53,236 nucleotides of DNA. It comes from a virus. Taxonomy: Duplodnaviria; Caudoviricetes. Within the stretch, counting starts at the first letter, position 1, and each line of letters opens with the position of its first letter. A program made the translations under genes and the position numbers. The notes under the pieces are model-generated. The model made no database searches and was not told where the DNA came from. It saw only the letters and a program-made list of their open reading frames with translations. The DNA lies in the IMG/VR virus record IMGVR_UViG_3300030098_002282, positions 1-53,236 of that record. The stretch is one strand, 5' to 3'. Below, one piece after another: positions 1 to 53,236 of the stretch.

Positions 1-152
1 CCAAATGATTCGTATCATACGGCGATGAAAGAGGCAAAAATGGCTTCTGCTCATAAATACTCTTTATTAGAAGAGAAGAAAATGCTTACACCGAATATGA
101 GCTTTGAAAATGGAAAGTTCTATCACAGTCATAATTCTTTTGATTTTAGATA
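1..152. repeat. Terminal direct repeat, left copy (circular assembly overlap)
   Basis: Matches 53085-53236 except for two substitutions; an ORF reads in frame through the junction. Confidence 0.95.
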
Positions 153-777
153 TGAACTGCCTTATCATTTCTTGATTGGCAGAGTAATGTCTACAATTTC
201 ATCTGCTTTTAAAAATCTTGTGAAATACTCAAGTTATTGTTCAGTTAGTATGCAACAAACCTTCTTTAGTGCTCTATATAATTCTACACCAGATGAATTA
301 GAAAACATAGACTTTGAAGGTAAGTTTAGTAAAGTTAAAGTGAACAAAGAACAACAGTGGTTAGAGATGATGAGAAAGTTAATGGTTATGCGTAAAATAG
401 ATGAATTATCTCATGACACTGGATGGTTTTGGGATGAACTAAACGATTCTAGAGAAAACTTCGAAGAAGGAATTTCACTAAGAGACTTACGAGTTTGCTT
501 TGGTGGAGAAATCCATTTAATGGATGCATCTCAGAGAAGAGAATGGCAAGATATAGCAGTTCGACACTGGTATAAGTTCTTTCCATCATTTCCAAATTCT
601 ATAGAAGAAATAGCTGAGCTACGATTCAAATTAGATAGGGAAATAATAACACACGCTATGTTAAAATTTAAAAAAGACATGGCAAAAGCTAAAAAGGAGT
701 ATGAGAATGTACTTAAGAATACCTTACCGAGTGTGGAACAAGGTGAATTATTTTCTCAAGAGATTTCCGTCAACTGA
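1..777 (+). CDS. 3' part of the E2-domain protein (the track ORF 25-777 is only its C-terminus)
   Basis: 51741-53084 is 448 codons and position 1 is in frame with the ATG at 25; helical, coiled-coil-like C-terminus. Confidence 0.85.
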   Translation, partial: PNDSYHTAMKEAKMASAHKYSLLEEKKMLTPNMSFENGKFYHSHNSFDFRYELPYHFLIGRVMSTISSAFKNLVKYSSYCSVSMQQTFFSALYNSTPDELENIDFEGKFSKVKVNKEQQWLEMMRKLMVMRKIDELSHDTGWFWDELNDSRENFEEGISLRDLRVCFGGEIHLMDASQRREWQDIAVRHWYKFFPSFPNSIEEIAELRFKLDREIITHAMLKFKKDMAKAKKEYENVLKNTLPSVEQGELFSQEISVN

Positions 778-1636
778 ATGGTCTGGACCAGCTTGGTACA
801 AACCAATTATGAAGAAAGGCGAGAAGTATCCTGAGGGATTTAAACTAATTCATTTTCATCCTGTAGACCTTGGACACGGAACAGCAACCACAATAGAGGC
901 AGGAGATACAGCCAAGATTCTTGAAAAGACTTGGAAAGATTATCCTGAAACTGAGAAATGTATGATGGGGATTATTCATTCTCATCATACTATGGGTGCG
1001 TTCTTTAGTGGCACTGATAAAGATTGCTTAAAAGACAATGCACCACAGAAGAACTTTTATTGTTCTACTGTAGTAGCAAGTAAGAAAGAGAAATTTGCAT
1101 TCGGTGTTTCTTACAAGGACCAGTTTGAGAGAGTTCATTTAGATATTGCTGAAGAAGGCAGTACTCAAATGATACTACCACCTGATACAGAAGAAAGTAA
1201 ATGGAAATACATTGCAAAGAAAATAGAGAAAGCAAAGAAAGAAACAACAGTTACAGGTTATTACGGTACTGGGGGGCGATACAATCAGGGAACATTTTGG
1301 GGTCATGGCAGTAGCCAAGCAGTTAATGGATATGGTTATCCAATTAATTACAAAGATGACAACCCTGATGAAAGAACCATTGAATGGTTGCAAAGAAGAG
1401 CAGACATAATGGATGACCCTGAGAGTGCGTATATTGAACTGTTAACTGAGGCATATAGTAAGAATAAGATTCTATATGAAACTTTTTCCGATGAACTCAA
1501 ATTATTGGGAATTGACGCAGTGTCTTACATACATGCTTGGAATGAACCAGAAACTAAAAAAGGAGGTACAAATGTCCTTGCTCTCCCGAAAGCATCTAAG
1601 GAATCAGGACTTGATTCCCCAGACCCTGTTGGATGA
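701..1636 (+). CDS. JAB/MPN+ metalloprotease (deubiquitinase-like)
   Basis: TEWSG catalytic Glu plus IHSHHTMGAFFSGTD = HxHx7SxxD; the ATG at 707 is better spaced from the AAGGAG RBS. Confidence 0.9.
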   Translation: MRMYLRIPYRVWNKVNYFLKRFPSTEWSGPAWYKPIMKKGEKYPEGFKLIHFHPVDLGHGTATTIEAGDTAKILEKTWKDYPETEKCMMGIIHSHHTMGAFFSGTDKDCLKDNAPQKNFYCSTVVASKKEKFAFGVSYKDQFERVHLDIAEEGSTQMILPPDTEESKWKYIAKKIEKAKKETTVTGYYGTGGRYNQGTFWGHGSSQAVNGYGYPINYKDDNPDERTIEWLQRRADIMDDPESAYIELLTEAYSKNKILYETFSDELKLLGIDAVSYIHAWNEPETKKGGTNVLALPKASKESGLDSPDPVG

Positions 1637-2339
1637 TATAACAGTTGTAGGATTAGGTGGCATAGGAAGTTCAGTAGTAATGCTATTGGCTACTATGGGA
1701 TTTGATTTTATAAGAGGATATGATTCAGACAACATGGAGGAACATAACTTTGGCACTACCTTGTATCCAGAGTCTATGTTTGATGGAGGAGGGGATAATT
1801 CTAAGACCTTAATGGCTAAAAACATCATAGAGAATTATGGTGGTGATGATGTCACTGTCCAAATGAACAATCAAAAGTTTATGGGCAGAGGTCAAGTATT
1901 GTCTCCTAAAACTATCGTCTGTACAGATGATATGACATCAAGGAAATGTGTGTATGACAGTTGGAAAGAGATGGAAAATAGGCAAGTCTTTATAGATATG
2001 CGTATGGATGCTCTAACAATGTCTTGCATAACTGTAACAAGAGAAAGTGATGTGTATGAAAAGTATTGGTTTGAGAACGGAGAAAGTGGCGAAGAGGCAC
2101 CTTGTACAATGAAACACACTATCTTTTGTGCATCATTAATCAGTGGTATAGGGGTTACACAGTTGTTTAATTACTTGACTGAAAGACCTTTTTATCAGTA
2201 TATTTGGCAAGGTCTTTCGCCTCTAGATATGAAGATGGAAGACTTCTATTGTGGAGAAACAATAGTGGAGAATAATACTGATAACATATTAACTGAAGAG
2301 GTGTCGTATGAAAATACAAACTCGTACAGTTACAACTAA
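1572..2339 (+). CDS. E1/ThiF-family Ubl-activating enzyme
   Basis: AGGAGG RBS before the ATG at 1572; RNQ arginine finger, VVGLGGIGS (GxGxxG), YDSD..EEHN, CTDD, IDMRM, candidate catalytic Cys in EAPCT; no Zn-binding CxxC pairs. Confidence 0.9.
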   Translation: MSLLSRKHLRNQDLIPQTLLDDITVVGLGGIGSSVVMLLATMGFDFIRGYDSDNMEEHNFGTTLYPESMFDGGGDNSKTLMAKNIIENYGGDDVTVQMNNQKFMGRGQVLSPKTIVCTDDMTSRKCVYDSWKEMENRQVFIDMRMDALTMSCITVTRESDVYEKYWFENGESGEEAPCTMKHTIFCASLISGIGVTQLFNYLTERPFYQYIWQGLSPLDMKMEDFYCGETIVENNTDNILTEEVSYENTNSYSYN

Positions 2340-3144
2340 TTGGCAGGAAACGCCCGGTGGGCTGACATGGTATTTTATCGGTCAGCCCAAAACTGGGAAG
2401 ACTACTGCCGCCGCTAACTGGTCAAGTAAAGGTGCTAAAGGTGTCTTAATACTTGATACAGATTTAGGGGCTGATTTTGTTGATGGTGCAAATGTTGTAA
2501 CTATAACATCATTAAACCCACCCTATGAAGGAGAAGGTGATGATAGAAAAATCATTCCGTCAGAAGAAAGAGGATTTTATCATCGTGTAGGACCTGATAA
2601 GGGTAAACCTATGGAAGTGTATTCTTTAGCAGAGGTATTCCTCTGGTTAAAGGATGAATGGTCTCAATTACCTTACGAAACCCTAGTCATTGATACAGTT
2701 GATACTGTTAATCAATGGATAGAGCACGCCGTATGTAAGGAATTAGGCATAACTGCTATGGGTGAAGGTCAGTGGGGTGCTGACTGGGGAAAAGCAAGAA
2801 GGAAAAATGTTGACATAGTTAAGCGTTTACAACAGCTTATGAAACAACATGGTTCTAACTTGATAATAACATCCCACTCAAAGCAATCCCAAATGAACGA
2901 TGGCAAAGTGCAATTAAGTCCAGAACTCCCAAGAGGTCTGGGTTACGCACTCTGTGCTAGAGCTGATGTCATTGGGTATAGTACTGTCGTAAAAGATGAG
3001 ATTATACCAAAAGTTTCTTTTCAAGCATATGATGAGAGAACTGTTGGCTCCAGACTTAAGCCGTTGAATGGGAAAATACTGCCTTTTACCTACAATGACA
3101 TTACAAAGGCAATAACTGAATACAAGGAAGAAGAAGGAGAATAA
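2308..3144 (+). CDS. AAA_24/Sak4-like P-loop ATPase (ssDNA-annealing recombinase)
   Basis: Walker A GQPKTGKTT, Walker B LVIDTVD; lies next to an SSB-like gene. Confidence 0.75.
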   Translation: MKIQTRTVTTNWQETPGGLTWYFIGQPKTGKTTAAANWSSKGAKGVLILDTDLGADFVDGANVVTITSLNPPYEGEGDDRKIIPSEERGFYHRVGPDKGKPMEVYSLAEVFLWLKDEWSQLPYETLVIDTVDTVNQWIEHAVCKELGITAMGEGQWGADWGKARRKNVDIVKRLQQLMKQHGSNLIITSHSKQSQMNDGKVQLSPELPRGLGYALCARADVIGYSTVVKDEIIPKVSFQAYDERTVGSRLKPLNGKILPFTYNDITKAITEYKEEEGE

Positions 3145-3147
3145 TGT

Positions 3148-3774
3148 ATGGCATTATTACAAACTACAACTTCTAGTGGTGCTAAGAATGACTTTACTGG
3201 TTACTTTGAGGCTGGTGTAGTCAAAGTTGAAGATAAATCTGGTCAATTTGATTGGGCTGATGTATGGCTAGATGTACATTTCAACATTAAAGGAAGTCAG
3301 TATCCCCAAATACATTCTATTAAAGGTTCTTTTGATAAAGGTCCTGATGGAACTGTAGAAATCAATAAAATGGTTAGACAATTTAACTATTTTAAAGATG
3401 CAATTGGGTTTACTGGTGGAATCAACACTGAAGGTAAATACGAGACTGTTGATGGAGAGCATATTGAGTCTATTTCAGACGCTTTAAACTCTTTTATTAA
3501 TATGATGAATGGTTCTGATAACCCAATGTTAGAACCACCTTTAGACTTTTATATATATGTTTATAAAGAGGCTCCTAAAAAGCCCGGTGATAAAATATAT
3601 AAAAGAGTTCTTGGCAAGATATGTTCTAATGATGCAAAAGGTAAAGCAGAACTGGAAAGTTATGTAACCTATATGCAACAGAAGAAATATATCAAGGAGG
3701 CATCCGAAGAGGATGTTGCTAAGAGTCCTTCAACAACGACATCTGGGTCCTCACTGGATGAGATGCCCTTTTAG
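3148..3774 (+). CDS. Putative single-stranded DNA-binding protein
   Basis: Follows the Sak4-like gene; S/T-rich linker and acidic C-terminus LDEMPF. Confidence 0.6.
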   Translation: MALLQTTTSSGAKNDFTGYFEAGVVKVEDKSGQFDWADVWLDVHFNIKGSQYPQIHSIKGSFDKGPDGTVEINKMVRQFNYFKDAIGFTGGINTEGKYETVDGEHIESISDALNSFINMMNGSDNPMLEPPLDFYIYVYKEAPKKPGDKIYKRVLGKICSNDAKGKAELESYVTYMQQKKYIKEASEEDVAKSPSTTTSGSSLDEMPF

Positions 3775-3803
3775 TTTCAAATAACTAACATTGGTTAACT
3801 AAA

Positions 3804-5603
3804 ATGGAACTATATGTTGAAGTAGCAATAGGGAGTCCCCATCAAAGGGGGCTCCTTATGACTCTAGGTGATTACGAGAAAAACATTAATGAGTTTTTCA
3901 AGGCTGGTAGGACATTGCCTATTTTTAGGTCTCATTACTTGTATGATACAAATGCAGTTGATTTTGTTCAAGCAAACAACACATTAAAAGATTATATGGG
4001 TAAAAGATATATTGATAGTGTCTTAATAGATATTGATAAAAAAGACAATAGTGATAACTATACTTTAAATCAAGCAAAGTCAGTAGTGCAGGAGTTAATG
4101 GAGTTAGGTCTTAAAGAGGGTAATTATAAAATATATTATAGTGGAACGGGTTATCATATACTTGTTTGCTCTGATTGTTTTGGCTTTAAACCTCATGAAG
4201 ATTTACCTTATATGGTTAAGCAGACTATGACACAGTTAATTACTAGTGTTGACATAGACCCTGCTGTCTATATGAGAACAGCCATTTATAGAGAAGAAGG
4301 TACTAAAAACCCTAAGTCTAATCTATTTAAAACTCTCATGCCCTTTACCAGTTTTATAGCAATGGAATTTGATGAAGTAAAAGTTCTGGCAAAAGAACCA
4401 TCTAGTATAGATTGGGAAGATGTTATGTGGGGAGATGGCTCTTTAGAAACATCTATTCAAACTGCCGTTGAGCCCGTTAGGGCTTTTAAAGCGATTCAAG
4501 AACCTACTAAAGTTGTACCTTGTGTACAAAAAATGTGGAAAGAAGGACCAACGGAAGGCAGTAGGAATAATATACTACTCAGAATTGCATCACACTTTAG
4601 AAGAAATGGTATACCAAGTGACGCTACAAAAGCGGCTTTAATACATTGGAACCAAGATATGTTATCTGAAAACATTATTCTAGAGAAGGTCGAATCAGTG
4701 TACAATAATGGGTATCAATATGGTTGTCAAGACCCAGAAATGAAATCAAGATGTCAAACTCATTGCATTCACTATAAAAGAAAAGATTACACAATAAATG
4801 TAAAAGACTTTACGCAATTACAACAGAAACTAGAAGAAAGATTGTCAACAGATTTTAGTGGTCGAACAATAGACTTATCAAAAATCTTTGGATTACCAAA
4901 TCTTGACTGTACAATATATCCCGGGGAATTAGTGACCATCTTTGGTCCTACTGGTGCTGGGAAAACAACAGTTGCTCAAAACATTGTCTTGGGGTATAAC
5001 GCTTCACAAGATAGAATAGACCCAGACCAACAACTGAATACATTGTATTTAAGTTTAGAATTGAGTGATTGGTATATGCATAAAAGACATATTCAAATAG
5101 TTGCTGATGTAGATAAACAACAAGTAGAGGCAAATGCAAAACAAATAGCAGATGACCATAAAGAATTATTAGACCATATAATTATACAGACCATACAACC
5201 AACAGTTGAAGATATTGCTCACAAGATTAAAGAGTTAGACCCTCAAGTTGTGGTTGTAGATTACATTGACTTGATAGATGCTGGTCCTTCTCACCGTGGT
5301 GAATATGAAGGTATTAGATACATAAGTCACAGTTTATCTAATATGGCAGTTAATAATGATATAATAATTATACAATTATCTCAGGTAAGTAGAGAATATT
5401 CAAAAAATGATGTTCTTGATTTATATGCTGGTAAGGGTAGTGGTGCTATAGAAAATGCATCTCGAAAAGTAATAGGTATTAATGGGCAATCTAAAGACCC
5501 TATTAAACACTTATCGTTGTTTAAAAACTCAGACGGAGAACTCTTTGAGGATGTTCCTTTAAGATGGAGACCGTCATTTAGATTAAGGAGAGACTATGAG
5601 TAA
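3804..5603 (+). CDS. AEP primase(-polymerase) fused to a DnaB/RecA-like helicase
   Basis: AEP motifs LIDID and YSGTGYHI; Cys-rich middle domain; helicase motifs GPTGAGKT, LSLE, VVVDYIDLI, LSQ, GSGAIE. Confidence 0.85.
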   Translation: MELYVEVAIGSPHQRGLLMTLGDYEKNINEFFKAGRTLPIFRSHYLYDTNAVDFVQANNTLKDYMGKRYIDSVLIDIDKKDNSDNYTLNQAKSVVQELMELGLKEGNYKIYYSGTGYHILVCSDCFGFKPHEDLPYMVKQTMTQLITSVDIDPAVYMRTAIYREEGTKNPKSNLFKTLMPFTSFIAMEFDEVKVLAKEPSSIDWEDVMWGDGSLETSIQTAVEPVRAFKAIQEPTKVVPCVQKMWKEGPTEGSRNNILLRIASHFRRNGIPSDATKAALIHWNQDMLSENIILEKVESVYNNGYQYGCQDPEMKSRCQTHCIHYKRKDYTINVKDFTQLQQKLEERLSTDFSGRTIDLSKIFGLPNLDCTIYPGELVTIFGPTGAGKTTVAQNIVLGYNASQDRIDPDQQLNTLYLSLELSDWYMHKRHIQIVADVDKQQVEANAKQIADDHKELLDHIIIQTIQPTVEDIAHKIKELDPQVVVVDYIDLIDAGPSHRGEYEGIRYISHSLSNMAVNNDIIIIQLSQVSREYSKNDVLDLYAGKGSGAIENASRKVIGINGQSKDPIKHLSLFKNSDGELFEDVPLRWRPSFRLRRDYE

Positions 5604-6159
5604 AAAGCAAAAAGAAACAGCAAAAGAGTTAATTGGAGAACATATGGATGTGATGTTAAGGATGGAATTAGAACCAATTGACAAAGAAAACAATCTACCT
5701 GCTTTATTAGAAGAACAAGCCTTGATACAAGGAAAGATTAAAGACAAAGCTGATAGCATTGACTTTTTCTCTCAAAATATCAAGGAAAGAGAATATCTAA
5801 TAGACGCAGAGATTGAAGCTCATAAAGATGAAATAGCAAGATTACGAAATAGAAAGACCGCCTTAAATAATACATCTGATTATCTAAATAAAGTTCTACT
5901 ACCAATGTTAATAGAAGAACTTGGAGATGATAATGGTGTACTAGAAACTGATACCGCAAGGTATAAGTTATATGAAACATTTGGTTCTGTGGTTATAATA
6001 GACCATAATGCACTGCCAGATGATTTCATTAAAACAGAGATAGTGCAAAAAGTAGATAAAGCTTTGCTCAGAAAGGCTTGTATGTCTCTTGCCAAAGAAG
6101 GTAAGGATTTACCTAGCGGAGCAAGCATAACTAAGGTTAAAAGAGTTAAAAGGTCGTGA
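5596..6159 (+). CDS. Siphovirus Gp157-like protein
   Basis: Coiled coil KADSI...IEAHKDEIARL and C-terminal ..LPDDFIK...KVDK.LL...GA pattern. Confidence 0.7.
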   Translation: MSKKQKETAKELIGEHMDVMLRMELEPIDKENNLPALLEEQALIQGKIKDKADSIDFFSQNIKEREYLIDAEIEAHKDEIARLRNRKTALNNTSDYLNKVLLPMLIEELGDDNGVLETDTARYKLYETFGSVVIIDHNALPDDFIKTEIVQKVDKALLRKACMSLAKEGKDLPSGASITKVKRVKRS

Positions 6160-6317
6160 CTAACCTCTTCTACATAAGAACAGGGACAGGCTCTATAGTA
6201 TTTGTTTTACTTAGAGTCTTCTCCCTTGGTATCGTTATAACTAGAGATGGAAGTCATATATTATTCAACCTTGTGCTCTGGAAACTGGAACTAACACTTG
6301 AATTAGGAGTGAAATAA
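6156..6317 (+). CDS. Small hydrophobic hypothetical protein, 53 aa (not in track)
   Basis: GTG start overlaps the upstream stop (GTGA) and the stop overlaps the next ATG (TAATG). Confidence 0.55.
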   Translation: MTNLFYIRTGTGSIVFVLLRVFSLGIVITRDGSHILFNLVLWKLELTLELGVK

Positions 6318-6520
6318 TGAAACTACTACATAACCCATTTAAAAAGAAAAATAATGGGATTTGGAAAAGACTCAATGTTTTGGGTAACTTTACTTGGTCA
6401 AATAAGAAACAGATAATAAGATTGGAACATAAAGTAAATGAGTTACAGCTTATATTGGAAAATAAGTTGTTACAGATGCAAAAACCTGCAAAAAGAGGAA
6501 GACCAAAGAAAAATGCGTAA
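6317..6520 (+). CDS. Hypothetical protein, coiled coil with a basic KRGRPKK tail
   Basis: AGGAG RBS; translationally coupled; AT-hook-like GRP motif. Confidence 0.7.
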   Translation: MKLLHNPFKKKNNGIWKRLNVLGNFTWSNKKQIIRLEHKVNELQLILENKLLQMQKPAKRGRPKKNA

Positions 6521-6698
6521 CTTACCAATAGGTGGAGACCCTACAGACCATATCGAATGTATTGTTTGTGGCAGTATAGATACTGTATGGGAAGAATCTG
6601 GTGATTCTGGAAGTGATGAATCTGAACTAAGTGTTGCTTGCATCACTTGTGAAGAAAACGCTGAGTTTCCAGAAGAAGGTTACGAAAACATAGATTAA
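6513..6698 (+). CDS. Small acidic Zn-ribbon protein
   Basis: CIVC...CITC; the ATG at 6513 overlaps the upstream gene end. Confidence 0.65.
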   Translation: MRNLPIGGDPTDHIECIVCGSIDTVWEESGDSGSDESELSVACITCEENAEFPEEGYENID

Positions 6699-6706
6699 TA
6701 AACCTC

Positions 6707-6768
6707 GGGGAGTCGCTCCTTCTCCACAGCTACGGTGCATTTGCACAGTATTTATAATGTGGCTCCCC
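6707..6768 (+). ncRNA. Intergenic stem-loop containing an anti-SD sequence
   Basis: GGGGAGTCGC/GTGGCTCCCC stem with G-U pairs on the + strand; CTCCTTCTCC inside. Confidence 0.45.
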
Positions 6769-6786
6769 AACCTTTAAGGAGGAAAT

Positions 6787-6975
6787 ATGAGATACTATTG
6801 GGAAGTTTTATTCAGCACTGAATATTTTCCATATTGGGAGTTTACAATGTTAATGATGTTAGCATTACAACTAAGCCAATTATGGAGACTTCATAGAATA
6901 GAAGAAATTGCAAAGATGGAAAGGTCAGCAAATACAAAGTTACTAGAGTATTTAATGGGCGAAGATGATGAGTAA
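6787..6975 (+). CDS. Small putative membrane protein
   Basis: AAGGAGG RBS; hydrophobic FTMLMMLALQL segment. Confidence 0.7.
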   Translation: MRYYWEVLFSTEYFPYWEFTMLMMLALQLSQLWRLHRIEEIAKMERSANTKLLEYLMGEDDE

Positions 6976-7513
6976 TTTGCAAGACTTAAAAGATAAAGAA
7001 GAATTAGCAAAGAAATTAGTTGATACATTTGATGGTACAGTTAGTGATGCAGACGGAACATTTGAAATGAGAAATACGAATAGAGTAGATGTTGCACAAG
7101 AAGATGCAGAAAAATGGTTAACTAAAAAGAAGATTCCGTTTAAAAGTATAGGATTTGATTCAAAAAACGACAGAATACCAAGTGAAATATGGTTTAAATT
7201 ACCTCCGTTTTTAAGATGTATGCCTGACTTGATTGTATATGCAAAAAACTCAGTATGGTTTTTAGAAGTAAAAGGTTGTACAGATAATGTAAATTTCAAA
7301 GTAGAAGACTTACAAGAATATAGTCTATGGAATGGTATATTACCTGTAAAAGTTTTTATTTACTCAAAACAGCAAAATAAAAGATGGATTGTTAATTTAA
7401 AAGATATATGGAATAAGTTTGATACAGCAGAATGGTCAAGATACGATGATAATAATAAGATATATTTAAGTATACCGACAATTCTTTTTACACATGAAGG
7501 GATGGAAAGATGA
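6965..7513 (+). CDS. PD-(D/E)XK nuclease
   Basis: MPDLIV...FLEVKG motif. Confidence 0.75.
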   Translation: MMSNLQDLKDKEELAKKLVDTFDGTVSDADGTFEMRNTNRVDVAQEDAEKWLTKKKIPFKSIGFDSKNDRIPSEIWFKLPPFLRCMPDLIVYAKNSVWFLEVKGCTDNVNFKVEDLQEYSLWNGILPVKVFIYSKQQNKRWIVNLKDIWNKFDTAEWSRYDDNNKIYLSIPTILFTHEGMER

Positions 7514-7671
7514 GAGTAGATGAAACATTAACAGGACCTAAACAGAATAGGCAAAGGAAGTTAATTAAACATCTAGAGAGACAGATGAAGAAAGGTGTAA
7601 AGTTTAAACAGAGTAAACAATTAAAGAATGATACTATAAAAGTAAAAGTTGGAATGGAATATAAGAAATGA
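7510..7671 (+). CDS. Small basic hypothetical protein, 53 aa (not in track)
   Basis: ATGA overlaps at both ends; MRVDETLTGPKQNRQRKLIKHLERQMKK... Confidence 0.65.
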   Translation: MRVDETLTGPKQNRQRKLIKHLERQMKKGVKFKQSKQLKNDTIKVKVGMEYKK

Positions 7672-8102
7672 AAAAAGAGGATTTCAAAAAGGTACTGATT
7701 CCTATTCACGGTAATTTTTGGCAAAGAGCCTATAAAAAACTGTTGCGTAAAATCAGTACCTTGAAATCCACCCTTAAGAGGCGGTCAAAAGAAAACAATA
7801 TAAAGTTTGATATTGATTCGCCTACATTAAAGAAAATGATTATGGAGGTATATGGTAAAGAATGCACATATTGTAATAAGGTATTAACTTATAGAAACAT
7901 TGTTTGTGACCATATAGTTCCAGTAGTCAAAGGAGGACCAAGTATAGAAGAAAACTTGCAGTTTATATGTAAGACTTGTAATACTAGAAAAGGTCCTTTA
8001 AATGAACAAGATTTCTCTTTACTCATTGACTTGGTAGAAGATTTACCTGATGAACTAAGTCAATATGTGATGAGAAAATTAGCCAAAGGAGGTAGATATT
8101 GA
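7668..8102 (+). CDS. HNH endonuclease
   Basis: CTYC...DHIVPVVKGG...NLQFICKTCNTRKG. Confidence 0.9.
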   Translation: MKKEDFKKVLIPIHGNFWQRAYKKLLRKISTLKSTLKRRSKENNIKFDIDSPTLKKMIMEVYGKECTYCNKVLTYRNIVCDHIVPVVKGGPSIEENLQFICKTCNTRKGPLNEQDFSLLIDLVEDLPDELSQYVMRKLAKGGRY

Positions 8103-8371
8103 AGATATTTACTGGAGAAGAACTTTTAAATTCAAAAACTGATAAAAGTGGAGAAATATTAGAAGAATCAACTTATAGAAGAGGATATTATCACGGATAT
8201 GATTCAGCAATAGATGATATGCGTGCATATAGCCATAAAAAGGTTATTGGATTTTTTAATAAGACTTTACTAAAATGGCGTTATGGTAAAATACCATTTA
8301 AAAAGACATTTGATTTTCCACCTAGTATGAAACCAAAACTTAAGGAGGTAGATACTAATGGCGATGTTTAA
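8099..8371 (+). CDS. Hypothetical protein
   Basis: GGAGG RBS, TTG start overlapping the HNH stop; YRRGYYHGY motif. Confidence 0.65.
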   Translation: MKIFTGEELLNSKTDKSGEILEESTYRRGYYHGYDSAIDDMRAYSHKKVIGFFNKTLLKWRYGKIPFKKTFDFPPSMKPKLKEVDTNGDV

Positions 8372-8672
8372 AAATCTCAAGAATGCTGAAGAAATAAGAA
8401 GTAGTGGTAATTCACTAAACTCAAATATAGAGTTGATGAAATTTTATATGGTATTAGCAAATAAAGGTGCTATTAAACTGGGCTCTTCTGGATTCAGTCG
8501 ATTGATTGAAATTAAAAATCGTGTTAAAAGACACGAAAATGCAATCGAAAAAGGAAGAGATAAATACGGAAAATGCTTAAAAGCATTACAAAAGTCCGTA
8601 AGCTATAGGGCTTATGTTGGAGAACTTGTTAAGCAAGTTGACGCTAAAGAAAATTCACTAACCACAAATTAA
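8358..8672 (+). CDS. Hypothetical protein
   Basis: AAGGAGG RBS. Confidence 0.7.
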   Translation: MAMFKNLKNAEEIRSSGNSLNSNIELMKFYMVLANKGAIKLGSSGFSRLIEIKNRVKRHENAIEKGRDKYGKCLKALQKSVSYRAYVGELVKQVDAKENSLTTN

Positions 8673-8889
8673 TACTCTTTATTGTCTGACTATAGATTTA
8701 TTTCTTAGGAAATGAAGAGTCTAATGAAAGAGTGATGACAAATAAATTACACGGTTGGCACTAGTAATTTAACTGTTTGTGGTTAAATGTGATGGGGGGT
8801 GAGTAAATCTCGATTAACTGAGTACACCCCCTAAAATTTTAACTAAAATTGGGAATTGGGAATTATCCCAATTTAACTAGGAGAAGAAT

Positions 8890-9111
8890 ATGAATCAGAT
8901 ATTATATTTATTTGAAGAAAAGATTGAAGATATAACTAAAGTTTACCTATCTGATGGAATATGGTACAGAGTAACAGAGCTTGAAGTATTTGGGCATTTT
9001 GGACAAAAACCCCAGTATTTTACTTTACTTACTCAAGGTGATGTATTAATGAAAAAGATATGTGGTAAAGCTAGTGATATAAGGCTAATAGAAATGGAGT
9101 ATAACCAATGA
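8890..9111 (+). CDS. Hypothetical protein
   Basis: AGGAG RBS. Confidence 0.7.
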   Translation: MNQILYLFEEKIEDITKVYLSDGIWYRVTELEVFGHFGQKPQYFTLLTQGDVLMKKICGKASDIRLIEMEYNQ

Positions 9112-9464
9112 GAAAGTTAATAAGTGCAATACTATTTTCTAGTGATGTTGAATTATCAAAAGAACAGAGAATAACATTGTCAGGGAAAATAGAAGATGCA
9201 ATTAAATCACAATATGATTATACACATAAAACACAAAGAGAGCCGTTAAATAACGGAGCAAATATTAGAGAACATAATACTGCAGTTGTTAGATTGACAC
9301 AGGAAGAGCTTTATACCTGTGCTATGGAATTACAAGACAAATCTTTGTCTATATTCTTTGGAGGTCTATCTAATCAATTACAGAAAATGGACGAAGAAAG
9401 ACAAAGAGAGGAAATGGCTAATCGTGGTGTAGACTTTTGCGAACCCGGTGTTAACTGTGAATAA
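9108..9464 (+). CDS. Hypothetical protein
   Basis: GGAG RBS, ATGA overlap. Confidence 0.7.
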   Translation: MRKLISAILFSSDVELSKEQRITLSGKIEDAIKSQYDYTHKTQREPLNNGANIREHNTAVVRLTQEELYTCAMELQDKSLSIFFGGLSNQLQKMDEERQREEMANRGVDFCEPGVNCE

Positions 9465-9642
9465 AAGAAGTGACGCCTTACGCTCTTGTGCTAACTGGGA
9501 TGCAGGTAAATGTATCGGTTGCTTGATTAGATGTGAACTTGATGGAACAATACTAATGATAATAAACAAGAAAATGCAAGGCAAGGAATGTAACCCTGAA
9601 GGTTGCAAATATTTTGAAGAGCTGGTAGTACCAGTTCTTTAG
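9448..9642 (+). CDS. Small Cys-rich hypothetical protein (probable start GTG 9457)
   Basis: Six Cys in about 60 aa; last gene of the + strand block. Confidence 0.6.
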   Translation: MLTVNKRSDALRSCANWDAGKCIGCLIRCELDGTILMIINKKMQGKECNPEGCKYFEELVVPVL

Positions 9643-9657
9643 TGACTCCGTGTCTAA

Positions 9658-9697
9658 AGAAGGTGGGGATAACGCTCTCTTTTATCCCCCCTTTTCT
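9658..9697. terminator. Probable terminator between the convergent early and late blocks
   Basis: GGGGATAA-loop-TTATCCCC followed by CTTTTCT, located between converging ORFs. Confidence 0.6.
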
Positions 9698-9786
9698 AAA
9701 ATTATACCAAAATTTAAATTCGTTTTTATTTTTTTTATTTTGGTGAGTATGCACTCAGGATTTTCATTTTTCGTTGAAAAGTAAAA

Positions 9787-11715
9787 TTATATAATTTCGT
9801 CCAATTCTTTTTCACCCTCTTTCTGACCTATCAAATGCCAAGCAAGTAAACCTGCTCCCATTGCAACAGGATGTAAAGCTAAGCCGGGTATCCTTTTTCC
9901 TGCAAACTTTAAAAAACTCTTTGGGTTTTCGAGAGCCTTTCGTTTAATATATCTTAAAGATTCCGTACTCATTCCTTTTTTTCTTACATAATGTTTAACA
10001 TCACCTCTTGTAAGTTTCTTTTCTTTCAACTCATTTAATCTATTATCTTGACCATAAAAAGGATTTGCTCGAGTCATATTACGAGTCATTTCTTTACCAC
10101 TTCTACCATCATAAGTTCTAAACTCTTCTTCAACTATAAAAGGAATGTTTCTTTGAAATCCAGAATGTCCACTCATTGGAAGGTCACTTAAATCACTAGT
10201 CACCATTCTTTGTGCTATTTTAGTTGCTCTGCTTCCGGGCTCTATAAAAGGTTTATAATCTACTGTAGCATTAATCCCACCTTCTAAATAACTATTTGTT
10301 ACTCTACCTATCCCACTTAACTGGAATTGACCACGACTACCTGCTCTAAATGCTCCCTGCTTTTTCATTTGATATGCTATTTTACGAGCTTCGTTTTGAG
10401 AGTATTGATTAGACATTTCTTTAAGCAAGAACTGTCCTCTTTCAGACCTTCTAGCATTTATAGACATTCCTTTATATTCATTCATATACTTGTTATATCT
10501 TCGCAAACCTTTAGGTGGTTTATCTGCTTCATTTGACCAGTTTTCACCATATTCTCTCAAGTCTCTCCATTTATATGTAAAAGCACCTCCTAGATTTAAA
10601 TTTTTTAATGCTAATTGAATTTCTTTCATACCAAAGTGTGGATTTTCATATGCTATTTGAGATGCATACCTACCCATCTTTTGAAAGACCCTTGAAGGTC
10701 CTCTTTTAATTCTCATATCATGCTGATGAACATTTCTTATTAAATTAATAGCAGTCTCGTCATTAAGCATCATACCTTTTTTAAGACCTAATCTATTTGT
10801 TAATTTATTAGAGTATTTATTAACATCATTTTCCCATTGTTGACCGCCAATACTTTTCATATAATCTTTAACATCACCCCATCTATATTGACCAGCGTAC
10901 TCATAACCTGCCATTTTCAATCTTTCATTAGACCATCTTCTATTTGCCCACATAGCGTGTGATTCGCTCTTTGCTATTTCGTGTCTCCATTTTCTATCAA
11001 ACTCTCCATATCTTTCGTATTTTCTTTTTGCTTTCTGTTTATCTAGTGTGAGTTGTGCGGTTCTTCTATAATGTTGTTCTTGATTTATCACACCTTGAGA
11101 CCTAGCTTTATCAAGTTGACCTAGTTCTGCATCTATATTGCTTATCCTACCATCAATTCCTAAATTGTTTCTTCTAGCAGTATCTCTTTTTAAAAACCAA
11201 AGTGACTCTTCTGGAGTTACATTCATACCGCCTTTCATATCTTTTTTGTACCATTTATAATAATCCATAGCTGTACGATTCTGACCGTTCTTTTTTAATT
11301 CATATTGAAGGTCCTCAAATTGAGTAGGATTTTTTAAATTTTTATATACTTTATTAGCATCATCCATAGATGAGTTTTGTATCGCCTGTAAAGCACCTTG
11401 GTCAAAACCAAATTGTTGAGCCTTACCTTTTATTGTACCAGTAAGGTTTCTTTTTATACTTGTTGCTTTATTACCAAGTGCTTCCTCTGTCTTAGTCATA
11501 TCTTTTAGAGGGTCTTGGTCATAGTAACCAGCACTAAAGTTTCTCATATTCATACCAGCCCAAGCCATTGCTGGCTTAGGTAAGGTCATTATACTTGAGC
11601 CAATTACTGCACCTAATGCACTGTTGCCCATTGCATCATCAGGGTCATCTGTTGCAACATAAGAAGCACCTCCCCCTATTAAAGCCCCCAGCATTCCGTG
11701 AGTACCGTATAGCAT
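9787..11715 (-). CDS. Putative internal virion/ejection protein
   Basis: Last late gene, coupled to the vRNAP gene; Gly-rich hydrophobic termini and a basic core. Confidence 0.5.
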   Translation of the reverse strand: MLYGTHGMLGALIGGGASYVATDDPDDAMGNSALGAVIGSSIMTLPKPAMAWAGMNMRNFSAGYYDQDPLKDMTKTEEALGNKATSIKRNLTGTIKGKAQQFGFDQGALQAIQNSSMDDANKVYKNLKNPTQFEDLQYELKKNGQNRTAMDYYKWYKKDMKGGMNVTPEESLWFLKRDTARRNNLGIDGRISNIDAELGQLDKARSQGVINQEQHYRRTAQLTLDKQKAKRKYERYGEFDRKWRHEIAKSESHAMWANRRWSNERLKMAGYEYAGQYRWGDVKDYMKSIGGQQWENDVNKYSNKLTNRLGLKKGMMLNDETAINLIRNVHQHDMRIKRGPSRVFQKMGRYASQIAYENPHFGMKEIQLALKNLNLGGAFTYKWRDLREYGENWSNEADKPPKGLRRYNKYMNEYKGMSINARRSERGQFLLKEMSNQYSQNEARKIAYQMKKQGAFRAGSRGQFQLSGIGRVTNSYLEGGINATVDYKPFIEPGSRATKIAQRMVTSDLSDLPMSGHSGFQRNIPFIVEEEFRTYDGRSGKEMTRNMTRANPFYGQDNRLNELKEKKLTRGDVKHYVRKKGMSTESLRYIKRKALENPKSFLKFAGKRIPGLALHPVAMGAGLLAWHLIGQKEGEKELDEII

Positions 11716-14700
11716 TATGCTTCCTCAGTTCCTGCAAAGTAATTAGATGCTTTCATTCCCGGTGGTGTCCAAAACTCTGTACCTTTCTCTTCTTCTTTCT
11801 TTCTCTTGGTAGATATTCTTTTTGCACCTACTATTGGTAGTCCAGTTAATTTGTCTAATCCGTAGTATGGATTCTCAGTTAATCCTCCCGGTCCAACTAA
11901 GTCTCTTGCTAACCTACCAAATGGAAACATTGTCCAAGTATAATAATTAGCCATCTTTTCCCAATCATCATTGATAAGACCATTAAGTATTGGTCCTGTT
12001 AATCTAAATGATGGTGGTGTAATCAATTGTAACGGGGCTAATTTACCGGGATAAGCTCCAAAGAAAGCTCTGTCTCTTTCTTCTTCATTACCAAATAACC
12101 AATCACCTAAGTCTTGAAACCAAGCGTATGGTTGTGGCATTTGTGAGCCAAATAATGAGTACATAAACATAGAACCTAATGCTAATGATAAAGTATCTGC
12201 TATCATTAGTCTTTTAAACCTACCAAATTCAGGGCTTCCTTGACTTATACCTCTTAAAGCCGCCTCTCTAATTATAGTATTTCTATATCTTACACTATTC
12301 CAAGCCCATAATTGGAACCTAGATATCACTTTACCCATAGCAGTGCCAGCAAACATAGGTCTAAATGGTACAGAATACAAAAATTGTGTGGCTTTAACGC
12401 CTTTTTTACCCATTTCTATAAGGTAGGGGTGGTCTTTTGGCAGTGTTCTTCCACCTAATTTATCTCTAGCTTGTATATAATGAGCTATAAATGAGTCTCT
12501 ACGCAATGCTCGTTCAGGTAATGACATAAATTTCCCTGCAACATCCATCATACCTTTACCTAAATTATGTTTTTTCATTAAATCACGAAAAGAAATGTCA
12601 GGTAAGTCAGGGTCTTTCTTTACTGCTCTTCTAAAATCTTTTAAAAATGCTTGCCAATTAGCACCAGTTAATTGTGGGTTGGCACCAATCTCACGAATGA
12701 TAAACTCTTCAATGATGCCAAGCTCTCTTACCCACCTATTAACATCTTCCCAGCTCTTAAACTCTGGGTCAATAGTCTTTCTTAGATAGTCTAGTTTCTT
12801 TGCTTTAATAAAGTTATTAAATCCTGCATTAACAATAGTCATTTGACTACCACCTAAATAGTTACCGATACTTGATTTAGGATGTGCTAATAATGTAGCA
12901 AGTGCATACTTTGCTTCCATATTACCTAAGTTAATAACGGCTTGTGCACTAACTTTATCTAAGGATTTTAATTCAGGTGGCAACCCTTTACCCTTACCAA
13001 CTAGACCTAATTTTCTACCTATCTGGTCAAATCTTGTAGCCACTCTGTTGTCTGCTAATGAACCATATAATGTACCTTTGATTTTCATCTTATCATTATC
13101 AAACATTTCTTTAGGAATAATAGCAGGAAAGCCTAACGATTGTTGTGCGTACAACTTAAAGTAATTCATCCAACTTGTTCTTAAGTCTGTTGGCATATCC
13201 TTATGCTGTTTAGCAAACTCATTAATAGTTTCTCTTGATAATATTTGACCCAAGTTTCTATAAAATGTTTTTGTTATACTTTGAGTATAATCTAGGTACG
13301 CCTCAGGTGCTGTAGACCATCCTTCTATATGATTCTCTCTTGAGAACTGATTTCCTATTCTTTGTAGGTTATCAAACCATTTTATTTCTTCATTAGTTTT
13401 CTTACCTTGTTGCTTTTTTATTATAGCATCAGTTATATGCTCCCAAGTTTCATTAATAATATCTGCTTCAACAAAATCACCTGATAATTGTTTTGATTTC
13501 ATATACAACTTAGCAATCATTTGTTTCTTTTCTGCTACAGGTCTATTGCTTTGCCAAATAATCTCAATCTTTTTTGTTAAATCACCCATCATAATACCTT
13601 TCTCAAAATGTTTTGCAACATGAGGAAAGTATCCATAGATACCGGGTTTGTCTCCAACAGTTTTTAATTCACCAAGCATTCCTGTATCAAAGTTTATCTT
13701 TTTATTAGAAAGTTTTTCTGATAAACCCCCAAGTAACACCTGCCTTATAGGGTTTTTATCACCTGCCAGTCTTTCAGCTTCTCTTATTTGTCCCATCTGC
13801 ATACCAAGAATAATCTTTCTTTGCCCATCCATACCAAGTTTCTCTATTGGGAATGGTTTATTATTGACAAAGTGGTCAGTGACCCACTTAATCATTTTCT
13901 TTCTGGACACTACAGGTATTTCTGTGTTAACAATATTACCTTCAGCGTCAACTGTTGTGTAAAATTCTAACTTATTCCTCTTCTTCTCAACAAATTCTTT
14001 CCAAACTTTCTGGTCACCTACTAATTTCTGGTGATTCTCAAAGTTTTTTAATGCAAGTAATTGATGTATTTCTTCAACTAACTGTCGTGCAGGTTTTCTA
14101 ACACCACTAGTAAGAGTTAGTAATCTATTTTGAGTATTCTCCCAGTCTATTTTCTCAGACATTTCAGCAGTTCTTCTTTCATAGTTTCTAGCATACTCTT
14201 CAGTTAACTTATCTCCTGTTAATGCCCGTTCCCTTAATCGTCTAGGCATATAATCAGATTCAAATTTCATAGCGGCAAAATCCCATAAGTCTCTACCTAA
14301 TTCAGTAGTCATATATGGTTCACTTAAGTTACCCCATTCACGCTCTTCTCTTTGATTCTCCATAGTAGCAACTTCTTGGCTAAGATGAATATTTCTTTGT
14401 AGCTCACCCATCCATCCTTGAGCAGTCTTACCTTTACCTGTTACCCAGTTTCCATGTCTATCTTTATAAATAGTATCAACTGTGTTCCAATTTATCTCAT
14501 GTCTCATTATATCTCTATCAACTGCCTCTGGAAACATTCTATAAAATCTTTTAGCTAGTTTTGGAAACTCTCCTTCAACTTTAGCAAATGTCTTTTGGAA
14601 CCAAGTACCTTCTCTATGGTCTCTAAATATATTATTAACAACCTCCCAGTCCTCTAGAGTCATAGTGTTTATATCTTTGTTTATCATATCTCTTACAATA

Positions 14701-17700
14701 AGATGTAGATTTTCTCTAGTTTGTGGACCATAGTAATCCATATTAGATATAATCTCATTCATTACTTTCTTTGCTTTACTTGACACTATAACATCTTTAT
14801 GTTGTTCTAACTGTGAAAATGGAGCGTAATCCTCTAAATATTTCTGCGTTTTCTTAGAGTAATCATGTTGGTTTATAGCCAAACCTTCTGTTCTTTTACC
14901 TCCCTCATCAAACAAGGGTTGCTTTTTATTCTCAGCCTCCAGATTTTTTGTTATCTGTTTAGCAACCCTCGTATCTCTCCCGGAATCTTCGTACCTAAAT
15001 TGTTCGTACGCTTGCTCCATTAAATCAAGCTGTCGTTTGATTATATGGTCGCCTACTTCCTTGGATGCGAATCCCACTCTATTAAATTGTGTGTTGTGTA
15101 ACTGCCTTGACTTTGTATCTAAATACCTTTGTAAAGCCATATATGATTTATAACCATATTCTTTTTTACTATTATCAATTTTCTTTTTTGCATTTTGTAA
15201 TCTACCTACTATCTCTGGGTCACCTCTTTTCCAACTAGATATTAACATAGCGTCAAATAAATCACTCTCTGCTCTAGTCATCCCATCTTTATACTTTGCA
15301 ATAGCATCATCAAGCTGTCTCTGGTCCATTTCTCTAGTAGTAGTTTGACCCTCTATTGTTCTATCTAATTCAAGAATCATTCTCTTTGTCTTATCATCCA
15401 TCTCTAAATCTTTTAGAGGTTCAAGAGCGTCTCTTTCTTTGTCTTGTTTAGACTTTAATCTTTGTATAGCATCTACTACTTTAGCGTACTCTGCAAACTG
15501 TTCAGGGGGAATAACATCTTTATTCCAAACTTCTTTTAATAATCTAGCACTAGCCCAGTCTCCCATATCATTTGATAAAGAATCACCAGCTAGTTTAATT
15601 ATATTTTCTAGTATTTTCTTTCTAGCGTTTCTAGGAATTGCATCTACACCACCAGCTAATTCGATAATATCACCTTTGGTAATTTTATTATGTGCCTTTC
15701 CAAATAAAGTCCATTGTATTCTTCTTCCTATTTTTTTCTTTTCATGAAGACCAAATGTATTACCTTTTGCACCCATCTTTCTCATGGCTTTATCTACTCT
15801 ATCATTAACTCTAGGTAGTTCAGAAAATACATCAGGGCTTTCATGCATTCTCTTGTATTCATTAAAGAAATAGTCGGGATGCCTAGATAGTAATTCACCA
15901 AACCCTTCATTCCATATAAATTCTTTTCTACTATCTACATTAAATAAATCATATTTTTGAACTATTTCTAATGGTCTATTCTTAGGTATCGTCATACTAC
16001 CCCTACCAAGCAAACCCATTATCTCTTGGTAATCAGTGTTTGATAATGTTTCTTGAACATTCTTATACCAATTATCAAGCTTTGCTCTATCCATACGGTG
16101 TAATAAACTATCTGAAAAATCTAAATCTTTAGTTAAGTTGGCAACTTTTCCATTAAATGAAAGGTCAGTCCTTTCGTTTGGACCTTTTGGAACTTGTTTA
16201 ATTCTATTTATAGACTGAATAAAGTCAAATACATTATGAGCCTTACCAGTCTCTAAGTTCCTACCAAAAGATGCACTATTTATACCAGACATTATGCCTA
16301 CAAATGCTTTCTTTCTCTCTTGAGTTGTTAAAGCTTCATTATCTTTAGTCCATTTTCTACCATCTCTTGCACTATGATGTGTCTTCATCTTAAATAATGA
16401 ATCAAATATAGCATTAAAGAATACATCTGTACCTTTTAATCCAGCTTCATCCATAGGGTCAGATGCAAAAGCAACAGTAGCACGAGCTATTTTTCTAAAC
16501 TTCTTTAAACCTTCCTTGCTTGTAATAGGAGTAAGTTCATACTTTATATTTCCCCATCTATCTATTTCATAATAAGTATCTTTACCTTCAAATTCTAAGT
16601 GTGACCTTACTTGATTATAGGCGGCTAAAATAGAAGACCTATTTACAACAGATGGACCAAGCATATTCCTACCAACATGAGCTCCTGTACTTGCTTGATA
16701 CCTAAGCAATGGTGACCACCTTAATGATGGAGTTTTTATTCTATCTAGCAACTCATAGTCTTGAGAAGTTAACAACTCTTTCATATCTTTAGGTTTATTA
16801 TGAGCAATCTCAGTCAAACCAGTCTTTTTATTTTTTACATAGTACTCTTCTTTTTGTGAACCATAAGCCTCACGCCATTCTTTTTTAAATCCATTCTTTT
16901 CACCACCAAAAAAGATAGATGCTTTATCACCATCTAAATCGGCTCCTCCCAGTGCTTCCATAGTTCTTGGATGTAAGACACTACCAAATCCTTTTCTGCC
17001 CGTAAAGCCCTTAAATTGGAGCTTATGAGCCCCACTGAGTGAGTCCATAGGTACTCTTACTACTACTGCTTCTAATACATCTTCAAATCTTTTCTTAACT
17101 TCTTGGTTTAACCTTGGTTTTTGTAACTGTTCCCATATATAACCCAGTTTTAATGTAGCCCCATCGTCCATATGTATTTTTAAATCACGGAATCCTTCAT
17201 CAAGATAAAAGATACTATCATTCTCATTAAGCTCAGGTAATTTTTTCTGTAGATACTCATCGTAACCTGTCATTCTAGATGTTGCACTATTTCTCAACCT
17301 TGGTTTAACTATTTGAGAAAGTATATAGTTTCTCATAACGCTTTGTCTATAACTATCTCCAACTTTATGTAACAATGGAACAAGTGAATCTGGTTTTAAC
17401 TGAACTATTCTATCAAACACGCTTTGCCACTCCATAGCATCTAGTTTTAAACTGTGTGCATCTTGTGCTGACATCTCACCTTCAGATTGGAGCTCACCTA
17501 CTATCTGGTCATTGATTCTTAAAATTTTATTGTATGCTTTAGTAGCAAAGCTTTCGTGTGCTGGACTATTTATTAAGTCTAATAATTGTCTAATACCTAT
17601 ATCTTCTATATTACTAAGCAACTGTGCTTCAGTCTTAGTATCGCCCGGATTTTTTAATAATGTTTCTGCTAATGTGTTCTGTTCTTTTGTTCCATTAAAT

Positions 17701-20700
17701 GACTCAACACTTGCTCTTTCAAATATACCATCTATAACCCGTTGCTTTATTGGATTAAAGCCAAATGGTGTAAGATTAGATTGCATCTGTTTAGGAAGTC
17801 TTTGTGGTTTGATAAACTTATCACTTGTTATTTCTGATGCTACAACTTTTATATCTTTTACAGGTAATGTGTAACGATGCCTAGTATTCTGACCTGTTGG
17901 ACCAACCAATTTTATTCCTCTACCTGTCCATTCCCACTTATCCCATATATCTCTTTGACCATACTGCTTAGCAGATGATTCAGGTATTATCATTTCAATC
18001 TTTGCTCTTCTCATTGCCTCTGCTTGTGCTTCAGGAGCCGCCTTGAATTGATACTTACCAAGCAATGCTCCAAATTGAGCATCAGGTGAGACTATAAAAG
18101 ATTTATTTACACCACCAGATTTGTCACCATAAGGCAACCCTTGACCAGCATTTAAAGCGTCTACTATCTCAGGTAGTGCTATTATCTCACCATCCATTGT
18201 ATGCACATAATCTTCAGCCTTACTACCAGCGTGTGTTTTTTTATTAACATCTTTAGTTAATACATATCTTATACCCTCTGGTAATAACTGATGCCCAGTG
18301 GCTTCTGAAACAAATTGGTTTACATAATTAGGGTCAGAAGGTATACCATTAGTATGCCATATTTGAGACCTTTTATTATAAGCTTTTGCTGTACTTACAT
18401 TTAAGTTTTCTAGTGTTTCAAATCCTTTCCTACTAAATGGCAATCCATTTTGACTTAAATCGTATAATATATTATTTAAATAAGACCTATCAAATAGTCT
18501 TCCAGCTTGTGCCCTGTTTAATGTGTTGGCTCTTTGAAATTTAGACATAGAAGATTTTGTTGCAAAAGCATCCTGAAACAACTCTTTCTCTCTTTCATAT
18601 AACTTCACTGATTCAGGGTCTTTCTTTTTCATTGTTTCCAGAAGTTCTTTTACAACAGCATTAGGCTTTCTTCTCTTAGTTCCATCTAGGAATTTCATTC
18701 TAGACTGTAACTTTGGGTGTTCTTTTACAAAGTAAAGCCTTTCTGCATCACCCTTACCTCCAAGATACATATACCCAGACTCAGCCATTTGCTTTGTAAT
18801 AGTAGCCATAACATTATTATACTGGGTCTCAACTTCCTTTTCCATCCATTTATCAATAGCTTCTCTTTTAGCTTTCCCTTTTAACTCACTCCATTGTCCA
18901 TGTTCTGCTTCAAGTATTCCAGCTTTAGCCTCAACTTCTTTTATTAAATCCCTTCTCCAATCAGCGAAAGTTTGTTCCTGATAATACTTCCCATTAGCCT
19001 TCTTATTTGTTGTTATATCTTGGACTATTGCATAAACAGGCTCAGTTTTAGGGTCAATTTCAACACCATATCTTTCATAATATTCTCTTTGATATGCTTC
19101 TTCTATATTCTTTACAGGTTCTCTTAATTGCTTTGCGTTTCCTGCTAAATTAACAGCATCAGGTTCTAGATTTGGATTAAGAATATTTAATCTAACATCT
19201 GGGTTGTAATCAATTTCGATATCATCATCTTTAGTTTTTCTTAATCTTTCTTTTGCTGGATTCATATCCATAACAATAGATGCAACCTGAACAGGTTTAT
19301 TATGTATCCTAGCGTTACCCCATTTTACCCAGAATGACCACTCTGGGTCTTCAGGTGACTCGACAATATTCTTTTTAAATCTTTTATTAACCCACTTTAT
19401 CATATTGACCGCAGGATTTTCAGTAGAACCTGCTTGTATATTCTCACCTACAACTTGATTCCATTTTCTATTTATCAACCTCCAAGTATCTTCCATGGCA
19501 GTCTGTGGTTCAGGTGCTTCCTTCCACTGGTCTTCTAAAAATCGCTGTACATAATGCTTTGACTTGGTAAATAAAGCCTCATAACTTTGAGATGAATCAA
19601 TTAACTCAGGACTATTCTCACCATCAGTACCTTTTCCTTCTCTGCTTTCAGTAAGTTCTTCTTCTGGTTTTCTTATCCTCTCTACTGGCTCTCCTTCGTA
19701 TATCTCTTTAGCTTTTGTTTCTGCTTCTTGCATTTCTTTCATTCTACCAAGCTGGTCTCTTGCTAGTATATAACTTATTACACCACCTTGCTCTGCATCC
19801 CTAGTAGTTATTTCTTTAACAAGGTCTTTTGTTTTTGGGTCCATAGTTTCCCAACCCTCAACTAATTCAGGTGATGCAGTACCTCTTGCACCAGTTTCAG
19901 GGTCTTTGTATTGGGTTTTCATTTTATGGAGATGTTCTATAGCTCTCCTATTTTTTATATATTGCTCACCCTGACCAAAGAAAGCACCAAGTAGATAATC
20001 ATATATTTGTTCTTCAGTAGTAGCACCTCTAAGAGTAGCAGGCAATCCCATCATAAGGGAACCTGCAATACCTTTTAAAACTTTCTCATTTACCTGTTCA
20101 CTTGTTAAATCTTTTAACTTAGTTCCGGGTATAATAGGCTTAGCACCGGGTACCCTAATTAAATTACCTATAGCTCTAAAACCTGCACCTGCTATACCAC
20201 CACCTAAAGTAGCATCTGCTACTGCGTGTATACCTTCTTGCCAAGCAGATACACCTGATGCTATACCAAGATTAACTGCACCTTCCATCATATCTCCGGG
20301 TACAGTATTCATAAATTTCTCTACTGTATTAACAGCCTCGCCTTTCTTATTAATACCCTTTTTACTAAGACCTATTGCAGTTTTCTTTATACCACCAGTA
20401 GCCCATTTACCAACCATTAATGGGACAGAATGACCTCTAAGTTTCATTAAGTTAGTAGATAGCTTACTTGCCATACCTAGTTTAGATAGGACTCTTAAGC
20501 CCGGTACATACCCTATAAAGCCACCTAAATGACCAAGACTCCTTGCTATTCTTTCATAGCTAGTACGAGGTTGTTTATCTGCTTCTCCGTGGTCTATGTT
20601 TAGTGTGGTAAAACCTGCTATCCAGCCTTTACCTGCTTGAGACATCAAGCTACCAAAACTATTTTCCCCTAATGAAGTGTCCGGGGAAGACATTTTATAA

Positions 20701-20828
20701 TGCTCAGCGTGTTCTCTAATCAACTCAGATTGAGTATAATCGAACTGATTAGGGTCGCTTTTATATTGGTCTACTAGTTGAGCAGTAGTTTGCTCATCTA
20801 TGGTAGGTTCAAAACCGTACCTTACCAT
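11715..20828 (-). CDS. Giant virion protein with a double-psi-beta-barrel RNA polymerase domain (probable virion RNAP)
   Basis: GGADLDGDKA (DxDGD at about aa 1297-1301, nt 16926-16940), preceded by VVVRVP, IIPESSAK and TMDGEII; located in the ejection-protein cluster. Confidence 0.8.
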   Translation of the reverse strand: MVRYGFEPTIDEQTTAQLVDQYKSDPNQFDYTQSELIREHAEHYKMSSPDTSLGENSFGSLMSQAGKGWIAGFTTLNIDHGEADKQPRTSYERIARSLGHLGGFIGYVPGLRVLSKLGMASKLSTNLMKLRGHSVPLMVGKWATGGIKKTAIGLSKKGINKKGEAVNTVEKFMNTVPGDMMEGAVNLGIASGVSAWQEGIHAVADATLGGGIAGAGFRAIGNLIRVPGAKPIIPGTKLKDLTSEQVNEKVLKGIAGSLMMGLPATLRGATTEEQIYDYLLGAFFGQGEQYIKNRRAIEHLHKMKTQYKDPETGARGTASPELVEGWETMDPKTKDLVKEITTRDAEQGGVISYILARDQLGRMKEMQEAETKAKEIYEGEPVERIRKPEEELTESREGKGTDGENSPELIDSSQSYEALFTKSKHYVQRFLEDQWKEAPEPQTAMEDTWRLINRKWNQVVGENIQAGSTENPAVNMIKWVNKRFKKNIVESPEDPEWSFWVKWGNARIHNKPVQVASIVMDMNPAKERLRKTKDDDIEIDYNPDVRLNILNPNLEPDAVNLAGNAKQLREPVKNIEEAYQREYYERYGVEIDPKTEPVYAIVQDITTNKKANGKYYQEQTFADWRRDLIKEVEAKAGILEAEHGQWSELKGKAKREAIDKWMEKEVETQYNNVMATITKQMAESGYMYLGGKGDAERLYFVKEHPKLQSRMKFLDGTKRRKPNAVVKELLETMKKKDPESVKLYEREKELFQDAFATKSSMSKFQRANTLNRAQAGRLFDRSYLNNILYDLSQNGLPFSRKGFETLENLNVSTAKAYNKRSQIWHTNGIPSDPNYVNQFVSEATGHQLLPEGIRYVLTKDVNKKTHAGSKAEDYVHTMDGEIIALPEIVDALNAGQGLPYGDKSGGVNKSFIVSPDAQFGALLGKYQFKAAPEAQAEAMRRAKIEMIIPESSAKQYGQRDIWDKWEWTGRGIKLVGPTGQNTRHRYTLPVKDIKVVASEITSDKFIKPQRLPKQMQSNLTPFGFNPIKQRVIDGIFERASVESFNGTKEQNTLAETLLKNPGDTKTEAQLLSNIEDIGIRQLLDLINSPAHESFATKAYNKILRINDQIVGELQSEGEMSAQDAHSLKLDAMEWQSVFDRIVQLKPDSLVPLLHKVGDSYRQSVMRNYILSQIVKPRLRNSATSRMTGYDEYLQKKLPELNENDSIFYLDEGFRDLKIHMDDGATLKLGYIWEQLQKPRLNQEVKKRFEDVLEAVVVRVPMDSLSGAHKLQFKGFTGRKGFGSVLHPRTMEALGGADLDGDKASIFFGGEKNGFKKEWREAYGSQKEEYYVKNKKTGLTEIAHNKPKDMKELLTSQDYELLDRIKTPSLRWSPLLRYQASTGAHVGRNMLGPSVVNRSSILAAYNQVRSHLEFEGKDTYYEIDRWGNIKYELTPITSKEGLKKFRKIARATVAFASDPMDEAGLKGTDVFFNAIFDSLFKMKTHHSARDGRKWTKDNEALTTQERKKAFVGIMSGINSASFGRNLETGKAHNVFDFIQSINRIKQVPKGPNERTDLSFNGKVANLTKDLDFSDSLLHRMDRAKLDNWYKNVQETLSNTDYQEIMGLLGRGSMTIPKNRPLEIVQKYDLFNVDSRKEFIWNEGFGELLSRHPDYFFNEYKRMHESPDVFSELPRVNDRVDKAMRKMGAKGNTFGLHEKKKIGRRIQWTLFGKAHNKITKGDIIELAGGVDAIPRNARKKILENIIKLAGDSLSNDMGDWASARLLKEVWNKDVIPPEQFAEYAKVVDAIQRLKSKQDKERDALEPLKDLEMDDKTKRMILELDRTIEGQTTTREMDQRQLDDAIAKYKDGMTRAESDLFDAMLISSWKRGDPEIVGRLQNAKKKIDNSKKEYGYKSYMALQRYLDTKSRQLHNTQFNRVGFASKEVGDHIIKRQLDLMEQAYEQFRYEDSGRDTRVAKQITKNLEAENKKQPLFDEGGKRTEGLAINQHDYSKKTQKYLEDYAPFSQLEQHKDVIVSSKAKKVMNEIISNMDYYGPQTRENLHLIVRDMINKDINTMTLEDWEVVNNIFRDHREGTWFQKTFAKVEGEFPKLAKRFYRMFPEAVDRDIMRHEINWNTVDTIYKDRHGNWVTGKGKTAQGWMGELQRNIHLSQEVATMENQREEREWGNLSEPYMTTELGRDLWDFAAMKFESDYMPRRLRERALTGDKLTEEYARNYERRTAEMSEKIDWENTQNRLLTLTSGVRKPARQLVEEIHQLLALKNFENHQKLVGDQKVWKEFVEKKRNKLEFYTTVDAEGNIVNTEIPVVSRKKMIKWVTDHFVNNKPFPIEKLGMDGQRKIILGMQMGQIREAERLAGDKNPIRQVLLGGLSEKLSNKKINFDTGMLGELKTVGDKPGIYGYFPHVAKHFEKGIMMGDLTKKIEIIWQSNRPVAEKKQMIAKLYMKSKQLSGDFVEADIINETWEHITDAIIKKQQGKKTNEEIKWFDNLQRIGNQFSRENHIEGWSTAPEAYLDYTQSITKTFYRNLGQILSRETINEFAKQHKDMPTDLRTSWMNYFKLYAQQSLGFPAIIPKEMFDNDKMKIKGTLYGSLADNRVATRFDQIGRKLGLVGKGKGLPPELKSLDKVSAQAVINLGNMEAKYALATLLAHPKSSIGNYLGGSQMTIVNAGFNNFIKAKKLDYLRKTIDPEFKSWEDVNRWVRELGIIEEFIIREIGANPQLTGANWQAFLKDFRRAVKKDPDLPDISFRDLMKKHNLGKGMMDVAGKFMSLPERALRRDSFIAHYIQARDKLGGRTLPKDHPYLIEMGKKGVKATQFLYSVPFRPMFAGTAMGKVISRFQLWAWNSVRYRNTIIREAALRGISQGSPEFGRFKRLMIADTLSLALGSMFMYSLFGSQMPQPYAWFQDLGDWLFGNEEERDRAFFGAYPGKLAPLQLITPPSFRLTGPILNGLINDDWEKMANYYTWTMFPFGRLARDLVGPGGLTENPYYGLDKLTGLPIVGAKRISTKRKKEEEKGTEFWTPPGMKASNYFAGTEEA

Positions 20829-20832
20829 ATCT

Positions 20833-22149
20833 TTAGTCGTTTAAAGCGGCGTCTAGTAAAGAACCTGCTCCATAAGCAAGAGCACCTAAACCAGTTCCAA
20901 CCCAATGCTTACCTGCTCCAGCCTTGCCAGCTAGTTTTAAAAGCTGTGCGGCTCTAGGACCATATTTTGCTATCAATGAAGGACCTCCAATACCACCTGC
21001 TATTTCACCTAGTATTCTATAGTCCTCTCCACCAATAGCCTCAGTTACAGAACCAAGAAGCTTTCCTCCTCCCATTGAACCAAGAAGACCAACACCAATT
21101 CCTTTAGCCGTATTTAAAGCCCCCTTTTTTCCTGCTTCAATTTGTCCTTTTTTAAATTCATCACGAAGCCTATCTTCTTCAACCTGCAATTTTTCATTTC
21201 TAGCTCTTGAAAATTTACTTCTTTCATTTATCATCTTTTTCTTTTCAGCATCTATTGCAGTTATTCGCTTTTGTTTAGCTTTAAGATTGTTTTGTTCTGT
21301 CTTATTTAGATTACCTTTTTTATTTAAAGCTCCTATTTCTTTCTTTAACTTGGCTCTTTCTGAGGAAAGCTTTTTCTGGGCTTCTCTAAAGCTCCTATCT
21401 TTACCATAGAGCTCACGAAGTTCCTTGCCTTCATCGCCTTTAATAAATTTTTTGTATGCCGCTTGTCCTTTCTGCGTTGCATATCTTTTTCCTGCTTGAA
21501 GACCTTTATAACCAAGGTACCCAGTTCCTACTAATGCAGGACCTAATACACCAGTAGCAGACTTACCCTGTGCTTTCCTTGCTTCCATCCAATCAGGAAC
21601 CCAAGCTTCATTTTTTTGACCCGGTACATATCCTAAAGTCATAAGCCTCTGCCTAAGGTTATCATCAGTTATATTTTTATACCAATCATGAAAGTTTTCT
21701 CCACCTGTTTCTTTTATCTTAGGAACTACTTTCCATATATCATCAGTACCCATTTCTGTCATTCTTCTTTCTATGGCACTAACTATCTCCATGTCTCTTT
21801 CATTGGTTTTGTTCTTGAAAAAATCTTGTATTTGTTGTGGAGTAGTATCTCTACCAAATGCTCTCCTCATTTCCCTAGCTTTTCTTTTACCCTTAGAAAG
21901 CTCATCATAATGCTGTTTCCAAGATTTACTAGAACCTACTTGCATATGACCATCTTGAAAACTATCATAAAAATCTGTGGATATCTTACCCATAGCGTTT
22001 GCATTAGCATTTATTTTATCAAGGAAAGCCTGTTCCCTGTCAGCTTGTTTAATCTCTTGAGCTCTTTGCATAGTTTCACTTAGTTGTGAAAACATAGAGT
22101 TTCCACCACCTTGAAAAGCCATTCCTCTACCACCTTGGTATATTGCCAT
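20833..22149 (-). CDS. Putative ejection protein
   Basis: Coiled coil plus Gly-rich hydrophobic C-terminal segments; upstream of the vRNAP gene. Confidence 0.55.
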   Translation of the reverse strand: MAIYQGGRGMAFQGGGNSMFSQLSETMQRAQEIKQADREQAFLDKINANANAMGKISTDFYDSFQDGHMQVGSSKSWKQHYDELSKGKRKAREMRRAFGRDTTPQQIQDFFKNKTNERDMEIVSAIERRMTEMGTDDIWKVVPKIKETGGENFHDWYKNITDDNLRQRLMTLGYVPGQKNEAWVPDWMEARKAQGKSATGVLGPALVGTGYLGYKGLQAGKRYATQKGQAAYKKFIKGDEGKELRELYGKDRSFREAQKKLSSERAKLKKEIGALNKKGNLNKTEQNNLKAKQKRITAIDAEKKKMINERSKFSRARNEKLQVEEDRLRDEFKKGQIEAGKKGALNTAKGIGVGLLGSMGGGKLLGSVTEAIGGEDYRILGEIAGGIGGPSLIAKYGPRAAQLLKLAGKAGAGKHWVGTGLGALAYGAGSLLDAALND

Positions 22150-22171
22150 AATCTATACTCCTTTATAATCC

Positions 22172-22702
22172 TTACTTTGGAAAGAATCCTTTAGCCAGAA
22201 GTCCGATACCACCCTGCATCATAGCCCCTCTATTAGCGGCTTTATCAGCTTCTACATTAGCCATTGATGTATTTAAGTCACTTTGCATAGCCCCTGCTTG
22301 TTGTAACATAGCTCCTTGTTGTCCTAAGTAACCAGCACCTAATTTTTGTTGATTCATAAATGCTTGTAATCCTTGAGTACCTGCACCCATCATATTTTTA
22401 TACGCTTGGTTATTGGTTGCTTGTTGTAATAATCCTGAGCCACCCATACCTTGCTGAGCCGCCATTCTTTGAGCTTGCATTCCTCCAGCCGCAGTTGCAT
22501 CAGCCGCCGCAGTTTGTAATAAATTTCTTTGATTAGTATTTATACCACTATTAAAATTCATTGAAGCATCGGCAAGATTACCGAATTGACTCCCCAATGC
22601 GTTTAAGCCAGAAGTATACTGACCCATGCCCTTATTAATCATACTATTCATTTTATCTTGATTGGGATTACCTGCTATAAAATCTATTATACCACCTAAC
22701 AT
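22172..22702 (-). CDS. Putative small ejection/pilot protein
   Basis: G/A/Q/N/M-rich, typical of podovirus internal proteins. Confidence 0.6.
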   Translation of the reverse strand: MLGGIIDFIAGNPNQDKMNSMINKGMGQYTSGLNALGSQFGNLADASMNFNSGINTNQRNLLQTAAADATAAGGMQAQRMAAQQGMGGSGLLQQATNNQAYKNMMGAGTQGLQAFMNQQKLGAGYLGQQGAMLQQAGAMQSDLNTSMANVEADKAANRGAMMQGGIGLLAKGFFPK

Positions 22703-22704
22703 AA

Positions 22705-22935
22705 CTACCTCAAATTAAATGTAGATGAATCTGACCTAATCCATCCATCTTTGTGTTTAAACTCAACATAATGTTTACCATCTTCTTTAATAACTCTATA
22801 AGTATTTAACTGAGCTTCAGAGTTTTTAGCAGATGAAGACTCCCTGTCTCCTTTGATAGACTGCTCTAACTTATTAACTCTTTCATCTAAATCTTCAAGT
22901 TCCATTTTTATTGTAGGGTCGTCTACTCTACTCAT
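22705..22935 (-). CDS. Small virion-associated hypothetical protein
   Basis: Coupled to the nozzle gene. Confidence 0.6.
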   Translation of the reverse strand: MSRVDDPTIKMELEDLDERVNKLEQSIKGDRESSSAKNSEAQLNTYRVIKEDGKHYVEFKHKDGWIRSDSSTFNLR

Positions 22936-25900
22936 ACTTTACTACTCCTCGCTTTAATAGGTCTTAAGTGAACTCCTATAGACTCTAAAGTCCTTTGTCC
23001 ATTATCATCCACAACCTGTACCTGTAGAGACTTAGACTTTCTATCACTCGAAGATACCCGATTAGAAGTTAATGTTTGGAAAGAACTATTACTAGCATTT
23101 TTATACTTAGTTACAAGACCTGAACTACCCTCAGTATGAATCTCAGAAAAAGACTTATCGTAAGTATCAAAACCAGCAGTGATTTTCTTTGATTGAAACT
23201 CCCAAGCTTTTCTAGTAGAACTAGTCCCTATTTGCATTAATTTTCCGTCTGATGCAATTATCTCTCCAAACTTACCTTGAGTAATAGACTTTACTTTATT
23301 AACAAAAGTCCAGAAGTCCCACCTTCTGGTCATCACACTATATACCCAAGCGTATGATGAATTGCTAACTTCAAATATTACCATTAAGGCTTTTCTTTCT
23401 CCATCAAATGCTAACATAGGTGGAGAGGTTTCAAGAGATGTGCTTATACTATCCCAAGTAAAGTTTGTTAAATCTGTATTGTCTGAGCTATATATAGGGG
23501 TGCTAATTATCTTAGAAGCTTTGCCATTGTGTAAATAAACTCCGTACTTATCTGCAAAAAACATTCCATAATCGGTTGCTATTATACTTTTTTGACTCAA
23601 TGCACCAGCACCTTCCATTTTGTCTATAATTGATAAGTTATTAGGGTTTATTGCATAGATATTTGACTCTGTAAAAGCATACAATATATTATTATACGAC
23701 TTTAATGCAGTAGGCTTGTCTTGTAATGCACAATATTCATTAGCCCAATTAAAGACACTAAACTTACCTGCTTTGCTTCTAAATATATAGTTGCCAACAT
23801 TAGTTATTTCTGGATTATTAGCATCTCCAACAAATAAATACCCAGCACATTGTTCTGATATTTTATATGACAACCAATTCGTCGTCATAGCTGGTGATAT
23901 ACCAGTTAAAGCTTCGTAAGAACCAAAGTTTTTTCCTTTTTGGTCTTTTACAACATATTCTACATAGCCATTACTACCACTAGACCAACCACTATTATCT
24001 AGAGACACAGATTCAACTAGTTGATAATCTAAATCAGGTTCAGTGGCACTTCCATCAAAAGCCTTACCTCTATATATATTTATATGAGACAACCTCGGTG
24101 ATACCTTATCAGGTAAGAGTCCAATAGTTATCTTATGACCATGTTTAAATGGATTGTTACTAGCATTAGAATACAAAGTTTCACCTAAACAACTTTCTTG
24201 ATACCCATCATAAAGCATAGATATCCTATAGAAGTTTTTATAGTAATGTGAGTTATCATCTTTATCAGTACCATCAGGTAATAAATTAGAGTTATCTTTC
24301 TCACCTGCTCCGTCAGCAATAGCAACAGTAATAGAACTTAATACATCTATCTTACTCCAACTAGCAGTTTCAGCAACATCCCCTACATCATCAAGGTAAA
24401 AGCAACTAAATGATAGACTTGTTGTTACTGCTATCCAATCAAAATCTGAAGCTGTATCGTTATAATTAAGTGTCTGAGATGGTCCTTTCCAATCGTTTAT
24501 ATTCTCACTAGGTGTATACTTTTTCCTTGATATAGAAGAGTTTAAAAAGACCCGTCCATCTAAATCATTTTGATTTAATTTGCTATTATTTAAAGTTAAT
24601 AAATCATAGAATATCACAGAGTCTTTTTCTGTACATACTATTCCCCTTGGCTGAAGTATTGTTGTATTAGGCATAAATGAATTAATACTTGACAAGCCAG
24701 TATATTGCCCACCATCACCGTACCACTGCATACTTAGTTCTTCACTTCCGTATGAACCTGAGATTGATACATCTATCTTAGTGTCAATATCAACACTTGA
24801 ATTGTTTAATGCAATTCTTTTTATACCTGCATATGAAGTACTGCTTTCAGGTTGCCAAGATTCGCTATCAGTGTAAACTTCGATATGGGCACCTAATGCA
24901 GTTGTCTTGGTATCTTGTTTTATAAATGGTCCTATTTGTTTATATCTATAAATCACGCCTTGACCATCACTATTACTAGAAGGGCTCTCAGTGTCATATG
25001 TATGCGAATAATCTTCATTTTCAAAAGTATTAAAAACCCAAGGTATAGCTACAGCAACTGTTTCAGAGCCTGATTTATTACTATATAAAAATAATCCTTT
25101 TGGATGTATTGCCTTCTTCAGTCTCCAATCTGGAGTATTACTTCCGTAAATCTCTTGCTGACTGTAACCTTCACCACCAGTTCCTTGACCGGGGTCTGAG
25201 GTGTTTTCATACCACCATTCATCGTGTAAATATCTAAACCAATAAGCATCTACTTCAGCGTTATTACTATTATCACTTGTTTGAAATGGTCCAGTTATAT
25301 TAGTAAACTCAATAGCAGTGTAACCAATATCTGGGAGACTACCGGGTGCACTTGTTATGTCAGTGCTTCTCCATAAATACTCTGTTTTATGATTACCTAT
25401 ACCAAATGATTTCTCTTCCCAAGAAGCGTCACTATCATAATAATTTGATGAAGAAGCTAGGACATAAACGAAACCATCAAGTACTAATACATCACTAAGC
25501 TTTACAGTATCATTCATAAATGGCGTAGCTAAAGTAGAACCTGAAGCACTTGTTAATTTATAGCTTCTATTACCACTCAAAGACATAGCTGTTCCACTAG
25601 CACCTATTGTATATTTTTTTAAATGATAGTCAGATACATTGTCATATAATACCCAAATATCAGTATTTGTTTCGTGGTCAAGATATATACCACAAATTGT
25701 TCCACCAACATTTAGACTGCTTTCTACTCCATCTGAACGATTGGCTTTTAATAACCAAGAACTTCCTTTAACATACCCAACTATTAATTGAGATGAGGAA
25801 GTTAAATCTATATTAGCATCTTCTGCATCATCACTACTAGGTGCAGGAAGACAAAACTCCTCAAAGGCAGGCAAAACTGATGTACTAACAGATATAGCAC

Positions 25901-26858
25901 CATTAGTTAATAGAAAAGTTTCACCCATATCTCTACCAAATTGTTTCACATTTGGATACCCCATATATAATGGTTCATTTTGTGGACCTATCCCTGCAAA
26001 AGTATCATCCCCTCTAGTAGCAAATGTAGGTTCATTTTTTACTGCATTTTGATAAGGTAAATAAGTTTGACTCGAAGGATAACTTTTAGCTTCTGCTTTT
26101 ACAGAATACACATCTTCAAGCATAGAAAATGCTTCTTGAGACTTGTCCCATCCTAATATATTATGTGCTCCATTTTTATTTATTCTAGTCATTTTATCAG
26201 CACTGTACTCTCGTATAGGAAATCCAGTAAAATTCCAATGTATATAACTACCTGCTTGCATAGCAGTATTTTGGTCTATTCCAGAAAAATAAAACTCTAA
26301 GCCATGCATATATGCTTTACCACTACCAAATTTTTCATTACTAGCATCGTGGCTTAGGACACTCGTGCTTCCATCATGAAGTTGGCAAACATAAGAACAA
26401 TAAGCGTCTACTTTAGCAGTACCTGATATAGCAGAATTATGAATACCTGCGGTTCCTGACCCATTATCTATTGTAAATTTCTTAACTGAATCACCCTCAG
26501 TTCCTGTAGTTATAGCGGTTACTCTACCTATGAATCCATTATTATTACTTGTTACGGAATTACTAGCTCCAGTTGCACCATCACCGCCATTTGAAGAGTA
26601 GATATAATCACCAACCCATATAGGCACACCTTCAGTTGAATCACTAAAAGTACCATCTCCTTCATCTTTTCTAAGTGTCACGGTTGAAGACCCACCTTGA
26701 AATTGAAGAAAGTATTGAGCGTCCCAATTCTTTATAATTACACCAAAAGTCTCATTAGTACCTGTTGCTGTAACTCGAACTTGGTAATCTATTTTTCTAG
26801 AACCTGTATATGTACCAGATAATTTTAAGTTGGCAGGATTAAAATTAGACTTAGGCAT
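22932..26858 (-). CDS. Tail nozzle/stabilisation protein (tail tubular B or P22 gp10-like)
   Basis: Beta-rich; C-terminal propeller-like motifs (YIFRSK, LYAFTESNIY, MFFADKYGVY, WEFQSKKI); position before the ejection genes. Confidence 0.6.
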   Translation of the reverse strand: MPKSNFNPANLKLSGTYTGSRKIDYQVRVTATGTNETFGVIIKNWDAQYFLQFQGGSSTVTLRKDEGDGTFSDSTEGVPIWVGDYIYSSNGGDGATGASNSVTSNNNGFIGRVTAITTGTEGDSVKKFTIDNGSGTAGIHNSAISGTAKVDAYCSYVCQLHDGSTSVLSHDASNEKFGSGKAYMHGLEFYFSGIDQNTAMQAGSYIHWNFTGFPIREYSADKMTRINKNGAHNILGWDKSQEAFSMLEDVYSVKAEAKSYPSSQTYLPYQNAVKNEPTFATRGDDTFAGIGPQNEPLYMGYPNVKQFGRDMGETFLLTNGAISVSTSVLPAFEEFCLPAPSSDDAEDANIDLTSSSQLIVGYVKGSSWLLKANRSDGVESSLNVGGTICGIYLDHETNTDIWVLYDNVSDYHLKKYTIGASGTAMSLSGNRSYKLTSASGSTLATPFMNDTVKLSDVLVLDGFVYVLASSSNYYDSDASWEEKSFGIGNHKTEYLWRSTDITSAPGSLPDIGYTAIEFTNITGPFQTSDNSNNAEVDAYWFRYLHDEWWYENTSDPGQGTGGEGYSQQEIYGSNTPDWRLKKAIHPKGLFLYSNKSGSETVAVAIPWVFNTFENEDYSHTYDTESPSSNSDGQGVIYRYKQIGPFIKQDTKTTALGAHIEVYTDSESWQPESSTSYAGIKRIALNNSSVDIDTKIDVSISGSYGSEELSMQWYGDGGQYTGLSSINSFMPNTTILQPRGIVCTEKDSVIFYDLLTLNNSKLNQNDLDGRVFLNSSISRKKYTPSENINDWKGPSQTLNYNDTASDFDWIAVTTSLSFSCFYLDDVGDVAETASWSKIDVLSSITVAIADGAGEKDNSNLLPDGTDKDDNSHYYKNFYRISMLYDGYQESCLGETLYSNASNNPFKHGHKITIGLLPDKVSPRLSHINIYRGKAFDGSATEPDLDYQLVESVSLDNSGWSSGSNGYVEYVVKDQKGKNFGSYEALTGISPAMTTNWLSYKISEQCAGYLFVGDANNPEITNVGNYIFRSKAGKFSVFNWANEYCALQDKPTALKSYNNILYAFTESNIYAINPNNLSIIDKMEGAGALSQKSIIATDYGMFFADKYGVYLHNGKASKIISTPIYSSDNTDLTNFTWDSISTSLETSPPMLAFDGERKALMVIFEVSNSSYAWVYSVMTRRWDFWTFVNKVKSITQGKFGEIIASDGKLMQIGTSSTRKAWEFQSKKITAGFDTYDKSFSEIHTEGSSGLVTKYKNASNSSFQTLTSNRVSSSDRKSKSLQVQVVDDNGQRTLESIGVHLRPIKARSSKV

Positions 26859-27118
26859 TAGCCACCTCCACCACCACCACCACCAGATGGTGCTTTATAT
26901 ACACCGACAGTAATAGGTCCTGCTCCAGTACTAGAGGAACTAAAACCACCTAAAGCAGTAGCATAATTTTCTGTTTTCCTACCTTTTAAAAATCCATCAC
27001 TTGCTATTGTTTCAATATCCTTAGAAAAATCAGCCGCATCTGCTGGTATATCTTTAGCATCTGGAGTAGCTACTATACCAGAGTTAAATTGTTTTATTTC
27101 TGCTACTTGTTTTGGCAT
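26858..27118 (-). CDS. Small protein resembling the N-terminus of a tail nozzle protein, with a poly-Gly tail
   Basis: IKQFNSGI...DIP...GFLKGR; TAATG-coupled to the 1308-aa gene. Confidence 0.5.
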   Translation of the reverse strand: MPKQVAEIKQFNSGIVATPDAKDIPADAADFSKDIETIASDGFLKGRKTENYATALGGFSSSSTGAGPITVGVYKAPSGGGGGGGG

Positions 27119-27891
27119 TAACCTATTATTAACTCCCCATCTACAACTGTTTTACCATCAATTATTGTACAAAGTTCCACATTAAAATTACCCTTATCAT
27201 AGAAGTTCACTATTGCAAATCCTAATTGCCAATTGTGTTGCCTTCCTCCTAACCATACATTTGCTTCTGAACTCATATCCTTTAAACAACCTATACTCCA
27301 AGCTGACTTTGGACCATCCATATGTGTGACTGAGGATTGTTGGAAATCATGATGGTGTCCATACATAACATTACAACCAAGTCGTAGCAAATGATTCCTA
27401 GTGTGGTTAATACCAGCAAAATGGTGACCGTGATAAAAATAAAGATGACCAATCTTAAGCATCTTCCCGATTGGATGAAATTTATAGCCACGCTGTTTAA
27501 GGCGTACTGCGTCTTTAAATAAATAGCCTTTAAGATAGGGATTCTCATCCACAAACCTATTAAGCCAGTCATCATGGTTTCCTTCAGTAATATGCCTTTC
27601 TTTAGTCCCTGCTTTATCAAGTGAAGCATCTATTAAATCCATTCCTGCATTTACTTGCTCAATTTCTTTATCCACGAAAGGTAACTGGTACTCCAATGGA
27701 GGTCTTTTCTTTTTTCTCCATTGCCAGTGGGATACACTTTCCCACTCGCCAGTATCCCCAAGGTCAACATAGATATCTGGTTTAACTTTCTCAATTGCCT
27801 TACAAACAACACTAATCGCTCTAGTATCGTGAAAAGGAAAATGTTTATCTGGCGTAACAATTGCACGCTTTAATTTGGTCCGTTTGCCCAA
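27118..27891 (-). CDS. Calcineurin-like metallophosphoesterase
   Basis: PDKHFP, DLGD, EGNHD, HGH and GHHH motifs. Confidence 0.9.
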   Translation of the reverse strand: MGKRTKLKRAIVTPDKHFPFHDTRAISVVCKAIEKVKPDIYVDLGDTGEWESVSHWQWRKKKRPPLEYQLPFVDKEIEQVNAGMDLIDASLDKAGTKERHITEGNHDDWLNRFVDENPYLKGYLFKDAVRLKQRGYKFHPIGKMLKIGHLYFYHGHHFAGINHTRNHLLRLGCNVMYGHHHDFQQSSVTHMDGPKSAWSIGCLKDMSSEANVWLGGRQHNWQLGFAIVNFYDKGNFNVELCTIIDGKTVVDGELIIG

Positions 27892-28151
27892 GCTTCCTCC
27901 CAGTCTTTTTCTGTTAATTCTATTTCAGGAGCTGATTGTAATAATCTCTCCGTTTTTGCTCTAGAGTATCTAAGCATATGTTCATTACAATGCTTACATT
28001 CCCATATTACAGGTCCTTCATTTATACCTATAATTTCGACACCAACAATATCATCACATCCACAATAATAGCACTCAAGAGGTTCTTCTTTGGATAGCTT
28101 ATTGCCCTGTATATTGAAACCGTCAATGCGTTTTTTAGTAGCCATATTCAT
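27870..28151 (-). CDS. Zn-ribbon protein
   Basis: CYYC...WECKHC. Confidence 0.65.
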   Translation of the reverse strand: MNMATKKRIDGFNIQGNKLSKEEPLECYYCGCDDIVGVEIIGINEGPVIWECKHCNEHMLRYSRAKTERLLQSAPEIELTEKDWEEAWANGPN

Positions 28152-28155
28152 TATT

Positions 28156-28222
28156 ATTTTAGAGGGACTAACGATAGTTAGCTAAGGAGGAGAAAGCCGT
28201 TCAAGGTTCGCCCCTCTAAAAT
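28156..28222 (-). ncRNA. Intergenic stem-loop containing an anti-SD sequence
   Basis: 11-bp stem ATTTTAGAGGG/CCCTCTAAAAT; the - strand loop contains CTTTCTCCTCCTT. Confidence 0.45.
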
Positions 28223-28223
28223 T

Positions 28224-28448
28224 CTACTTTTTAAATATACCTTCTATAATATCTGTAACAACATCTACTACCTTTTCAAAAAATATCTGTTCTTTATCTT
28301 CTGATACAAAAGGTATGTCAATACGCTTGTTAATTGCAGTAGCTATTTTATCAGCCATTTCGTCTGAGCTTAAATGCTTCACTGCCTCTTCTTGCATTTT
28401 TTCAGCTTGCTCTTCAGCAAGTTTTACCAACATTGATTTTAAGTCCAT
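28224..28448 (-). CDS. Hypothetical protein
   Basis: AAGGAG RBS; IDIPFVSEDKE motif. Confidence 0.75.
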   Translation of the reverse strand: MDLKSMLVKLAEEQAEKMQEEAVKHLSSDEMADKIATAINKRIDIPFVSEDKEQIFFEKVVDVVTDIIEGIFKK

Positions 28449-28595
28449 TTAAGACTCCTTTATCTTTTTTGTTTTGAGGTACAAGTAGTATATCTGTATT
28501 ACAAACATCACACACATAAGCAACCCAGATATTAAGTCTGTCCAATATACAAAACCTAAACCTGTACTTAATCCTGTAACCTTTAAACTATCCAT
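28449..28595 (-). CDS. Small membrane protein, holin-like, 48 aa (not in track)
   Basis: MDSLKVTGLSTGLGFVYWTDLISGLLMCVMFVIQIYYLYLKTKKIKES; hydrophobic with a basic C-terminus; TAATG-coupled. Confidence 0.6.
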   Translation of the reverse strand: MDSLKVTGLSTGLGFVYWTDLISGLLMCVMFVIQIYYLYLKTKKIKES

Positions 28596-28912
28596 TAATG
28601 TTTCCCATTTATTCTACTTAAGCTTCCTTTTATCTCAGAAACTTGGTTGTCTAAATCATTCACTTCTTTTGTAAGAGCATCAAATTTTCTATCAAGTTTA
28701 TCATCACTAGAATTCCATCTACTAATTAATTTTATTATCATCCCTTCCATATTTTCTAAAGTTTCTGATTGACCTCTGTTTTCAGTTTTTAAATTTTCTA
28801 ATGTTTCTTGTTGTTTAGCTGATTTGTTACTTAGTGATACTACTAAATATACAAACATTGCACCAACAACTCCAATCATTCCTGCTTCGCCGTATATTGC
28901 TAAAAAATCCAT
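28595..28912 (-). CDS. Holin-like membrane protein
   Basis: N-terminal TM helix plus coiled coil. Confidence 0.55.
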   Translation of the reverse strand: MDFLAIYGEAGMIGVVGAMFVYLVVSLSNKSAKQQETLENLKTENRGQSETLENMEGMIIKLISRWNSSDDKLDRKFDALTKEVNDLDNQVSEIKGSLSRINGKH

Positions 28913-29211
28913 TATTTATTTTTCTTTTTACCTAGTGCTTTTTCGTACCATTTTAATTCTTCTTCTAGTTCAGCAAATTTTTGTTGCTCTTCTAGTATAT
29001 GTTTTTCTACTAATTCCTGTATCTGAATATCAGACTTTGAAACATTTTTTTCAAGATTAATAATCCTTGTTTCAATCCTCCAATAACTATATACCAAACC
29101 TCCAATAAGTACGAGAATCTGAGCAAGCCATTTAAGGTTAATAGAAACAATGGCGTTATCATCAAGAATAGCAGTCCTATAACTTCTAGCGGTATCCGGT
29201 TTTCCACTCAC
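28912..29211 (-). CDS. Membrane-anchored coiled-coil protein
   Basis: TM WLAQILVLIGGLVYSYW followed by a coiled coil. Confidence 0.6.
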   Translation of the reverse strand: MSGKPDTARSYRTAILDDNAIVSINLKWLAQILVLIGGLVYSYWRIETRIINLEKNVSKSDIQIQELVEKHILEEQQKFAELEEELKWYEKALGKKKNK

Positions 29212-29390
29212 TTAACTTCCCATCCAGCAACAGACCACCCAGAGTCACATCCTGAAACTACTGTAAATAAAAATAATACAAATAGGAACAAGATGTAACT
29301 AACAATCATTTGCTTTTCTGGGGATGGGTGATTCATTTTAATCTGCAACCACCGCTTCAGCGATTTCATCATCTTGTAAAGCCTTTTCAA
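29208..29390 (-). CDS. Small putative lipoprotein (true start probably internal)
   Basis: Hydrophobic stretch ending in the lipobox-like VSGC. Confidence 0.45.
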   Translation of the reverse strand: MKRLYKMMKSLKRWLQIKMNHPSPEKQMIVSYILFLFVLFLFTVVSGCDSGWSVAGWEVK

Positions 29391-29577
29391 GCTTCTTCAT
29401 AAAGAACTTTCGCCCACCTTGTAACTGGTCTAAGTTAAATTGCGAACCTGCAATTTTTCTATCTAAATCAGCTACATGATTAACAAGCATAAGCTGTTCT
29501 TCATTAAAGTCACTTACTTTGTATTCTTTATCATTGATAACTACTACCTGATTTTCTTTTTCTTTTTTATCTGGCAT
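29338..29577 (-). CDS. Small protein downstream of the tail fibre (chaperone-like)
   Basis: AAGGA RBS; VINDKEY...coiled coil pattern. Confidence 0.65.
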   Translation of the reverse strand: MPDKKEKENQVVVINDKEYKVSDFNEEQLMLVNHVADLDRKIAGSQFNLDQLQGGRKFFMKKLEKALQDDEIAEAVVAD

Positions 29578-29592
29578 TTTCTATCCTTTTTG

Positions 29593-29916
29593 TTATAACG
29601 CTTCGATGTCAGCTTTTAAAGCTGTCCATCCATCTTTTTCTGCTGTGACTTCTGCAATTCTTTTGTCACAGTGTGCAATAGATGCATCACATTGCTCAAC
29701 TGACATTTCTTGTGTAGTATCTGGCAATGCTTTACCTGTTTCTGCATCGTAGCGTTTTTTGATTAATTGAATAGCATCGTGGCTAACTTCAGCTTTTGCT
29801 TTACGAACCACAACGCCTTTATCGTCTTTAACTTCCGTGACTGCTGGGCTAGTAACAACTTTGCTCTTTGCCACAGACCACTTCTTGTTCTTTTTTCGTT
29901 CTGCATAGTCTTTCAT
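29593..29916 (-). CDS. Hypothetical protein downstream of the tail fibre
   Basis: AAGGAG RBS. Confidence 0.7.
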   Translation of the reverse strand: MKDYAERKKNKKWSVAKSKVVTSPAVTEVKDDKGVVVRKAKAEVSHDAIQLIKKRYDAETGKALPDTTQEMSVEQCDASIAHCDKRIAEVTAEKDGWTALKADIEAL

Positions 29917-29931
29917 TCTATACTCCTTTTA

Positions 29932-32900
29932 TTATTCAAATACGAAGGTTACTAAAAATTGGTCTACTGCTGTGCTATTTGGGTCGATACTGAATCGCAA
30001 TGCATTCCCTTTTGCTATAGACAACCCAGAAGCAATATTCACTGTAGACCCTGATGTAAAGTTTTTTACATATGAGGTAGTAGTAGTAGCTGAACCAGCA
30101 ACAAATACACTATATGTAGTAGCTACTTCCACTTTAAATGTGCAACCAGTGACAGCAGTCTCACTTGTGACATATAAAGCTCTTAATGTAGTTGGGAATG
30201 GAGCGACCCAAGTCATTTGGGTTTTTAAATCTGAAGTAGTGGCTACGCTTGCACTAGCTACACCACCCACAGCAAACGGCATATTCTTCTCAGTAGAAGT
30301 TCCTTTCCAATCCGAAGAAGCATTTATCATAAATGGATAAGCACCGTCAACTGATAAAGCACCTTCCACCTTTAAATCTTCTTTTATTGTTATATCACAA
30401 TCTTGGTCAATAACAAATGCTGTAGTACCACCTGCATCCCCAAGTTTTAACTTATCAGAATCAGAGCCATCGTTATACAACTGCCAAGCCATTGTATCTT
30501 CTTGGTCCCATTGCAGTATAGCATCATAATTATTATCTGCATTTGACTGTATTTTTAAATATGTGTGGTCAGTTTTAACTCTACCATCTACTACAACATC
30601 ACCTGTAAATGTAGCTAATCCATTGCCTTTAATAGTATGAAGAGTAGTTCCCTCTTGATTATCAACCATAAAAGCATTGTAGTTATTACTGTTAGGAGCA
30701 CCTTTAATAAAAAATCCGTGTCCAGTTGTACTACTATTATGAACACCACCACCATATTGCCCTGCCAAAGACCCTTCGACATCTAAAATTCTTATAGGAG
30801 TTTTTCCTATCCCAATGTGACCAATAGAATTAATCGTTAACCTTTTTGCACAATCCCCACCAAATGCCTTTGTCCAAAAGGTCATTTCTGAGCCTTGTTC
30901 TCCACCTGTAGAAGAACCCTGTACATTTGAAACCTGAATCCTAGCTACACCTTCACCACTTCCACCCCAGTAATTAACTCCACTAGCATAGTAGTTATGT
31001 TCATTTCTCCATAGAATATTTCCAATAGCAACATCAGAACCATTGGTGTTTCCAACTAACTCTATAGTTCCTGCTGTATTTGAAGCTGATGACCCAATTT
31101 CTAAAACATTGCTAATACCTACACCATACGCAGTACCTAAAGGTTCTCTACCAATACCAACATCTCCTGCGGCTGAAACGGTCAATATATGGTTAGCTCC
31201 ATAATGTCCTATAGTAACTAGGTTTGCATCAGCACCTGAAGATGAAAATTTATAGCCTATATATCCACTATTTTTTGATGATTCAGCTTGTCCAAATAAA
31301 TGTATATTGGTTTCACCTGAAGCCAAATTCGGACTCATTGAAGATGACATCCAATTAAAAGTATCACTAGCAGAACCTTGTATTCGTAAAATTTCAGTTC
31401 CATCACCACCAGTACCTCGCAAATCCAAAATAGCTGTAGGTGACTGAGTTCCAATTCCTAGTGAACCTCCATCAAGAAAAGAGTCACCACCTGCATGGAT
31501 TCTCACCTTATGTGCAGGGGTGCTATCATTCATATCTATAACTGCATTACTGCCACTTGTCGATAAAACTGTCTTACCTGCATCTGAATTAGCTGTAATG
31601 TTGTCATCAGTTACTATATCACCTGTGAAAGTAGCTTTTTGATTCGCATCCAATGTAAGGGCAGTAGTTGATGCTGTTGTAAATATAAAAGAATTAGGAC
31701 CAGTGCCATCGTTTACATGATGATATTTTATTGAACCTACTGAAGTCGCACCTTCTCTTGAAAAAACTAGAGTACCCGACTTGTTTGCAGGAGTCCATAT
31801 TGATAATCCAGAATCACCACTTCCTTCAATAATCAATTCATCAGCACTAGTATTGGCGGCACTTGTAATACCTGAATCGCCTGTAAAAATGTGAAGTTTT
31901 GCAAGGGGGGTGTCTTCGCCCAATCCCAGATTTCCTCCAGTAAGATAAGAGTTTCCATCAGTAGATAAGCGTACTCGTGTAGTCCCGTTTTGATCTTTCA
32001 TATAATACCAAGCACTACCACTAGAATCATTGTAAAGCAAGAATATATCTTGGTCTGATGAATTAGATATAACTAAAGGAGATGTCGAAGTTCCAGAAGC
32101 TTTTATTTCAAGTCTATAAGCAGGGCTTGGCGTTCCAATACCTAAATTTTGACTAGCATTAATTGTTAAGGCATCTGAACCATTACCACTTCGTAAAGTT
32201 AATATACCATCTGAATGTTGAGTACCAAGCTTCATAGTCTTGGTGTTGTACTCGTAAAAAACATTTGCACCATTCAAATCACTTGTAGAACCAAATACAA
32301 TAGTTGATGTATGACCTGACGATTCCCCTGCCAATATAGATAATCCTGCATCTGCATTATTTCTAATAACTAACTCATCGCCATCACTATCAGGAGTTCC
32401 ACTAACTGTTCCATTGCCACCTACGATGTCTATTTTACCTGCTGGTGACGAATTATTGATCCCTAAATTTCCTCCATTTAAATAAGAATCACCTTCAGTG
32501 TCAAAATTAACTTTTGCAGAACCATCGCTATCAGTTATATACATAGCACCATCGCCACCAACTGTGTTAAAAGTCACTTGAGAACTTCCACCTAAAGTAA
32601 ATCTAACTTCACCATTTACACTTAAAGCGTGACTAGGAGTTGAGGTTCCAATACCGACTTTGCCCTCAACAATAGATAATCTTTTTGTGCTTGAATCATT
32701 TACTCTTGTACTTAAAAATAAAGAACCATCTTCCGTTCCATTAGTCACATCTGCTGATTCTGCGTGAATACCTGCATATCCAGTTGAATTTCCAGCATCA
32801 TCATCACCAAGCCAAGTTATGTGACCCAGCTCATCTCCGTCTGCTGGACTTGCTGAATTTTTATTAAATTTAAGACCGGGTGCATTTACATCTGCGTTAG

Positions 32901-34161
32901 TATTCTCAATTATTACATATGGGTGTTCTGACCCTGCGGATTTTAAATGTAGCATTGATGAAGGACTCGTAGTACCAATCCCGACATTTCCACTAGCGTC
33001 TATGTACATTCTTGTATTATGAGTAGAACCATCAGCAGTTGTTTGAAATGCTATTGTCCCTTCAGAAGAAGTACCACCTCTTGAAATCAGATTGGTAGTA
33101 CCTTGATTCATATTTAATTGTGCATATTGGTCTAGGGCATTTTGAGAATCACCAGCCCTTGAAATCTTAATGCCATCTCCAGCATTATTTGCTCCTATTA
33201 TAAATAGATTTGCACTTGTAGCTGTACCTGATGACTCAACTCCAATCATCATTTTACCATTACGAAATGAGTAAATACCTGCATCAATGTAAAACTGCAT
33301 TCCATTGGCATTGTTATAACTGTTGAAGTATCCCCATCCATTGTCATCATAGCAACCAGTTAAAACATAATTATCACCAGAGCCGTGTATCTTTAATCTT
33401 TTGTTCACTCCTTCAGCCGTTAATGGTGTACCACCCTGTATTAAGGCTCTTCCTTCGTCATCTATAGTAAGACCTGTATATAGTTGATAAGCACTACCAT
33501 TATGACCTTTTGTAATGAGACTTAAATTTGTGGCATAAGCACCATCATCTCCTGCTGTGCATTTGACATATGCAGTAGCACCATCGCTTCGTCTATCAAA
33601 TGTTAGTGAAACATCATTCCCTTCTGCCCCAGTATCTTTGTGAATAATAATTCCAGTATTGACTCGTAAGCTAGTACTAGTATCGTTCCCTGCTGTTCCT
33701 ACCTGAAGACCATTTGTATCTATTTTTGCTTTGTATACGCCCCCAACTTCCCATTCGCAATATTTATTTGCAGGAACATTAAGTCTTATATTGTCTGCAC
33801 TTGTACCTCTTATGTATACACCATCATTTCCTGTGCCTACATTGTTTAAATATACAAATCCATCATCTTTTGAGACTGTTATATTTCCATAAAAATTAGC
33901 ACTTTGGTCACTACTAAGGTTTAATGCTGTATCGCTACTTGACCCTGTATAAAAGTTTATATGTTCGTTGTCTGAAATTATTAAACGAACACCACCTGAA
34001 CCTTTTAAGTCTATCTGACCATCTGTAAACGCAAGGTAAGTTCCTGTATCGTCATTGTGATATAACTTATTTGGAATACCTAAATTACCAGTAAGCGTAC
34101 CACCAGAAGTAGACAAACTGTCATCATCACCTGCTAATAATACTCTTTTCCAAGTAGCCAT
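29932..34161 (-). CDS. Long tail fibre / receptor-binding protein
   Basis: G/S/T/N-rich; about 8 G-x-[VLI]-G-[IL]-G-x(2-3)-P repeats. Confidence 0.8.
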   Translation of the reverse strand: MATWKRVLLAGDDDSLSTSGGTLTGNLGIPNKLYHNDDTGTYLAFTDGQIDLKGSGGVRLIISDNEHINFYTGSSSDTALNLSSDQSANFYGNITVSKDDGFVYLNNVGTGNDGVYIRGTSADNIRLNVPANKYCEWEVGGVYKAKIDTNGLQVGTAGNDTSTSLRVNTGIIIHKDTGAEGNDVSLTFDRRSDGATAYVKCTAGDDGAYATNLSLITKGHNGSAYQLYTGLTIDDEGRALIQGGTPLTAEGVNKRLKIHGSGDNYVLTGCYDDNGWGYFNSYNNANGMQFYIDAGIYSFRNGKMMIGVESSGTATSANLFIIGANNAGDGIKISRAGDSQNALDQYAQLNMNQGTTNLISRGGTSSEGTIAFQTTADGSTHNTRMYIDASGNVGIGTTSPSSMLHLKSAGSEHPYVIIENTNADVNAPGLKFNKNSASPADGDELGHITWLGDDDAGNSTGYAGIHAESADVTNGTEDGSLFLSTRVNDSSTKRLSIVEGKVGIGTSTPSHALSVNGEVRFTLGGSSQVTFNTVGGDGAMYITDSDGSAKVNFDTEGDSYLNGGNLGINNSSPAGKIDIVGGNGTVSGTPDSDGDELVIRNNADAGLSILAGESSGHTSTIVFGSTSDLNGANVFYEYNTKTMKLGTQHSDGILTLRSGNGSDALTINASQNLGIGTPSPAYRLEIKASGTSTSPLVISNSSDQDIFLLYNDSSGSAWYYMKDQNGTTRVRLSTDGNSYLTGGNLGLGEDTPLAKLHIFTGDSGITSAANTSADELIIEGSGDSGLSIWTPANKSGTLVFSREGATSVGSIKYHHVNDGTGPNSFIFTTASTTALTLDANQKATFTGDIVTDDNITANSDAGKTVLSTSGSNAVIDMNDSTPAHKVRIHAGGDSFLDGGSLGIGTQSPTAILDLRGTGGDGTEILRIQGSASDTFNWMSSSMSPNLASGETNIHLFGQAESSKNSGYIGYKFSSSGADANLVTIGHYGANHILTVSAAGDVGIGREPLGTAYGVGISNVLEIGSSASNTAGTIELVGNTNGSDVAIGNILWRNEHNYYASGVNYWGGSGEGVARIQVSNVQGSSTGGEQGSEMTFWTKAFGGDCAKRLTINSIGHIGIGKTPIRILDVEGSLAGQYGGGVHNSSTTGHGFFIKGAPNSNNYNAFMVDNQEGTTLHTIKGNGLATFTGDVVVDGRVKTDHTYLKIQSNADNNYDAILQWDQEDTMAWQLYNDGSDSDKLKLGDAGGTTAFVIDQDCDITIKEDLKVEGALSVDGAYPFMINASSDWKGTSTEKNMPFAVGGVASASVATTSDLKTQMTWVAPFPTTLRALYVTSETAVTGCTFKVEVATTYSVFVAGSATTTTSYVKNFTSGSTVNIASGLSIAKGNALRFSIDPNSTAVDQFLVTFVFE

Positions 34162-34319
34162 TATGTAACCTCGTTATCTTTTGCTACTTGCTTTTCGAAA
34201 GCATTACTTAATCTTTGCAATAGCTTAGCAACTCTAGGTGCATCTTTACCCTTGATATTCATATTCTCAATAGATGTTTTGATGATGTACAACTCATCTG
34301 ATGAAAGTTCAACCTTCAA
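34161..34319 (-). CDS. Small helical protein, 52 aa (not in track), paralogue of the neighbouring gene
   Basis: TTG start; MKVELSSDELYIIKTSIENMNIKGKDAPRVAKLLQRL...; TAATG-coupled to the fibre gene. Confidence 0.6.
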   Translation of the reverse strand: MKVELSSDELYIIKTSIENMNIKGKDAPRVAKLLQRLSNAFEKQVAKDNEVT

Positions 34320-34494
34320 GATTTACCTTGTGCATTTCTGCGAGCTTTGTTAATACAGAGTAAGCCACTTCTAATTCAGCTCCTTCAAAAGTAGACCTCA
34401 TAATAAGTTTTAATAAAAAATCAGTATCTTTTACATTTAATTTATTATCTACTTTTTTATGTGTCTCATGTAAGTTTGCAAATTCTTTAGCCAT
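34309..34494 (-). CDS. Small helical protein between the fibre genes
   Basis: TAATG-coupled to the upstream fibre gene. Confidence 0.65.
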   Translation of the reverse strand: MAKEFANLHETHKKVDNKLNVKDTDFLLKLIMRSTFEGAELEVAYSVLTKLAEMHKVNLEG

Positions 34495-35462
34495 TATGCA
34501 GTTCTAACATATAATTTATCATCACCTGAATCGAAATGGAATGACCCTACTCCACCTGCATTTCCTGTTGGAGCCGTACTATTACTTGAATGTTCCATAA
34601 TAGCTATTGGAAAAGACCCTGCATTAGCTGTGTCTTCTACTTGCCATCCTGTTAATGCACCTGATTTATTCCAAGTTAGGTTAGCATAGTTAGCAATTGA
34701 ATTTGAATCATTTCCTGAATCAGTTTGCACACTAATACCTGCTCCATCTGCTGTATTTACTGCTCCTGCATCATCAGTATGCGTACCTTTATTTAACAGA
34801 ATGTTTTTATCTTTTATGTTTAAATCAGTAGCATTTACAGTTGTAGTTGTACCAGCGACTGTTAAATTTCCAGATATTGTTACAGTGCTATCAAATGTAG
34901 CCGCACTTGTTACATCTAGCGTTCCTGCTATGTCTATATTATTAGCTAACTTTGAGCCATCTACTGCATCATCTGCAATGTGAGCCGTATCTATAGAGCC
35001 ATCTACATAGTGTTCGCTATCTATTTGGTCATCTGCTATCAAAGCATTTGTAATAGCATCAGCCGCTATCATAGCAGTCTGAACTTGAACTTCTGCAACG
35101 ATACCATCAGCACTTGTACTACCTAATACTCTATTTGCAGTAGCTACATTCTGTATTTTTGCATATGTAACTCCATCGTTAGCTAAAGCTGTAGTTCCAT
35201 CAGCCCCTACTGTAATAGCTCCACTAAGAGTATGTTCTTCTTTTTGTCCACTAGAATTACCAATCCAAAGCTTTTTATGAGATAGTGTTTTATCGCCTTG
35301 TGCCGCTTGATTGTCTACATAAGCAGTTGTTGCTACCTTAGTTGAATTGTCACTAGCTGATTGTGTAGTTGCTGTTGAACTACCTAATACTGCTCCTGTT
35401 AATGTTTTATTTGTTAGCGTCTGCGTTGAACTAACATCAACTAACTCTTTCCATGTTGCCAT
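34494..35462 (-). CDS. Short tail fibre/spike protein
   Basis: TQTLTNKT, STKVATTAYV, repeated IADDA.. and GNLTVAGTTT..DKNI motifs typical of fibres. Confidence 0.7.
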   Translation of the reverse strand: MATWKELVDVSSTQTLTNKTLTGAVLGSSTATTQSASDNSTKVATTAYVDNQAAQGDKTLSHKKLWIGNSSGQKEEHTLSGAITVGADGTTALANDGVTYAKIQNVATANRVLGSTSADGIVAEVQVQTAMIAADAITNALIADDQIDSEHYVDGSIDTAHIADDAVDGSKLANNIDIAGTLDVTSAATFDSTVTISGNLTVAGTTTTVNATDLNIKDKNILLNKGTHTDDAGAVNTADGAGISVQTDSGNDSNSIANYANLTWNKSGALTGWQVEDTANAGSFPIAIMEHSSNSTAPTGNAGGVGSFHFDSGDDKLYVRTA

Positions 35463-35474
35463 AATTGACTCCTA

Positions 35475-35822
35475 TTATTTTGCTACATACAAAGCACCAT
35501 CTATATAAGCTATTTGTCCTTCTGCTGGAGAAGACGGTGCTGATGTTTGTTCTTTTAGTTTTAATGTACCATTTACATCTAATGATATCATAGATGTACT
35601 ATTATTTATTACTTCGAACAAGTTACCACTAGATATGGTACTAGTTGTTGTAAATTTTAACCAATGTAAACTATTATTTATTCCAGTATGCCCACCACCT
35701 ATGATTAACTCTACATCTTGAGTTCCATTGTCTCTGTAATATTTACCATCTGATGTTTTATAAAAAACTAAACTTTTATATACATCTTTAATTTTATTAG
35801 GATGACTTAAGCTACCTGCCAT
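35475..35822 (-). CDS. Tail-associated protein
   Basis: Start MAGSLS at 35822 (TAATG, GGAG RBS); C-terminal APSSP.EGQIAY..GALY. Confidence 0.6.
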   Translation of the reverse strand: MAGSLSHPNKIKDVYKSLVFYKTSDGKYYRDNGTQDVELIIGGGHTGINNSLHWLKFTTTSTISSGNLFEVINNSTSMISLDVNGTLKLKEQTSAPSSPAEGQIAYIDGALYVAK

Positions 35823-36079
35823 TATGCTCCACTCCAAGCTGTGCTTTGTGGGTTAGATACAGTTGAATAACTAGTAGATGTGGGAGAACTAACATTTGAA
35901 AATGTAGCCGAAGAAGAACTAGTATTACTATATGTAGGTTTACTAGGGGTTTTACGAGTAAACGAAGTAGATAATGCCGCCGAAACAGTATCGTATAAAT
36001 TTCTATCTAAGAAGTAATCAAGTCCTAATTTATCAAAGGATTCATCTATCAAGTTGAAGCTACTATTAACATCCCACAT
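35822..36079 (-). CDS. Ser/Thr-rich tail-associated protein
   Basis: Coupled at both ends. Confidence 0.6.
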   Translation of the reverse strand: MWDVNSSFNLIDESFDKLGLDYFLDRNLYDTVSAALSTSFTRKTPSKPTYSNTSSSSATFSNVSSPTSTSYSTVSNPQSTAWSGA

Positions 36080-36477
36080 TAGAAGTCCTGTTGTGCTATT
36101 TCTTTAAATGTACCAGTTCTTGCTCTATAAGCATATTTCCTACCGTTCTTTACATCGTCCTCAAATTTATTATTAAAGTATTGTGCCATCTGTAAACCCT
36201 GAGGGCTTTTTTCATAACCTATTGCTATTGCTTTATTAACTAAAGCATCATGGAATTGTTCAGGTATTTCTGGAGTTTGAGATTCCCAAGCATCACTAGC
36301 AGAAGGTAAATCAAAATGGTCTGATTTTTTATAGTAAAATACAGTTATATTTTTACCTGCAACAGTAGAATCAGGAGAAGCAAACTGGTCTTCTTCTGTT
36401 TTGGTTTCATCGTAGTATCCAATCCAGATAGCACCACGCTCAGTCCACCAAACCCATTGCTTTATTGTAGTACTCAT
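36079..36477 (-). CDS. Adaptor/tail tubular protein A-like, C-terminal half
   Basis: ITVFYYK...PEIPEQFHDALV..A motif. Confidence 0.6.
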   Translation of the reverse strand: MSTTIKQWVWWTERGAIWIGYYDETKTEEDQFASPDSTVAGKNITVFYYKKSDHFDLPSASDAWESQTPEIPEQFHDALVNKAIAIGYEKSPQGLQMAQYFNNKFEDDVKNGRKYAYRARTGTFKEIAQQDF

Positions 36478-36755
36478 TATGTTAAATCCCTTTTATAAGG
36501 TCTTCCTAAAAATCTTTTTATTGACTTACCATCGAGGTCAACATTCTTTATTTCCATTATCTGGTCATCATTCCCTGAGACACTTAAGCTATAACCTCTT
36601 TGGTCTAAGACTAAGGTAAACTGCACAGCATCTTCTAATAGTCTTGTCCTTGAGCAATACTCATCTTGTGCTCTATTAACCATCTTAACGACTTCTTGAG
36701 CACCTAGATTGGGGTGATGCTGTTGTACTAGCTCTACTATTTCTTTTAGCTTCAT
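36477..36755 (-). CDS. Adaptor/tail tubular protein A-like, N-terminal half
   Basis: M.L.EIV..V...VNRAQ.EY...Q..YSL pattern. Confidence 0.55.
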   Translation of the reverse strand: MKLKEIVELVQQHHPNLGAQEVVKMVNRAQDEYCSRTRLLEDAVQFTLVLDQRGYSLSVSGNDDQIMEIKNVDLDGKSIKRFLGRPYKRDLT

Positions 36756-37849
36756 TTACCTATTCCTCCACCCAAAGCTTTTGCTTGTGAGTCTAACTGT
36801 CCTACACCTATCAGTTCCCATCCCTGTGCAATATTTTGCATAACTAATTGCAATTGTCCAGTTAACCATTGATAATCGGTATTTAATTTACTTATTAAAG
36901 TTGTAAATAACTGTATCTTTTTTGCTAGATTGGCTTGATACTCTTGGAGTGCTTGTCCTGCTTCAGCACTCTCTTTAGCAACTTCTGCTTGATATTTGCT
37001 TAACTCTGCTTGATATCCTGATAATATAGCTGAGGCTCTTTGTAATTCTTGCCCTGCAGTAGATAAGGTTCCACTTAGCATCTCAGGGTCTTCATCTATC
37101 AGCCATTTCTGTGCTGAATATATATCTGTACCACTACCATCTGTATTTACATCCCCTCCTATATTTCCTACATCATCTATTAAATGCTGTGCTTTGTCGA
37201 CTGCATCTTGATAATCTGCGTGTATACTTGGTAGTGTTGTTGTTATCCCTAAGGAATCATCGAAATCTCCCAATGCATCAAATACAGTAGTGTCATTTAA
37301 ATCTGTTGGCAAACTGCCAGTAAAAGAACCCAACCTTTGTATTATAACATCTCTTGAAGCTATATTAAGAAGTAAAGGTTTTAAACTAGCAGGCATATTA
37401 GCAACGGTCTCAGCATTATCATTTATAGTACCCGGCTCAACTTTAGTTACCTTACCATTCTCACTTCCAGTTGGTGCTGGGTATATATACACCTTACCTT
37501 TATCTAATGTATACACAGGTGAAGTTTTAGGAGCGTAGTAAATACTATCTGAATCTGTTGCCTTCTCTTTAAACTTCATATCTATGGGAGTGCAATTCCT
37601 AGTTATGCTATTTGTTGAATCATATCTGGTTACATTTAGAACAACAGTGTTTATGTCCAACGGTTCCAAGTCACTGCTATTATCTGTTTGTGTTTCCTCC
37701 GTACTCATAGAATGTAACATATTAGGATTAACTTGACTAATCTTTGCGATTATCTCGTGTTGAGCGTTTAATAAAGCCGTCGATACTGTATTAGCGTCAT
37801 TGTCGCTTGCACTCCCAGTTATTTGTCCAATTTTTGCTGTAAAACTCAT
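36752..37849 (-). CDS. Head-tail connector/ring protein with a coiled-coil extension
   Basis: SPVY...GKVYIYPAP motif; position after the capsid genes. Confidence 0.55.
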   Translation of the reverse strand: MSFTAKIGQITGSASDNDANTVSTALLNAQHEIIAKISQVNPNMLHSMSTEETQTDNSSDLEPLDINTVVLNVTRYDSTNSITRNCTPIDMKFKEKATDSDSIYYAPKTSPVYTLDKGKVYIYPAPTGSENGKVTKVEPGTINDNAETVANMPASLKPLLLNIASRDVIIQRLGSFTGSLPTDLNDTTVFDALGDFDDSLGITTTLPSIHADYQDAVDKAQHLIDDVGNIGGDVNTDGSGTDIYSAQKWLIDEDPEMLSGTLSTAGQELQRASAILSGYQAELSKYQAEVAKESAEAGQALQEYQANLAKKIQLFTTLISKLNTDYQWLTGQLQLVMQNIAQGWELIGVGQLDSQAKALGGGIGK

Positions 37850-38583
37850 TATTTAGTTAATGCTCCCCATAAACTTTTTGCACCTTGCCAAGCGTCACCC
37901 AGCCCCTCAAATCCAAATAGAGGATGTGCTCCAGTACCGCCCTTTACTTTAACATTGCCATCCGCATCTTTTGGTACTTGACTTTGTATTCTTTCAATAA
38001 ATCCTTGTTCCTGTACTGGGTCCTGCCATTTCCCATCTACCCAACCATATTGTTCGGCTTGATTAGGGTCAAACCACTTTTCTTGACTAGGGTCCCATCC
38101 CTTACCTCCATCCCTACTTCTAAAGTCAGCCATTTTTGTTTCCATAGTATTAGCACCTTCTTGGGTGCCTTCTGCTGTAGCTTTCACAGTAGACGGGTCT
38201 GCAGTTTGTATTGTTGTATTTGCAACAGTACCACCTCCGGTAGTTGGTTCTTGACTTTTCTTCATAGAATTTAACCTATCTCCGAAGTATTTCCTAACAT
38301 TACCAAAGGCTTCACCCATTGATTTGCCTTGTAATACATCAGGACCTTTATGCTTACCCCAACGAGCTTCTTCATAGACTTTACCATCGTGCTCTAATTC
38401 AGGTTTCCATCCAAGTTTTTTCTTAACACCTGTTTTAAATGCATCTACTTTATCTTGATTATCTACCCTCCAGTTATCAACTGCTCCTCCCAAAGCATCA
38501 AACATATCTGACATTCCTCCCGAATTTTCACTTTCATAACTACCCATACGGGAGGAATCAGTTCTTCTACCATAGATTGCCAT
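37849..38583 (-). CDS. Hypothetical (virion-associated) protein
   Basis: Coupled within the late operon; low complexity. Confidence 0.65.
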   Translation of the reverse strand: MAIYGRRTDSSRMGSYESENSGGMSDMFDALGGAVDNWRVDNQDKVDAFKTGVKKKLGWKPELEHDGKVYEEARWGKHKGPDVLQGKSMGEAFGNVRKYFGDRLNSMKKSQEPTTGGGTVANTTIQTADPSTVKATAEGTQEGANTMETKMADFRSRDGGKGWDPSQEKWFDPNQAEQYGWVDGKWQDPVQEQGFIERIQSQVPKDADGNVKVKGGTGAHPLFGFEGLGDAWQGAKSLWGALTK

Positions 38584-39371
38584 TAGTAATCAGCATCTCC
38601 AGCCCAATTAAAGAAAGATTTCAAACCTTCTTTAGCACCTCTATATGGTGAGGACTCTGCTAACCAAGGTGCGGCTGATTCAATAGCATCATCTATTGAT
38701 TTCGCACCACCCCTGATATTACCAACTGCATCTTCACGCTGTTTAGTATTTATATCATATTCAGGTTCAGTAGTTCGTAATCCACCAGTTCCTGCATAAC
38801 TACCAACTATGGTTTCTTCAGGGATAATCCTATCACCACGACCTTCACGACTTGCTAGATGTTCCTTACCTCTGGTATTTATATTACCTTCAGCATTTGG
38901 ATTTTCAGTAAGGTCTGCTACGGATGCATGGTCAGGTCTATAACCACCCTGCATTCTTCTAAGTGCCGCTTCAGTTTTCCTACCAAACATACCATCTTCA
39001 GCAAGAGGACTCCCATCTGCACTTGTAAAACCAGCTTGGTTTAACATTCTTTGCATCTGTCTTACACTCTCTGCATTAGAAGGGTCAAAACCTTTTCTCA
39101 TAGCGTCCATACTCATCATACCACCTTGAGAGCCTTGTTTTAATACACCTTCTGCTGTAGTCTGAGCAACATTTTGTTTTGCTTGTGCATCAGCAGTAGG
39201 AGGTCCAACTTGAGGAGCCGCATTTCTAGCCGCTTGACCAGCCATTTCTGCCTGCTCCATAGGGTATTTTAACCAAGGAGAACCAAGGTCTTCAGTCCTT
39301 TGTCTCTCATCAGCTCTCTTAGCCTTGTAATCGGATGCTCTGTCTTTTAGATAACTTAATATCCTACTCAT
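38583..39371 (-). CDS. Protein with a peptidoglycan-binding (PG_binding_1-like) domain
   Basis: SVRQMQRMLNQAGF...EDGMFGRKTEAALRRMQ. Confidence 0.7.
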   Translation of the reverse strand: MSRILSYLKDRASDYKAKRADERQRTEDLGSPWLKYPMEQAEMAGQAARNAAPQVGPPTADAQAKQNVAQTTAEGVLKQGSQGGMMSMDAMRKGFDPSNAESVRQMQRMLNQAGFTSADGSPLAEDGMFGRKTEAALRRMQGGYRPDHASVADLTENPNAEGNINTRGKEHLASREGRGDRIIPEETIVGSYAGTGGLRTTEPEYDINTKQREDAVGNIRGGAKSIDDAIESAAPWLAESSPYRGAKEGLKSFFNWAGDADY

Positions 39372-39496
39372 TTTTTACTCCGTTTAGTTTTAGGCTTTGT
39401 CTTAGTTACAGTTCTCCTGCTATTGTTATTAGTATCATCATTGCCAGATTGCCAAGGACCACCAACGCTATTAGAAGTAACCATTCCTTTAGACAT
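39368..39496 (-). CDS. Small basic protein, 42 aa (not in track)
   Basis: TAATG and ATGA coupled; GAGG RBS. Confidence 0.55.
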   Translation of the reverse strand: MSKGMVTSNSVGGPWQSGNDDTNNNSRRTVTKTKPKTKRSKK

Positions 39497-39597
39497 TATT
39501 TGCCTCTTTTATTGTAAACGCCCCTAGTCACTTTAGGCTTAGCCTTTTTTGCAACTTTTTCTTTTGGAGCTTTTACTTTAGTTTCTTTTTTTGCCAT
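39496..39597 (-). CDS. Small Lys-rich protein, 33 aa (not in track)
   Basis: AAGG RBS; MAKKETKVKAPKEKVAKKAKPKVTRGVYNKRGK. Confidence 0.55.
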   Translation of the reverse strand: MAKKETKVKAPKEKVAKKAKPKVTRGVYNKRGK

Positions 39598-39619
39598 TGT
39601 TTTACCTTTAAGTTAGGAA

Positions 39620-39643
39620 TGAGGGGTAGAAAACTACCCCTCA
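39620..39643 (-). terminator. Hairpin downstream of the major capsid gene
   Basis: TGAGGGGTAG-AAAA-CTACCCCTCA perfect 10-bp stem; weak U tract. Confidence 0.6.
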
Positions 39644-39662
39644 AACCAAGTTAAGCCAGCTA

Positions 39663-41078
39663 TTACGCCCACTTCAGAATAGCGTGAGTTTCAGGAAGTT
39701 GAATCTCTAAACCGGCTTCGGTTAAGACGATATCTTTTCTTCCGTCCACATTGTTATTCTGAACATTGGTTATAATATGTGTATCACGATTGACACCATT
39801 ACCGGCTAATGGGCGATAGTTAACATTCTTCATGTCAACCATAACCGCATAATCTTCGTACATACCTCTAAATAAAGGCTCTGCAACAAAGTGAAGATTA
39901 CCATAAATGGTATTAACTGTAGATACATTGTGACCAAATGCACCCTTCACATTCTGAATATCAAGTGCGTAGGCATTAGAACCACCGTTGGTGGTTGCTG
40001 TATGTCCTAGTGCAACTGTGTTACCCAAGAATGAGTCAGCACCGAGTTTGTTTAACCAAGTGATAACTTTCCTTGAAGCAAGTACAAGTTTATTTCCACT
40101 GTTACCAGATTCTGGTGCGAAAATATCTTCCATTGCTGTTAGGAAATCATCGTAGGTTGAACTAGCATATGTAAAAGATTTAATCTTTCCATACCTCTCA
40201 GTATAAGGCAAGATTCCCCAAGAGCGTCTTACAGGACCAGTTGATGTAGAATCATCAGAGCCAATACCAAACAGCATAGCGTGTTCGATATCCATCTTAT
40301 GTTCCATTAACTTTTCCTGCCAAACTCTCTTGTACTCATCAGCCTTACCACGATAGCGTGTAGCCATTGCGGTACCTGAGAACATAGGTATAGCAGTTTT
40401 AAAAATCTGTACATATCCTTCACGGTCGTACATTTCGTCCTTCCAACCTTCAGGGTCAGTACCACCTTCTGCGAAAGCACTACCAATTACCTGACCTTTA
40501 CCATCTGCTTCCACTTTAATCTTCGAAGCGTTAGCAGGTGTAATTGCACCTGTTCCCGGCTTTGAAAGTGAAATAAATGAAAGGACAAGTCCTGAAGCGG
40601 CGGCATCCCCTGCTAAATCAGGGTCTGCGTCTATTTTGAATGTTGCGTGATGCACATCTGTGGCATATGTACTACCATCTGAGGCATACTTACATTCAAC
40701 TTGAATTAACTGGTCTTTTAACAAGAACAGTGGTTGAACTGCTGTTGACACAGTCCGTCCATATTTGTCATAAAGACAATCAACTAATACCTTATCGTTA
40801 GAAGCGTAGGCAAAAGCCCCACTTGAATAAGCGGCGGCTACTTCGTTAGTTGTCTTAATCTCAAAGTTACGGCGTTGCCATTGATGACGCTGTTCCAAAA
40901 ATTTGAATACAGGGTCATCCGTGGACTTCTTAGCAACTTTTGAGAGATAGACAAAGAATGGAGACTGGGCTGGTGCCAATTCAGCAACTCTTTCACCGAA
41001 GTTATACATCCGTCTACTATCATTGATAGAAGAAGATTGCATTGCTCCTCCGGCATTTATGCTATATTGATTAGCCAT
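39663..41078 (-). CDS. Major capsid protein
   Basis: Follows the scaffold gene; QIFKT...SGT..A and EHKMDIEHAML motifs; downstream hairpin. Confidence 0.85.
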   Translation of the reverse strand: MANQYSINAGGAMQSSSINDSRRMYNFGERVAELAPAQSPFFVYLSKVAKKSTDDPVFKFLEQRHQWQRRNFEIKTTNEVAAAYSSGAFAYASNDKVLVDCLYDKYGRTVSTAVQPLFLLKDQLIQVECKYASDGSTYATDVHHATFKIDADPDLAGDAAASGLVLSFISLSKPGTGAITPANASKIKVEADGKGQVIGSAFAEGGTDPEGWKDEMYDREGYVQIFKTAIPMFSGTAMATRYRGKADEYKRVWQEKLMEHKMDIEHAMLFGIGSDDSTSTGPVRRSWGILPYTERYGKIKSFTYASSTYDDFLTAMEDIFAPESGNSGNKLVLASRKVITWLNKLGADSFLGNTVALGHTATTNGGSNAYALDIQNVKGAFGHNVSTVNTIYGNLHFVAEPLFRGMYEDYAVMVDMKNVNYRPLAGNGVNRDTHIITNVQNNNVDGRKDIVLTEAGLEIQLPETHAILKWA

Positions 41079-41112
41079 CGTTAGACTCCTAGTCTATGTG
41101 TTTAAGTTACCC

Positions 41113-42030
41113 TTAGGTATTCCAAGGATTTTTACTTTTATAGTCAGTAATTAAATCATCCATAATGATGTCCTCAGCACTTTTAGAGCTCTGTGCCATA
41201 TTAGCACTTGTTTGAACTCCCATAGGTTGAGGCACTGACTGTGCTCTCTGAACTTGGTTAAACGCAGGAGAGGGCTGTGTAGCTTGTGGTGCAGGTACCT
41301 GTCCTTTGTCCATTTGATACAACTTCCATAGGTTTTCAACTGAGAGAGAATCAGGTGAACTCATCTTCTGCACAAAATCTTGAATTTCATCGTCATTGGC
41401 GTTGTAATTCTGTTTCAATTGATTAGCAATAGTGTTCATCTGTTCAGCATTTCGTTGTTCAGCTTCATAGGCTTCTTGCTGTTTCCGTTGAGACTCCTGT
41501 AAGGATTCTCTTTCCAGTCTTAGTAAGTCAGCTTCGTATTCGACTCTATCATGATTCCATTGGTCCATGCTGTCACGATACTGGTCCATCTGGTCCAGAT
41601 ATTGTGCAGATGCACTATTTGGGTCATCAATAGCCTCTGCTCTGTTAAACCCTGCTGGGCGTTGTGGTTTCTCTGGTGAGTCACGAAAAGGCTCGGGCTC
41701 AGGTTCCGTTGGTTCGGGTTGAGCTACAGCTTGATTAGGATTCTTAAGAGTATCCTGTAGAATTTCTACAGTTTGCTTAAGTCTCTCATTCTCATTTTTG
41801 GCTTTATCTGCTTCAGATTGCCAGTACTGGTATCGAACTTCTTCGTTATTTTGTGGTTCAGCATATCTAATCTGTTCATCCACAATAGCAGAACCTTCAG
41901 CCTGTGGAACAGGTTGCTGTTCTGGTGTATTGTCAGCTACAGGATTAAAAGCTTCTTCTATTACACTTTCCTCAGTGAACAGAGAATCCTCCAAATCTGT
42001 TACTTGACCTTGTTGATTTTCTTGAGACAT
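41113..42030 (-). CDS. Capsid scaffolding protein
   Basis: Acidic, Q/P-rich coiled coil between the portal and capsid genes. Confidence 0.75.
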   Translation of the reverse strand: MSQENQQGQVTDLEDSLFTEESVIEEAFNPVADNTPEQQPVPQAEGSAIVDEQIRYAEPQNNEEVRYQYWQSEADKAKNENERLKQTVEILQDTLKNPNQAVAQPEPTEPEPEPFRDSPEKPQRPAGFNRAEAIDDPNSASAQYLDQMDQYRDSMDQWNHDRVEYEADLLRLERESLQESQRKQQEAYEAEQRNAEQMNTIANQLKQNYNANDDEIQDFVQKMSSPDSLSVENLWKLYQMDKGQVPAPQATQPSPAFNQVQRAQSVPQPMGVQTSANMAQSSKSAEDIIMDDLITDYKSKNPWNT

Positions 42031-42074
42031 ATCAATAGTTCCTCAATATGGAGCCCATCTAGTGCTGGGGTATC

Positions 42075-44225
42075 CTATTTTTTGCCAGCATCTTTCTTCG
42101 CTCTTTTGATTTCAGATGCTATTTCACTAGTAGCGTCATCAAGTCTTTTCTCATATAAGGTTCCTGCGGCTTTTGCACGGTTAGAAGTCTTATCGAGGTC
42201 AGCCTTGAATTTTTCAACTTCAACTCTTTGCTTGAGATTGACATTTTCTCTATCTCTAGTTTGCATATCACCTTGCAATTGTTTAATCTGTTCTTCAGCA
42301 CCTTGCAATTGTGATTGTAACTGTTCAATAGTATCAGTTCTTGTAAGAACACCTTCGACATCAAATATCTCAGTTTTCTTTAGAACTTCTTCTTTGTCTA
42401 TGATGCCATTCTTATAAGCATCCATATACATCTCGAGTTGAGCAAATCTATTTGTAGGTAATGTAGAACCTGTAACTATTACAGCATCATACCTACCAAT
42501 TCCTATGTCGTTCCACTTTTGTACTGAATCAGTAAAGTCGTCATAGTAATTTTTATTTATTAAATATTCGCTGGTCGTATTGTTAGGTTGCACCAGACGG
42601 ATAACTTTTTCTTCTTGGTACAATTGTTGCATAAGTGGGATTGCAACAGCACACACCCGACTCAGACCAGCTTCGATATCAGCTAATTTTGACTTTATCT
42701 TTCTTTGACCGAAGTCATCAATAGATACAGTTGCCTTATAAGTATGAGGGGCGGCTTGAGAATTACCCATCATTAACTCATATAGTCCTAGCTGATGGTC
42801 AATGTCTGATTTAGCAGTTTGTTCGTTTTGATATAACTCATTAGGTAGTGGAAGAGGTTGAACTGGCTGTGGTGCTCCTTGGTCAAAATCAACCTCTATA
42901 GCAACACCGGGTTGAGACCATTTAGATTCAAACTCTCTCATGTCAACAGAACCTGCTGGGACTAAAATTTTTACATTTGTACTTGTAGTAGCGTGTGCAA
43001 TTATCAAAGACCGTGTCTTATTTATATATTCTTGCATATCCTTACACATTCTAATATCAGACATCGGATAAGGTGTCCTAGTGTGGATATTCATAAAAGG
43101 CACTATTGGATAGTGCTCAATTGGAAGAACTCTTTTATAGAGGAGTTGGTCTCCCATAACTACTACTTGACATACTCTGCATACATCTATTTGAACAACC
43201 TTAATTAAACCCTCTTTTATAAACTGACCTATGGTAACTTGTTCTATTGTAGGCTCTGGAGGAAGCTCGTTAGGTGGAACACCTTGTTGTTCAGCTTGTT
43301 GCAACATCTGAGAATGAGCTTCTAATAGTTTTTGCATAGTAAGTTGAGCAACATCTTTGCGAACAAAAGGTCTTCCTTCTATTAACCAAGCAGGTTGTTG
43401 TATATAGTTCTCAAATTCGTCATCTTCCATTACCGCTTCCCTACCAGTAAATGTTTCATGAATACGATATCTTTTAACTATCATCTTATAATATCTTTCA
43501 TAACCTCTTACATATTCTGAACTATTACCAAGAGCATTATCGGTCATTGTTTCAGTATCTTCTGGAAAAATAGCCTTACCATCATACTCTCTTCCAGTAT
43601 TAGGTCTGTCAGATGTCCTATCTGATGTAGCATTCTTTATTTTAGTATCATACATTGGATACATTTTTTGAGCCTGTTCTTTAGTGAACATTCTTGAAAC
43701 AATGATATTCTCTGCATCATCGCAGAATCTGTCTCTTGAGTTAGGGTCAATATATACATCTAACGGGTCTATATCCTTTATGCAAACCTCACCCTTTGAA
43801 TTGTCTTTCATTGGGTCTTGATAACACATCATAATTCCCATACCTGAGACATAGTAATCATCAACAACATTCCTTAGTACGCTTACCCCATCTGATATAT
43901 CCCACATATAAGCGAGTAATCCATTTATCATTTGAGCAACTTGGTTATCACTATCCTCTCTAGGTGATACCCTGAATTGAGGGCGATTAGCAGTTAGCAA
44001 AGCCTTAGCCATTTCAACTGCAGGATGAAGCCTATTTACTACAATTGGAGCTTGACCACGCTCTTTTAATACACGAGCTTGCTCTTTTGTCCATTGTTGT
44101 CCTAATCTAAATTCTCTATCTTCTTGAGCTTGGATAGCCCATTTTTCACGGTTATTAGAATAGTCCGTAAACAGTTTTTGGGTGGATTCCACCAAATCTT
44201 TAGGGGATTTATTTTTCTCAGCCAT
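42075..44225 (-). CDS. Portal protein (P22-like)
   Basis: EDREFRLGQQW...PIVVNRL motif, C-terminal coiled-coil barrel; follows the terminase gene. Confidence 0.9.
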   Translation of the reverse strand: MAEKNKSPKDLVESTQKLFTDYSNNREKWAIQAQEDREFRLGQQWTKEQARVLKERGQAPIVVNRLHPAVEMAKALLTANRPQFRVSPREDSDNQVAQMINGLLAYMWDISDGVSVLRNVVDDYYVSGMGIMMCYQDPMKDNSKGEVCIKDIDPLDVYIDPNSRDRFCDDAENIIVSRMFTKEQAQKMYPMYDTKIKNATSDRTSDRPNTGREYDGKAIFPEDTETMTDNALGNSSEYVRGYERYYKMIVKRYRIHETFTGREAVMEDDEFENYIQQPAWLIEGRPFVRKDVAQLTMQKLLEAHSQMLQQAEQQGVPPNELPPEPTIEQVTIGQFIKEGLIKVVQIDVCRVCQVVVMGDQLLYKRVLPIEHYPIVPFMNIHTRTPYPMSDIRMCKDMQEYINKTRSLIIAHATTSTNVKILVPAGSVDMREFESKWSQPGVAIEVDFDQGAPQPVQPLPLPNELYQNEQTAKSDIDHQLGLYELMMGNSQAAPHTYKATVSIDDFGQRKIKSKLADIEAGLSRVCAVAIPLMQQLYQEEKVIRLVQPNNTTSEYLINKNYYDDFTDSVQKWNDIGIGRYDAVIVTGSTLPTNRFAQLEMYMDAYKNGIIDKEEVLKKTEIFDVEGVLTRTDTIEQLQSQLQGAEEQIKQLQGDMQTRDRENVNLKQRVEVEKFKADLDKTSNRAKAAGTLYEKRLDDATSEIASEIKRAKKDAGKK

Positions 44226-44249
44226 AGTTATCCTGTCAATAAATTAAGG

Positions 44250-45749
44250 TTACATCGTCATCCAGTCAAGTACTTTCTTTCCAAATCCTTCTTGTTCATC
44301 TATTTTAACAAATTCTTTTCTCCTGCTTGGTCTTGAACCATCTAAAGCAGTCCATACTGCATCCATTACATCGTCATGCTTACCTCTAGGATATGATAAA
44401 AACTCTGATTGTGCCTCAATATCTTGAGGTCTAAAGAAAAATTGTTTTTTTGCAAGAAGTGGGACCATCGAAAGTAATCGCTCTGATTTTCTATTTCTGG
44501 GTTTAACGCCTTTCTCCAGTCCGGGGATGTATAATCCTTCTTCTTGCATTTGTTTTCTAACAGCACTTCTTAGTGCTTCTTGATAGGCAACGGTTTCTAT
44601 TTTCATTCTTTTGGGTTTATATTTTTTATATTGCTTAATAATAGCATCAGGTTGTTCAGCAGGGTCGATTTTTGTTCTAACCAAGTTTATCATATAGACA
44701 TTACCCTCGTTACATATCCCTAATGTTGCAATAACAAAAAAGTCAGCTTTCAATGATAGGGAAGATGCTGGGTCTACACCAGAGTATACTGCTACTGGTT
44801 TCAACTCTTCCTTATCGTCAGGTAATTTTTTAACAAGTAGAGCCTGTCCATCTCTAATCTCAAAATCATAATGATGTATCTGGATGTATTCAGGTTTAAA
44901 TGGAGAATCTTCAGGAGACTGTGCTATATTCATATACTCCTGATAGAAGCCATTAAGATTACCTACACTGGCAAACTCGTCTTTTATTTGTAAAATTCTC
45001 TCTCTAGGGAATCTTGCTTCCCATAAGCTTTTTTCGTCATCATCCCATATAGAATACCACAGAACATCCCAAGCAGGTGATTCTTTAGCCCAGCATAAAA
45101 AACAATCTTCTGAGATAACTGTGCCAATCATCGCAATTCTACCATCATCGCTTAATGATGGTATAACCGCTTCGGTTATCCATTTACGGTTCTTAGCTCT
45201 AGCTTCAGGAGTAAATGCGTTCAGCTCTGATTCAAAATCGTCAATAATGATGAGATTAGGTCTAGTGTCACCCTCAATAAATCCCCTAACTCGTTGACCA
45301 GTGCCCACAGCAATAATACGAGCACCATTTGCAAGAATAATATCATTATTAGTCCACCTACGAGCAGTGGAAGGACCCATGTCCCCAAAGTTTTCTGAGA
45401 AGGTTTTAGAATGTGAAAGATGATATTTTATCCTAGAGAGAAAGTTGACAGATTGGCTTTGACTTTCTGATATAATAACGATGAATAAGTCTTCATCTTC
45501 GGATTTAAATGCGACCTTCCATAAGGGGTAAATGAGAGAAACAGTAGTAGACTTAGCAGTGCCACGGGGAGCCGCAACCAAAAGCCTCCGCTTAGCCTCA
45601 TTCCTAAGATGGGAATATAGTTCAGTGTGAAAAGGAGGAATATCCCTGTTAAGAGCAGTAGGGAAACACACTTTCCCAAAAAGACCAATACTTTCCCTAA
45701 ACTTCTTAAGAACCTGAAGTTTCTGATATTTCTCCTCGTAATTCTCCAT
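44250..45749 (-). CDS. terL: Terminase large subunit
   Basis: Walker A APRGTAKST, Walker B IIIDDFE, nuclease GVDPA and HDDVMDA. Confidence 0.95.
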   Translation of the reverse strand: MENYEEKYQKLQVLKKFRESIGLFGKVCFPTALNRDIPPFHTELYSHLRNEAKRRLLVAAPRGTAKSTTVSLIYPLWKVAFKSEDEDLFIVIISESQSQSVNFLSRIKYHLSHSKTFSENFGDMGPSTARRWTNNDIILANGARIIAVGTGQRVRGFIEGDTRPNLIIIDDFESELNAFTPEARAKNRKWITEAVIPSLSDDGRIAMIGTVISEDCFLCWAKESPAWDVLWYSIWDDDEKSLWEARFPRERILQIKDEFASVGNLNGFYQEYMNIAQSPEDSPFKPEYIQIHHYDFEIRDGQALLVKKLPDDKEELKPVAVYSGVDPASSLSLKADFFVIATLGICNEGNVYMINLVRTKIDPAEQPDAIIKQYKKYKPKRMKIETVAYQEALRSAVRKQMQEEGLYIPGLEKGVKPRNRKSERLLSMVPLLAKKQFFFRPQDIEAQSEFLSYPRGKHDDVMDAVWTALDGSRPSRRKEFVKIDEQEGFGKKVLDWMTM

Positions 45750-46518
45750 TTCCTTCCGTTGTTTCTGTTAGTTTCAACTTTTGTTCCTCCTCCAGAACAT
45801 CGGCTATTAGTTTCTTAGTTGATACACCCTCTATAGACCTAGTGGTCTTTATAGTGTCTTTATCGTCCATACCATGTAATGACATAAGCTTTTCTGTTGC
45901 TCTCATCATATTAGTAACATCTTTCTTATCTCTTGCCATTTGTATGGCTTCTTCCAGCAATTCCATAACATACTCACGGTCTTTACCAGAATCTTTTAAT
46001 AATACATCTAATTCTTCTCTTACCACTTTCTTAAACTCCTCTGTTCTAATTCTTCGTTTCCAGCGTCTTCTTTGCTGGGGAGTTGTTTGACCCATGACCA
46101 TATCAATAGCAAGGTCAGCATCAAAGTTGGTAGAAACATATGCGAGGGCAAGATTTTTCCACCTTTCGGAACGAGACTGTACTTCAAGGGCTGGTTTCCC
46201 AGAGAGGGTCCAAGGCGTTGACCTGCCCTCAGCATAAAATTTCTGTGTTTTATAGTTTGGATTGTGCATAATGTAACCATATGGGGTACGAATATATAAT
46301 GTTGGTTGATTTCTATCTGATTCATATTTTTTTCTTTTTAATACTATAGCAACATAATCATCGTCAGAAACGCAGTATTCTCCCTCTTGAGCGTCTTTCC
46401 AGTGTTTGCATGGAATCCCCTCTTCTTTTGCTTCCTTTAGGGTGTACACCGGGTACGACTTTCGACCCTTCTTGTGATTTATGCTTATCTCGAACACAAT
46501 CGTCACATAATCCCTCAC
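45706..46518 (-). CDS. Probable terminase small subunit
   Basis: Immediately upstream of terL; helical C-terminal oligomerisation-like region. Confidence 0.6.
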   Translation of the reverse strand: MRDYVTIVFEISINHKKGRKSYPVYTLKEAKEEGIPCKHWKDAQEGEYCVSDDDYVAIVLKRKKYESDRNQPTLYIRTPYGYIMHNPNYKTQKFYAEGRSTPWTLSGKPALEVQSRSERWKNLALAYVSTNFDADLAIDMVMGQTTPQQRRRWKRRIRTEEFKKVVREELDVLLKDSGKDREYVMELLEEAIQMARDKKDVTNMMRATEKLMSLHGMDDKDTIKTTRSIEGVSTKKLIADVLEEEQKLKLTETTEGNGELRGEISETSGS

Positions 46519-46567
46519 TATTCATTGTTGGCTTATCACATCCGTGACAATGAAATGGTGTAGGCAT
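46364..46567 (-). CDS. Small Zn-finger protein
   Basis: CHGC...CDDC; its 3' part overlaps the terS-like gene. Confidence 0.5.
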   Translation of the reverse strand: MPTPFHCHGCDKPTMNSEGLCDDCVRDKHKSQEGSKVVPGVHPKGSKRRGDSMQTLERRSRGRILRF

Positions 46568-46573
46568 TACTCT

Positions 46574-46837
46574 TTAATAGTCCCTCATGTAGCCATCGTT
46601 GCTATATTTACCTACCCTTTCTTCTAATTTAAGAAGTTCAGTTGACAAATAAACACAGGCGTCTAATAGTTCCTCTAATGTCTCTCTAATCATATTTCGT
46701 CCATCCTCAAACTGCATTTCCTGTTTATACTTCTTTTGACCAACTTCTAGTCTATCAGCTATTAGCTTTACAATTTTTTCATTAGTACCTTTTATTACAG
46801 TAAAATCAGACACGGACCGCCCTCCTGAACCATCCAT
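46574..46837 (-). CDS. All-alpha NTP pyrophosphatase (MazG-like) family small protein
   Basis: R...G.KKY...LEELLDACVYL (EExxD). Confidence 0.55.
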   Translation of the reverse strand: MDGSGGRSVSDFTVIKGTNEKIVKLIADRLEVGQKKYKQEMQFEDGRNMIRETLEELLDACVYLSTELLKLEERVGKYSNDGYMRDY

Positions 46838-47288
46838 ACCAGAATTTCTCTTGTTTTTCGTCTTTACACACTATCTCAGCAAACTTTAGTACTCTATAAG
46901 CCCTAAGTCTCTCTGTTTCTAGCTTTTTTATAGCCTTTAATGTCTTAGGACCTACAAAGCCATCCACTACAACACTGTCTTTATACTTACCATTGATAGC
47001 GTGTTGGAGTACTCTACCAGCACCCCTTGGTCCAAAGTTGACAACCATATCAAAATACAACTCTTGTAGCCTTTCTGGAACAAGATATGCCTTTGATGGT
47101 TTCCAATACTTTTCGTGATATATATAAGTAGCCCTTTCCTTCGTTAGATTCTTTATATCCTCCTCAGGAAAAGCTCTTCTAGAGATTCCCATATTAGTTT
47201 CTCCCCCTTTATCTGTGGGGTCATCAACATATCCTCCCTCGTGATGAAGAACTGTCTCTATTATCCTTTCAAAGTTCTCTGAATACAT
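46806..47288 (-). CDS. Endolysin, glycoside hydrolase family 108
   Basis: HEGGYVDDPTDKGGETNMGI; DGFVGPKT; C-terminal FWYGWFRR. Confidence 0.9.
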   Translation of the reverse strand: MYSENFERIIETVLHHEGGYVDDPTDKGGETNMGISRRAFPEEDIKNLTKERATYIYHEKYWKPSKAYLVPERLQELYFDMVVNFGPRGAGRVLQHAINGKYKDSVVVDGFVGPKTLKAIKKLETERLRAYRVLKFAEIVCKDEKQEKFWYGWFRRAVRV

Positions 47289-47354
47289 AGATACTCCTTT
47301 AGTAAAATATGATATAACCTAAGAAAATACAACTTACTGCTAAAATACGCCAAT

Positions 47355-47657
47355 TTAACTGTTTTCTGCAACAACATTATCAATAGGTATAGTATTTTCA
47401 TTGTTTTCCTCCTGTAATTTCTTAGCTTTCTCTAGTTTGCTCTTCACATACTCAGCAAACTCATCATCTTTACCCATCATCTCTACAAACATAGAAAAAA
47501 CAGCAAAGAAATCCTGGACTTGGTTATATAATCCGTTGAATTTAGGGATGATATCTCTTAAAGCTTGTTCGTGCATACGAATAGCCTTATCCCTGTCCTT
47601 ATTAGTAGGTTTTTTACCCTTGGTACTAGCCATTATAGCCTCCTTAGTCTCGTTCAT
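47355..47657 (-). CDS. Hypothetical protein
   Basis: AAGGAGG RBS before the internal MASTK start. Confidence 0.7.
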   Translation of the reverse strand: MNETKEAIMASTKGKKPTNKDRDKAIRMHEQALRDIIPKFNGLYNQVQDFFAVFSMFVEMMGKDDEFAEYVKSKLEKAKKLQEENNENTIPIDNVVAENS

Positions 47658-47737
47658 TACTATCTTAGGTAGCTAAGAAATCTAAGGACTATACTTGTTA
47701 AAGAAAACCTTAATTCTTAGCTAACTAGGTAGGCTTG

Positions 47738-47766
47738 AAGCTAAGGTCTATTAGCTAGTGTGTCAA
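47738..47766 (-). promoter_or_regulatory. Sigma70-like promoter pointing into the late block
   Basis: TTGACA-17 bp-TAGCTT on the - strand. Confidence 0.55.
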
Positions 47767-47992
47767 GTGTTTTTGGTACTATTTTTAAATTTTCATACTC
47801 CATATGGTACCAGCAGTACTTTTTTCCTTCCTTTAGGTCTAGAAACCAGTGTTCTGCTCCATCACTAGAAATTATCTCTTGAAATATAGTATTAACCACC
47901 TCACCCTTTTCAAAAATCGGGTTGACAGGTTCCCCTTTACCAAGAATCCCTCCAAAAATAATACAAAATAACGATATTGTAACGATTTTCAT
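47741..47992 (-). CDS. Hypothetical secreted/membrane protein
   Basis: Signal-like N-terminus; internal repeat KGEPVNPIF/KGEVVNTIF; no SD, with a TATAAT just upstream (possibly leaderless). Confidence 0.45.
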   Translation of the reverse strand: MKIVTISLFCIIFGGILGKGEPVNPIFEKGEVVNTIFQEIISSDGAEHWFLDLKEGKKYCWYHMEYENLKIVPKTLDTLANRP

Positions 47993-48596
47993 AGCATGAA
48001 ATTATAAAGATAAAACCGTTGAAAAAAGAACCATTTGTCAAAACTAAAACTAGAATGGGAGTTCTTGATATACACCAGCGTGCACCCCGTCAAGTTTCAC
48101 TTGGTAGGGGGTCCACTTAGGTTGAGAGTTAGCACATATAGTATTATGTCACACATCATAGCTTAACAGCACACTATCATAGGCTGGTAATACACTAGCA
48201 CTAGCAGTGTGCTTACTATGAGTGTACCATACAGGCATTGTCCTTATATGTACTATACCTACACCCTATGCCTACAGGAATAAGGACTCTTTCGTAGACA
48301 TACGGCTCGGCTAACTCCAAGGCTCGTCCCTCGCTCACCCTCAGTGTACCTATCCTACCTAGTACTACCGTACTAGTAAACAAGTAAAACTCTAGCGGTG
48401 CACGAACGCACTCTCTTCAGTCGTGCTCTGGGTTAGATGACCTGTCCCCTACTTGCTATCAGCAATAGATTTGTTCTATTAATTGTGGTGTTTCCTCAAT
48501 TCAATAGACCAATGACTTGCAGTCGTATCCCTGATACGCCGGCTCATCGGACTAGCCGTTGGAATAGTCCATTATAACTGTAATACAGGATAAAGC

Positions 48597-48923
48597 ATGG
48601 CTTCACCTTTGTTAGAATGTACCATTTCCAATACATTCGCAGGTAGTCGCAAAGCTGTCAATGGTGTTATGACATTCGTTCATAAAACCGACAGCGATGG
48701 CAACCGTATCCGTACTAACAGTCTTAAAGTCACCTGTTCACAGAAGAGCAAATTGCCAGAGATTCTCTCGGCAAAGCGTATTCGCTCTGCTGTTGACCAG
48801 ATTGACAACCTTAAGGCTGTCCCGGATACTGACTACCGTAGAGCAAGTGAAATCACTGTCTTCGATGACACTAAATCGCATTCTGCGGTTTATAAACCGT
48901 TACCGAAGAAAGTGAAAATCTAG
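48597..48923 (+). CDS. First early gene, hypothetical basic protein
   Basis: AGGA RBS; followed by a strong terminator. Confidence 0.7.
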   Translation: MASPLLECTISNTFAGSRKAVNGVMTFVHKTDSDGNRIRTNSLKVTCSQKSKLPEILSAKRIRSAVDQIDNLKAVPDTDYRRASEITVFDDTKSHSAVYKPLPKKVKI

Positions 48924-48966
48924 TCTAGCGACTGGTTTCACTAGCCCTACTGCAGTATTGGCTGGT

Positions 48967-49017
48967 AAAGGATTCGTGACTCACCTCGGGGTGAGACATT
49001 ATCGAATCCTTTTTTTT
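48967..49017 (+). terminator. Intrinsic terminator
   Basis: AAAGGATTCG...CTCACC-TCGG-GGTGAG...CGAATCC followed by T8. Confidence 0.7.
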
Positions 49018-49106
49018 GTAAAAGCCTTTTAGGTAGTGGCATTCCTGTCACTACCTGCTTTTACATTTATTTTGTTATTACAATGATTAAGGTATAGGCA
49101 CTCAAA

Positions 49107-49277
49107 ATGAATAAAGAAGTGATTGAAATTTCTCGTGGCAATAAAATGCGTCAGGTAGTTGAGATAACAACTGTTAAAGGTAAAAAGAACCGCAAGGGTC
49201 AACCTTTAAAGTTATCTGTGACTAAGCATTTGTCACTTAACCCTAAACCTAAAAAGGGGGTATCTGATGCCAAATAA
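49107..49277 (+). CDS. Small basic protein, 56 aa (not in track)
   Basis: Open frame MNKEVIEISRGNKMRQVVEITT... Confidence 0.55.
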   Translation: MNKEVIEISRGNKMRQVVEITTVKGKKNRKGQPLKLSVTKHLSLNPKPKKGVSDAK

Positions 49278-49398
49278 AAAGGCTAAAGATGCAAAAAGGA
49301 AGAGATTGAAGAAGAATAGTCTTCTGAAGTCTATTGGTAGGACTGCCAATCAGATTAAGCGTATTGCAAAGAAGAAAGCACTAAAGGTGTTAAGATGA
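49267..49398 (+). CDS. Very basic small protein, 43 aa (not in track)
   Basis: AAGGGGG RBS; MPNKKAKDAKRKRLKKNSLLKSIGRTANQIKR...; ATGA-coupled to the next gene. Confidence 0.65.
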   Translation: MPNKKAKDAKRKRLKKNSLLKSIGRTANQIKRIAKKKALKVLR

Positions 49399-49697
49399 AT
49401 TGGGATATGATTATAAATGTTGGTATGTTTGGATTGGGCTGTTGTTTTGTCATAGTGGCAATGGCTCTCTTATGGTTTGGTAACTTTGACGATGAAAAGG
49501 AGGAAATTGAGTTTTATCCTCCAGAGCTTTTTGAAAATGATATAGAGGACATTGTCCAAAGTACTCATGATGATATATCAAATAAGCTTGACCAAGTCCA
49601 AAAGGATATTGATGCACTTGACGAACCTATGGTTGCGTCCATCATAGTCAAAATGGCTACAGATGATGTACAGGACATGATAGATGATTTGGAATGA
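49395..49697 (+). CDS. Membrane-anchored acidic protein
   Basis: N-terminal TM helix, acidic C-terminus. Confidence 0.7.
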   Translation: MNWDMIINVGMFGLGCCFVIVAMALLWFGNFDDEKEEIEFYPPELFENDIEDIVQSTHDDISNKLDQVQKDIDALDEPMVASIIVKMATDDVQDMIDDLE

Positions 49698-49720
49698 CCC
49701 GATTCCCTGTTGGAGAAGGG

Positions 49721-50484
49721 TAGATTTAGTTGAGTGGGCTGTTAGGGCTTTTCCTAATAGTCCACCCTCTAAGTTTAAAAAAATGAAGAAAGCTCAGCTA
49801 TGGGCTATCTATTTTAGCAAACGAAACCGAAATAAAGGAGGTGTAAATGCAGTAATATGAAACATATAATAATCCGCATTTCAGTCTTATTTATTTGTTT
49901 AGTCATCCATAGTCTTATGACTTATGGTTAATGAAAAGGGGGCTATTTTGTCCCCTTTTCTATTCTGGGGGAGTATAAGTATCGAGTCCTCCGAGACCTC
50001 ACATAAGAACATATTTTTATTCCCCCTAAAATTTGTATCGGGCTCTCAGACAGTATACTGAGCAATGGGATGAAGGCTACGCCAGAACCATTAAACAAAG
50101 TTACTGTGGTTACCATTGATAGCCAAAACACGCCTTATACACTCTTTCCCCTTGCACCAGTCTCGAGATTTTTGGTGTAGGGGGAAAGTGCTATATTTTT
50201 TTTGTACATTGGGGCAAGTATGCCCAGCAAGTCAAAAGTTTAATTTTGTCCTGTAAACGAGTGCTAGGGTTTTTATTCATGTTCCCTAGCATCCCTGAGA
50301 CATCCATATATAACTGTAGGTTTATTTATTTCCCTACTATCGGATGATTCTCAATTGTAGTGGTCAGTCAAGTGTACACGACTCAACTCCGTAAGCGAGC
50401 CACTACAAGATTTAAAAGGTTGGCGAAAGTATTATGTGGATTCATTGAAATTATTCAACACATAATGTTAGTAGCCAATCTTTT
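49721..50484 (+). ncRNA. Array of about 10 stem-loops (candidate sRNA cluster or processed leader)
   Basis: Consecutive inverted repeats whose mismatches mostly read as G-U pairs on the + strand. Confidence 0.55.
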
Positions 50485-50513
50485 ACCGGATAGATTTTCA
50501 TTAACAAGTACAA

Positions 50514-50696
50514 GTGAAAAGGAGGTTTGCTATGAGTAAACCAAAGTTCTCTAAGAGAACACCAACTGAGTTAACTGTGAAGGGTCTTCAAGAGAAGTTC
50601 CCAGATATTGTTTGTGGTGTAGTATCGTATAACAATGGAAAAGTAGCAGTTATAATCCCTAACGGTAGAGTCATTTTTGACTCTCGCCATAAATGA
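50514..50696 (+). CDS. Hypothetical protein (probable start at the internal MSKPK)
   Basis: AAGGAGG RBS before the ATG at 50532. Confidence 0.7.
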   Translation: MKRRFAMSKPKFSKRTPTELTVKGLQEKFPDIVCGVVSYNNGKVAVIIPNGRVIFDSRHK

Positions 50697-50890
50697 GTAA
50701 GGTAGACGAGGCTCTTGATAATATAAAAAAAGAGCTAGAGTTTATGGGTTACTCAAAAGATAAGGCAATTGAATTAGTTAAAAAAGATATAGATGAGGCA
50801 AATAGAATAATTGAAGAGTATTATGAAGAAATAGAAATGATGATAGATAATCATATTAATTCAATGGTCGATATCCGTAAAGGAGGTTAA
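50693..50890 (+). CDS. Hypothetical helical protein
   Basis: ATGA overlap; LEFMGYSKDKA resembles a UBA/RuvA-C-type helix-turn. Confidence 0.65.
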   Translation: MSKVDEALDNIKKELEFMGYSKDKAIELVKKDIDEANRIIEEYYEEIEMMIDNHINSMVDIRKGG

Positions 50891-50891
50891 T

Positions 50892-51107
50892 ATGGAAACA
50901 TTACTTATGATTCCATTAACTGTAACTTTAATTATTGTTGCACTTATGCTAACAATAGTCTTTCTTGTTTTTAAACTTACTTATCTACGAGATAGGATGA
51001 GATGGTGGAGAAGAGAGGCTATGAAATTAAATGGTAAGGTAGAAAAAGATAATAATAACTATTTAAAGAATAAAGCGAGGGCATGGTGGCTACGGAACCA
51101 AAGTTAG
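50892..51107 (+). CDS. Small membrane protein
   Basis: AAGGAGG RBS; N-terminal TM helix. Confidence 0.7.
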   Translation: METLLMIPLTVTLIIVALMLTIVFLVFKLTYLRDRMRWWRREAMKLNGKVEKDNNNYLKNKARAWWLRNQS

Positions 51108-51400
51108 AAGGTAAAGGTGAAAACTATGAAGTTAGACAAATTTCATGGTTTAAAACAAAAAAGGTCACTATTAGTGGCGAAAGAAGAGAAGTTCCTATAT
51201 TATGGGAAAAGAGACTGATTGGTATTTATCCAACATACGATGAATCGTTATTTATCTTGAGAAGGACTCAGGGTAATTACAGGAAGGAATGCGGAAAGCA
51301 AGGAATAAAACCAATTGCTCGATTTACCATTAGGAAGACGGGCTTAAAGCCCACAACCAGTAGCGTAGGAAACTACCTACAAAGCACAGGAGGTCATTGA
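51083..51400 (+). CDS. Hypothetical basic protein, coupled to the Ubl gene
   Basis: GAGG RBS; its TGA overlaps the Ubl ATG. Confidence 0.65.
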   Translation: MVATEPKLEGKGENYEVRQISWFKTKKVTISGERREVPILWEKRLIGIYPTYDESLFILRRTQGNYRKECGKQGIKPIARFTIRKTGLKPTTSSVGNYLQSTGGH

Positions 51401-51654
51401 TGGCTGAAGTACGCTATATGGCATACCACACAGGTGGTGTTCCTAAGACTGTAGATGCGTCTACCCCTGCTGAGATTGCTGAAAAAGAAGGATTTGGCAT
51501 TGACGATTCGCAAGTTGCGATTTATGTCGGTGGGAAATCTGCGACAGCTAATACTCGTCTTAAAGACGGGCAAGTTGTTTCTTTTCAGAAAGCTAGGCAA
51601 GAGTCTGGGAATGATAAGGTAAAAACTTATCTTGTCAAAATCCGAAGAGGTTAA
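51400..51654 (+). CDS. Ubiquitin-like (beta-grasp, ThiS/MoaD-type) protein, 84 aa
   Basis: AGGAGG RBS before the ATG at 51400; VAIYVGG...TRLKDGQVVSF matches the ThiS/MoaD pattern VAVNG...L.DGD.V.h; ...QESG70 followed by a 14-aa tail ending RRG; directly upstream of E2/JAB/E1. Confidence 0.8.
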   Translation: MAEVRYMAYHTGGVPKTVDASTPAEIAEKEGFGIDDSQVAIYVGGKSATANTRLKDGQVVSFQKARQESGNDKVKTYLVKIRRG

Positions 51655-51676
51655 CTAGTAACTTCTTCATATAATC

Positions 51677-51718
51677 GAACACGGGGGGCTGGGAAACAAT
51701 AACCAGCCCTCACGGTTC
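51677..51718 (+). promoter_or_regulatory. Stem-loop between Ubl and E2 genes
   Basis: GGGCTGG-gaaacaataa-CCAGCCC core with outer GAAC/GTTC pairing; no U tract. Confidence 0.5.
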
Positions 51719-51740
51719 ATAAAATAAAAGGAGGACAGAA

Positions 51741-53236
51741 ATGTTCCAATACAATCCAAAAGAATATGAAAGAATAACAGACCCAGAATATATAATAAAA
51801 TGTACCTACTATAATGAAGAACATAAGGTAACAATGAAGAGATTTATAGTAGAAGCTTTCAAAGAAACAAATAAAGACTTTCCGTTTGAAGATTTCTTAA
51901 ATGAATATGAGTTTCTATATGATGACATAAGAGAGCAAGTCTTACTTATTATTAGAGGAGCTAGACTTAGGCTTCGTAAATATTTTCATTTACCACCTAT
52001 TTATATAGCTTTCCCTATGACTGATGCTATGTCTCTTAATTGGGAACCTCAAATGTCTAGGTACTTACAAAAAATGGCTCCAATAGGTTTTCTTAACGAA
52101 GAAAGCAAGGAAGATGCTTATAAGCTATCTGAACATCCTTTCTCAGTATTATATCATCCACATATTGACTCAATGGGCTTTGCCTGTTATGGTAATTGGG
52201 GTGAAATCATACTAGAATGCACTGGTGCTTATCAAATAATAGAGAACTTAAGAGGATTTGTAAATGACTATAATGGTAGAAGTACTTTCTATACTGTAAA
52301 TCCCTATGCTTTTGATAGGAAAGAAAATATCAATACCTATTATGACCATTTTCAATTTCCTCAGCGTATAAATTCATTTGTTGCTTGTGGTTATCCTAGA
52401 ATTTGGCAATCTTGGTCTTCAATTATAGAAGGTGTCTTCGGAAATAATTGGATACTAGAAATGTGTGAAGAATTATCTCTTAATTATGAAACAATGAATT
52501 GGATACATAATTATATCACATATATAGATAAAAATGGTGCTAGCACAAACGACTACTATTCAATATTTGATGATTTTGTTAAAAATGGTGGAATAGAAGG
52601 AGTAGAGTATTATCAATATCCCGGTGACCATAAAGATAGTGAAGGAGAACGAATAAGGTATAACGAAGATGAATGGGAAATAGAAATGAAGAAATATAAG
52701 AAATACGAAGAAGTAAAGAATACTCACACTCCACAGTCTTTTAGTAACTATGTAGGTTTATGGCTACAGAGTAAAATTGGTTACAATTTTTCTAAAGGTG
52801 ATTTATCTGCTATAAAGCATGGATTAAAAAGTTGGGTATCAATAAATCTAGAGCGTGATGTAAGATACACAGAAAAGTATACTAAATGGAAAAGTAAAGA
52901 CCCTCAAGGATTCAGAATACATGGTATGCTGGAAACTATGGGAACTAGAACATTAGATTCAGATGGACCTAATTTTCTAAGCTCGGACTATGCTTCTCTG
53001 GTTTTTCTTTTAGCTAGTAATAGTAATATAGACCAGATTTTGAAAACTCTTTTCAATTTTGAAGATAAAGCAAGAGATTCATTACCAAATGATTCGTATC
53101 ATACGGCGATGAAAGAGGCAAAAATGGCTTCTGCTCATAAATACTCTCTATTAGAAGAAAAGAAAATGCTTACACCGAATATGAGCTTTGAAAATGGAAA
53201 GTTCTATCACAGTCATAATTCTTTTGATTTTAGATA
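51741..53236 (+). CDS. E2/UBC-like conjugating enzyme with a large C-terminal extension, 5' part (continues through the junction into 1-777; 706 aa total)
   Basis: AAGGAGG RBS; no stop codon found by manual translation; LYHPHIDSMGFAC149YGNW aligns with the canonical E2 motif IYHPNINSNGSICLD, with Cys 8 residues after the third HPx residue. Confidence 0.8.
   Translation, partial: MFQYNPKEYERITDPEYIIKCTYYNEEHKVTMKRFIVEAFKETNKDFPFEDFLNEYEFLYDDIREQVLLIIRGARLRLRKYFHLPPIYIAFPMTDAMSLNWEPQMSRYLQKMAPIGFLNEESKEDAYKLSEHPFSVLYHPHIDSMGFACYGNWGEIILECTGAYQIIENLRGFVNDYNGRSTFYTVNPYAFDRKENINTYYDHFQFPQRINSFVACGYPRIWQSWSSIIEGVFGNNWILEMCEELSLNYETMNWIHNYITYIDKNGASTNDYYSIFDDFVKNGGIEGVEYYQYPGDHKDSEGERIRYNEDEWEIEMKKYKKYEEVKNTHTPQSFSNYVGLWLQSKIGYNFSKGDLSAIKHGLKSWVSINLERDVRYTEKYTKWKSKDPQGFRIHGMLETMGTRTLDSDGPNFLSSDYASLVFLLASNSNIDQILKTLFNFEDKARDSLPNDSYHTAMKEAKMASAHKYSLLEEKKMLTPNMSFENGKFYHSHNSFDFR
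53085..53236. repeat. Terminal direct repeat, right copy
   Basis: CCAAATGATTCG...TTTTAGATA, same as 1-152. Confidence 0.95.

Follow-up and report, generated by a model that had tools for sequence, protein, structure and literature searches.

The window, as we call the whole 53,236-nucleotide stretch of viral DNA analyzed here, carries an operon with the order Ubl precursor, 706-aa protein, JAB peptidase, and small ThiF-type E1, after which replication genes follow (Table 1). The genome is of phage type in its content, with a terminase, portal, major head protein, endolysin, and primase-helicase. No tRNA genes were found in it, nor was a Pfam DNA polymerase A or B or a clamp gene; a phage so equipped should depend on the replisome of its host. 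Promoter-like sites occur at chance level (19 observed, 18.7 expected).

The gene for the 706-aa protein is divided between the two ends of the window. Positions 1-152 recur as a direct repeat at 53085-53236, so that the ends of a phage genome of ~53.1 kb overlap; the two copies differ by 2 mismatches, at positions 64 and 75, and both are silent. Once 51741-53084 is joined to 1-777, a single frame stays open for 706 codons up to its stop. A 706-aa database protein (P0001) encoded on a single 50,615-nt contig differs from the joined protein at only 4 residues (314, 374, 377, and 435), and the homologous gene is intact in 5 of 7 viral loci retrieved by motif pattern. The join, on which an earlier sequence-only reading of this DNA depended, is therefore real: the long frame, the terminal repeat, and the intact gene in independent contigs all attest to it.

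Table 1. Positions of the operon genes, the parts of the 706-aa E2-extension protein, and the terminal repeat in the window
Feature	Position	Strand	Remarks
Ubl precursor	51400..51654	+	Conserved core ending QESG, then variable 14-residue tail in the window
E2-extension protein, codons 1-448 of 706	51741..53084	+	ORF open to window end; frame resumes at position 1; full-length homologues
E2-like domain, residues 1-195	51741..52325	+	
Active-site stretch YHPHIDSMGFAC, residues 138-149	52152..52187	+	Candidate catalytic Cys149 at 52185-52187
Low-confidence linker, residues 196-207	52326..52361	+	pLDDT < 50
Hypervariable helical body, first part, residues 207-448	52359..53084	+	Helical, with pLDDT near 90
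Second copy of window 1-152	53085..53236	.	Terminal overlap; circular or terminally redundant genome
E2-extension protein, codons 449-706 and stop (775-777)	1..777	+	5'-open ORF; join checked
Hypervariable helical body, second part, residues 449-630	1..546	+	Includes three-stranded sheet at 481-496
More conserved C-terminal block, residues 631-691	547..729	+	FP-x-FP motif and 41-residue last helix (649-689)
Disordered conserved tail, residues 692-706	730..774	+	pLDDT < 50; QGELF is residues 695-699, at 739-753
JAB/MPN metallopeptidase gene	701..1636	+	Pfam Prok-JAB, E 4.9e-6
Small ThiF-type E1, about 255 aa	1572..2339	+	Pfam ThiF, E 2.2e-10; likely start 1572, longest ORF from 1476

Related viral loci were retrieved by a back-translated motif pattern (7 loci) and by the Ubl protein (13 loci), and their synteny is strict. 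A homologue of the 706-aa protein is the next gene after the Ubl in all 13 of the latter; JAB and E1 come next in every one of the 12 that extend far enough, Sak4 follows in each of the 11 that reach that point, and p208 and the primase-helicase appear in loci extending further. Searches by protein alignment turned up no related loci in viral or metagenome contigs, and the Ubl query found no related locus in bacterial genomes. The family of the 706-aa protein is small, with 22 representatives among 1.84 billion proteins, and when the protein was searched by tblastn in 50,697 deposited phage records it had no match. No cultured relative came to light: the primase-helicase and terminase match deposited phages only at < 30% identity.

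The partner proteins can be followed across these loci. The tails after QESG vary in length and sequence among Ubl homologues; the Ubl is 83-93% identical to that of the window in the seven full operon loci, and 72% is the lowest identity among all pairs. It gives a weak Pfam TGS match (E 0.057), and the best PDB sequence matches of this putative Ubl are to ribosomal protein uL24 (E 0.0055). The H-x-H-x7-S-x2-D stretch of the JAB protein is invariant in 7 of 7 aligned sequences. Homologues of the E1 start at an aligned MSLLSRK, are 247-258 aa long, and carry a single ThiF match. A comparison of the seven operon-region proteins with PADLOC-DB v2.0.0 brought up "E1-E2" models for the E1 alone, and those weakly (best E 1.6e-4).

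Head and body of the 706-aa protein

The likeness of the N-terminal head to E2 enzymes centers on its active-site stretch. HMMER aligns YHPHIDSMGFAC with HPNIDEKGQVC of UBE2L3 at equal spacing, the Cys standing eight residues after the HPN-type triad; the 706-aa protein has HPHID-x5-C where UBE2L3 has HPNID-x5-C, the third residue of the triad being His, not Asn. The pattern H[PS]H[IV]D-x5-C is present in all 31 distinct sequences that span the region, and the nearly invariant residues of the head are H139, H141, D143, C149, G151, W153, D176, Y177, N178, S181, F183, and D192. A four-sequence profile searched against the PDB returned nine matches, every one a UBE2L3-type chain aligned on HPNID-x5-C (E 0.4-0.49). 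A sister family shares a common core with this one (hhalign probability 96%, E 3.8e-9, 63 columns); the best two of its four PDB matches are E2s (E 0.31), and two of its seven members touch Pfam UQ_con (E 0.042). Prok-E2_D is found on 39% of the members of one look-alike Atlas cluster, and the predicted fold of the head is weakly E2-like.

Searches with established family models returned little. Pfam, PHROG, and PADLOC gave no family match for the 706-aa protein; none of the 22 family members matches a Pfam E2 model (UQ_con, Prok-E2_A to E) at E <= 1, and the Pfam scan of these members produced scattered chance-level matches, such as TetR_C_34 in three of them (best E 0.079). Six-frame genome searches with UQ_con (PF00179) and Prok-E2_D (PF14460) yielded nothing at E <= 10, a profile built from the 22 sequences brought up no PDB chain at E <= 10, and Foldseek of the whole model against the PDB had no E2 among the matches listed (best E 0.37). 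The gene context supplies the E1 and the Gly-ending Ubl that go with the UBC/E2 superfamily: a ThiF E1, a Prok-JAB, and a small protein ending ...QESG. We infer an E2 from the motif, the weak likeness of fold, and the operon context, no family threshold being reached. The extent first assigned to the domain from the sequence, about 190 residues, is about right, as a low-confidence linker follows it and conservation falls after residue 200.

Beyond the linker lies the extension, for which the sequence-only reading had proposed a prediction of the full-length structure. The model of all 706 residues (pLDDT 86.6, pTM 0.79) contains a confident helical extension (207-691) with no convincing relative in sequence or structure. 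The description of this part as helical and rich in aromatic residues is borne out by DSSP on the model and by composition, F, W, and Y together making up 14.0% of residues 207-706. As the window's own extension spans the junction, that of a homologue (L010, 34% identical overall to the window protein) was folded alone in its place, and it adopts the same helical layout at pLDDT 82.7. The coiled coil that was said to end the protein survives in part: a helix does lie at the C-terminal end, but it is a single helix of 41 residues and gives way to a disordered tail.

Likeness to other folds is slight. The Atlas held no look-alike for residues 207-706, Foldseek of the whole model against BFVD reached at best E 4.3e-3 with an unnamed 474-aa viral protein (TM 0.19/0.24), and fold searches with the extension gave no relative hinting at a binding function. 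No internal repeats were found in the extension, and no paralogue in the window. Residues 207-630, at a mean pairwise identity of 0.19, showed no conserved surface motif; the C-terminal block (631-691) has nearly invariant P, F, P, K, E, and V columns, with block identities of 0.30, 0.23, and 0.52. Two other candidate roles for the extension were rejected. For DNA binding by a subdomain, the candidate is acidic (pI 4.3) and scores as common arrangements of helices do; for a second catalytic Cys, 19 aligned sequences include the position of Cys242, 2 of them have Ala or Val there, and the residue is probably structural.

Head and extension differ in their rates of change, a comparison that had been suggested when the fusion was first noticed. 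Over the seven full-operon loci, identity to the window is 40-47% for the head and 19-27% for the extension; the corresponding figures are 55-67% for JAB, 67-78% for E1, 82-87% for Sak4, and 76-87% for the primase-helicase. In 28 of 28 genome pairs, conservation among five operon proteins is lowest for the 706-aa protein; its own least conserved stretch is the extension, whose dN/dS is also the highest. In a close genome pair, the 706-aa protein has a dN of 0.091 and a dN/dS of 0.25 (0.28 for the extension alone), as against 0-0.014 and 0-0.07 for six neighboring genes. Its gene also has a raised dS (0.36-0.43 versus 0.03-0.22), which may reflect gene exchange by recombination. With a dN/dS below 1 in the extension, relaxed constraint accounts for these rates no less well than an arms race. 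A near-identical pair shows 6 changes over the seven genes compared; three are nonsynonymous and lie in the extension, where there are no synonymous ones.

The C-terminal tail and a probable tie to the sliding clamp

The extension had been thought to be free of recognizable motifs, a view contradicted at its very end, where Q-x-[D/E]-L-[F/L] is conserved in 31 of the 35 distinct family sequences. All frames of at least 50 aa in the window amount to 32,179 residues, and the motif is present in them a single time. Several family members terminate directly after ELFS, and the last 15 residues of the L010 homologue are likewise modeled at pLDDT < 50. The last 77 nt of the gene are overlapped, in a different frame, by the JAB gene, and the wobble bases of the JAB frame here serve as codon position 1 for the Gln and Glu/Asp of the tail. 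Of the two JAB codons concerned, one encodes a varying residue (N, T, S, or L) and the other is four-fold degenerate; that both bases are nevertheless invariant in 9 of 9 sequences indicates selection acting on the E2 frame.

The motif is akin to the clamp-binding consensus QL[S/D]LF. According to the available text of PMC3716654, the conserved Gln of that consensus occupies subsite 2, against the clamp C-terminal region, and its Leu-Phe enter the hydrophobic subsite 1. QGELF agrees with it in its Gln, its acid, its Leu, and its Phe; where the consensus has Leu at position 2, the family has G, S, or T.

A complex of residues 667-706 with two copies of E. coli DnaN was predicted, the E. coli clamp standing in for that of the host. 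The score was 0.70, with 0.01 for the best of three controls; the mark set for such scores is attained by 116 of 157 solved complexes and by 2 of 215 mismatched pairs. Contacts agree between runs to at least 71%, and the pLDDT of the partner is at least 59. The predicted interface brings tail residues 692-699 against clamp residues 172, 174-177, 242, 247, 275, 278, 280, 320, 346, 360, and 362-366. As many clamp-peptide complexes have been solved, a passing score may show only motif likeness, and the predicted docking in the peptide pocket could reflect memory of those structures. With that caution, the model and the motif together make it likely that the tail gives the protein a second, unforeseen function as a tether to the host sliding clamp. 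A literature search for a published link between Ubl conjugation and the bacterial clamp found none.

Readings of the operon and comparison with known systems

On a slightly better than even judgment, the 706-aa protein is the E2/E3-like hybrid of a phage Ubl operon, tethered to the clamp and choosing its targets through its variable body. The cycle that would follow is inferred from the known behavior of these families. The JAB peptidase would trim the variable tail of the Ubl and expose the conserved ...QESG end, the small ThiF-type E1 would adenylate the terminal glycine, and the Ubl would pass to Cys149 of the E2 head and then to a target lysine with no separate E3. In such a cycle the conserved head (1-195) would partner the conserved Ubl and E1, and the fast-evolving helical body (207-691) would most likely be the selector of targets that makes the enzyme an E2/E3-like hybrid. 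Six-frame searches of the genome with the Pfam HECT and zf-RING_2 models gave no match at E <= 1, and the remark from the sequence that no RING or HECT gene is visible holds at that threshold. The accompanying suggestion, that the extension is an E3 or adaptor that varies, stands to the extent that a specificity part differing between phages fits the rates and that no separate E3 gene was found.

The disordered tail, in turn, would most likely fit into the host beta clamp at its peptide pocket and so position the enzyme on clamp-loaded, replicating DNA. A bolder proposal, which we put forward tentatively and would not yet back at even odds, is that the operon encodes a Ubl ligase operating from the host beta clamp, with one clamp pocket occupied by the C-terminal motif of the E2, and that it tags the clamp itself or proteins recognized by the body on clamp-loaded DNA. 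Candidate targets would include host polymerases, repair or regulatory factors, and DNA-bound defense proteins. If this is true, a phage lacking its own polymerase could take over the host replisome by such means.

The conservation of the tail might have another source. Since the E1, JAB, and Ubl are conserved at the identities given above, a tail that bound them would be conserved too; tail and C-terminal block may then dock on the phage's own partners, with the body as a scaffold and the likeness to a clamp motif a coincidence. In Bil, E1 and E2 are soluble only in complex with the Ubl, as far as the available text of 10.1101/2023.09.26.559546 describes, and the 77-nt overlap of the E2 and JAB genes suggests coupled translation. 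We nonetheless consider such docking unlikely: the prediction places the tail in one defined patch of the clamp, at a score the controls do not approach; what it keeps invariant corresponds to the clamp-binding consensus, with its Gln, its acid, its Leu, and its Phe/Leu; and evolution that is fastest in every genome pair is unexpected in a scaffold for conserved partners.

A further possibility is that the clamp tether supplies all of the targeting, so that the clamp or its occupants are modified, and that the body is a weakly constrained spacer or regulatory domain. A dN/dS below 1 together with a raised dS would suit such a domain, as would the failure to find either a conserved surface motif in residues 207-630 or a fold relative hinting at binding. 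Yet a confident common fold is kept across sequences 19-27% identical and full-length members stay at 660-712 aa, which speaks for function rather than decay, and in the near-identical pair the changes in the body are all nonsynonymous; we judge a mere spacer quite improbable.

That the extension is chiefly its own substrate, as a timer or a Ubl-carrying platform, would draw on its 41 lysines and on their sharing a polypeptide with the active site, but the sole nearly invariant lysine column listed in the extension is one in the C-terminal block and rapid divergence has no obvious reason in a self-substrate, so that this seems very improbable. Equally hard to credit is a pathway with no protein conjugation at all, in which the small protein and the E1 form a ThiS/MoaD-type sulfur carrier pair or serve some other adenylation and the 706-aa protein is not a working E2: the minimal ThiF-type domain of about 250 aa, the absence of any E2 family match, and a putative Ubl fold, with uL24 as the best PDB match by sequence, would allow it, but the invariant HPH-x7-Cys stretch is spaced as in E2s, a removable tail lies past the conserved Gly of the Ubl, the JAB is catalytically intact by its residues, the gene order is that of Bil, and the operon sits in a lytic-type phage replication module free of sulfur or cofactor genes.

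To return to the E2/E3-like hybrid, eukaryotes offer a working analogy in UBE2O and BIRC6, in which a UBC core lies inside a large substrate-recognizing polypeptide and a separate E3 is not needed. The likeness to the phage E2 is one of working principle only, no relation in sequence or fold having been found for the extension. Clamp-dependent ligation is also familiar from eukaryotes, as with Rad6-Rad18 on PCNA, Ubc9 on PCNA, and CRL4-Cdt2 with PIP degrons; in PCNA-linked systems a short clamp-binding peptide recruits the ligase to the clamp on DNA, and modification takes place at replicating DNA. Those systems use PIP boxes, whereas the phage motif is of the bacterial QL[S/D]LF type, sits on the E2 itself, and belongs to a virus; a clamp-based ligase would, if true, be a viral counterpart, in the bacterial world, of PCNA-coupled ubiquitin/SUMO ligation, and it would connect Ubl conjugation with the bacterial sliding clamp in a testable way. 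A phage protein that enlists the host clamp through a clamp-binding motif is described in the available text of PMC12867686, namely MuC of phage Mu, which is a transcription factor rather than an enzyme of a conjugation pathway.

Complete Ubl conjugation systems in bacteria (Bil, CBASS type II, and Bub) have so far been described, in the available text of the surveyed sources, as anti-phage host defenses; for phages, the surveyed literature, including the available text of PMC1779556, gives only a Ubl with a JAB peptidase, acting in the assembly of tails. The whole Ubl kit is present here in a lineage of uncultured phages, beside their own replication genes and with a rare E2 architecture of catalytic head, large rapidly diversifying body, and clamp-binding-like tail. 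If the hybrid reading is true, a bacterial virus would be using Ubl conjugation as a weapon or a take-over tool, and nature would have provided an E2 that works free of an E3, with a specificity module open to comparison among many diverged variants. CBASS type II shares with the phage operon the use of E1, E2, and JAB chemistry (Cap2/Cap3) in the conflict between phage and bacterium; Cap2, in the sources available, is a bacterial E1-E2 fusion that conjugates the CD-NTase and not a free Ubl. Operon class 6d of Iyer, Burroughs, and Aravind joins Ubl, JAB, E1, and E2 with a fast-diverging alpha-helical protein (PMC1779556, available text). In that description a separate gene encodes the helical protein, which has charged residues that are absolutely conserved, and the classical His is missing from the E2; the phage protein, with its helical part fused and the His of the HP triad kept, is set apart from class 6d by these features as the class is described.

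The closest parallel is Bil (BilABCD, types I and II), an anti-phage system of four parts in the order Ubl-E2-JAB DUB-E1, which the window and 12 loci match; the comparison draws on the available text of 10.1101/2023.09.26.559546, and the roles of BilA to BilD are given in that of 10.1101/2023.09.04.556158. The Ubl of Bil has a C-terminal extension to be removed by the DUB, as the variable tail of the phage Ubl would be, and there is no E3 in the system as described, its authors proposing that targets are chosen by a divergent portion of the E2 (10.1101/2023.09.26.559546). The two differ in their enzymes. The Bil E2 has a conserved Cys and, shortly after it, a conserved His (C138/H151), whereas the phage E2 has its HPH triad before Cys149 and no conserved His after it; the Bil E1 comprises IAD, AAD, and CYS domains with catalytic Cys 417 and elements at 490-504 (10.1101/2023.09.26.559546, available text), whereas the phage E1 has a single ThiF domain in about 250 aa. 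Unlike the bacterial defense, the phage operon adjoins replication genes in a phage genome, and its E2 is further distinguished from that of Bil by a 500-aa body and a clamp-binding-like tail.

The phage genome and its ubiquitin-like operon

The gene content marks the window as a phage genome, with PHROG matches to a large terminase, portal, major head protein, endolysins and tail-fibre-like proteins, along with a primase-helicase, a Sak4-like annealing protein and a Gam-like protein. GC content is 36%, no tRNA genes were found in the window, and neither the terminase nor the primase-helicase exceeds 30% protein identity to any cultured relative. Beside the primase-helicase, Sak4 and Gam genes, no Pfam DNA polymerase A, polymerase B or beta-clamp gene was found in the window, and use of the host replisome is therefore expected. 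Four very large ORFs (see the table) together occupy about one-third of the genome; among them only the 1409-aa ORF has a PHROG match (tail fibre, E 2.5e-7).

The first 152 nt recur at the end of the window, so the record is circular or terminally redundant; in IMG/VR it is listed as linear, with a CheckV completeness estimate of 99%. The two copies of this overlap mismatch at two silent sites (64 and 75 versus 53148 and 53159), both inside the 706-aa gene, which fits a merging of population variants during metagenome assembly. The sequence-only reading had treated the gene split by this junction as encoding one 706-aa protein, and this is confirmed: the joined frame is open throughout, a database protein of the same length (P0001, four residue differences) is recorded from one 50,615-nt contig, and the homologous gene is intact in 5 of 7 viral loci retrieved by motif pattern as well as in loci retrieved through the Ubl gene. 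Given the single contig of P0001 and these unbroken homologues, the join is no assembly accident.

Features of the window and predicted layout of the 706-aa protein
Feature	Position	Strand	Remarks
105-aa protein	51083-51400	+	No known family; conserved; just 5' of the Ubl gene
Ubl-like protein	51400-51654	+	Nearly fixed 70-residue core with QESG end, phage-specific tail
706-aa gene	51741-53084 continued into 1-777	+	Single open frame, 706 codons
JAB peptidase	701-1636	+	Pfam Prok-JAB, E 4.9e-6
ThiF-type E1	about 1572-2339	+	Pfam ThiF, E 2.2e-10
3037-aa ORF	11715-20828	-	No Pfam match
1409-aa ORF	29932-34161	-	No Pfam match
1308-aa ORF	22932-26858	-	No Pfam match
642-aa ORF	9787-11715	-	No Pfam match
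706-aa model: linker	residues 196-207		Low confidence
706-aa model: helices	residues 219-473
706-aa model: sheet	residues 481-496		Three-stranded
706-aa model: helices	residues 497-689		Last helix 41 residues
706-aa model: tail	residues 692-706		Low confidence

On the + strand the gene order is 105-aa protein, Ubl-like protein, 706-aa protein, JAB, E1, Sak4, 208-aa protein and primase-helicase, with overlaps of 77 nt (E2/JAB) and 32 nt (E1/Sak4) between successive genes. This arrangement recurs: in each of the 13 viral loci retrieved through Ubl, the gene directly after it encodes a homologue of the 706-aa protein, JAB and E1 come next in all 12 that are long enough, and loci that extend beyond them continue with Sak4, the 208-aa protein and the primase-helicase. 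In one locus (L016) the homologue lies in two ORFs and is cut by the contig end (L016:8274-9365, a 116-aa ORF plus an open 234-aa ORF); it may be interrupted. The 105-aa protein is found upstream of Ubl in 10 of the 13 Ubl loci at 33-64% identity, its end overlapping the Ubl start in several.

The residues after QESG in the Ubl-like protein number from 1 to 14 and differ between phages; such a core with a variable tail is the pattern of a precursor that would need peptidase trimming. No other small gene of the module is as well conserved as the Ubl-like gene (72-99% identity between phages, loci L010-L022). Its profile best matches, among PDB sequences, ribosomal protein uL24, with 48 residues aligned in the C-terminal half of uL24 (E 0.0055), and its Pfam match is weak (TGS, a beta-grasp family, E 0.057). 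In JAB, the H-x-H-x7-S-x2-D stretch is invariant among aligned homologues; beyond the conserved catalytic half come a Gly/Tyr-rich linker and a C-terminal region of about 120 residues that varies. E1 retains GxGxxG and three invariant cysteines. It is minimal, a single ThiF domain of about 250 aa, and its conserved tail (...AYANTNSYSYN) is encoded where the overlapping Sak4 gene begins (2308).

Head and helical extension of the 706-aa protein

The head (residues 1-195) is very probably a diverged E2, a reading that draws on a motif, on operon context and on a weak but recurrent fold likeness while reaching no family threshold. In the HMMER alignment, YHPHIDSMGFAC (residues 138-149) has the same residues and spacing as HPNIDEKGQVC of UBE2L3, and H[PS]H[IV]D-x5-C is present in all 31 distinct family sequences that cover the region. 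UBE2L3-type chains made up 9 of 9 PDB hits of a four-sequence profile (E 0.4-0.49); a 22-sequence profile had no PDB hits, and no family member reached the Pfam E2 models. In one look-alike Atlas cluster, Prok-E2_D is found on 39% of the members. Proteins P0025-P0031 (376-470 aa) form a sister family with the same HPH...C...NYN core near the C-terminus, behind an unrelated N-terminal region; by hhalign the core is shared (probability 96%, E 3.8e-9, 63 columns). The best 2 of 4 PDB hits of this sister family are E2s (E 0.31) and two of its seven members weakly match Pfam UQ_con at E 0.042. It is a second odd E2 architecture.

The extension was described from sequence as helical, and this was borne out by a whole-protein model built with 22 sequences (pLDDT 86.6, pTM 0.79) and by a homologue's extension folded alone, chosen because that of the window spans the junction, which has the same layout (pLDDT 82.7). 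No match to the extension was found in Pfam, PHROG, PADLOC or Atlas, and Foldseek with the extension or whole model gave no convincing known family or fold (best E 0.17-0.37). The family is rare, with 22 representatives in 1.84 billion proteins (14 of 586-712 aa, seven shorter pieces and one of the sister architecture) and none in 50,697 deposited phage records.

Within a module that otherwise evolves slowly, it is the extension that changes fast. Across seven full-operon loci, identity to the window is 83-93% for Ubl, 55-67% for JAB, 67-78% for E1, 82-87% for Sak4 and 76-87% for the primase-helicase; for the 706-aa protein it is 27-34% overall, with 40-47% in the head, 19-27% in the extension and 48-70% in the last 27 residues. 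Among eight genomes the 706-aa protein is the least conserved of five operon proteins in all 28 pairs (mean identities: Ubl 82, 706-aa protein 31, JAB 61, E1 72, Sak4 83%). Over 16 full-length sequences the extension is far less conserved than the head: mean pairwise identity is 0.43 in residues 1-195, 0.19 in 207-630 and 0.52 in 676-700. Between the close loci L015 and L017, the 706-aa gene has dN 0.091 and dN/dS 0.25 (head 0.14, extension 0.28), and six neighbour genes have dN 0-0.014 and dN/dS 0-0.07; dS is also higher in the 706-aa gene (0.36 versus 0.03-0.22), so recombination may contribute. Three of the six changes in seven genes compared between near-identical L017 and L018 are non-synonymous and lie in the extension, as do all four differences between the window and P0001.

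Such rates are what a specificity module in conflict would look like. The rival reading of the body as a spacer under loose constraint draws on the same numbers, since dN/dS below 1 also allows for relaxed constraint.

The C-terminal tail and the sliding clamp

The last 15 residues are conserved although disordered in both models. Of 35 distinct sequences, 31 have Q-x-[D/E]-L-[F/L] within their last 30 residues, P0022 and three truncated pieces being the others, and several members end immediately after ELFS. Over all window frames of 50 aa or more, 32,179 residues together, the motif occurs once. The tail-coding DNA overlaps the JAB gene in another frame, and wobble bases there were compared in nine sequences. 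All nine have C at the JAB wobble base that opens the tail Gln codon, although the JAB residue there can be N, T, S or L, and all nine have G at the wobble base of a four-fold degenerate JAB codon (Val/Leu), which opens the Glu/Asp codon. Though only two in number, these sites suggest that selection in the overlap acts on the E2 frame.

In the bacterial clamp-binding consensus QL[S/D]LF, which the motif resembles, Gln meets the clamp C-terminal region and Leu-Phe fill a hydrophobic pocket (PMC3716654). One complex prediction, of two copies of E. coli DnaN (a stand-in for the host's clamp) with residues 667-706 and the family alignment, scored 0.70, 0.69 and 0.70, the best of three controls scoring 0.01; contact agreement between runs was at least 71% and partner pLDDT at least 59. 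Among solved complexes 116 of 157 reach the mark used, against 2 of 215 among mismatched pairs. Because many clamp-peptide complexes have been solved, and E. coli DnaN is a stand-in, a pass speaks for likeness to clamp-binding motifs and not for binding itself. Predicted contacts come only from residues 692-699 (SVEQGELF) and fall on DnaN residues 172, 174-177, 242, 247, 275, 278, 280, 320, 346, 360 and 362-366, which as a set we take to be the canonical clamp pocket. Gly-174 and Pro-363 are named peptide contacts (PMC3716654). On balance, the tail more likely than not holds a true clamp-binding motif; it might instead bind the phage's own E1, JAB or Ubl.

Proposed working and known systems

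JAB would expose the glycine of Ubl, E1 would activate it and Cys149 of the head would carry it; the helical body would choose targets without an E3, and the tail would keep the enzyme bound to the host clamp and so at replicating DNA. The sequence-only reading had noted no RING or HECT gene, and a search of the window likewise found none. Its proposal of a host-varying substrate selector or E3 is supported in part, by this absence and by fast divergence, seen between phages; we give target selection by the body an even chance. A clamp-based viral Ubl ligase is a bold but testable further reading. Under other readings the 706-aa protein would modify itself, or the pathway would conjugate no proteins at all.

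UBE2O and BIRC6 are E2s with a built-in selector, and the phage E2 would work alike, as a clamp-tethered ligase would work like PCNA-coupled ligases. Neither a complete phage-encoded Ubl conjugation operon nor a clamp-linked bacterial Ubl ligase was found in the literature searched, and subscription journals and supplements may hold more; an Asgard-virus preprint reports viral E1-like genes only. BilABCD, as described, has the order Ubl-E2-DUB-E1, its DUB trims Ubl and it has no E3 (10.1101/2023.09.26.559546). Gene order is thus common to both and the way of working would be alike; however, Bil is bacterial and the present operon viral, the Bil E2 signature of Cys with a downstream His is absent from the phage 706-aa protein, and the phage E1 differs from the large multi-domain E1 of Bil. 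In an operon class described by Iyer et al., Ubl, JAB, E1 and E2 are accompanied by an alpha-helical protein that diverges rapidly and is encoded by its own gene (PMC1779556), possibly the unfused counterpart of the extension.

What the first reader, a model, noticed from the sequence alone, without database searches (positions are those of the whole stretch)
51580..51654. Ubl looks like a pro-protein: internal Gly70 plus a 14-aa tail ending in a second Gly
The beta-grasp pattern ends at ...VVSFQKARQESG70 (codon 51607-51609), where ThiS/MoaD/ubiquitin have their terminal Gly. The ORF continues NDKVKTYLVKIRRG84, whose end resembles ubiquitin's LRGG. Established: JAB proteases mature Ubl precursors in Bil and CBASS systems. 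Inference: the phage JAB cleaves after G70 to license conjugation; alternatively G84 is used.
Basis: partly seen in the sequence, partly recalled or inferred. Interest (0 to 1): 0.7.

Follow-up and report, generated by a model that had tools for sequence, protein, structure and literature searches.

The report
Capped ubiquitin-like protein in a phage
A marine phage encodes a small ubiquitin-like protein whose conserved reactive glycine is hidden behind a throw-away tail, next to the protease and activating enzyme that could uncover and use it, much as some recently described bacterial ubiquitin-like systems do.

Summary
ORF 51400-51654 encodes 84 aa, with Gly70 at 51607-51609 and Gly84 just before the stop.

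Among 48 distinct C-termini of homologues, Ser-Gly at the Gly70 position is present in 48 of 48. What follows is 0-19 residues of unrelated sequence. Only 4 of 46 tails end in Gly, so Gly84 is not the functional end.

Two independent structure predictions end the beta-grasp at about residue 64-70 and leave 71-84 disordered. Solved ThiS, MoaD, SAMP1, CysO, TtuB and BubA chains align so that their C-termini fall at residues 66-70.

In all 67 loci with enough upstream DNA the gene order is the same:
- the Ubl;
- a 456-734 aa protein with an invariant HPH...C-x-G motif, possibly E2-like (not proven);
- a JAB protease with a complete JAMM motif;
- a minimal ThiF-type E1 with an invariant Cys.

JAB removal of the tail is inferred from BilC/BilA and BubCD/BubAB and was not tested. 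Two lineages lack the tail, and one-residue caps flip by point mutation, so the tail looks tolerated rather than regulatory.

It is a new phage-borne variant of a known kind.

The parts
51400..51609 (+). Ubl core, residues 1-70: beta-grasp (strands 2-7, 16-20, 39-43, 46-48, 59-64; helix 23-30) plus a flexible stretch ending in the invariant Ser69-Gly70
   Evidence: AF2 model. Fold matches: Foldseek, VIA-align, Atlas. SG invariant in 16/16 and 48/48.
51610..51654 (+). 14-residue C-terminal tail NDKVKTYLVKIRRG plus the stop codon; proposed removable cap
   Evidence: pLDDT is below 50 at residues 69-75 and 82-84 and the tail has no secondary structure. Homologues carry tails of 0-19 aa. Tail identity is 21-57% against 82-83% for the core in same-length comparisons with the window.
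51608..51668 (+). Two predicted hairpins inside and at the end of the tail-coding DNA: GATAAG...CTTATC at 51613-51631, and 51644-51668, which spans the Gly84 codon and the stop
   Evidence: RNAfold of the region from the Gly70 codon to the next gene. Relatives carry other palindromes at the same place, e.g. TTGACTTTTAAAGTCAA, which encodes 'TFKV'.
51681..51714 (+). Conserved intergenic hairpin with loop GAAACAATAA between the Ubl gene and the next gene
   Evidence: Four stem variants with compensatory changes: window/L016, L002, L003, L013.
51741..53236 (+). N-terminal 498 aa of the 706-aa middle protein (P0021). HPH at residues 139-141, Cys149, then a helical region.
   Evidence: ORF. Full-length form P0021 is 100% identical over the region searched. 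Motif H-[PS]-H-x(4-12)-C found in 48/48 distinct relatives, with H, H, C, G invariant in A7. AF2 mean pLDDT 86.
1..777 (+). C-terminal part of the same 706-aa protein. The record is circularly permuted, and its two ends overlap imperfectly.
   Evidence: The end overlap is visible. Related loci carry one uninterrupted ORF of 663-731 aa.
707..1636 (+). JAB/JAMM metalloprotease, about 309 aa from the conserved Met. Glu26 and His93-x-His95-x7-Ser103-x2-Asp106 in the numbering of the ORF from 701.
   Evidence: Pfam PF14464, E 4.9e-6, 26.8 bits against a cut-off of 25. Motif invariant in 9/9 and 65/65 distinct relatives.
1572..2339 (+). Minimal ThiF-type E1, about 255 aa from the Met that matches the starts of homologues. 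Contains GLGGIGS and the invariant Cys in P-C-T-M-K-H-T.
   Evidence: Pfam PF00899, E 2.2e-10. Alignment A4. Cys motif in 63/63 and GxGGxG in 62/63. PDB profile hits: MccB 9e-5, BubCD 2.8e-3, ThiF 4e-3.
51083..51400 (+). Conserved 105-aa upstream ORF of unknown function; its stop TGA overlaps the Ubl ATG by one base
   Evidence: Its C-terminal 'GGH' is not conserved.

Best explanation
The 84-aa protein is a ThiS/MoaD/SAMP-like ubiquitin-fold protein made as a capped precursor. Its reactive end is the invariant Ser69-Gly70. Residues 71-84 are a disordered cap with no conserved sequence. Inferred steps: the neighbouring JAB metalloprotease cuts after Gly70. The minimal ThiF-type E1 then adenylates Gly70, probably passing it to its invariant Cys. 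The Ubl is then handed to the invariant Cys of the HPH...C motif in the 706-aa middle protein, whose fast-evolving helical C-terminal part would choose the target. The cap itself is probably not a tuned switch. It is tolerated because the JAB is always present. Its sequence partly reflects hairpins and palindromes in the Ubl-to-next-gene spacer that happen to be read in frame before a stop. Shown here: the conservation pattern, the fold, the motifs and the synteny. Inferred: cleavage, charging, conjugation and the target.
Against: No cleavage, charging or conjugation was tested. The E2 assignment rests on a motif, the order of secondary-structure elements and one language-model lead (Prok-E2_D on 11% of one cluster's members). 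It has no Pfam match, no PDB profile match, no further relatives, and neither Foldseek nor VIA-align listed an E2 for the whole-protein model. The Ubl's nearest folds are sulfur carriers. Two lineages lack any cap, so processing is not obligatory in the family. The Ubl matches no Pfam or PHROG family.
Confidence: 0.7

Rival explanations
1. Sulfur-carrier pathway. The Ubl is uncapped by the JAB, adenylated by the ThiF-type E1 and converted to a thiocarboxylate that donates sulfur to a small molecule or a nucleic-acid base. The middle protein would be the sulfur-using enzyme. Capped carriers with a JAB, as in CysO/Mec+ or QbsE/QbsD, are recalled from memory and were not read here.
For: The best structural matches are sulfur carriers: TtuB, MoaD, CysO. 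The Atlas's nearest clusters carry ThiS, PF02597. The E1 is a minimal single-domain ThiF type of 247-258 aa. No E2 fold was demonstrated.
Against: The Pfam scan of 19 neighbouring proteins found no rhodanese, cysteine desulfurase, ThiG, MoaE, CysM or TtuA-like gene. The end is a single Ser-Gly rather than Gly-Gly. The invariant HPH...C-x-G motif in a fast-evolving 456-734 aa protein fits a thioester carrier with a target adaptor better than a conserved biosynthetic enzyme. SAMP1 and BubA, which are protein modifiers, score nearly as well.
Confidence: 0.15
2. Gly84 is the functional C-terminus. The 14-residue tail forms part of the mature protein, for example as an extra strand with a ubiquitin-like 'RRG' end, and no processing occurs.
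For: The window, L016/P0010 and L058 tails end in Gly. The tail has an alternating, strand-like pattern.
Against: Only 4 of 46 capped variants end in Gly, and 31 of 48 variants have tails of 0-2 residues. The tail is predicted disordered. In the window and in L016 the Gly84 codon GGT followed by TAA lies in the stem of a predicted hairpin that keeps pairing through different flanking bases. That gives a nucleic-acid reason for the shared GGT.
Confidence: 0.03
3. The Ubl is not conjugated at all. It acts non-covalently as an adaptor or regulator of the JAB/E1 pair, or the E1 adenylates another substrate as MccB does, and the Ser-Gly is kept for binding.
For: The top PDB profile hit of the E1 is MccB, a peptide-adenylating enzyme (E 9e-5). 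No conjugation was shown.
Against: An invariant Gly at the end of a flexible stretch after the last strand is the hallmark of activated Ubls. It co-occurs here with an invariant E1 Cys and an intact JAMM site in every locus. The MccB match covers only the Rossmann part, profile positions 15-73.
Confidence: 0.07

Closest known systems
Bil (BilABCD) antiphage ubiquitin-like conjugation systems of bacteria
   Same: The gene order Ubl, (E2-like), JAB, E1 matches bilA-B-C-D. The Ubl's conserved Gly is capped by extra residues that the JAB removes: BilA Gly97 plus Ala98, and 2-9 aa overhangs in 12 homologues (passages read). Invariant Cys residues suggest thioester chemistry.
   Different: The module sits in a lytic-type phage genome, inside the replication/recombination block. 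The E1 is a single-domain protein of about 250 aa, not the IAD-AAD-CYS architecture (definition read). The middle protein is 456-734 aa with an unproven E2 fold. There is no detectable sequence similarity to PADLOC models other than weak Rossmann-region hits.
Type I Bub (6E.1) operons: BubAB (Ubl-E2 fusion) and BubCD (JAB-E1 fusion)
   Same: The order of the four modules is the same. The E1 is a minimal homodimer type, and BubCD is among the E1's PDB profile hits (E 2.8e-3). The JAB cuts directly after the conserved Gly to free the Ubl from what follows. The JAMM residues fall at nearly the same positions: E28/H91/H93/D104 in BubCD against E26/H93/H95/D106 here.
   Different: Here there are four separate genes, with a stop codon and an 86-nt spacer after the tail. 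The E1 and the middle protein keep invariant Cys residues, whereas Bub works through Tyr/Ser oxyesters. The Pfam scan of 19 neighbours found no DUF6527/BubE.
ThiS/MoaD/CysO/TtuB sulfur carriers with ThiF/MoeB-type E1
   Same: Closest fold matches. Small single-domain E1. A weak ThiS profile match in the register that puts Gly70 at the ThiS C-terminus (2cu3, E 0.038).
   Different: No sulfur-mobilising or sulfur-using partner gene nearby. The end is Ser-Gly, not Gly-Gly. The Ubl is accompanied by a Cys-bearing, fast-evolving large protein.
Lambda/T1 tail-assembly Ubl (TAPI) with the JAB of TAPK
   Same: A phage-encoded Ubl with a conserved Gly at the end of the beta-grasp, followed by extra sequence that was predicted to be removed by a phage JAB (PMC1779556, passages read).
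   Different: The TAPI/TAPK genes lie in the tail module and have no E1. Here the genes lie in the early replication block, with an E1 and a putative E2.

Membership tests
Ubiquitin-like beta-grasp (ThiS/MoaD/SAMP clade) | beta-grasp fold | tested here: met
Ubiquitin-like beta-grasp (ThiS/MoaD/SAMP clade) | conserved Gly at the end of a flexible stretch after the last strand | tested here: met
   Gly70 is 6 residues after strand 59-64. Invariant in 48/48.
Ubiquitin-like beta-grasp (ThiS/MoaD/SAMP clade) | match to the Pfam ThiS model (PF02597) or a related model | tested here: not met
   0 Pfam families at E<=0.01. Only a weak PDB profile match to ThiS 2cu3, E 0.038.
JAMM/MPN+ (JAB) metalloprotease | upstream Glu plus H-x-H-x7-S-x2-D zinc site | tested here: met
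   E26, H93, H95, S103 and D106 are invariant in 9/9. The HxHx7Sx2D motif is present in 65/65. PF14464 scores 26.8 bits, above its cut-off of 25.
E1-like adenylating enzymes (ThiF/MoeB/UBA5 type) | Rossmann GxGxxG ATP site and ThiF domain | tested here: met
   PF00899, E 2.2e-10, covering profile positions 23-205 of 238. GxGGxG in 62/63.
E1-like adenylating enzymes (ThiF/MoeB/UBA5 type) | catalytic Cys in or near the crossover loop | tested here: inconclusive
   An invariant Cys in the motif C-[TS]-x-K-H-T is present in 63/63. Its place in the crossover loop was not checked on a structure.
UBC/E2 conjugating enzymes | HPN-type motif followed within about 8-10 residues by the catalytic Cys (motif definition recalled) | tested here: met
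   H139-P-H141, then 7 residues, then C149 in P0021. The H-[PS]-H...C motif is present in 48/48, and H, H, C, G are invariant in A7. The third position is His, not Asn.
UBC/E2 conjugating enzymes | UBC fold | tested here: inconclusive
   The order of elements in the model (helix 49-55, strands 57-92, loop with HPH/Cys, helices 153-174) is compatible. Whole-model searches listed no E2. The VIA output says residues outside 220-345 and 448-680 were barely tested.
UBC/E2 conjugating enzymes | match to the Pfam UQ_con or Prok-E2 models | tested here: not met
   No such family at E<=10 for 9 N-terminal segments. PF14460 was not found in the window. There is only an Atlas feature lead: Prok-E2_D on 11% of one cluster's members.
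Bil (BilABCD) | [quoted passage not shown] | tested here: not met
   The E1 is 247-258 aa with a single ThiF domain.
Bil (BilABCD) | Ubl, E2, JAB and E1 in one operon of a bacterial genome, acting in defence | tested here: not met
   The genes lie in a 53-kb virus record estimated 99% complete. No relative was found in 185,579 species genomes with the JAB patterns used (the patterns are strict).
Type I Bub | Ubl-E2 fusion and JAB-E1 fusion proteins | tested here: not met
   All four are separate ORFs. A stop and an 86-nt spacer follow the Ubl. The JAB and E1 ORFs overlap but lie in different frames.
Type I Bub | BubE (DUF6527) serine protease in the operon | tested here: not met
   No such family among the 19 neighbouring proteins scanned.
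Sulfur-carrier pathways (ThiS/ThiF, MoaD/MoeB, CysO/Mec+) | a sulfur donor or sulfur-using partner enzyme encoded nearby | tested here: not met
   None among the 19 proteins of the + strand block scanned against Pfam and PHROGs.
Sulfur-carrier pathways (ThiS/ThiF, MoaD/MoeB, CysO/Mec+) | formation of a C-terminal thiocarboxylate | not testable with these tools
   Needs mass spectrometry.

The most novel reading that the evidence does not exclude
A large group of uncultured marine phages carries its own complete, thioester-type ubiquitin-like conjugation cascade in the early replication block. It was seen in 211 IMG/VR stretches and may, in diverged form, also be present in Flavobacterium phage FpV4 and crAss-like Bacteroides phages. 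The cascade would consist of a capped Ubl, a giant E2-like protein with a rapidly evolving target-binding part, a JAB and a minimal E1. The phage would use it to tag host or phage proteins during infection: ubiquitin-like tagging as a viral weapon rather than a bacterial defence.
Probability: 0.4. Interest if true: 0.8.

Novelty: new variant of a known kind. Interest (0 to 1): 0.55.

Why it matters
Capped ubiquitin-like precursors trimmed by a JAB protease are already documented in the bacterial Bil and Bub systems, so the capping itself is not new. Three things are new here.

First, the setting. The same logic sits in phage genomes, next to the replication genes, and is conserved across many viral contigs.

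Second, the make-up. The module combines a minimal ThiF-type E1, invariant Cys residues and a very large, fast-evolving middle protein, a combination that fits neither Bil nor Bub.

Third, the possible consequence. If the module conjugates proteins, ubiquitin-like tagging would be used by the virus side of the phage-host conflict. The variable part of the middle protein would then be a natural place to look for the targets.

The comparative data also give a ready construct for experiments: residues 1-70.

Tried and rejected
1. Gly84 as the reactive end: rejected. Only 4 of 46 tails end in Gly.

2. A ubiquitin-style register, with 'TYLVKIRRG' as the last strand: rejected. Two independent models place the last strand at 59-64 and leave the tail as coil.

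3. The three long hits of the representatives search (P0016, 1214 aa; P0017, 1521 aa; P0019, 639 aa): set aside as matches to repetitive proteins after reading them, and dropped from all counts. P0013 (50 aa, truncated) was also dropped.

4. The upstream 105-aa ORF ending 'GGH' as a second Ubl: rejected. That end is not conserved.

5. E2 identity by sequence. There were no Pfam hits and PF14460 is not in the window. A PDB profile search gave only a chance-level influenza PA match. A profile search of 5.8 billion proteins gave only P0026.

6. E2 identity by fold. Foldseek against PDB and BFVD and VIA-align wide on the 706-aa model listed no E2. This is inconclusive, because the helical part filled the lists.

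7. Homology of the position-equivalent 210-290 aa proteins of FpV4 and crAss-like phages to the Ubl: not supported. hhalign gave E 0.088-0.38 and hmmsearch gave nothing.

8. Other searches:
- The JAB profile against PDB gave nothing.
- Rfam gave nothing for 50400-52000.
- The promoter and terminator scan showed nothing notable at the Ubl end.
- A genome-contig scan with the JAB patterns gave 0 relatives.

There is no result of any kind.

11. Literature. Searches found no paper describing a phage-encoded Ubl/E1/JAB module of this type. 'crAss-like'+'ThiF'+'ubiquitin' and 'crAss001'+'ThiF' each returned 0 papers. Supplementary tables of the Bil and Bub papers were not read and could list viral members.

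Full report
**What is there.** The window is a whole IMG/VR virus record of 53,236 bp, estimated 99% complete. Its two ends overlap imperfectly, so it is circularly permuted or terminally redundant.

On the + strand, ORF 51400-51654 encodes 84 aa. An AGGAGG lies 6 nt upstream of the ATG. The stop of the preceding 105-aa ORF overlaps that ATG by one base.

The sequence ...VVSFQKARQESG ends with Gly70 at 51607-51609. It is followed by NDKVKTYLVKIRRG, with Gly84 at 51649-51651, then TAA. The protein matches no Pfam or PHROG family.

**Which glycine matters.**
- A word-indexed search of 5.8 billion proteins gave 13 homologues of 50-89 aa.
- A full HMMER scan of 1.84 billion representatives gave 7 hits at E<=0.001. 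Four are small proteins with 31-63% identity. The other three are long repetitive proteins, which I set aside after reading them.
- In a 16-sequence alignment Ser69 and Gly70 are invariant, and everything after Gly70 is unalignable.

I then collected viral loci. 15 came through the Ubl. Through the JAB, 211 IMG/VR stretches encode a relative and the best 80 were kept. That made 93 loci in all.

A Ubl profile hit 67 of the 93. The 26 misses all have the JAB within about 1.8 kb of the locus's 5' end, which leaves no room for the two upstream genes.

Pooling the window, the 38 distinct locus sequences and the protein-search hits gives 54 sequences and 48 distinct C-termini. All 48 keep Ser-Gly at the aligned position.

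| Tail length (aa) | 0 | 1 | 2 | 3 | 4 | 7 | 8 | 9 | 10 | 14 | 19 |
|---|---|---|---|---|---|---|---|---|---|---|---|
| Variants | 2 | 20 | 9 | 1 | 1 | 1 | 1 | 6 | 2 | 4 | 1 |

Only 4 of 46 non-empty tails end in Gly.

The two tail-less genes were checked on the DNA. Each differs from a close relative with a one-residue cap by a single codon.

Among tails of equal length, tail identity is mostly far below core identity:
- Window against L016: core 83%, tail 21%.
- Window against P0002: core 82%, tail 57%.
- In two of the 22 pairs compared, the tail was slightly more conserved than the core.

**Fold.** AlphaFold2 with the 16-row alignment gave mean pLDDT 78.5. The strands are 2-7, 16-20, 39-43, 46-48 and 59-64, and the helix is 23-30. 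There is no secondary structure after residue 64, and pLDDT is below 50 at 69-75 and 82-84.
- Foldseek found a ubiquitin variant and SUMO chains at E<=0.001; ThiS and TtuB follow at about 2e-3.
- The ESM Atlas holds its own model of this exact protein. 9 of its 10 structural rows stop at residues 67-73, and its nearest feature clusters carry ThiS.
- A profile of the family aligns weakly to Thermus ThiS in the same register (E 0.038).

So the ThiS/MoaD-like reading of the C-terminus is right. The alternative, ubiquitin-like register with the tail as the last strand is not supported.

**Neighbours.** In all 15 first loci the order is: 105-aa ORF, Ubl, a 663-731 aa protein, JAB, E1, Sak4-type ATPase, a 203-213 aa protein, primase-helicase.

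*JAB.* It passes Pfam PF14464 (26.8 bits; cut-off 25). It has Glu26 and His93-x-His95-x7-Ser103-x2-Asp106, invariant in 9 of 9 sequences. The HxHx7Sx2D motif is present in 65 of 65 distinct relatives.

*E1.*
- It matches ThiF (E 2.2e-10).
- Homologues are 247-258 aa.
- It carries GLGGIGS and an invariant Cys in C-[TS]-x-K-H-T, found in 63 of 63 sequences.
- Its PDB profile hits are MccB (9e-5), Citrobacter BubCD (2.8e-3) and ThiF (4e-3).

*Middle protein.*
- The window's copy is split by the record's ends. The intact 706-aa form is P0021.
- It evolves much faster than its neighbours: 24-32% identity, against 55-78% for the JAB and the E1.
- Every locus has one ORF of 456-734 aa at this position.
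- All 48 distinct versions keep H-[PS]-H, then 4-12 residues, then Cys. His, His, Cys and Gly are invariant in a 30-sequence alignment.
- In P0021 the motif is H139-P-H141...C149, preceded by 'LPPIYIAF'.
- By recall, this resembles the UBC signature: PP-x-hydrophobic strand, then HPN, then Cys.
- The AF2 model (pLDDT 86) shows a compatible order: helix, four or five strands, motif loop, helices, then about 480 residues of helices.
- The E2 assignment is not proven. There is no Pfam match, no PDB profile match and no further relatives. Whole-model fold searches were dominated by the helical part and listed no E2.
- The only independent lead is the Atlas feature search, where the named neighbours carry Prok-E2_D, on 11% of one cluster's members.

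**Mechanism.** Three things point to a Ubl that is uncapped, adenylated and transferred: an invariant Gly on a flexible C-terminal stretch, an always-present and intact JAMM protease, and an E1 with an invariant Cys.

The published precedents are direct.
- BilC removes the one-residue cap (Ala98) from BilA and also deconjugates (PMC10557695, passages).
- 12 BilA homologues carry 2-9 aa overhangs (10.1101/2023.09.04.556158, passage).
- The JAB domain of BubCD cuts the Ubl-E2 fusion BubAB immediately after Gly229 (PMC11601596, abstract and sections 5, 6, 7 and 9).
- Iyer et al. predicted the same for phage TAPI/TAPK (PMC1779556, passages).

Cleavage here is therefore a reasoned inference, not an observation. 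The one computational test available, a JAB+Ubl complex prediction, never got into the queue.

**Is the cap a switch?** Probably not.
- Tails range from 0 to 19 residues.
- One-residue caps appear and vanish by point mutation.
- The longer tails overlap nucleic-acid features. In the window, RNAfold predicts a hairpin within the tail codons (GATAAG...CTTATC, 51613-51631) and a second at 51644-51668 that contains the Gly84 codon and the stop.
- L016 has a different sequence that folds the same way around its own GGT-TAA.
- The 'TFKV' shared by the 9-residue tails is the translation of a palindrome (TTGACTTTTAAAGTCAA, TTAACTTTTAAAGTTAA or GAACTTTTAAAGTTC) whose arms change in a compensatory way.

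The tail thus looks like spacer DNA read in frame until a stop occurs. It is harmless because the JAB trims it.

**Comparison with known systems.** The module works like Bil and Bub, but it meets the definition of neither.
- The E1 is not the IAD-AAD-CYS type of Bil.
- The proteins are not fused as in Type I Bub.
- The catalytic residues look Cys-based rather than the Tyr/Ser oxyester chemistry of Bub.
- No BubE was found.
- The genes are viral.

A sulfur-carrier role remains the main rival, because the fold neighbours are sulfur carriers and the E1 is minimal. Against it, no sulfur-donating or sulfur-using enzyme is encoded nearby.

**Wider distribution (lead only).** tblastn with the JAB finds 40 GenBank phage records. 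They include Flavobacterium phages FpV4 and Fpv3 and crAss-like Bacteroides phages: DAC15, DAC17, the PhiCrAssBcn series, cr111_1 and cr85_1.

In five of these records I examined the region. The block reads: primase, a 210-290 aa protein, a 373-444 aa protein, JAB (annotated 'metalloprotease domain'), ThiF.
- The JAB and the E1 are detected by my profiles (E 1e-17 to 5e-20).
- The two 394-420 aa proteins I read (FpV4, DAC17) carry Y-M-H-S-H...C.
- The five 210-290 aa proteins share an N-terminal domain of about 80 residues ending in an invariant Ser-Gly, followed by a second conserved domain.

Profile comparisons with the Ubl family are not significant. This remains an untested hint of Ubl-fusion precursors.

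**Literature.** Six searches found no description of a phage-encoded module of this kind. I did not read the supplementary tables of the Bil and Bub papers, which may list viral members.

**Verdict.** Gly84 is rejected as the functional end. JAB cleavage and downstream conjugation remain inferred. This is a new phage-borne variant of a known kind of system.

Noticed in passing
window 1-150 and 53087-53236: The two ends of the record repeat each other with a few mismatches. The 706-aa gene is therefore split across the ends, and the record is circularly permuted or terminally redundant, although IMG/VR classes it as 'linear'.
   Followed up: partly
window 51681-51714: A strong intergenic hairpin with the conserved loop GAAACAATAA lies just upstream of the ribosome-binding site of the 706-aa gene. 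Four stem variants in relatives keep the pairing through compensatory changes. There is no Rfam match.
   Followed up: partly
L003:1100-1129, L006:6211-6240, L008:1814-1843 (tail-coding DNA of relatives): A palindrome, (TT)GACTTT-T-AAAGTC(AA), sits inside the tail codons, and its arms co-vary between loci. It explains the shared 'TFKV' in the 9-residue tails. It may be an operator or an RNA hairpin.
   Followed up: partly
L017:2856-6867 (FpV4); L018:3044-7164 (DAC17); L097, L098, L099: Cultured Flavobacterium and crAss-like Bacteroides phages have a JAB-ThiF pair next to the primase. It is preceded by a 373-444 aa protein (Y-M-H-S-H...C seen in the two read, FpV4 and DAC17) and by a 210-290 aa protein. 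The N-terminal ~80 residues of the latter end in an invariant Ser-Gly, followed by a second conserved domain. Sequence profiles do not link that protein to the Ubl.
   Followed up: partly
window 51741-53236 plus 1-777, and related loci: The middle protein is by far the fastest-evolving gene of the block: 24-32% identity where the JAB and E1 keep 55-78%. In more distant loci my profile no longer finds it, although the HPH...C motif persists.
   Followed up: partly
P0017 (1521 aa): A long protein from the representatives library repeats a ~50-residue unit that resembles the helix and third-strand part of the Ubl (47% identity over residues 15-67, E 9.9e-9). I treated it as a repetitive chance match and did not examine it further.
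   Followed up: no
window 11715-20828 (-), 29932-34161 (-), 22932-26858 (-): Very large ORFs of 3037, 1409 and 1308 aa lie on the minus strand. The terminase-like ORF at 44250-45749 has at most 28% identity to any cultured phage. The phage has no close cultured relative.
   Followed up: no
window 51083-51400: A conserved 105-aa ORF of unknown function is translationally coupled to the Ubl gene by a one-base stop/start overlap. It is present upstream of the Ubl in 12 of the first 15 loci; the other three are cut at or near their 5' end.
   Followed up: partly
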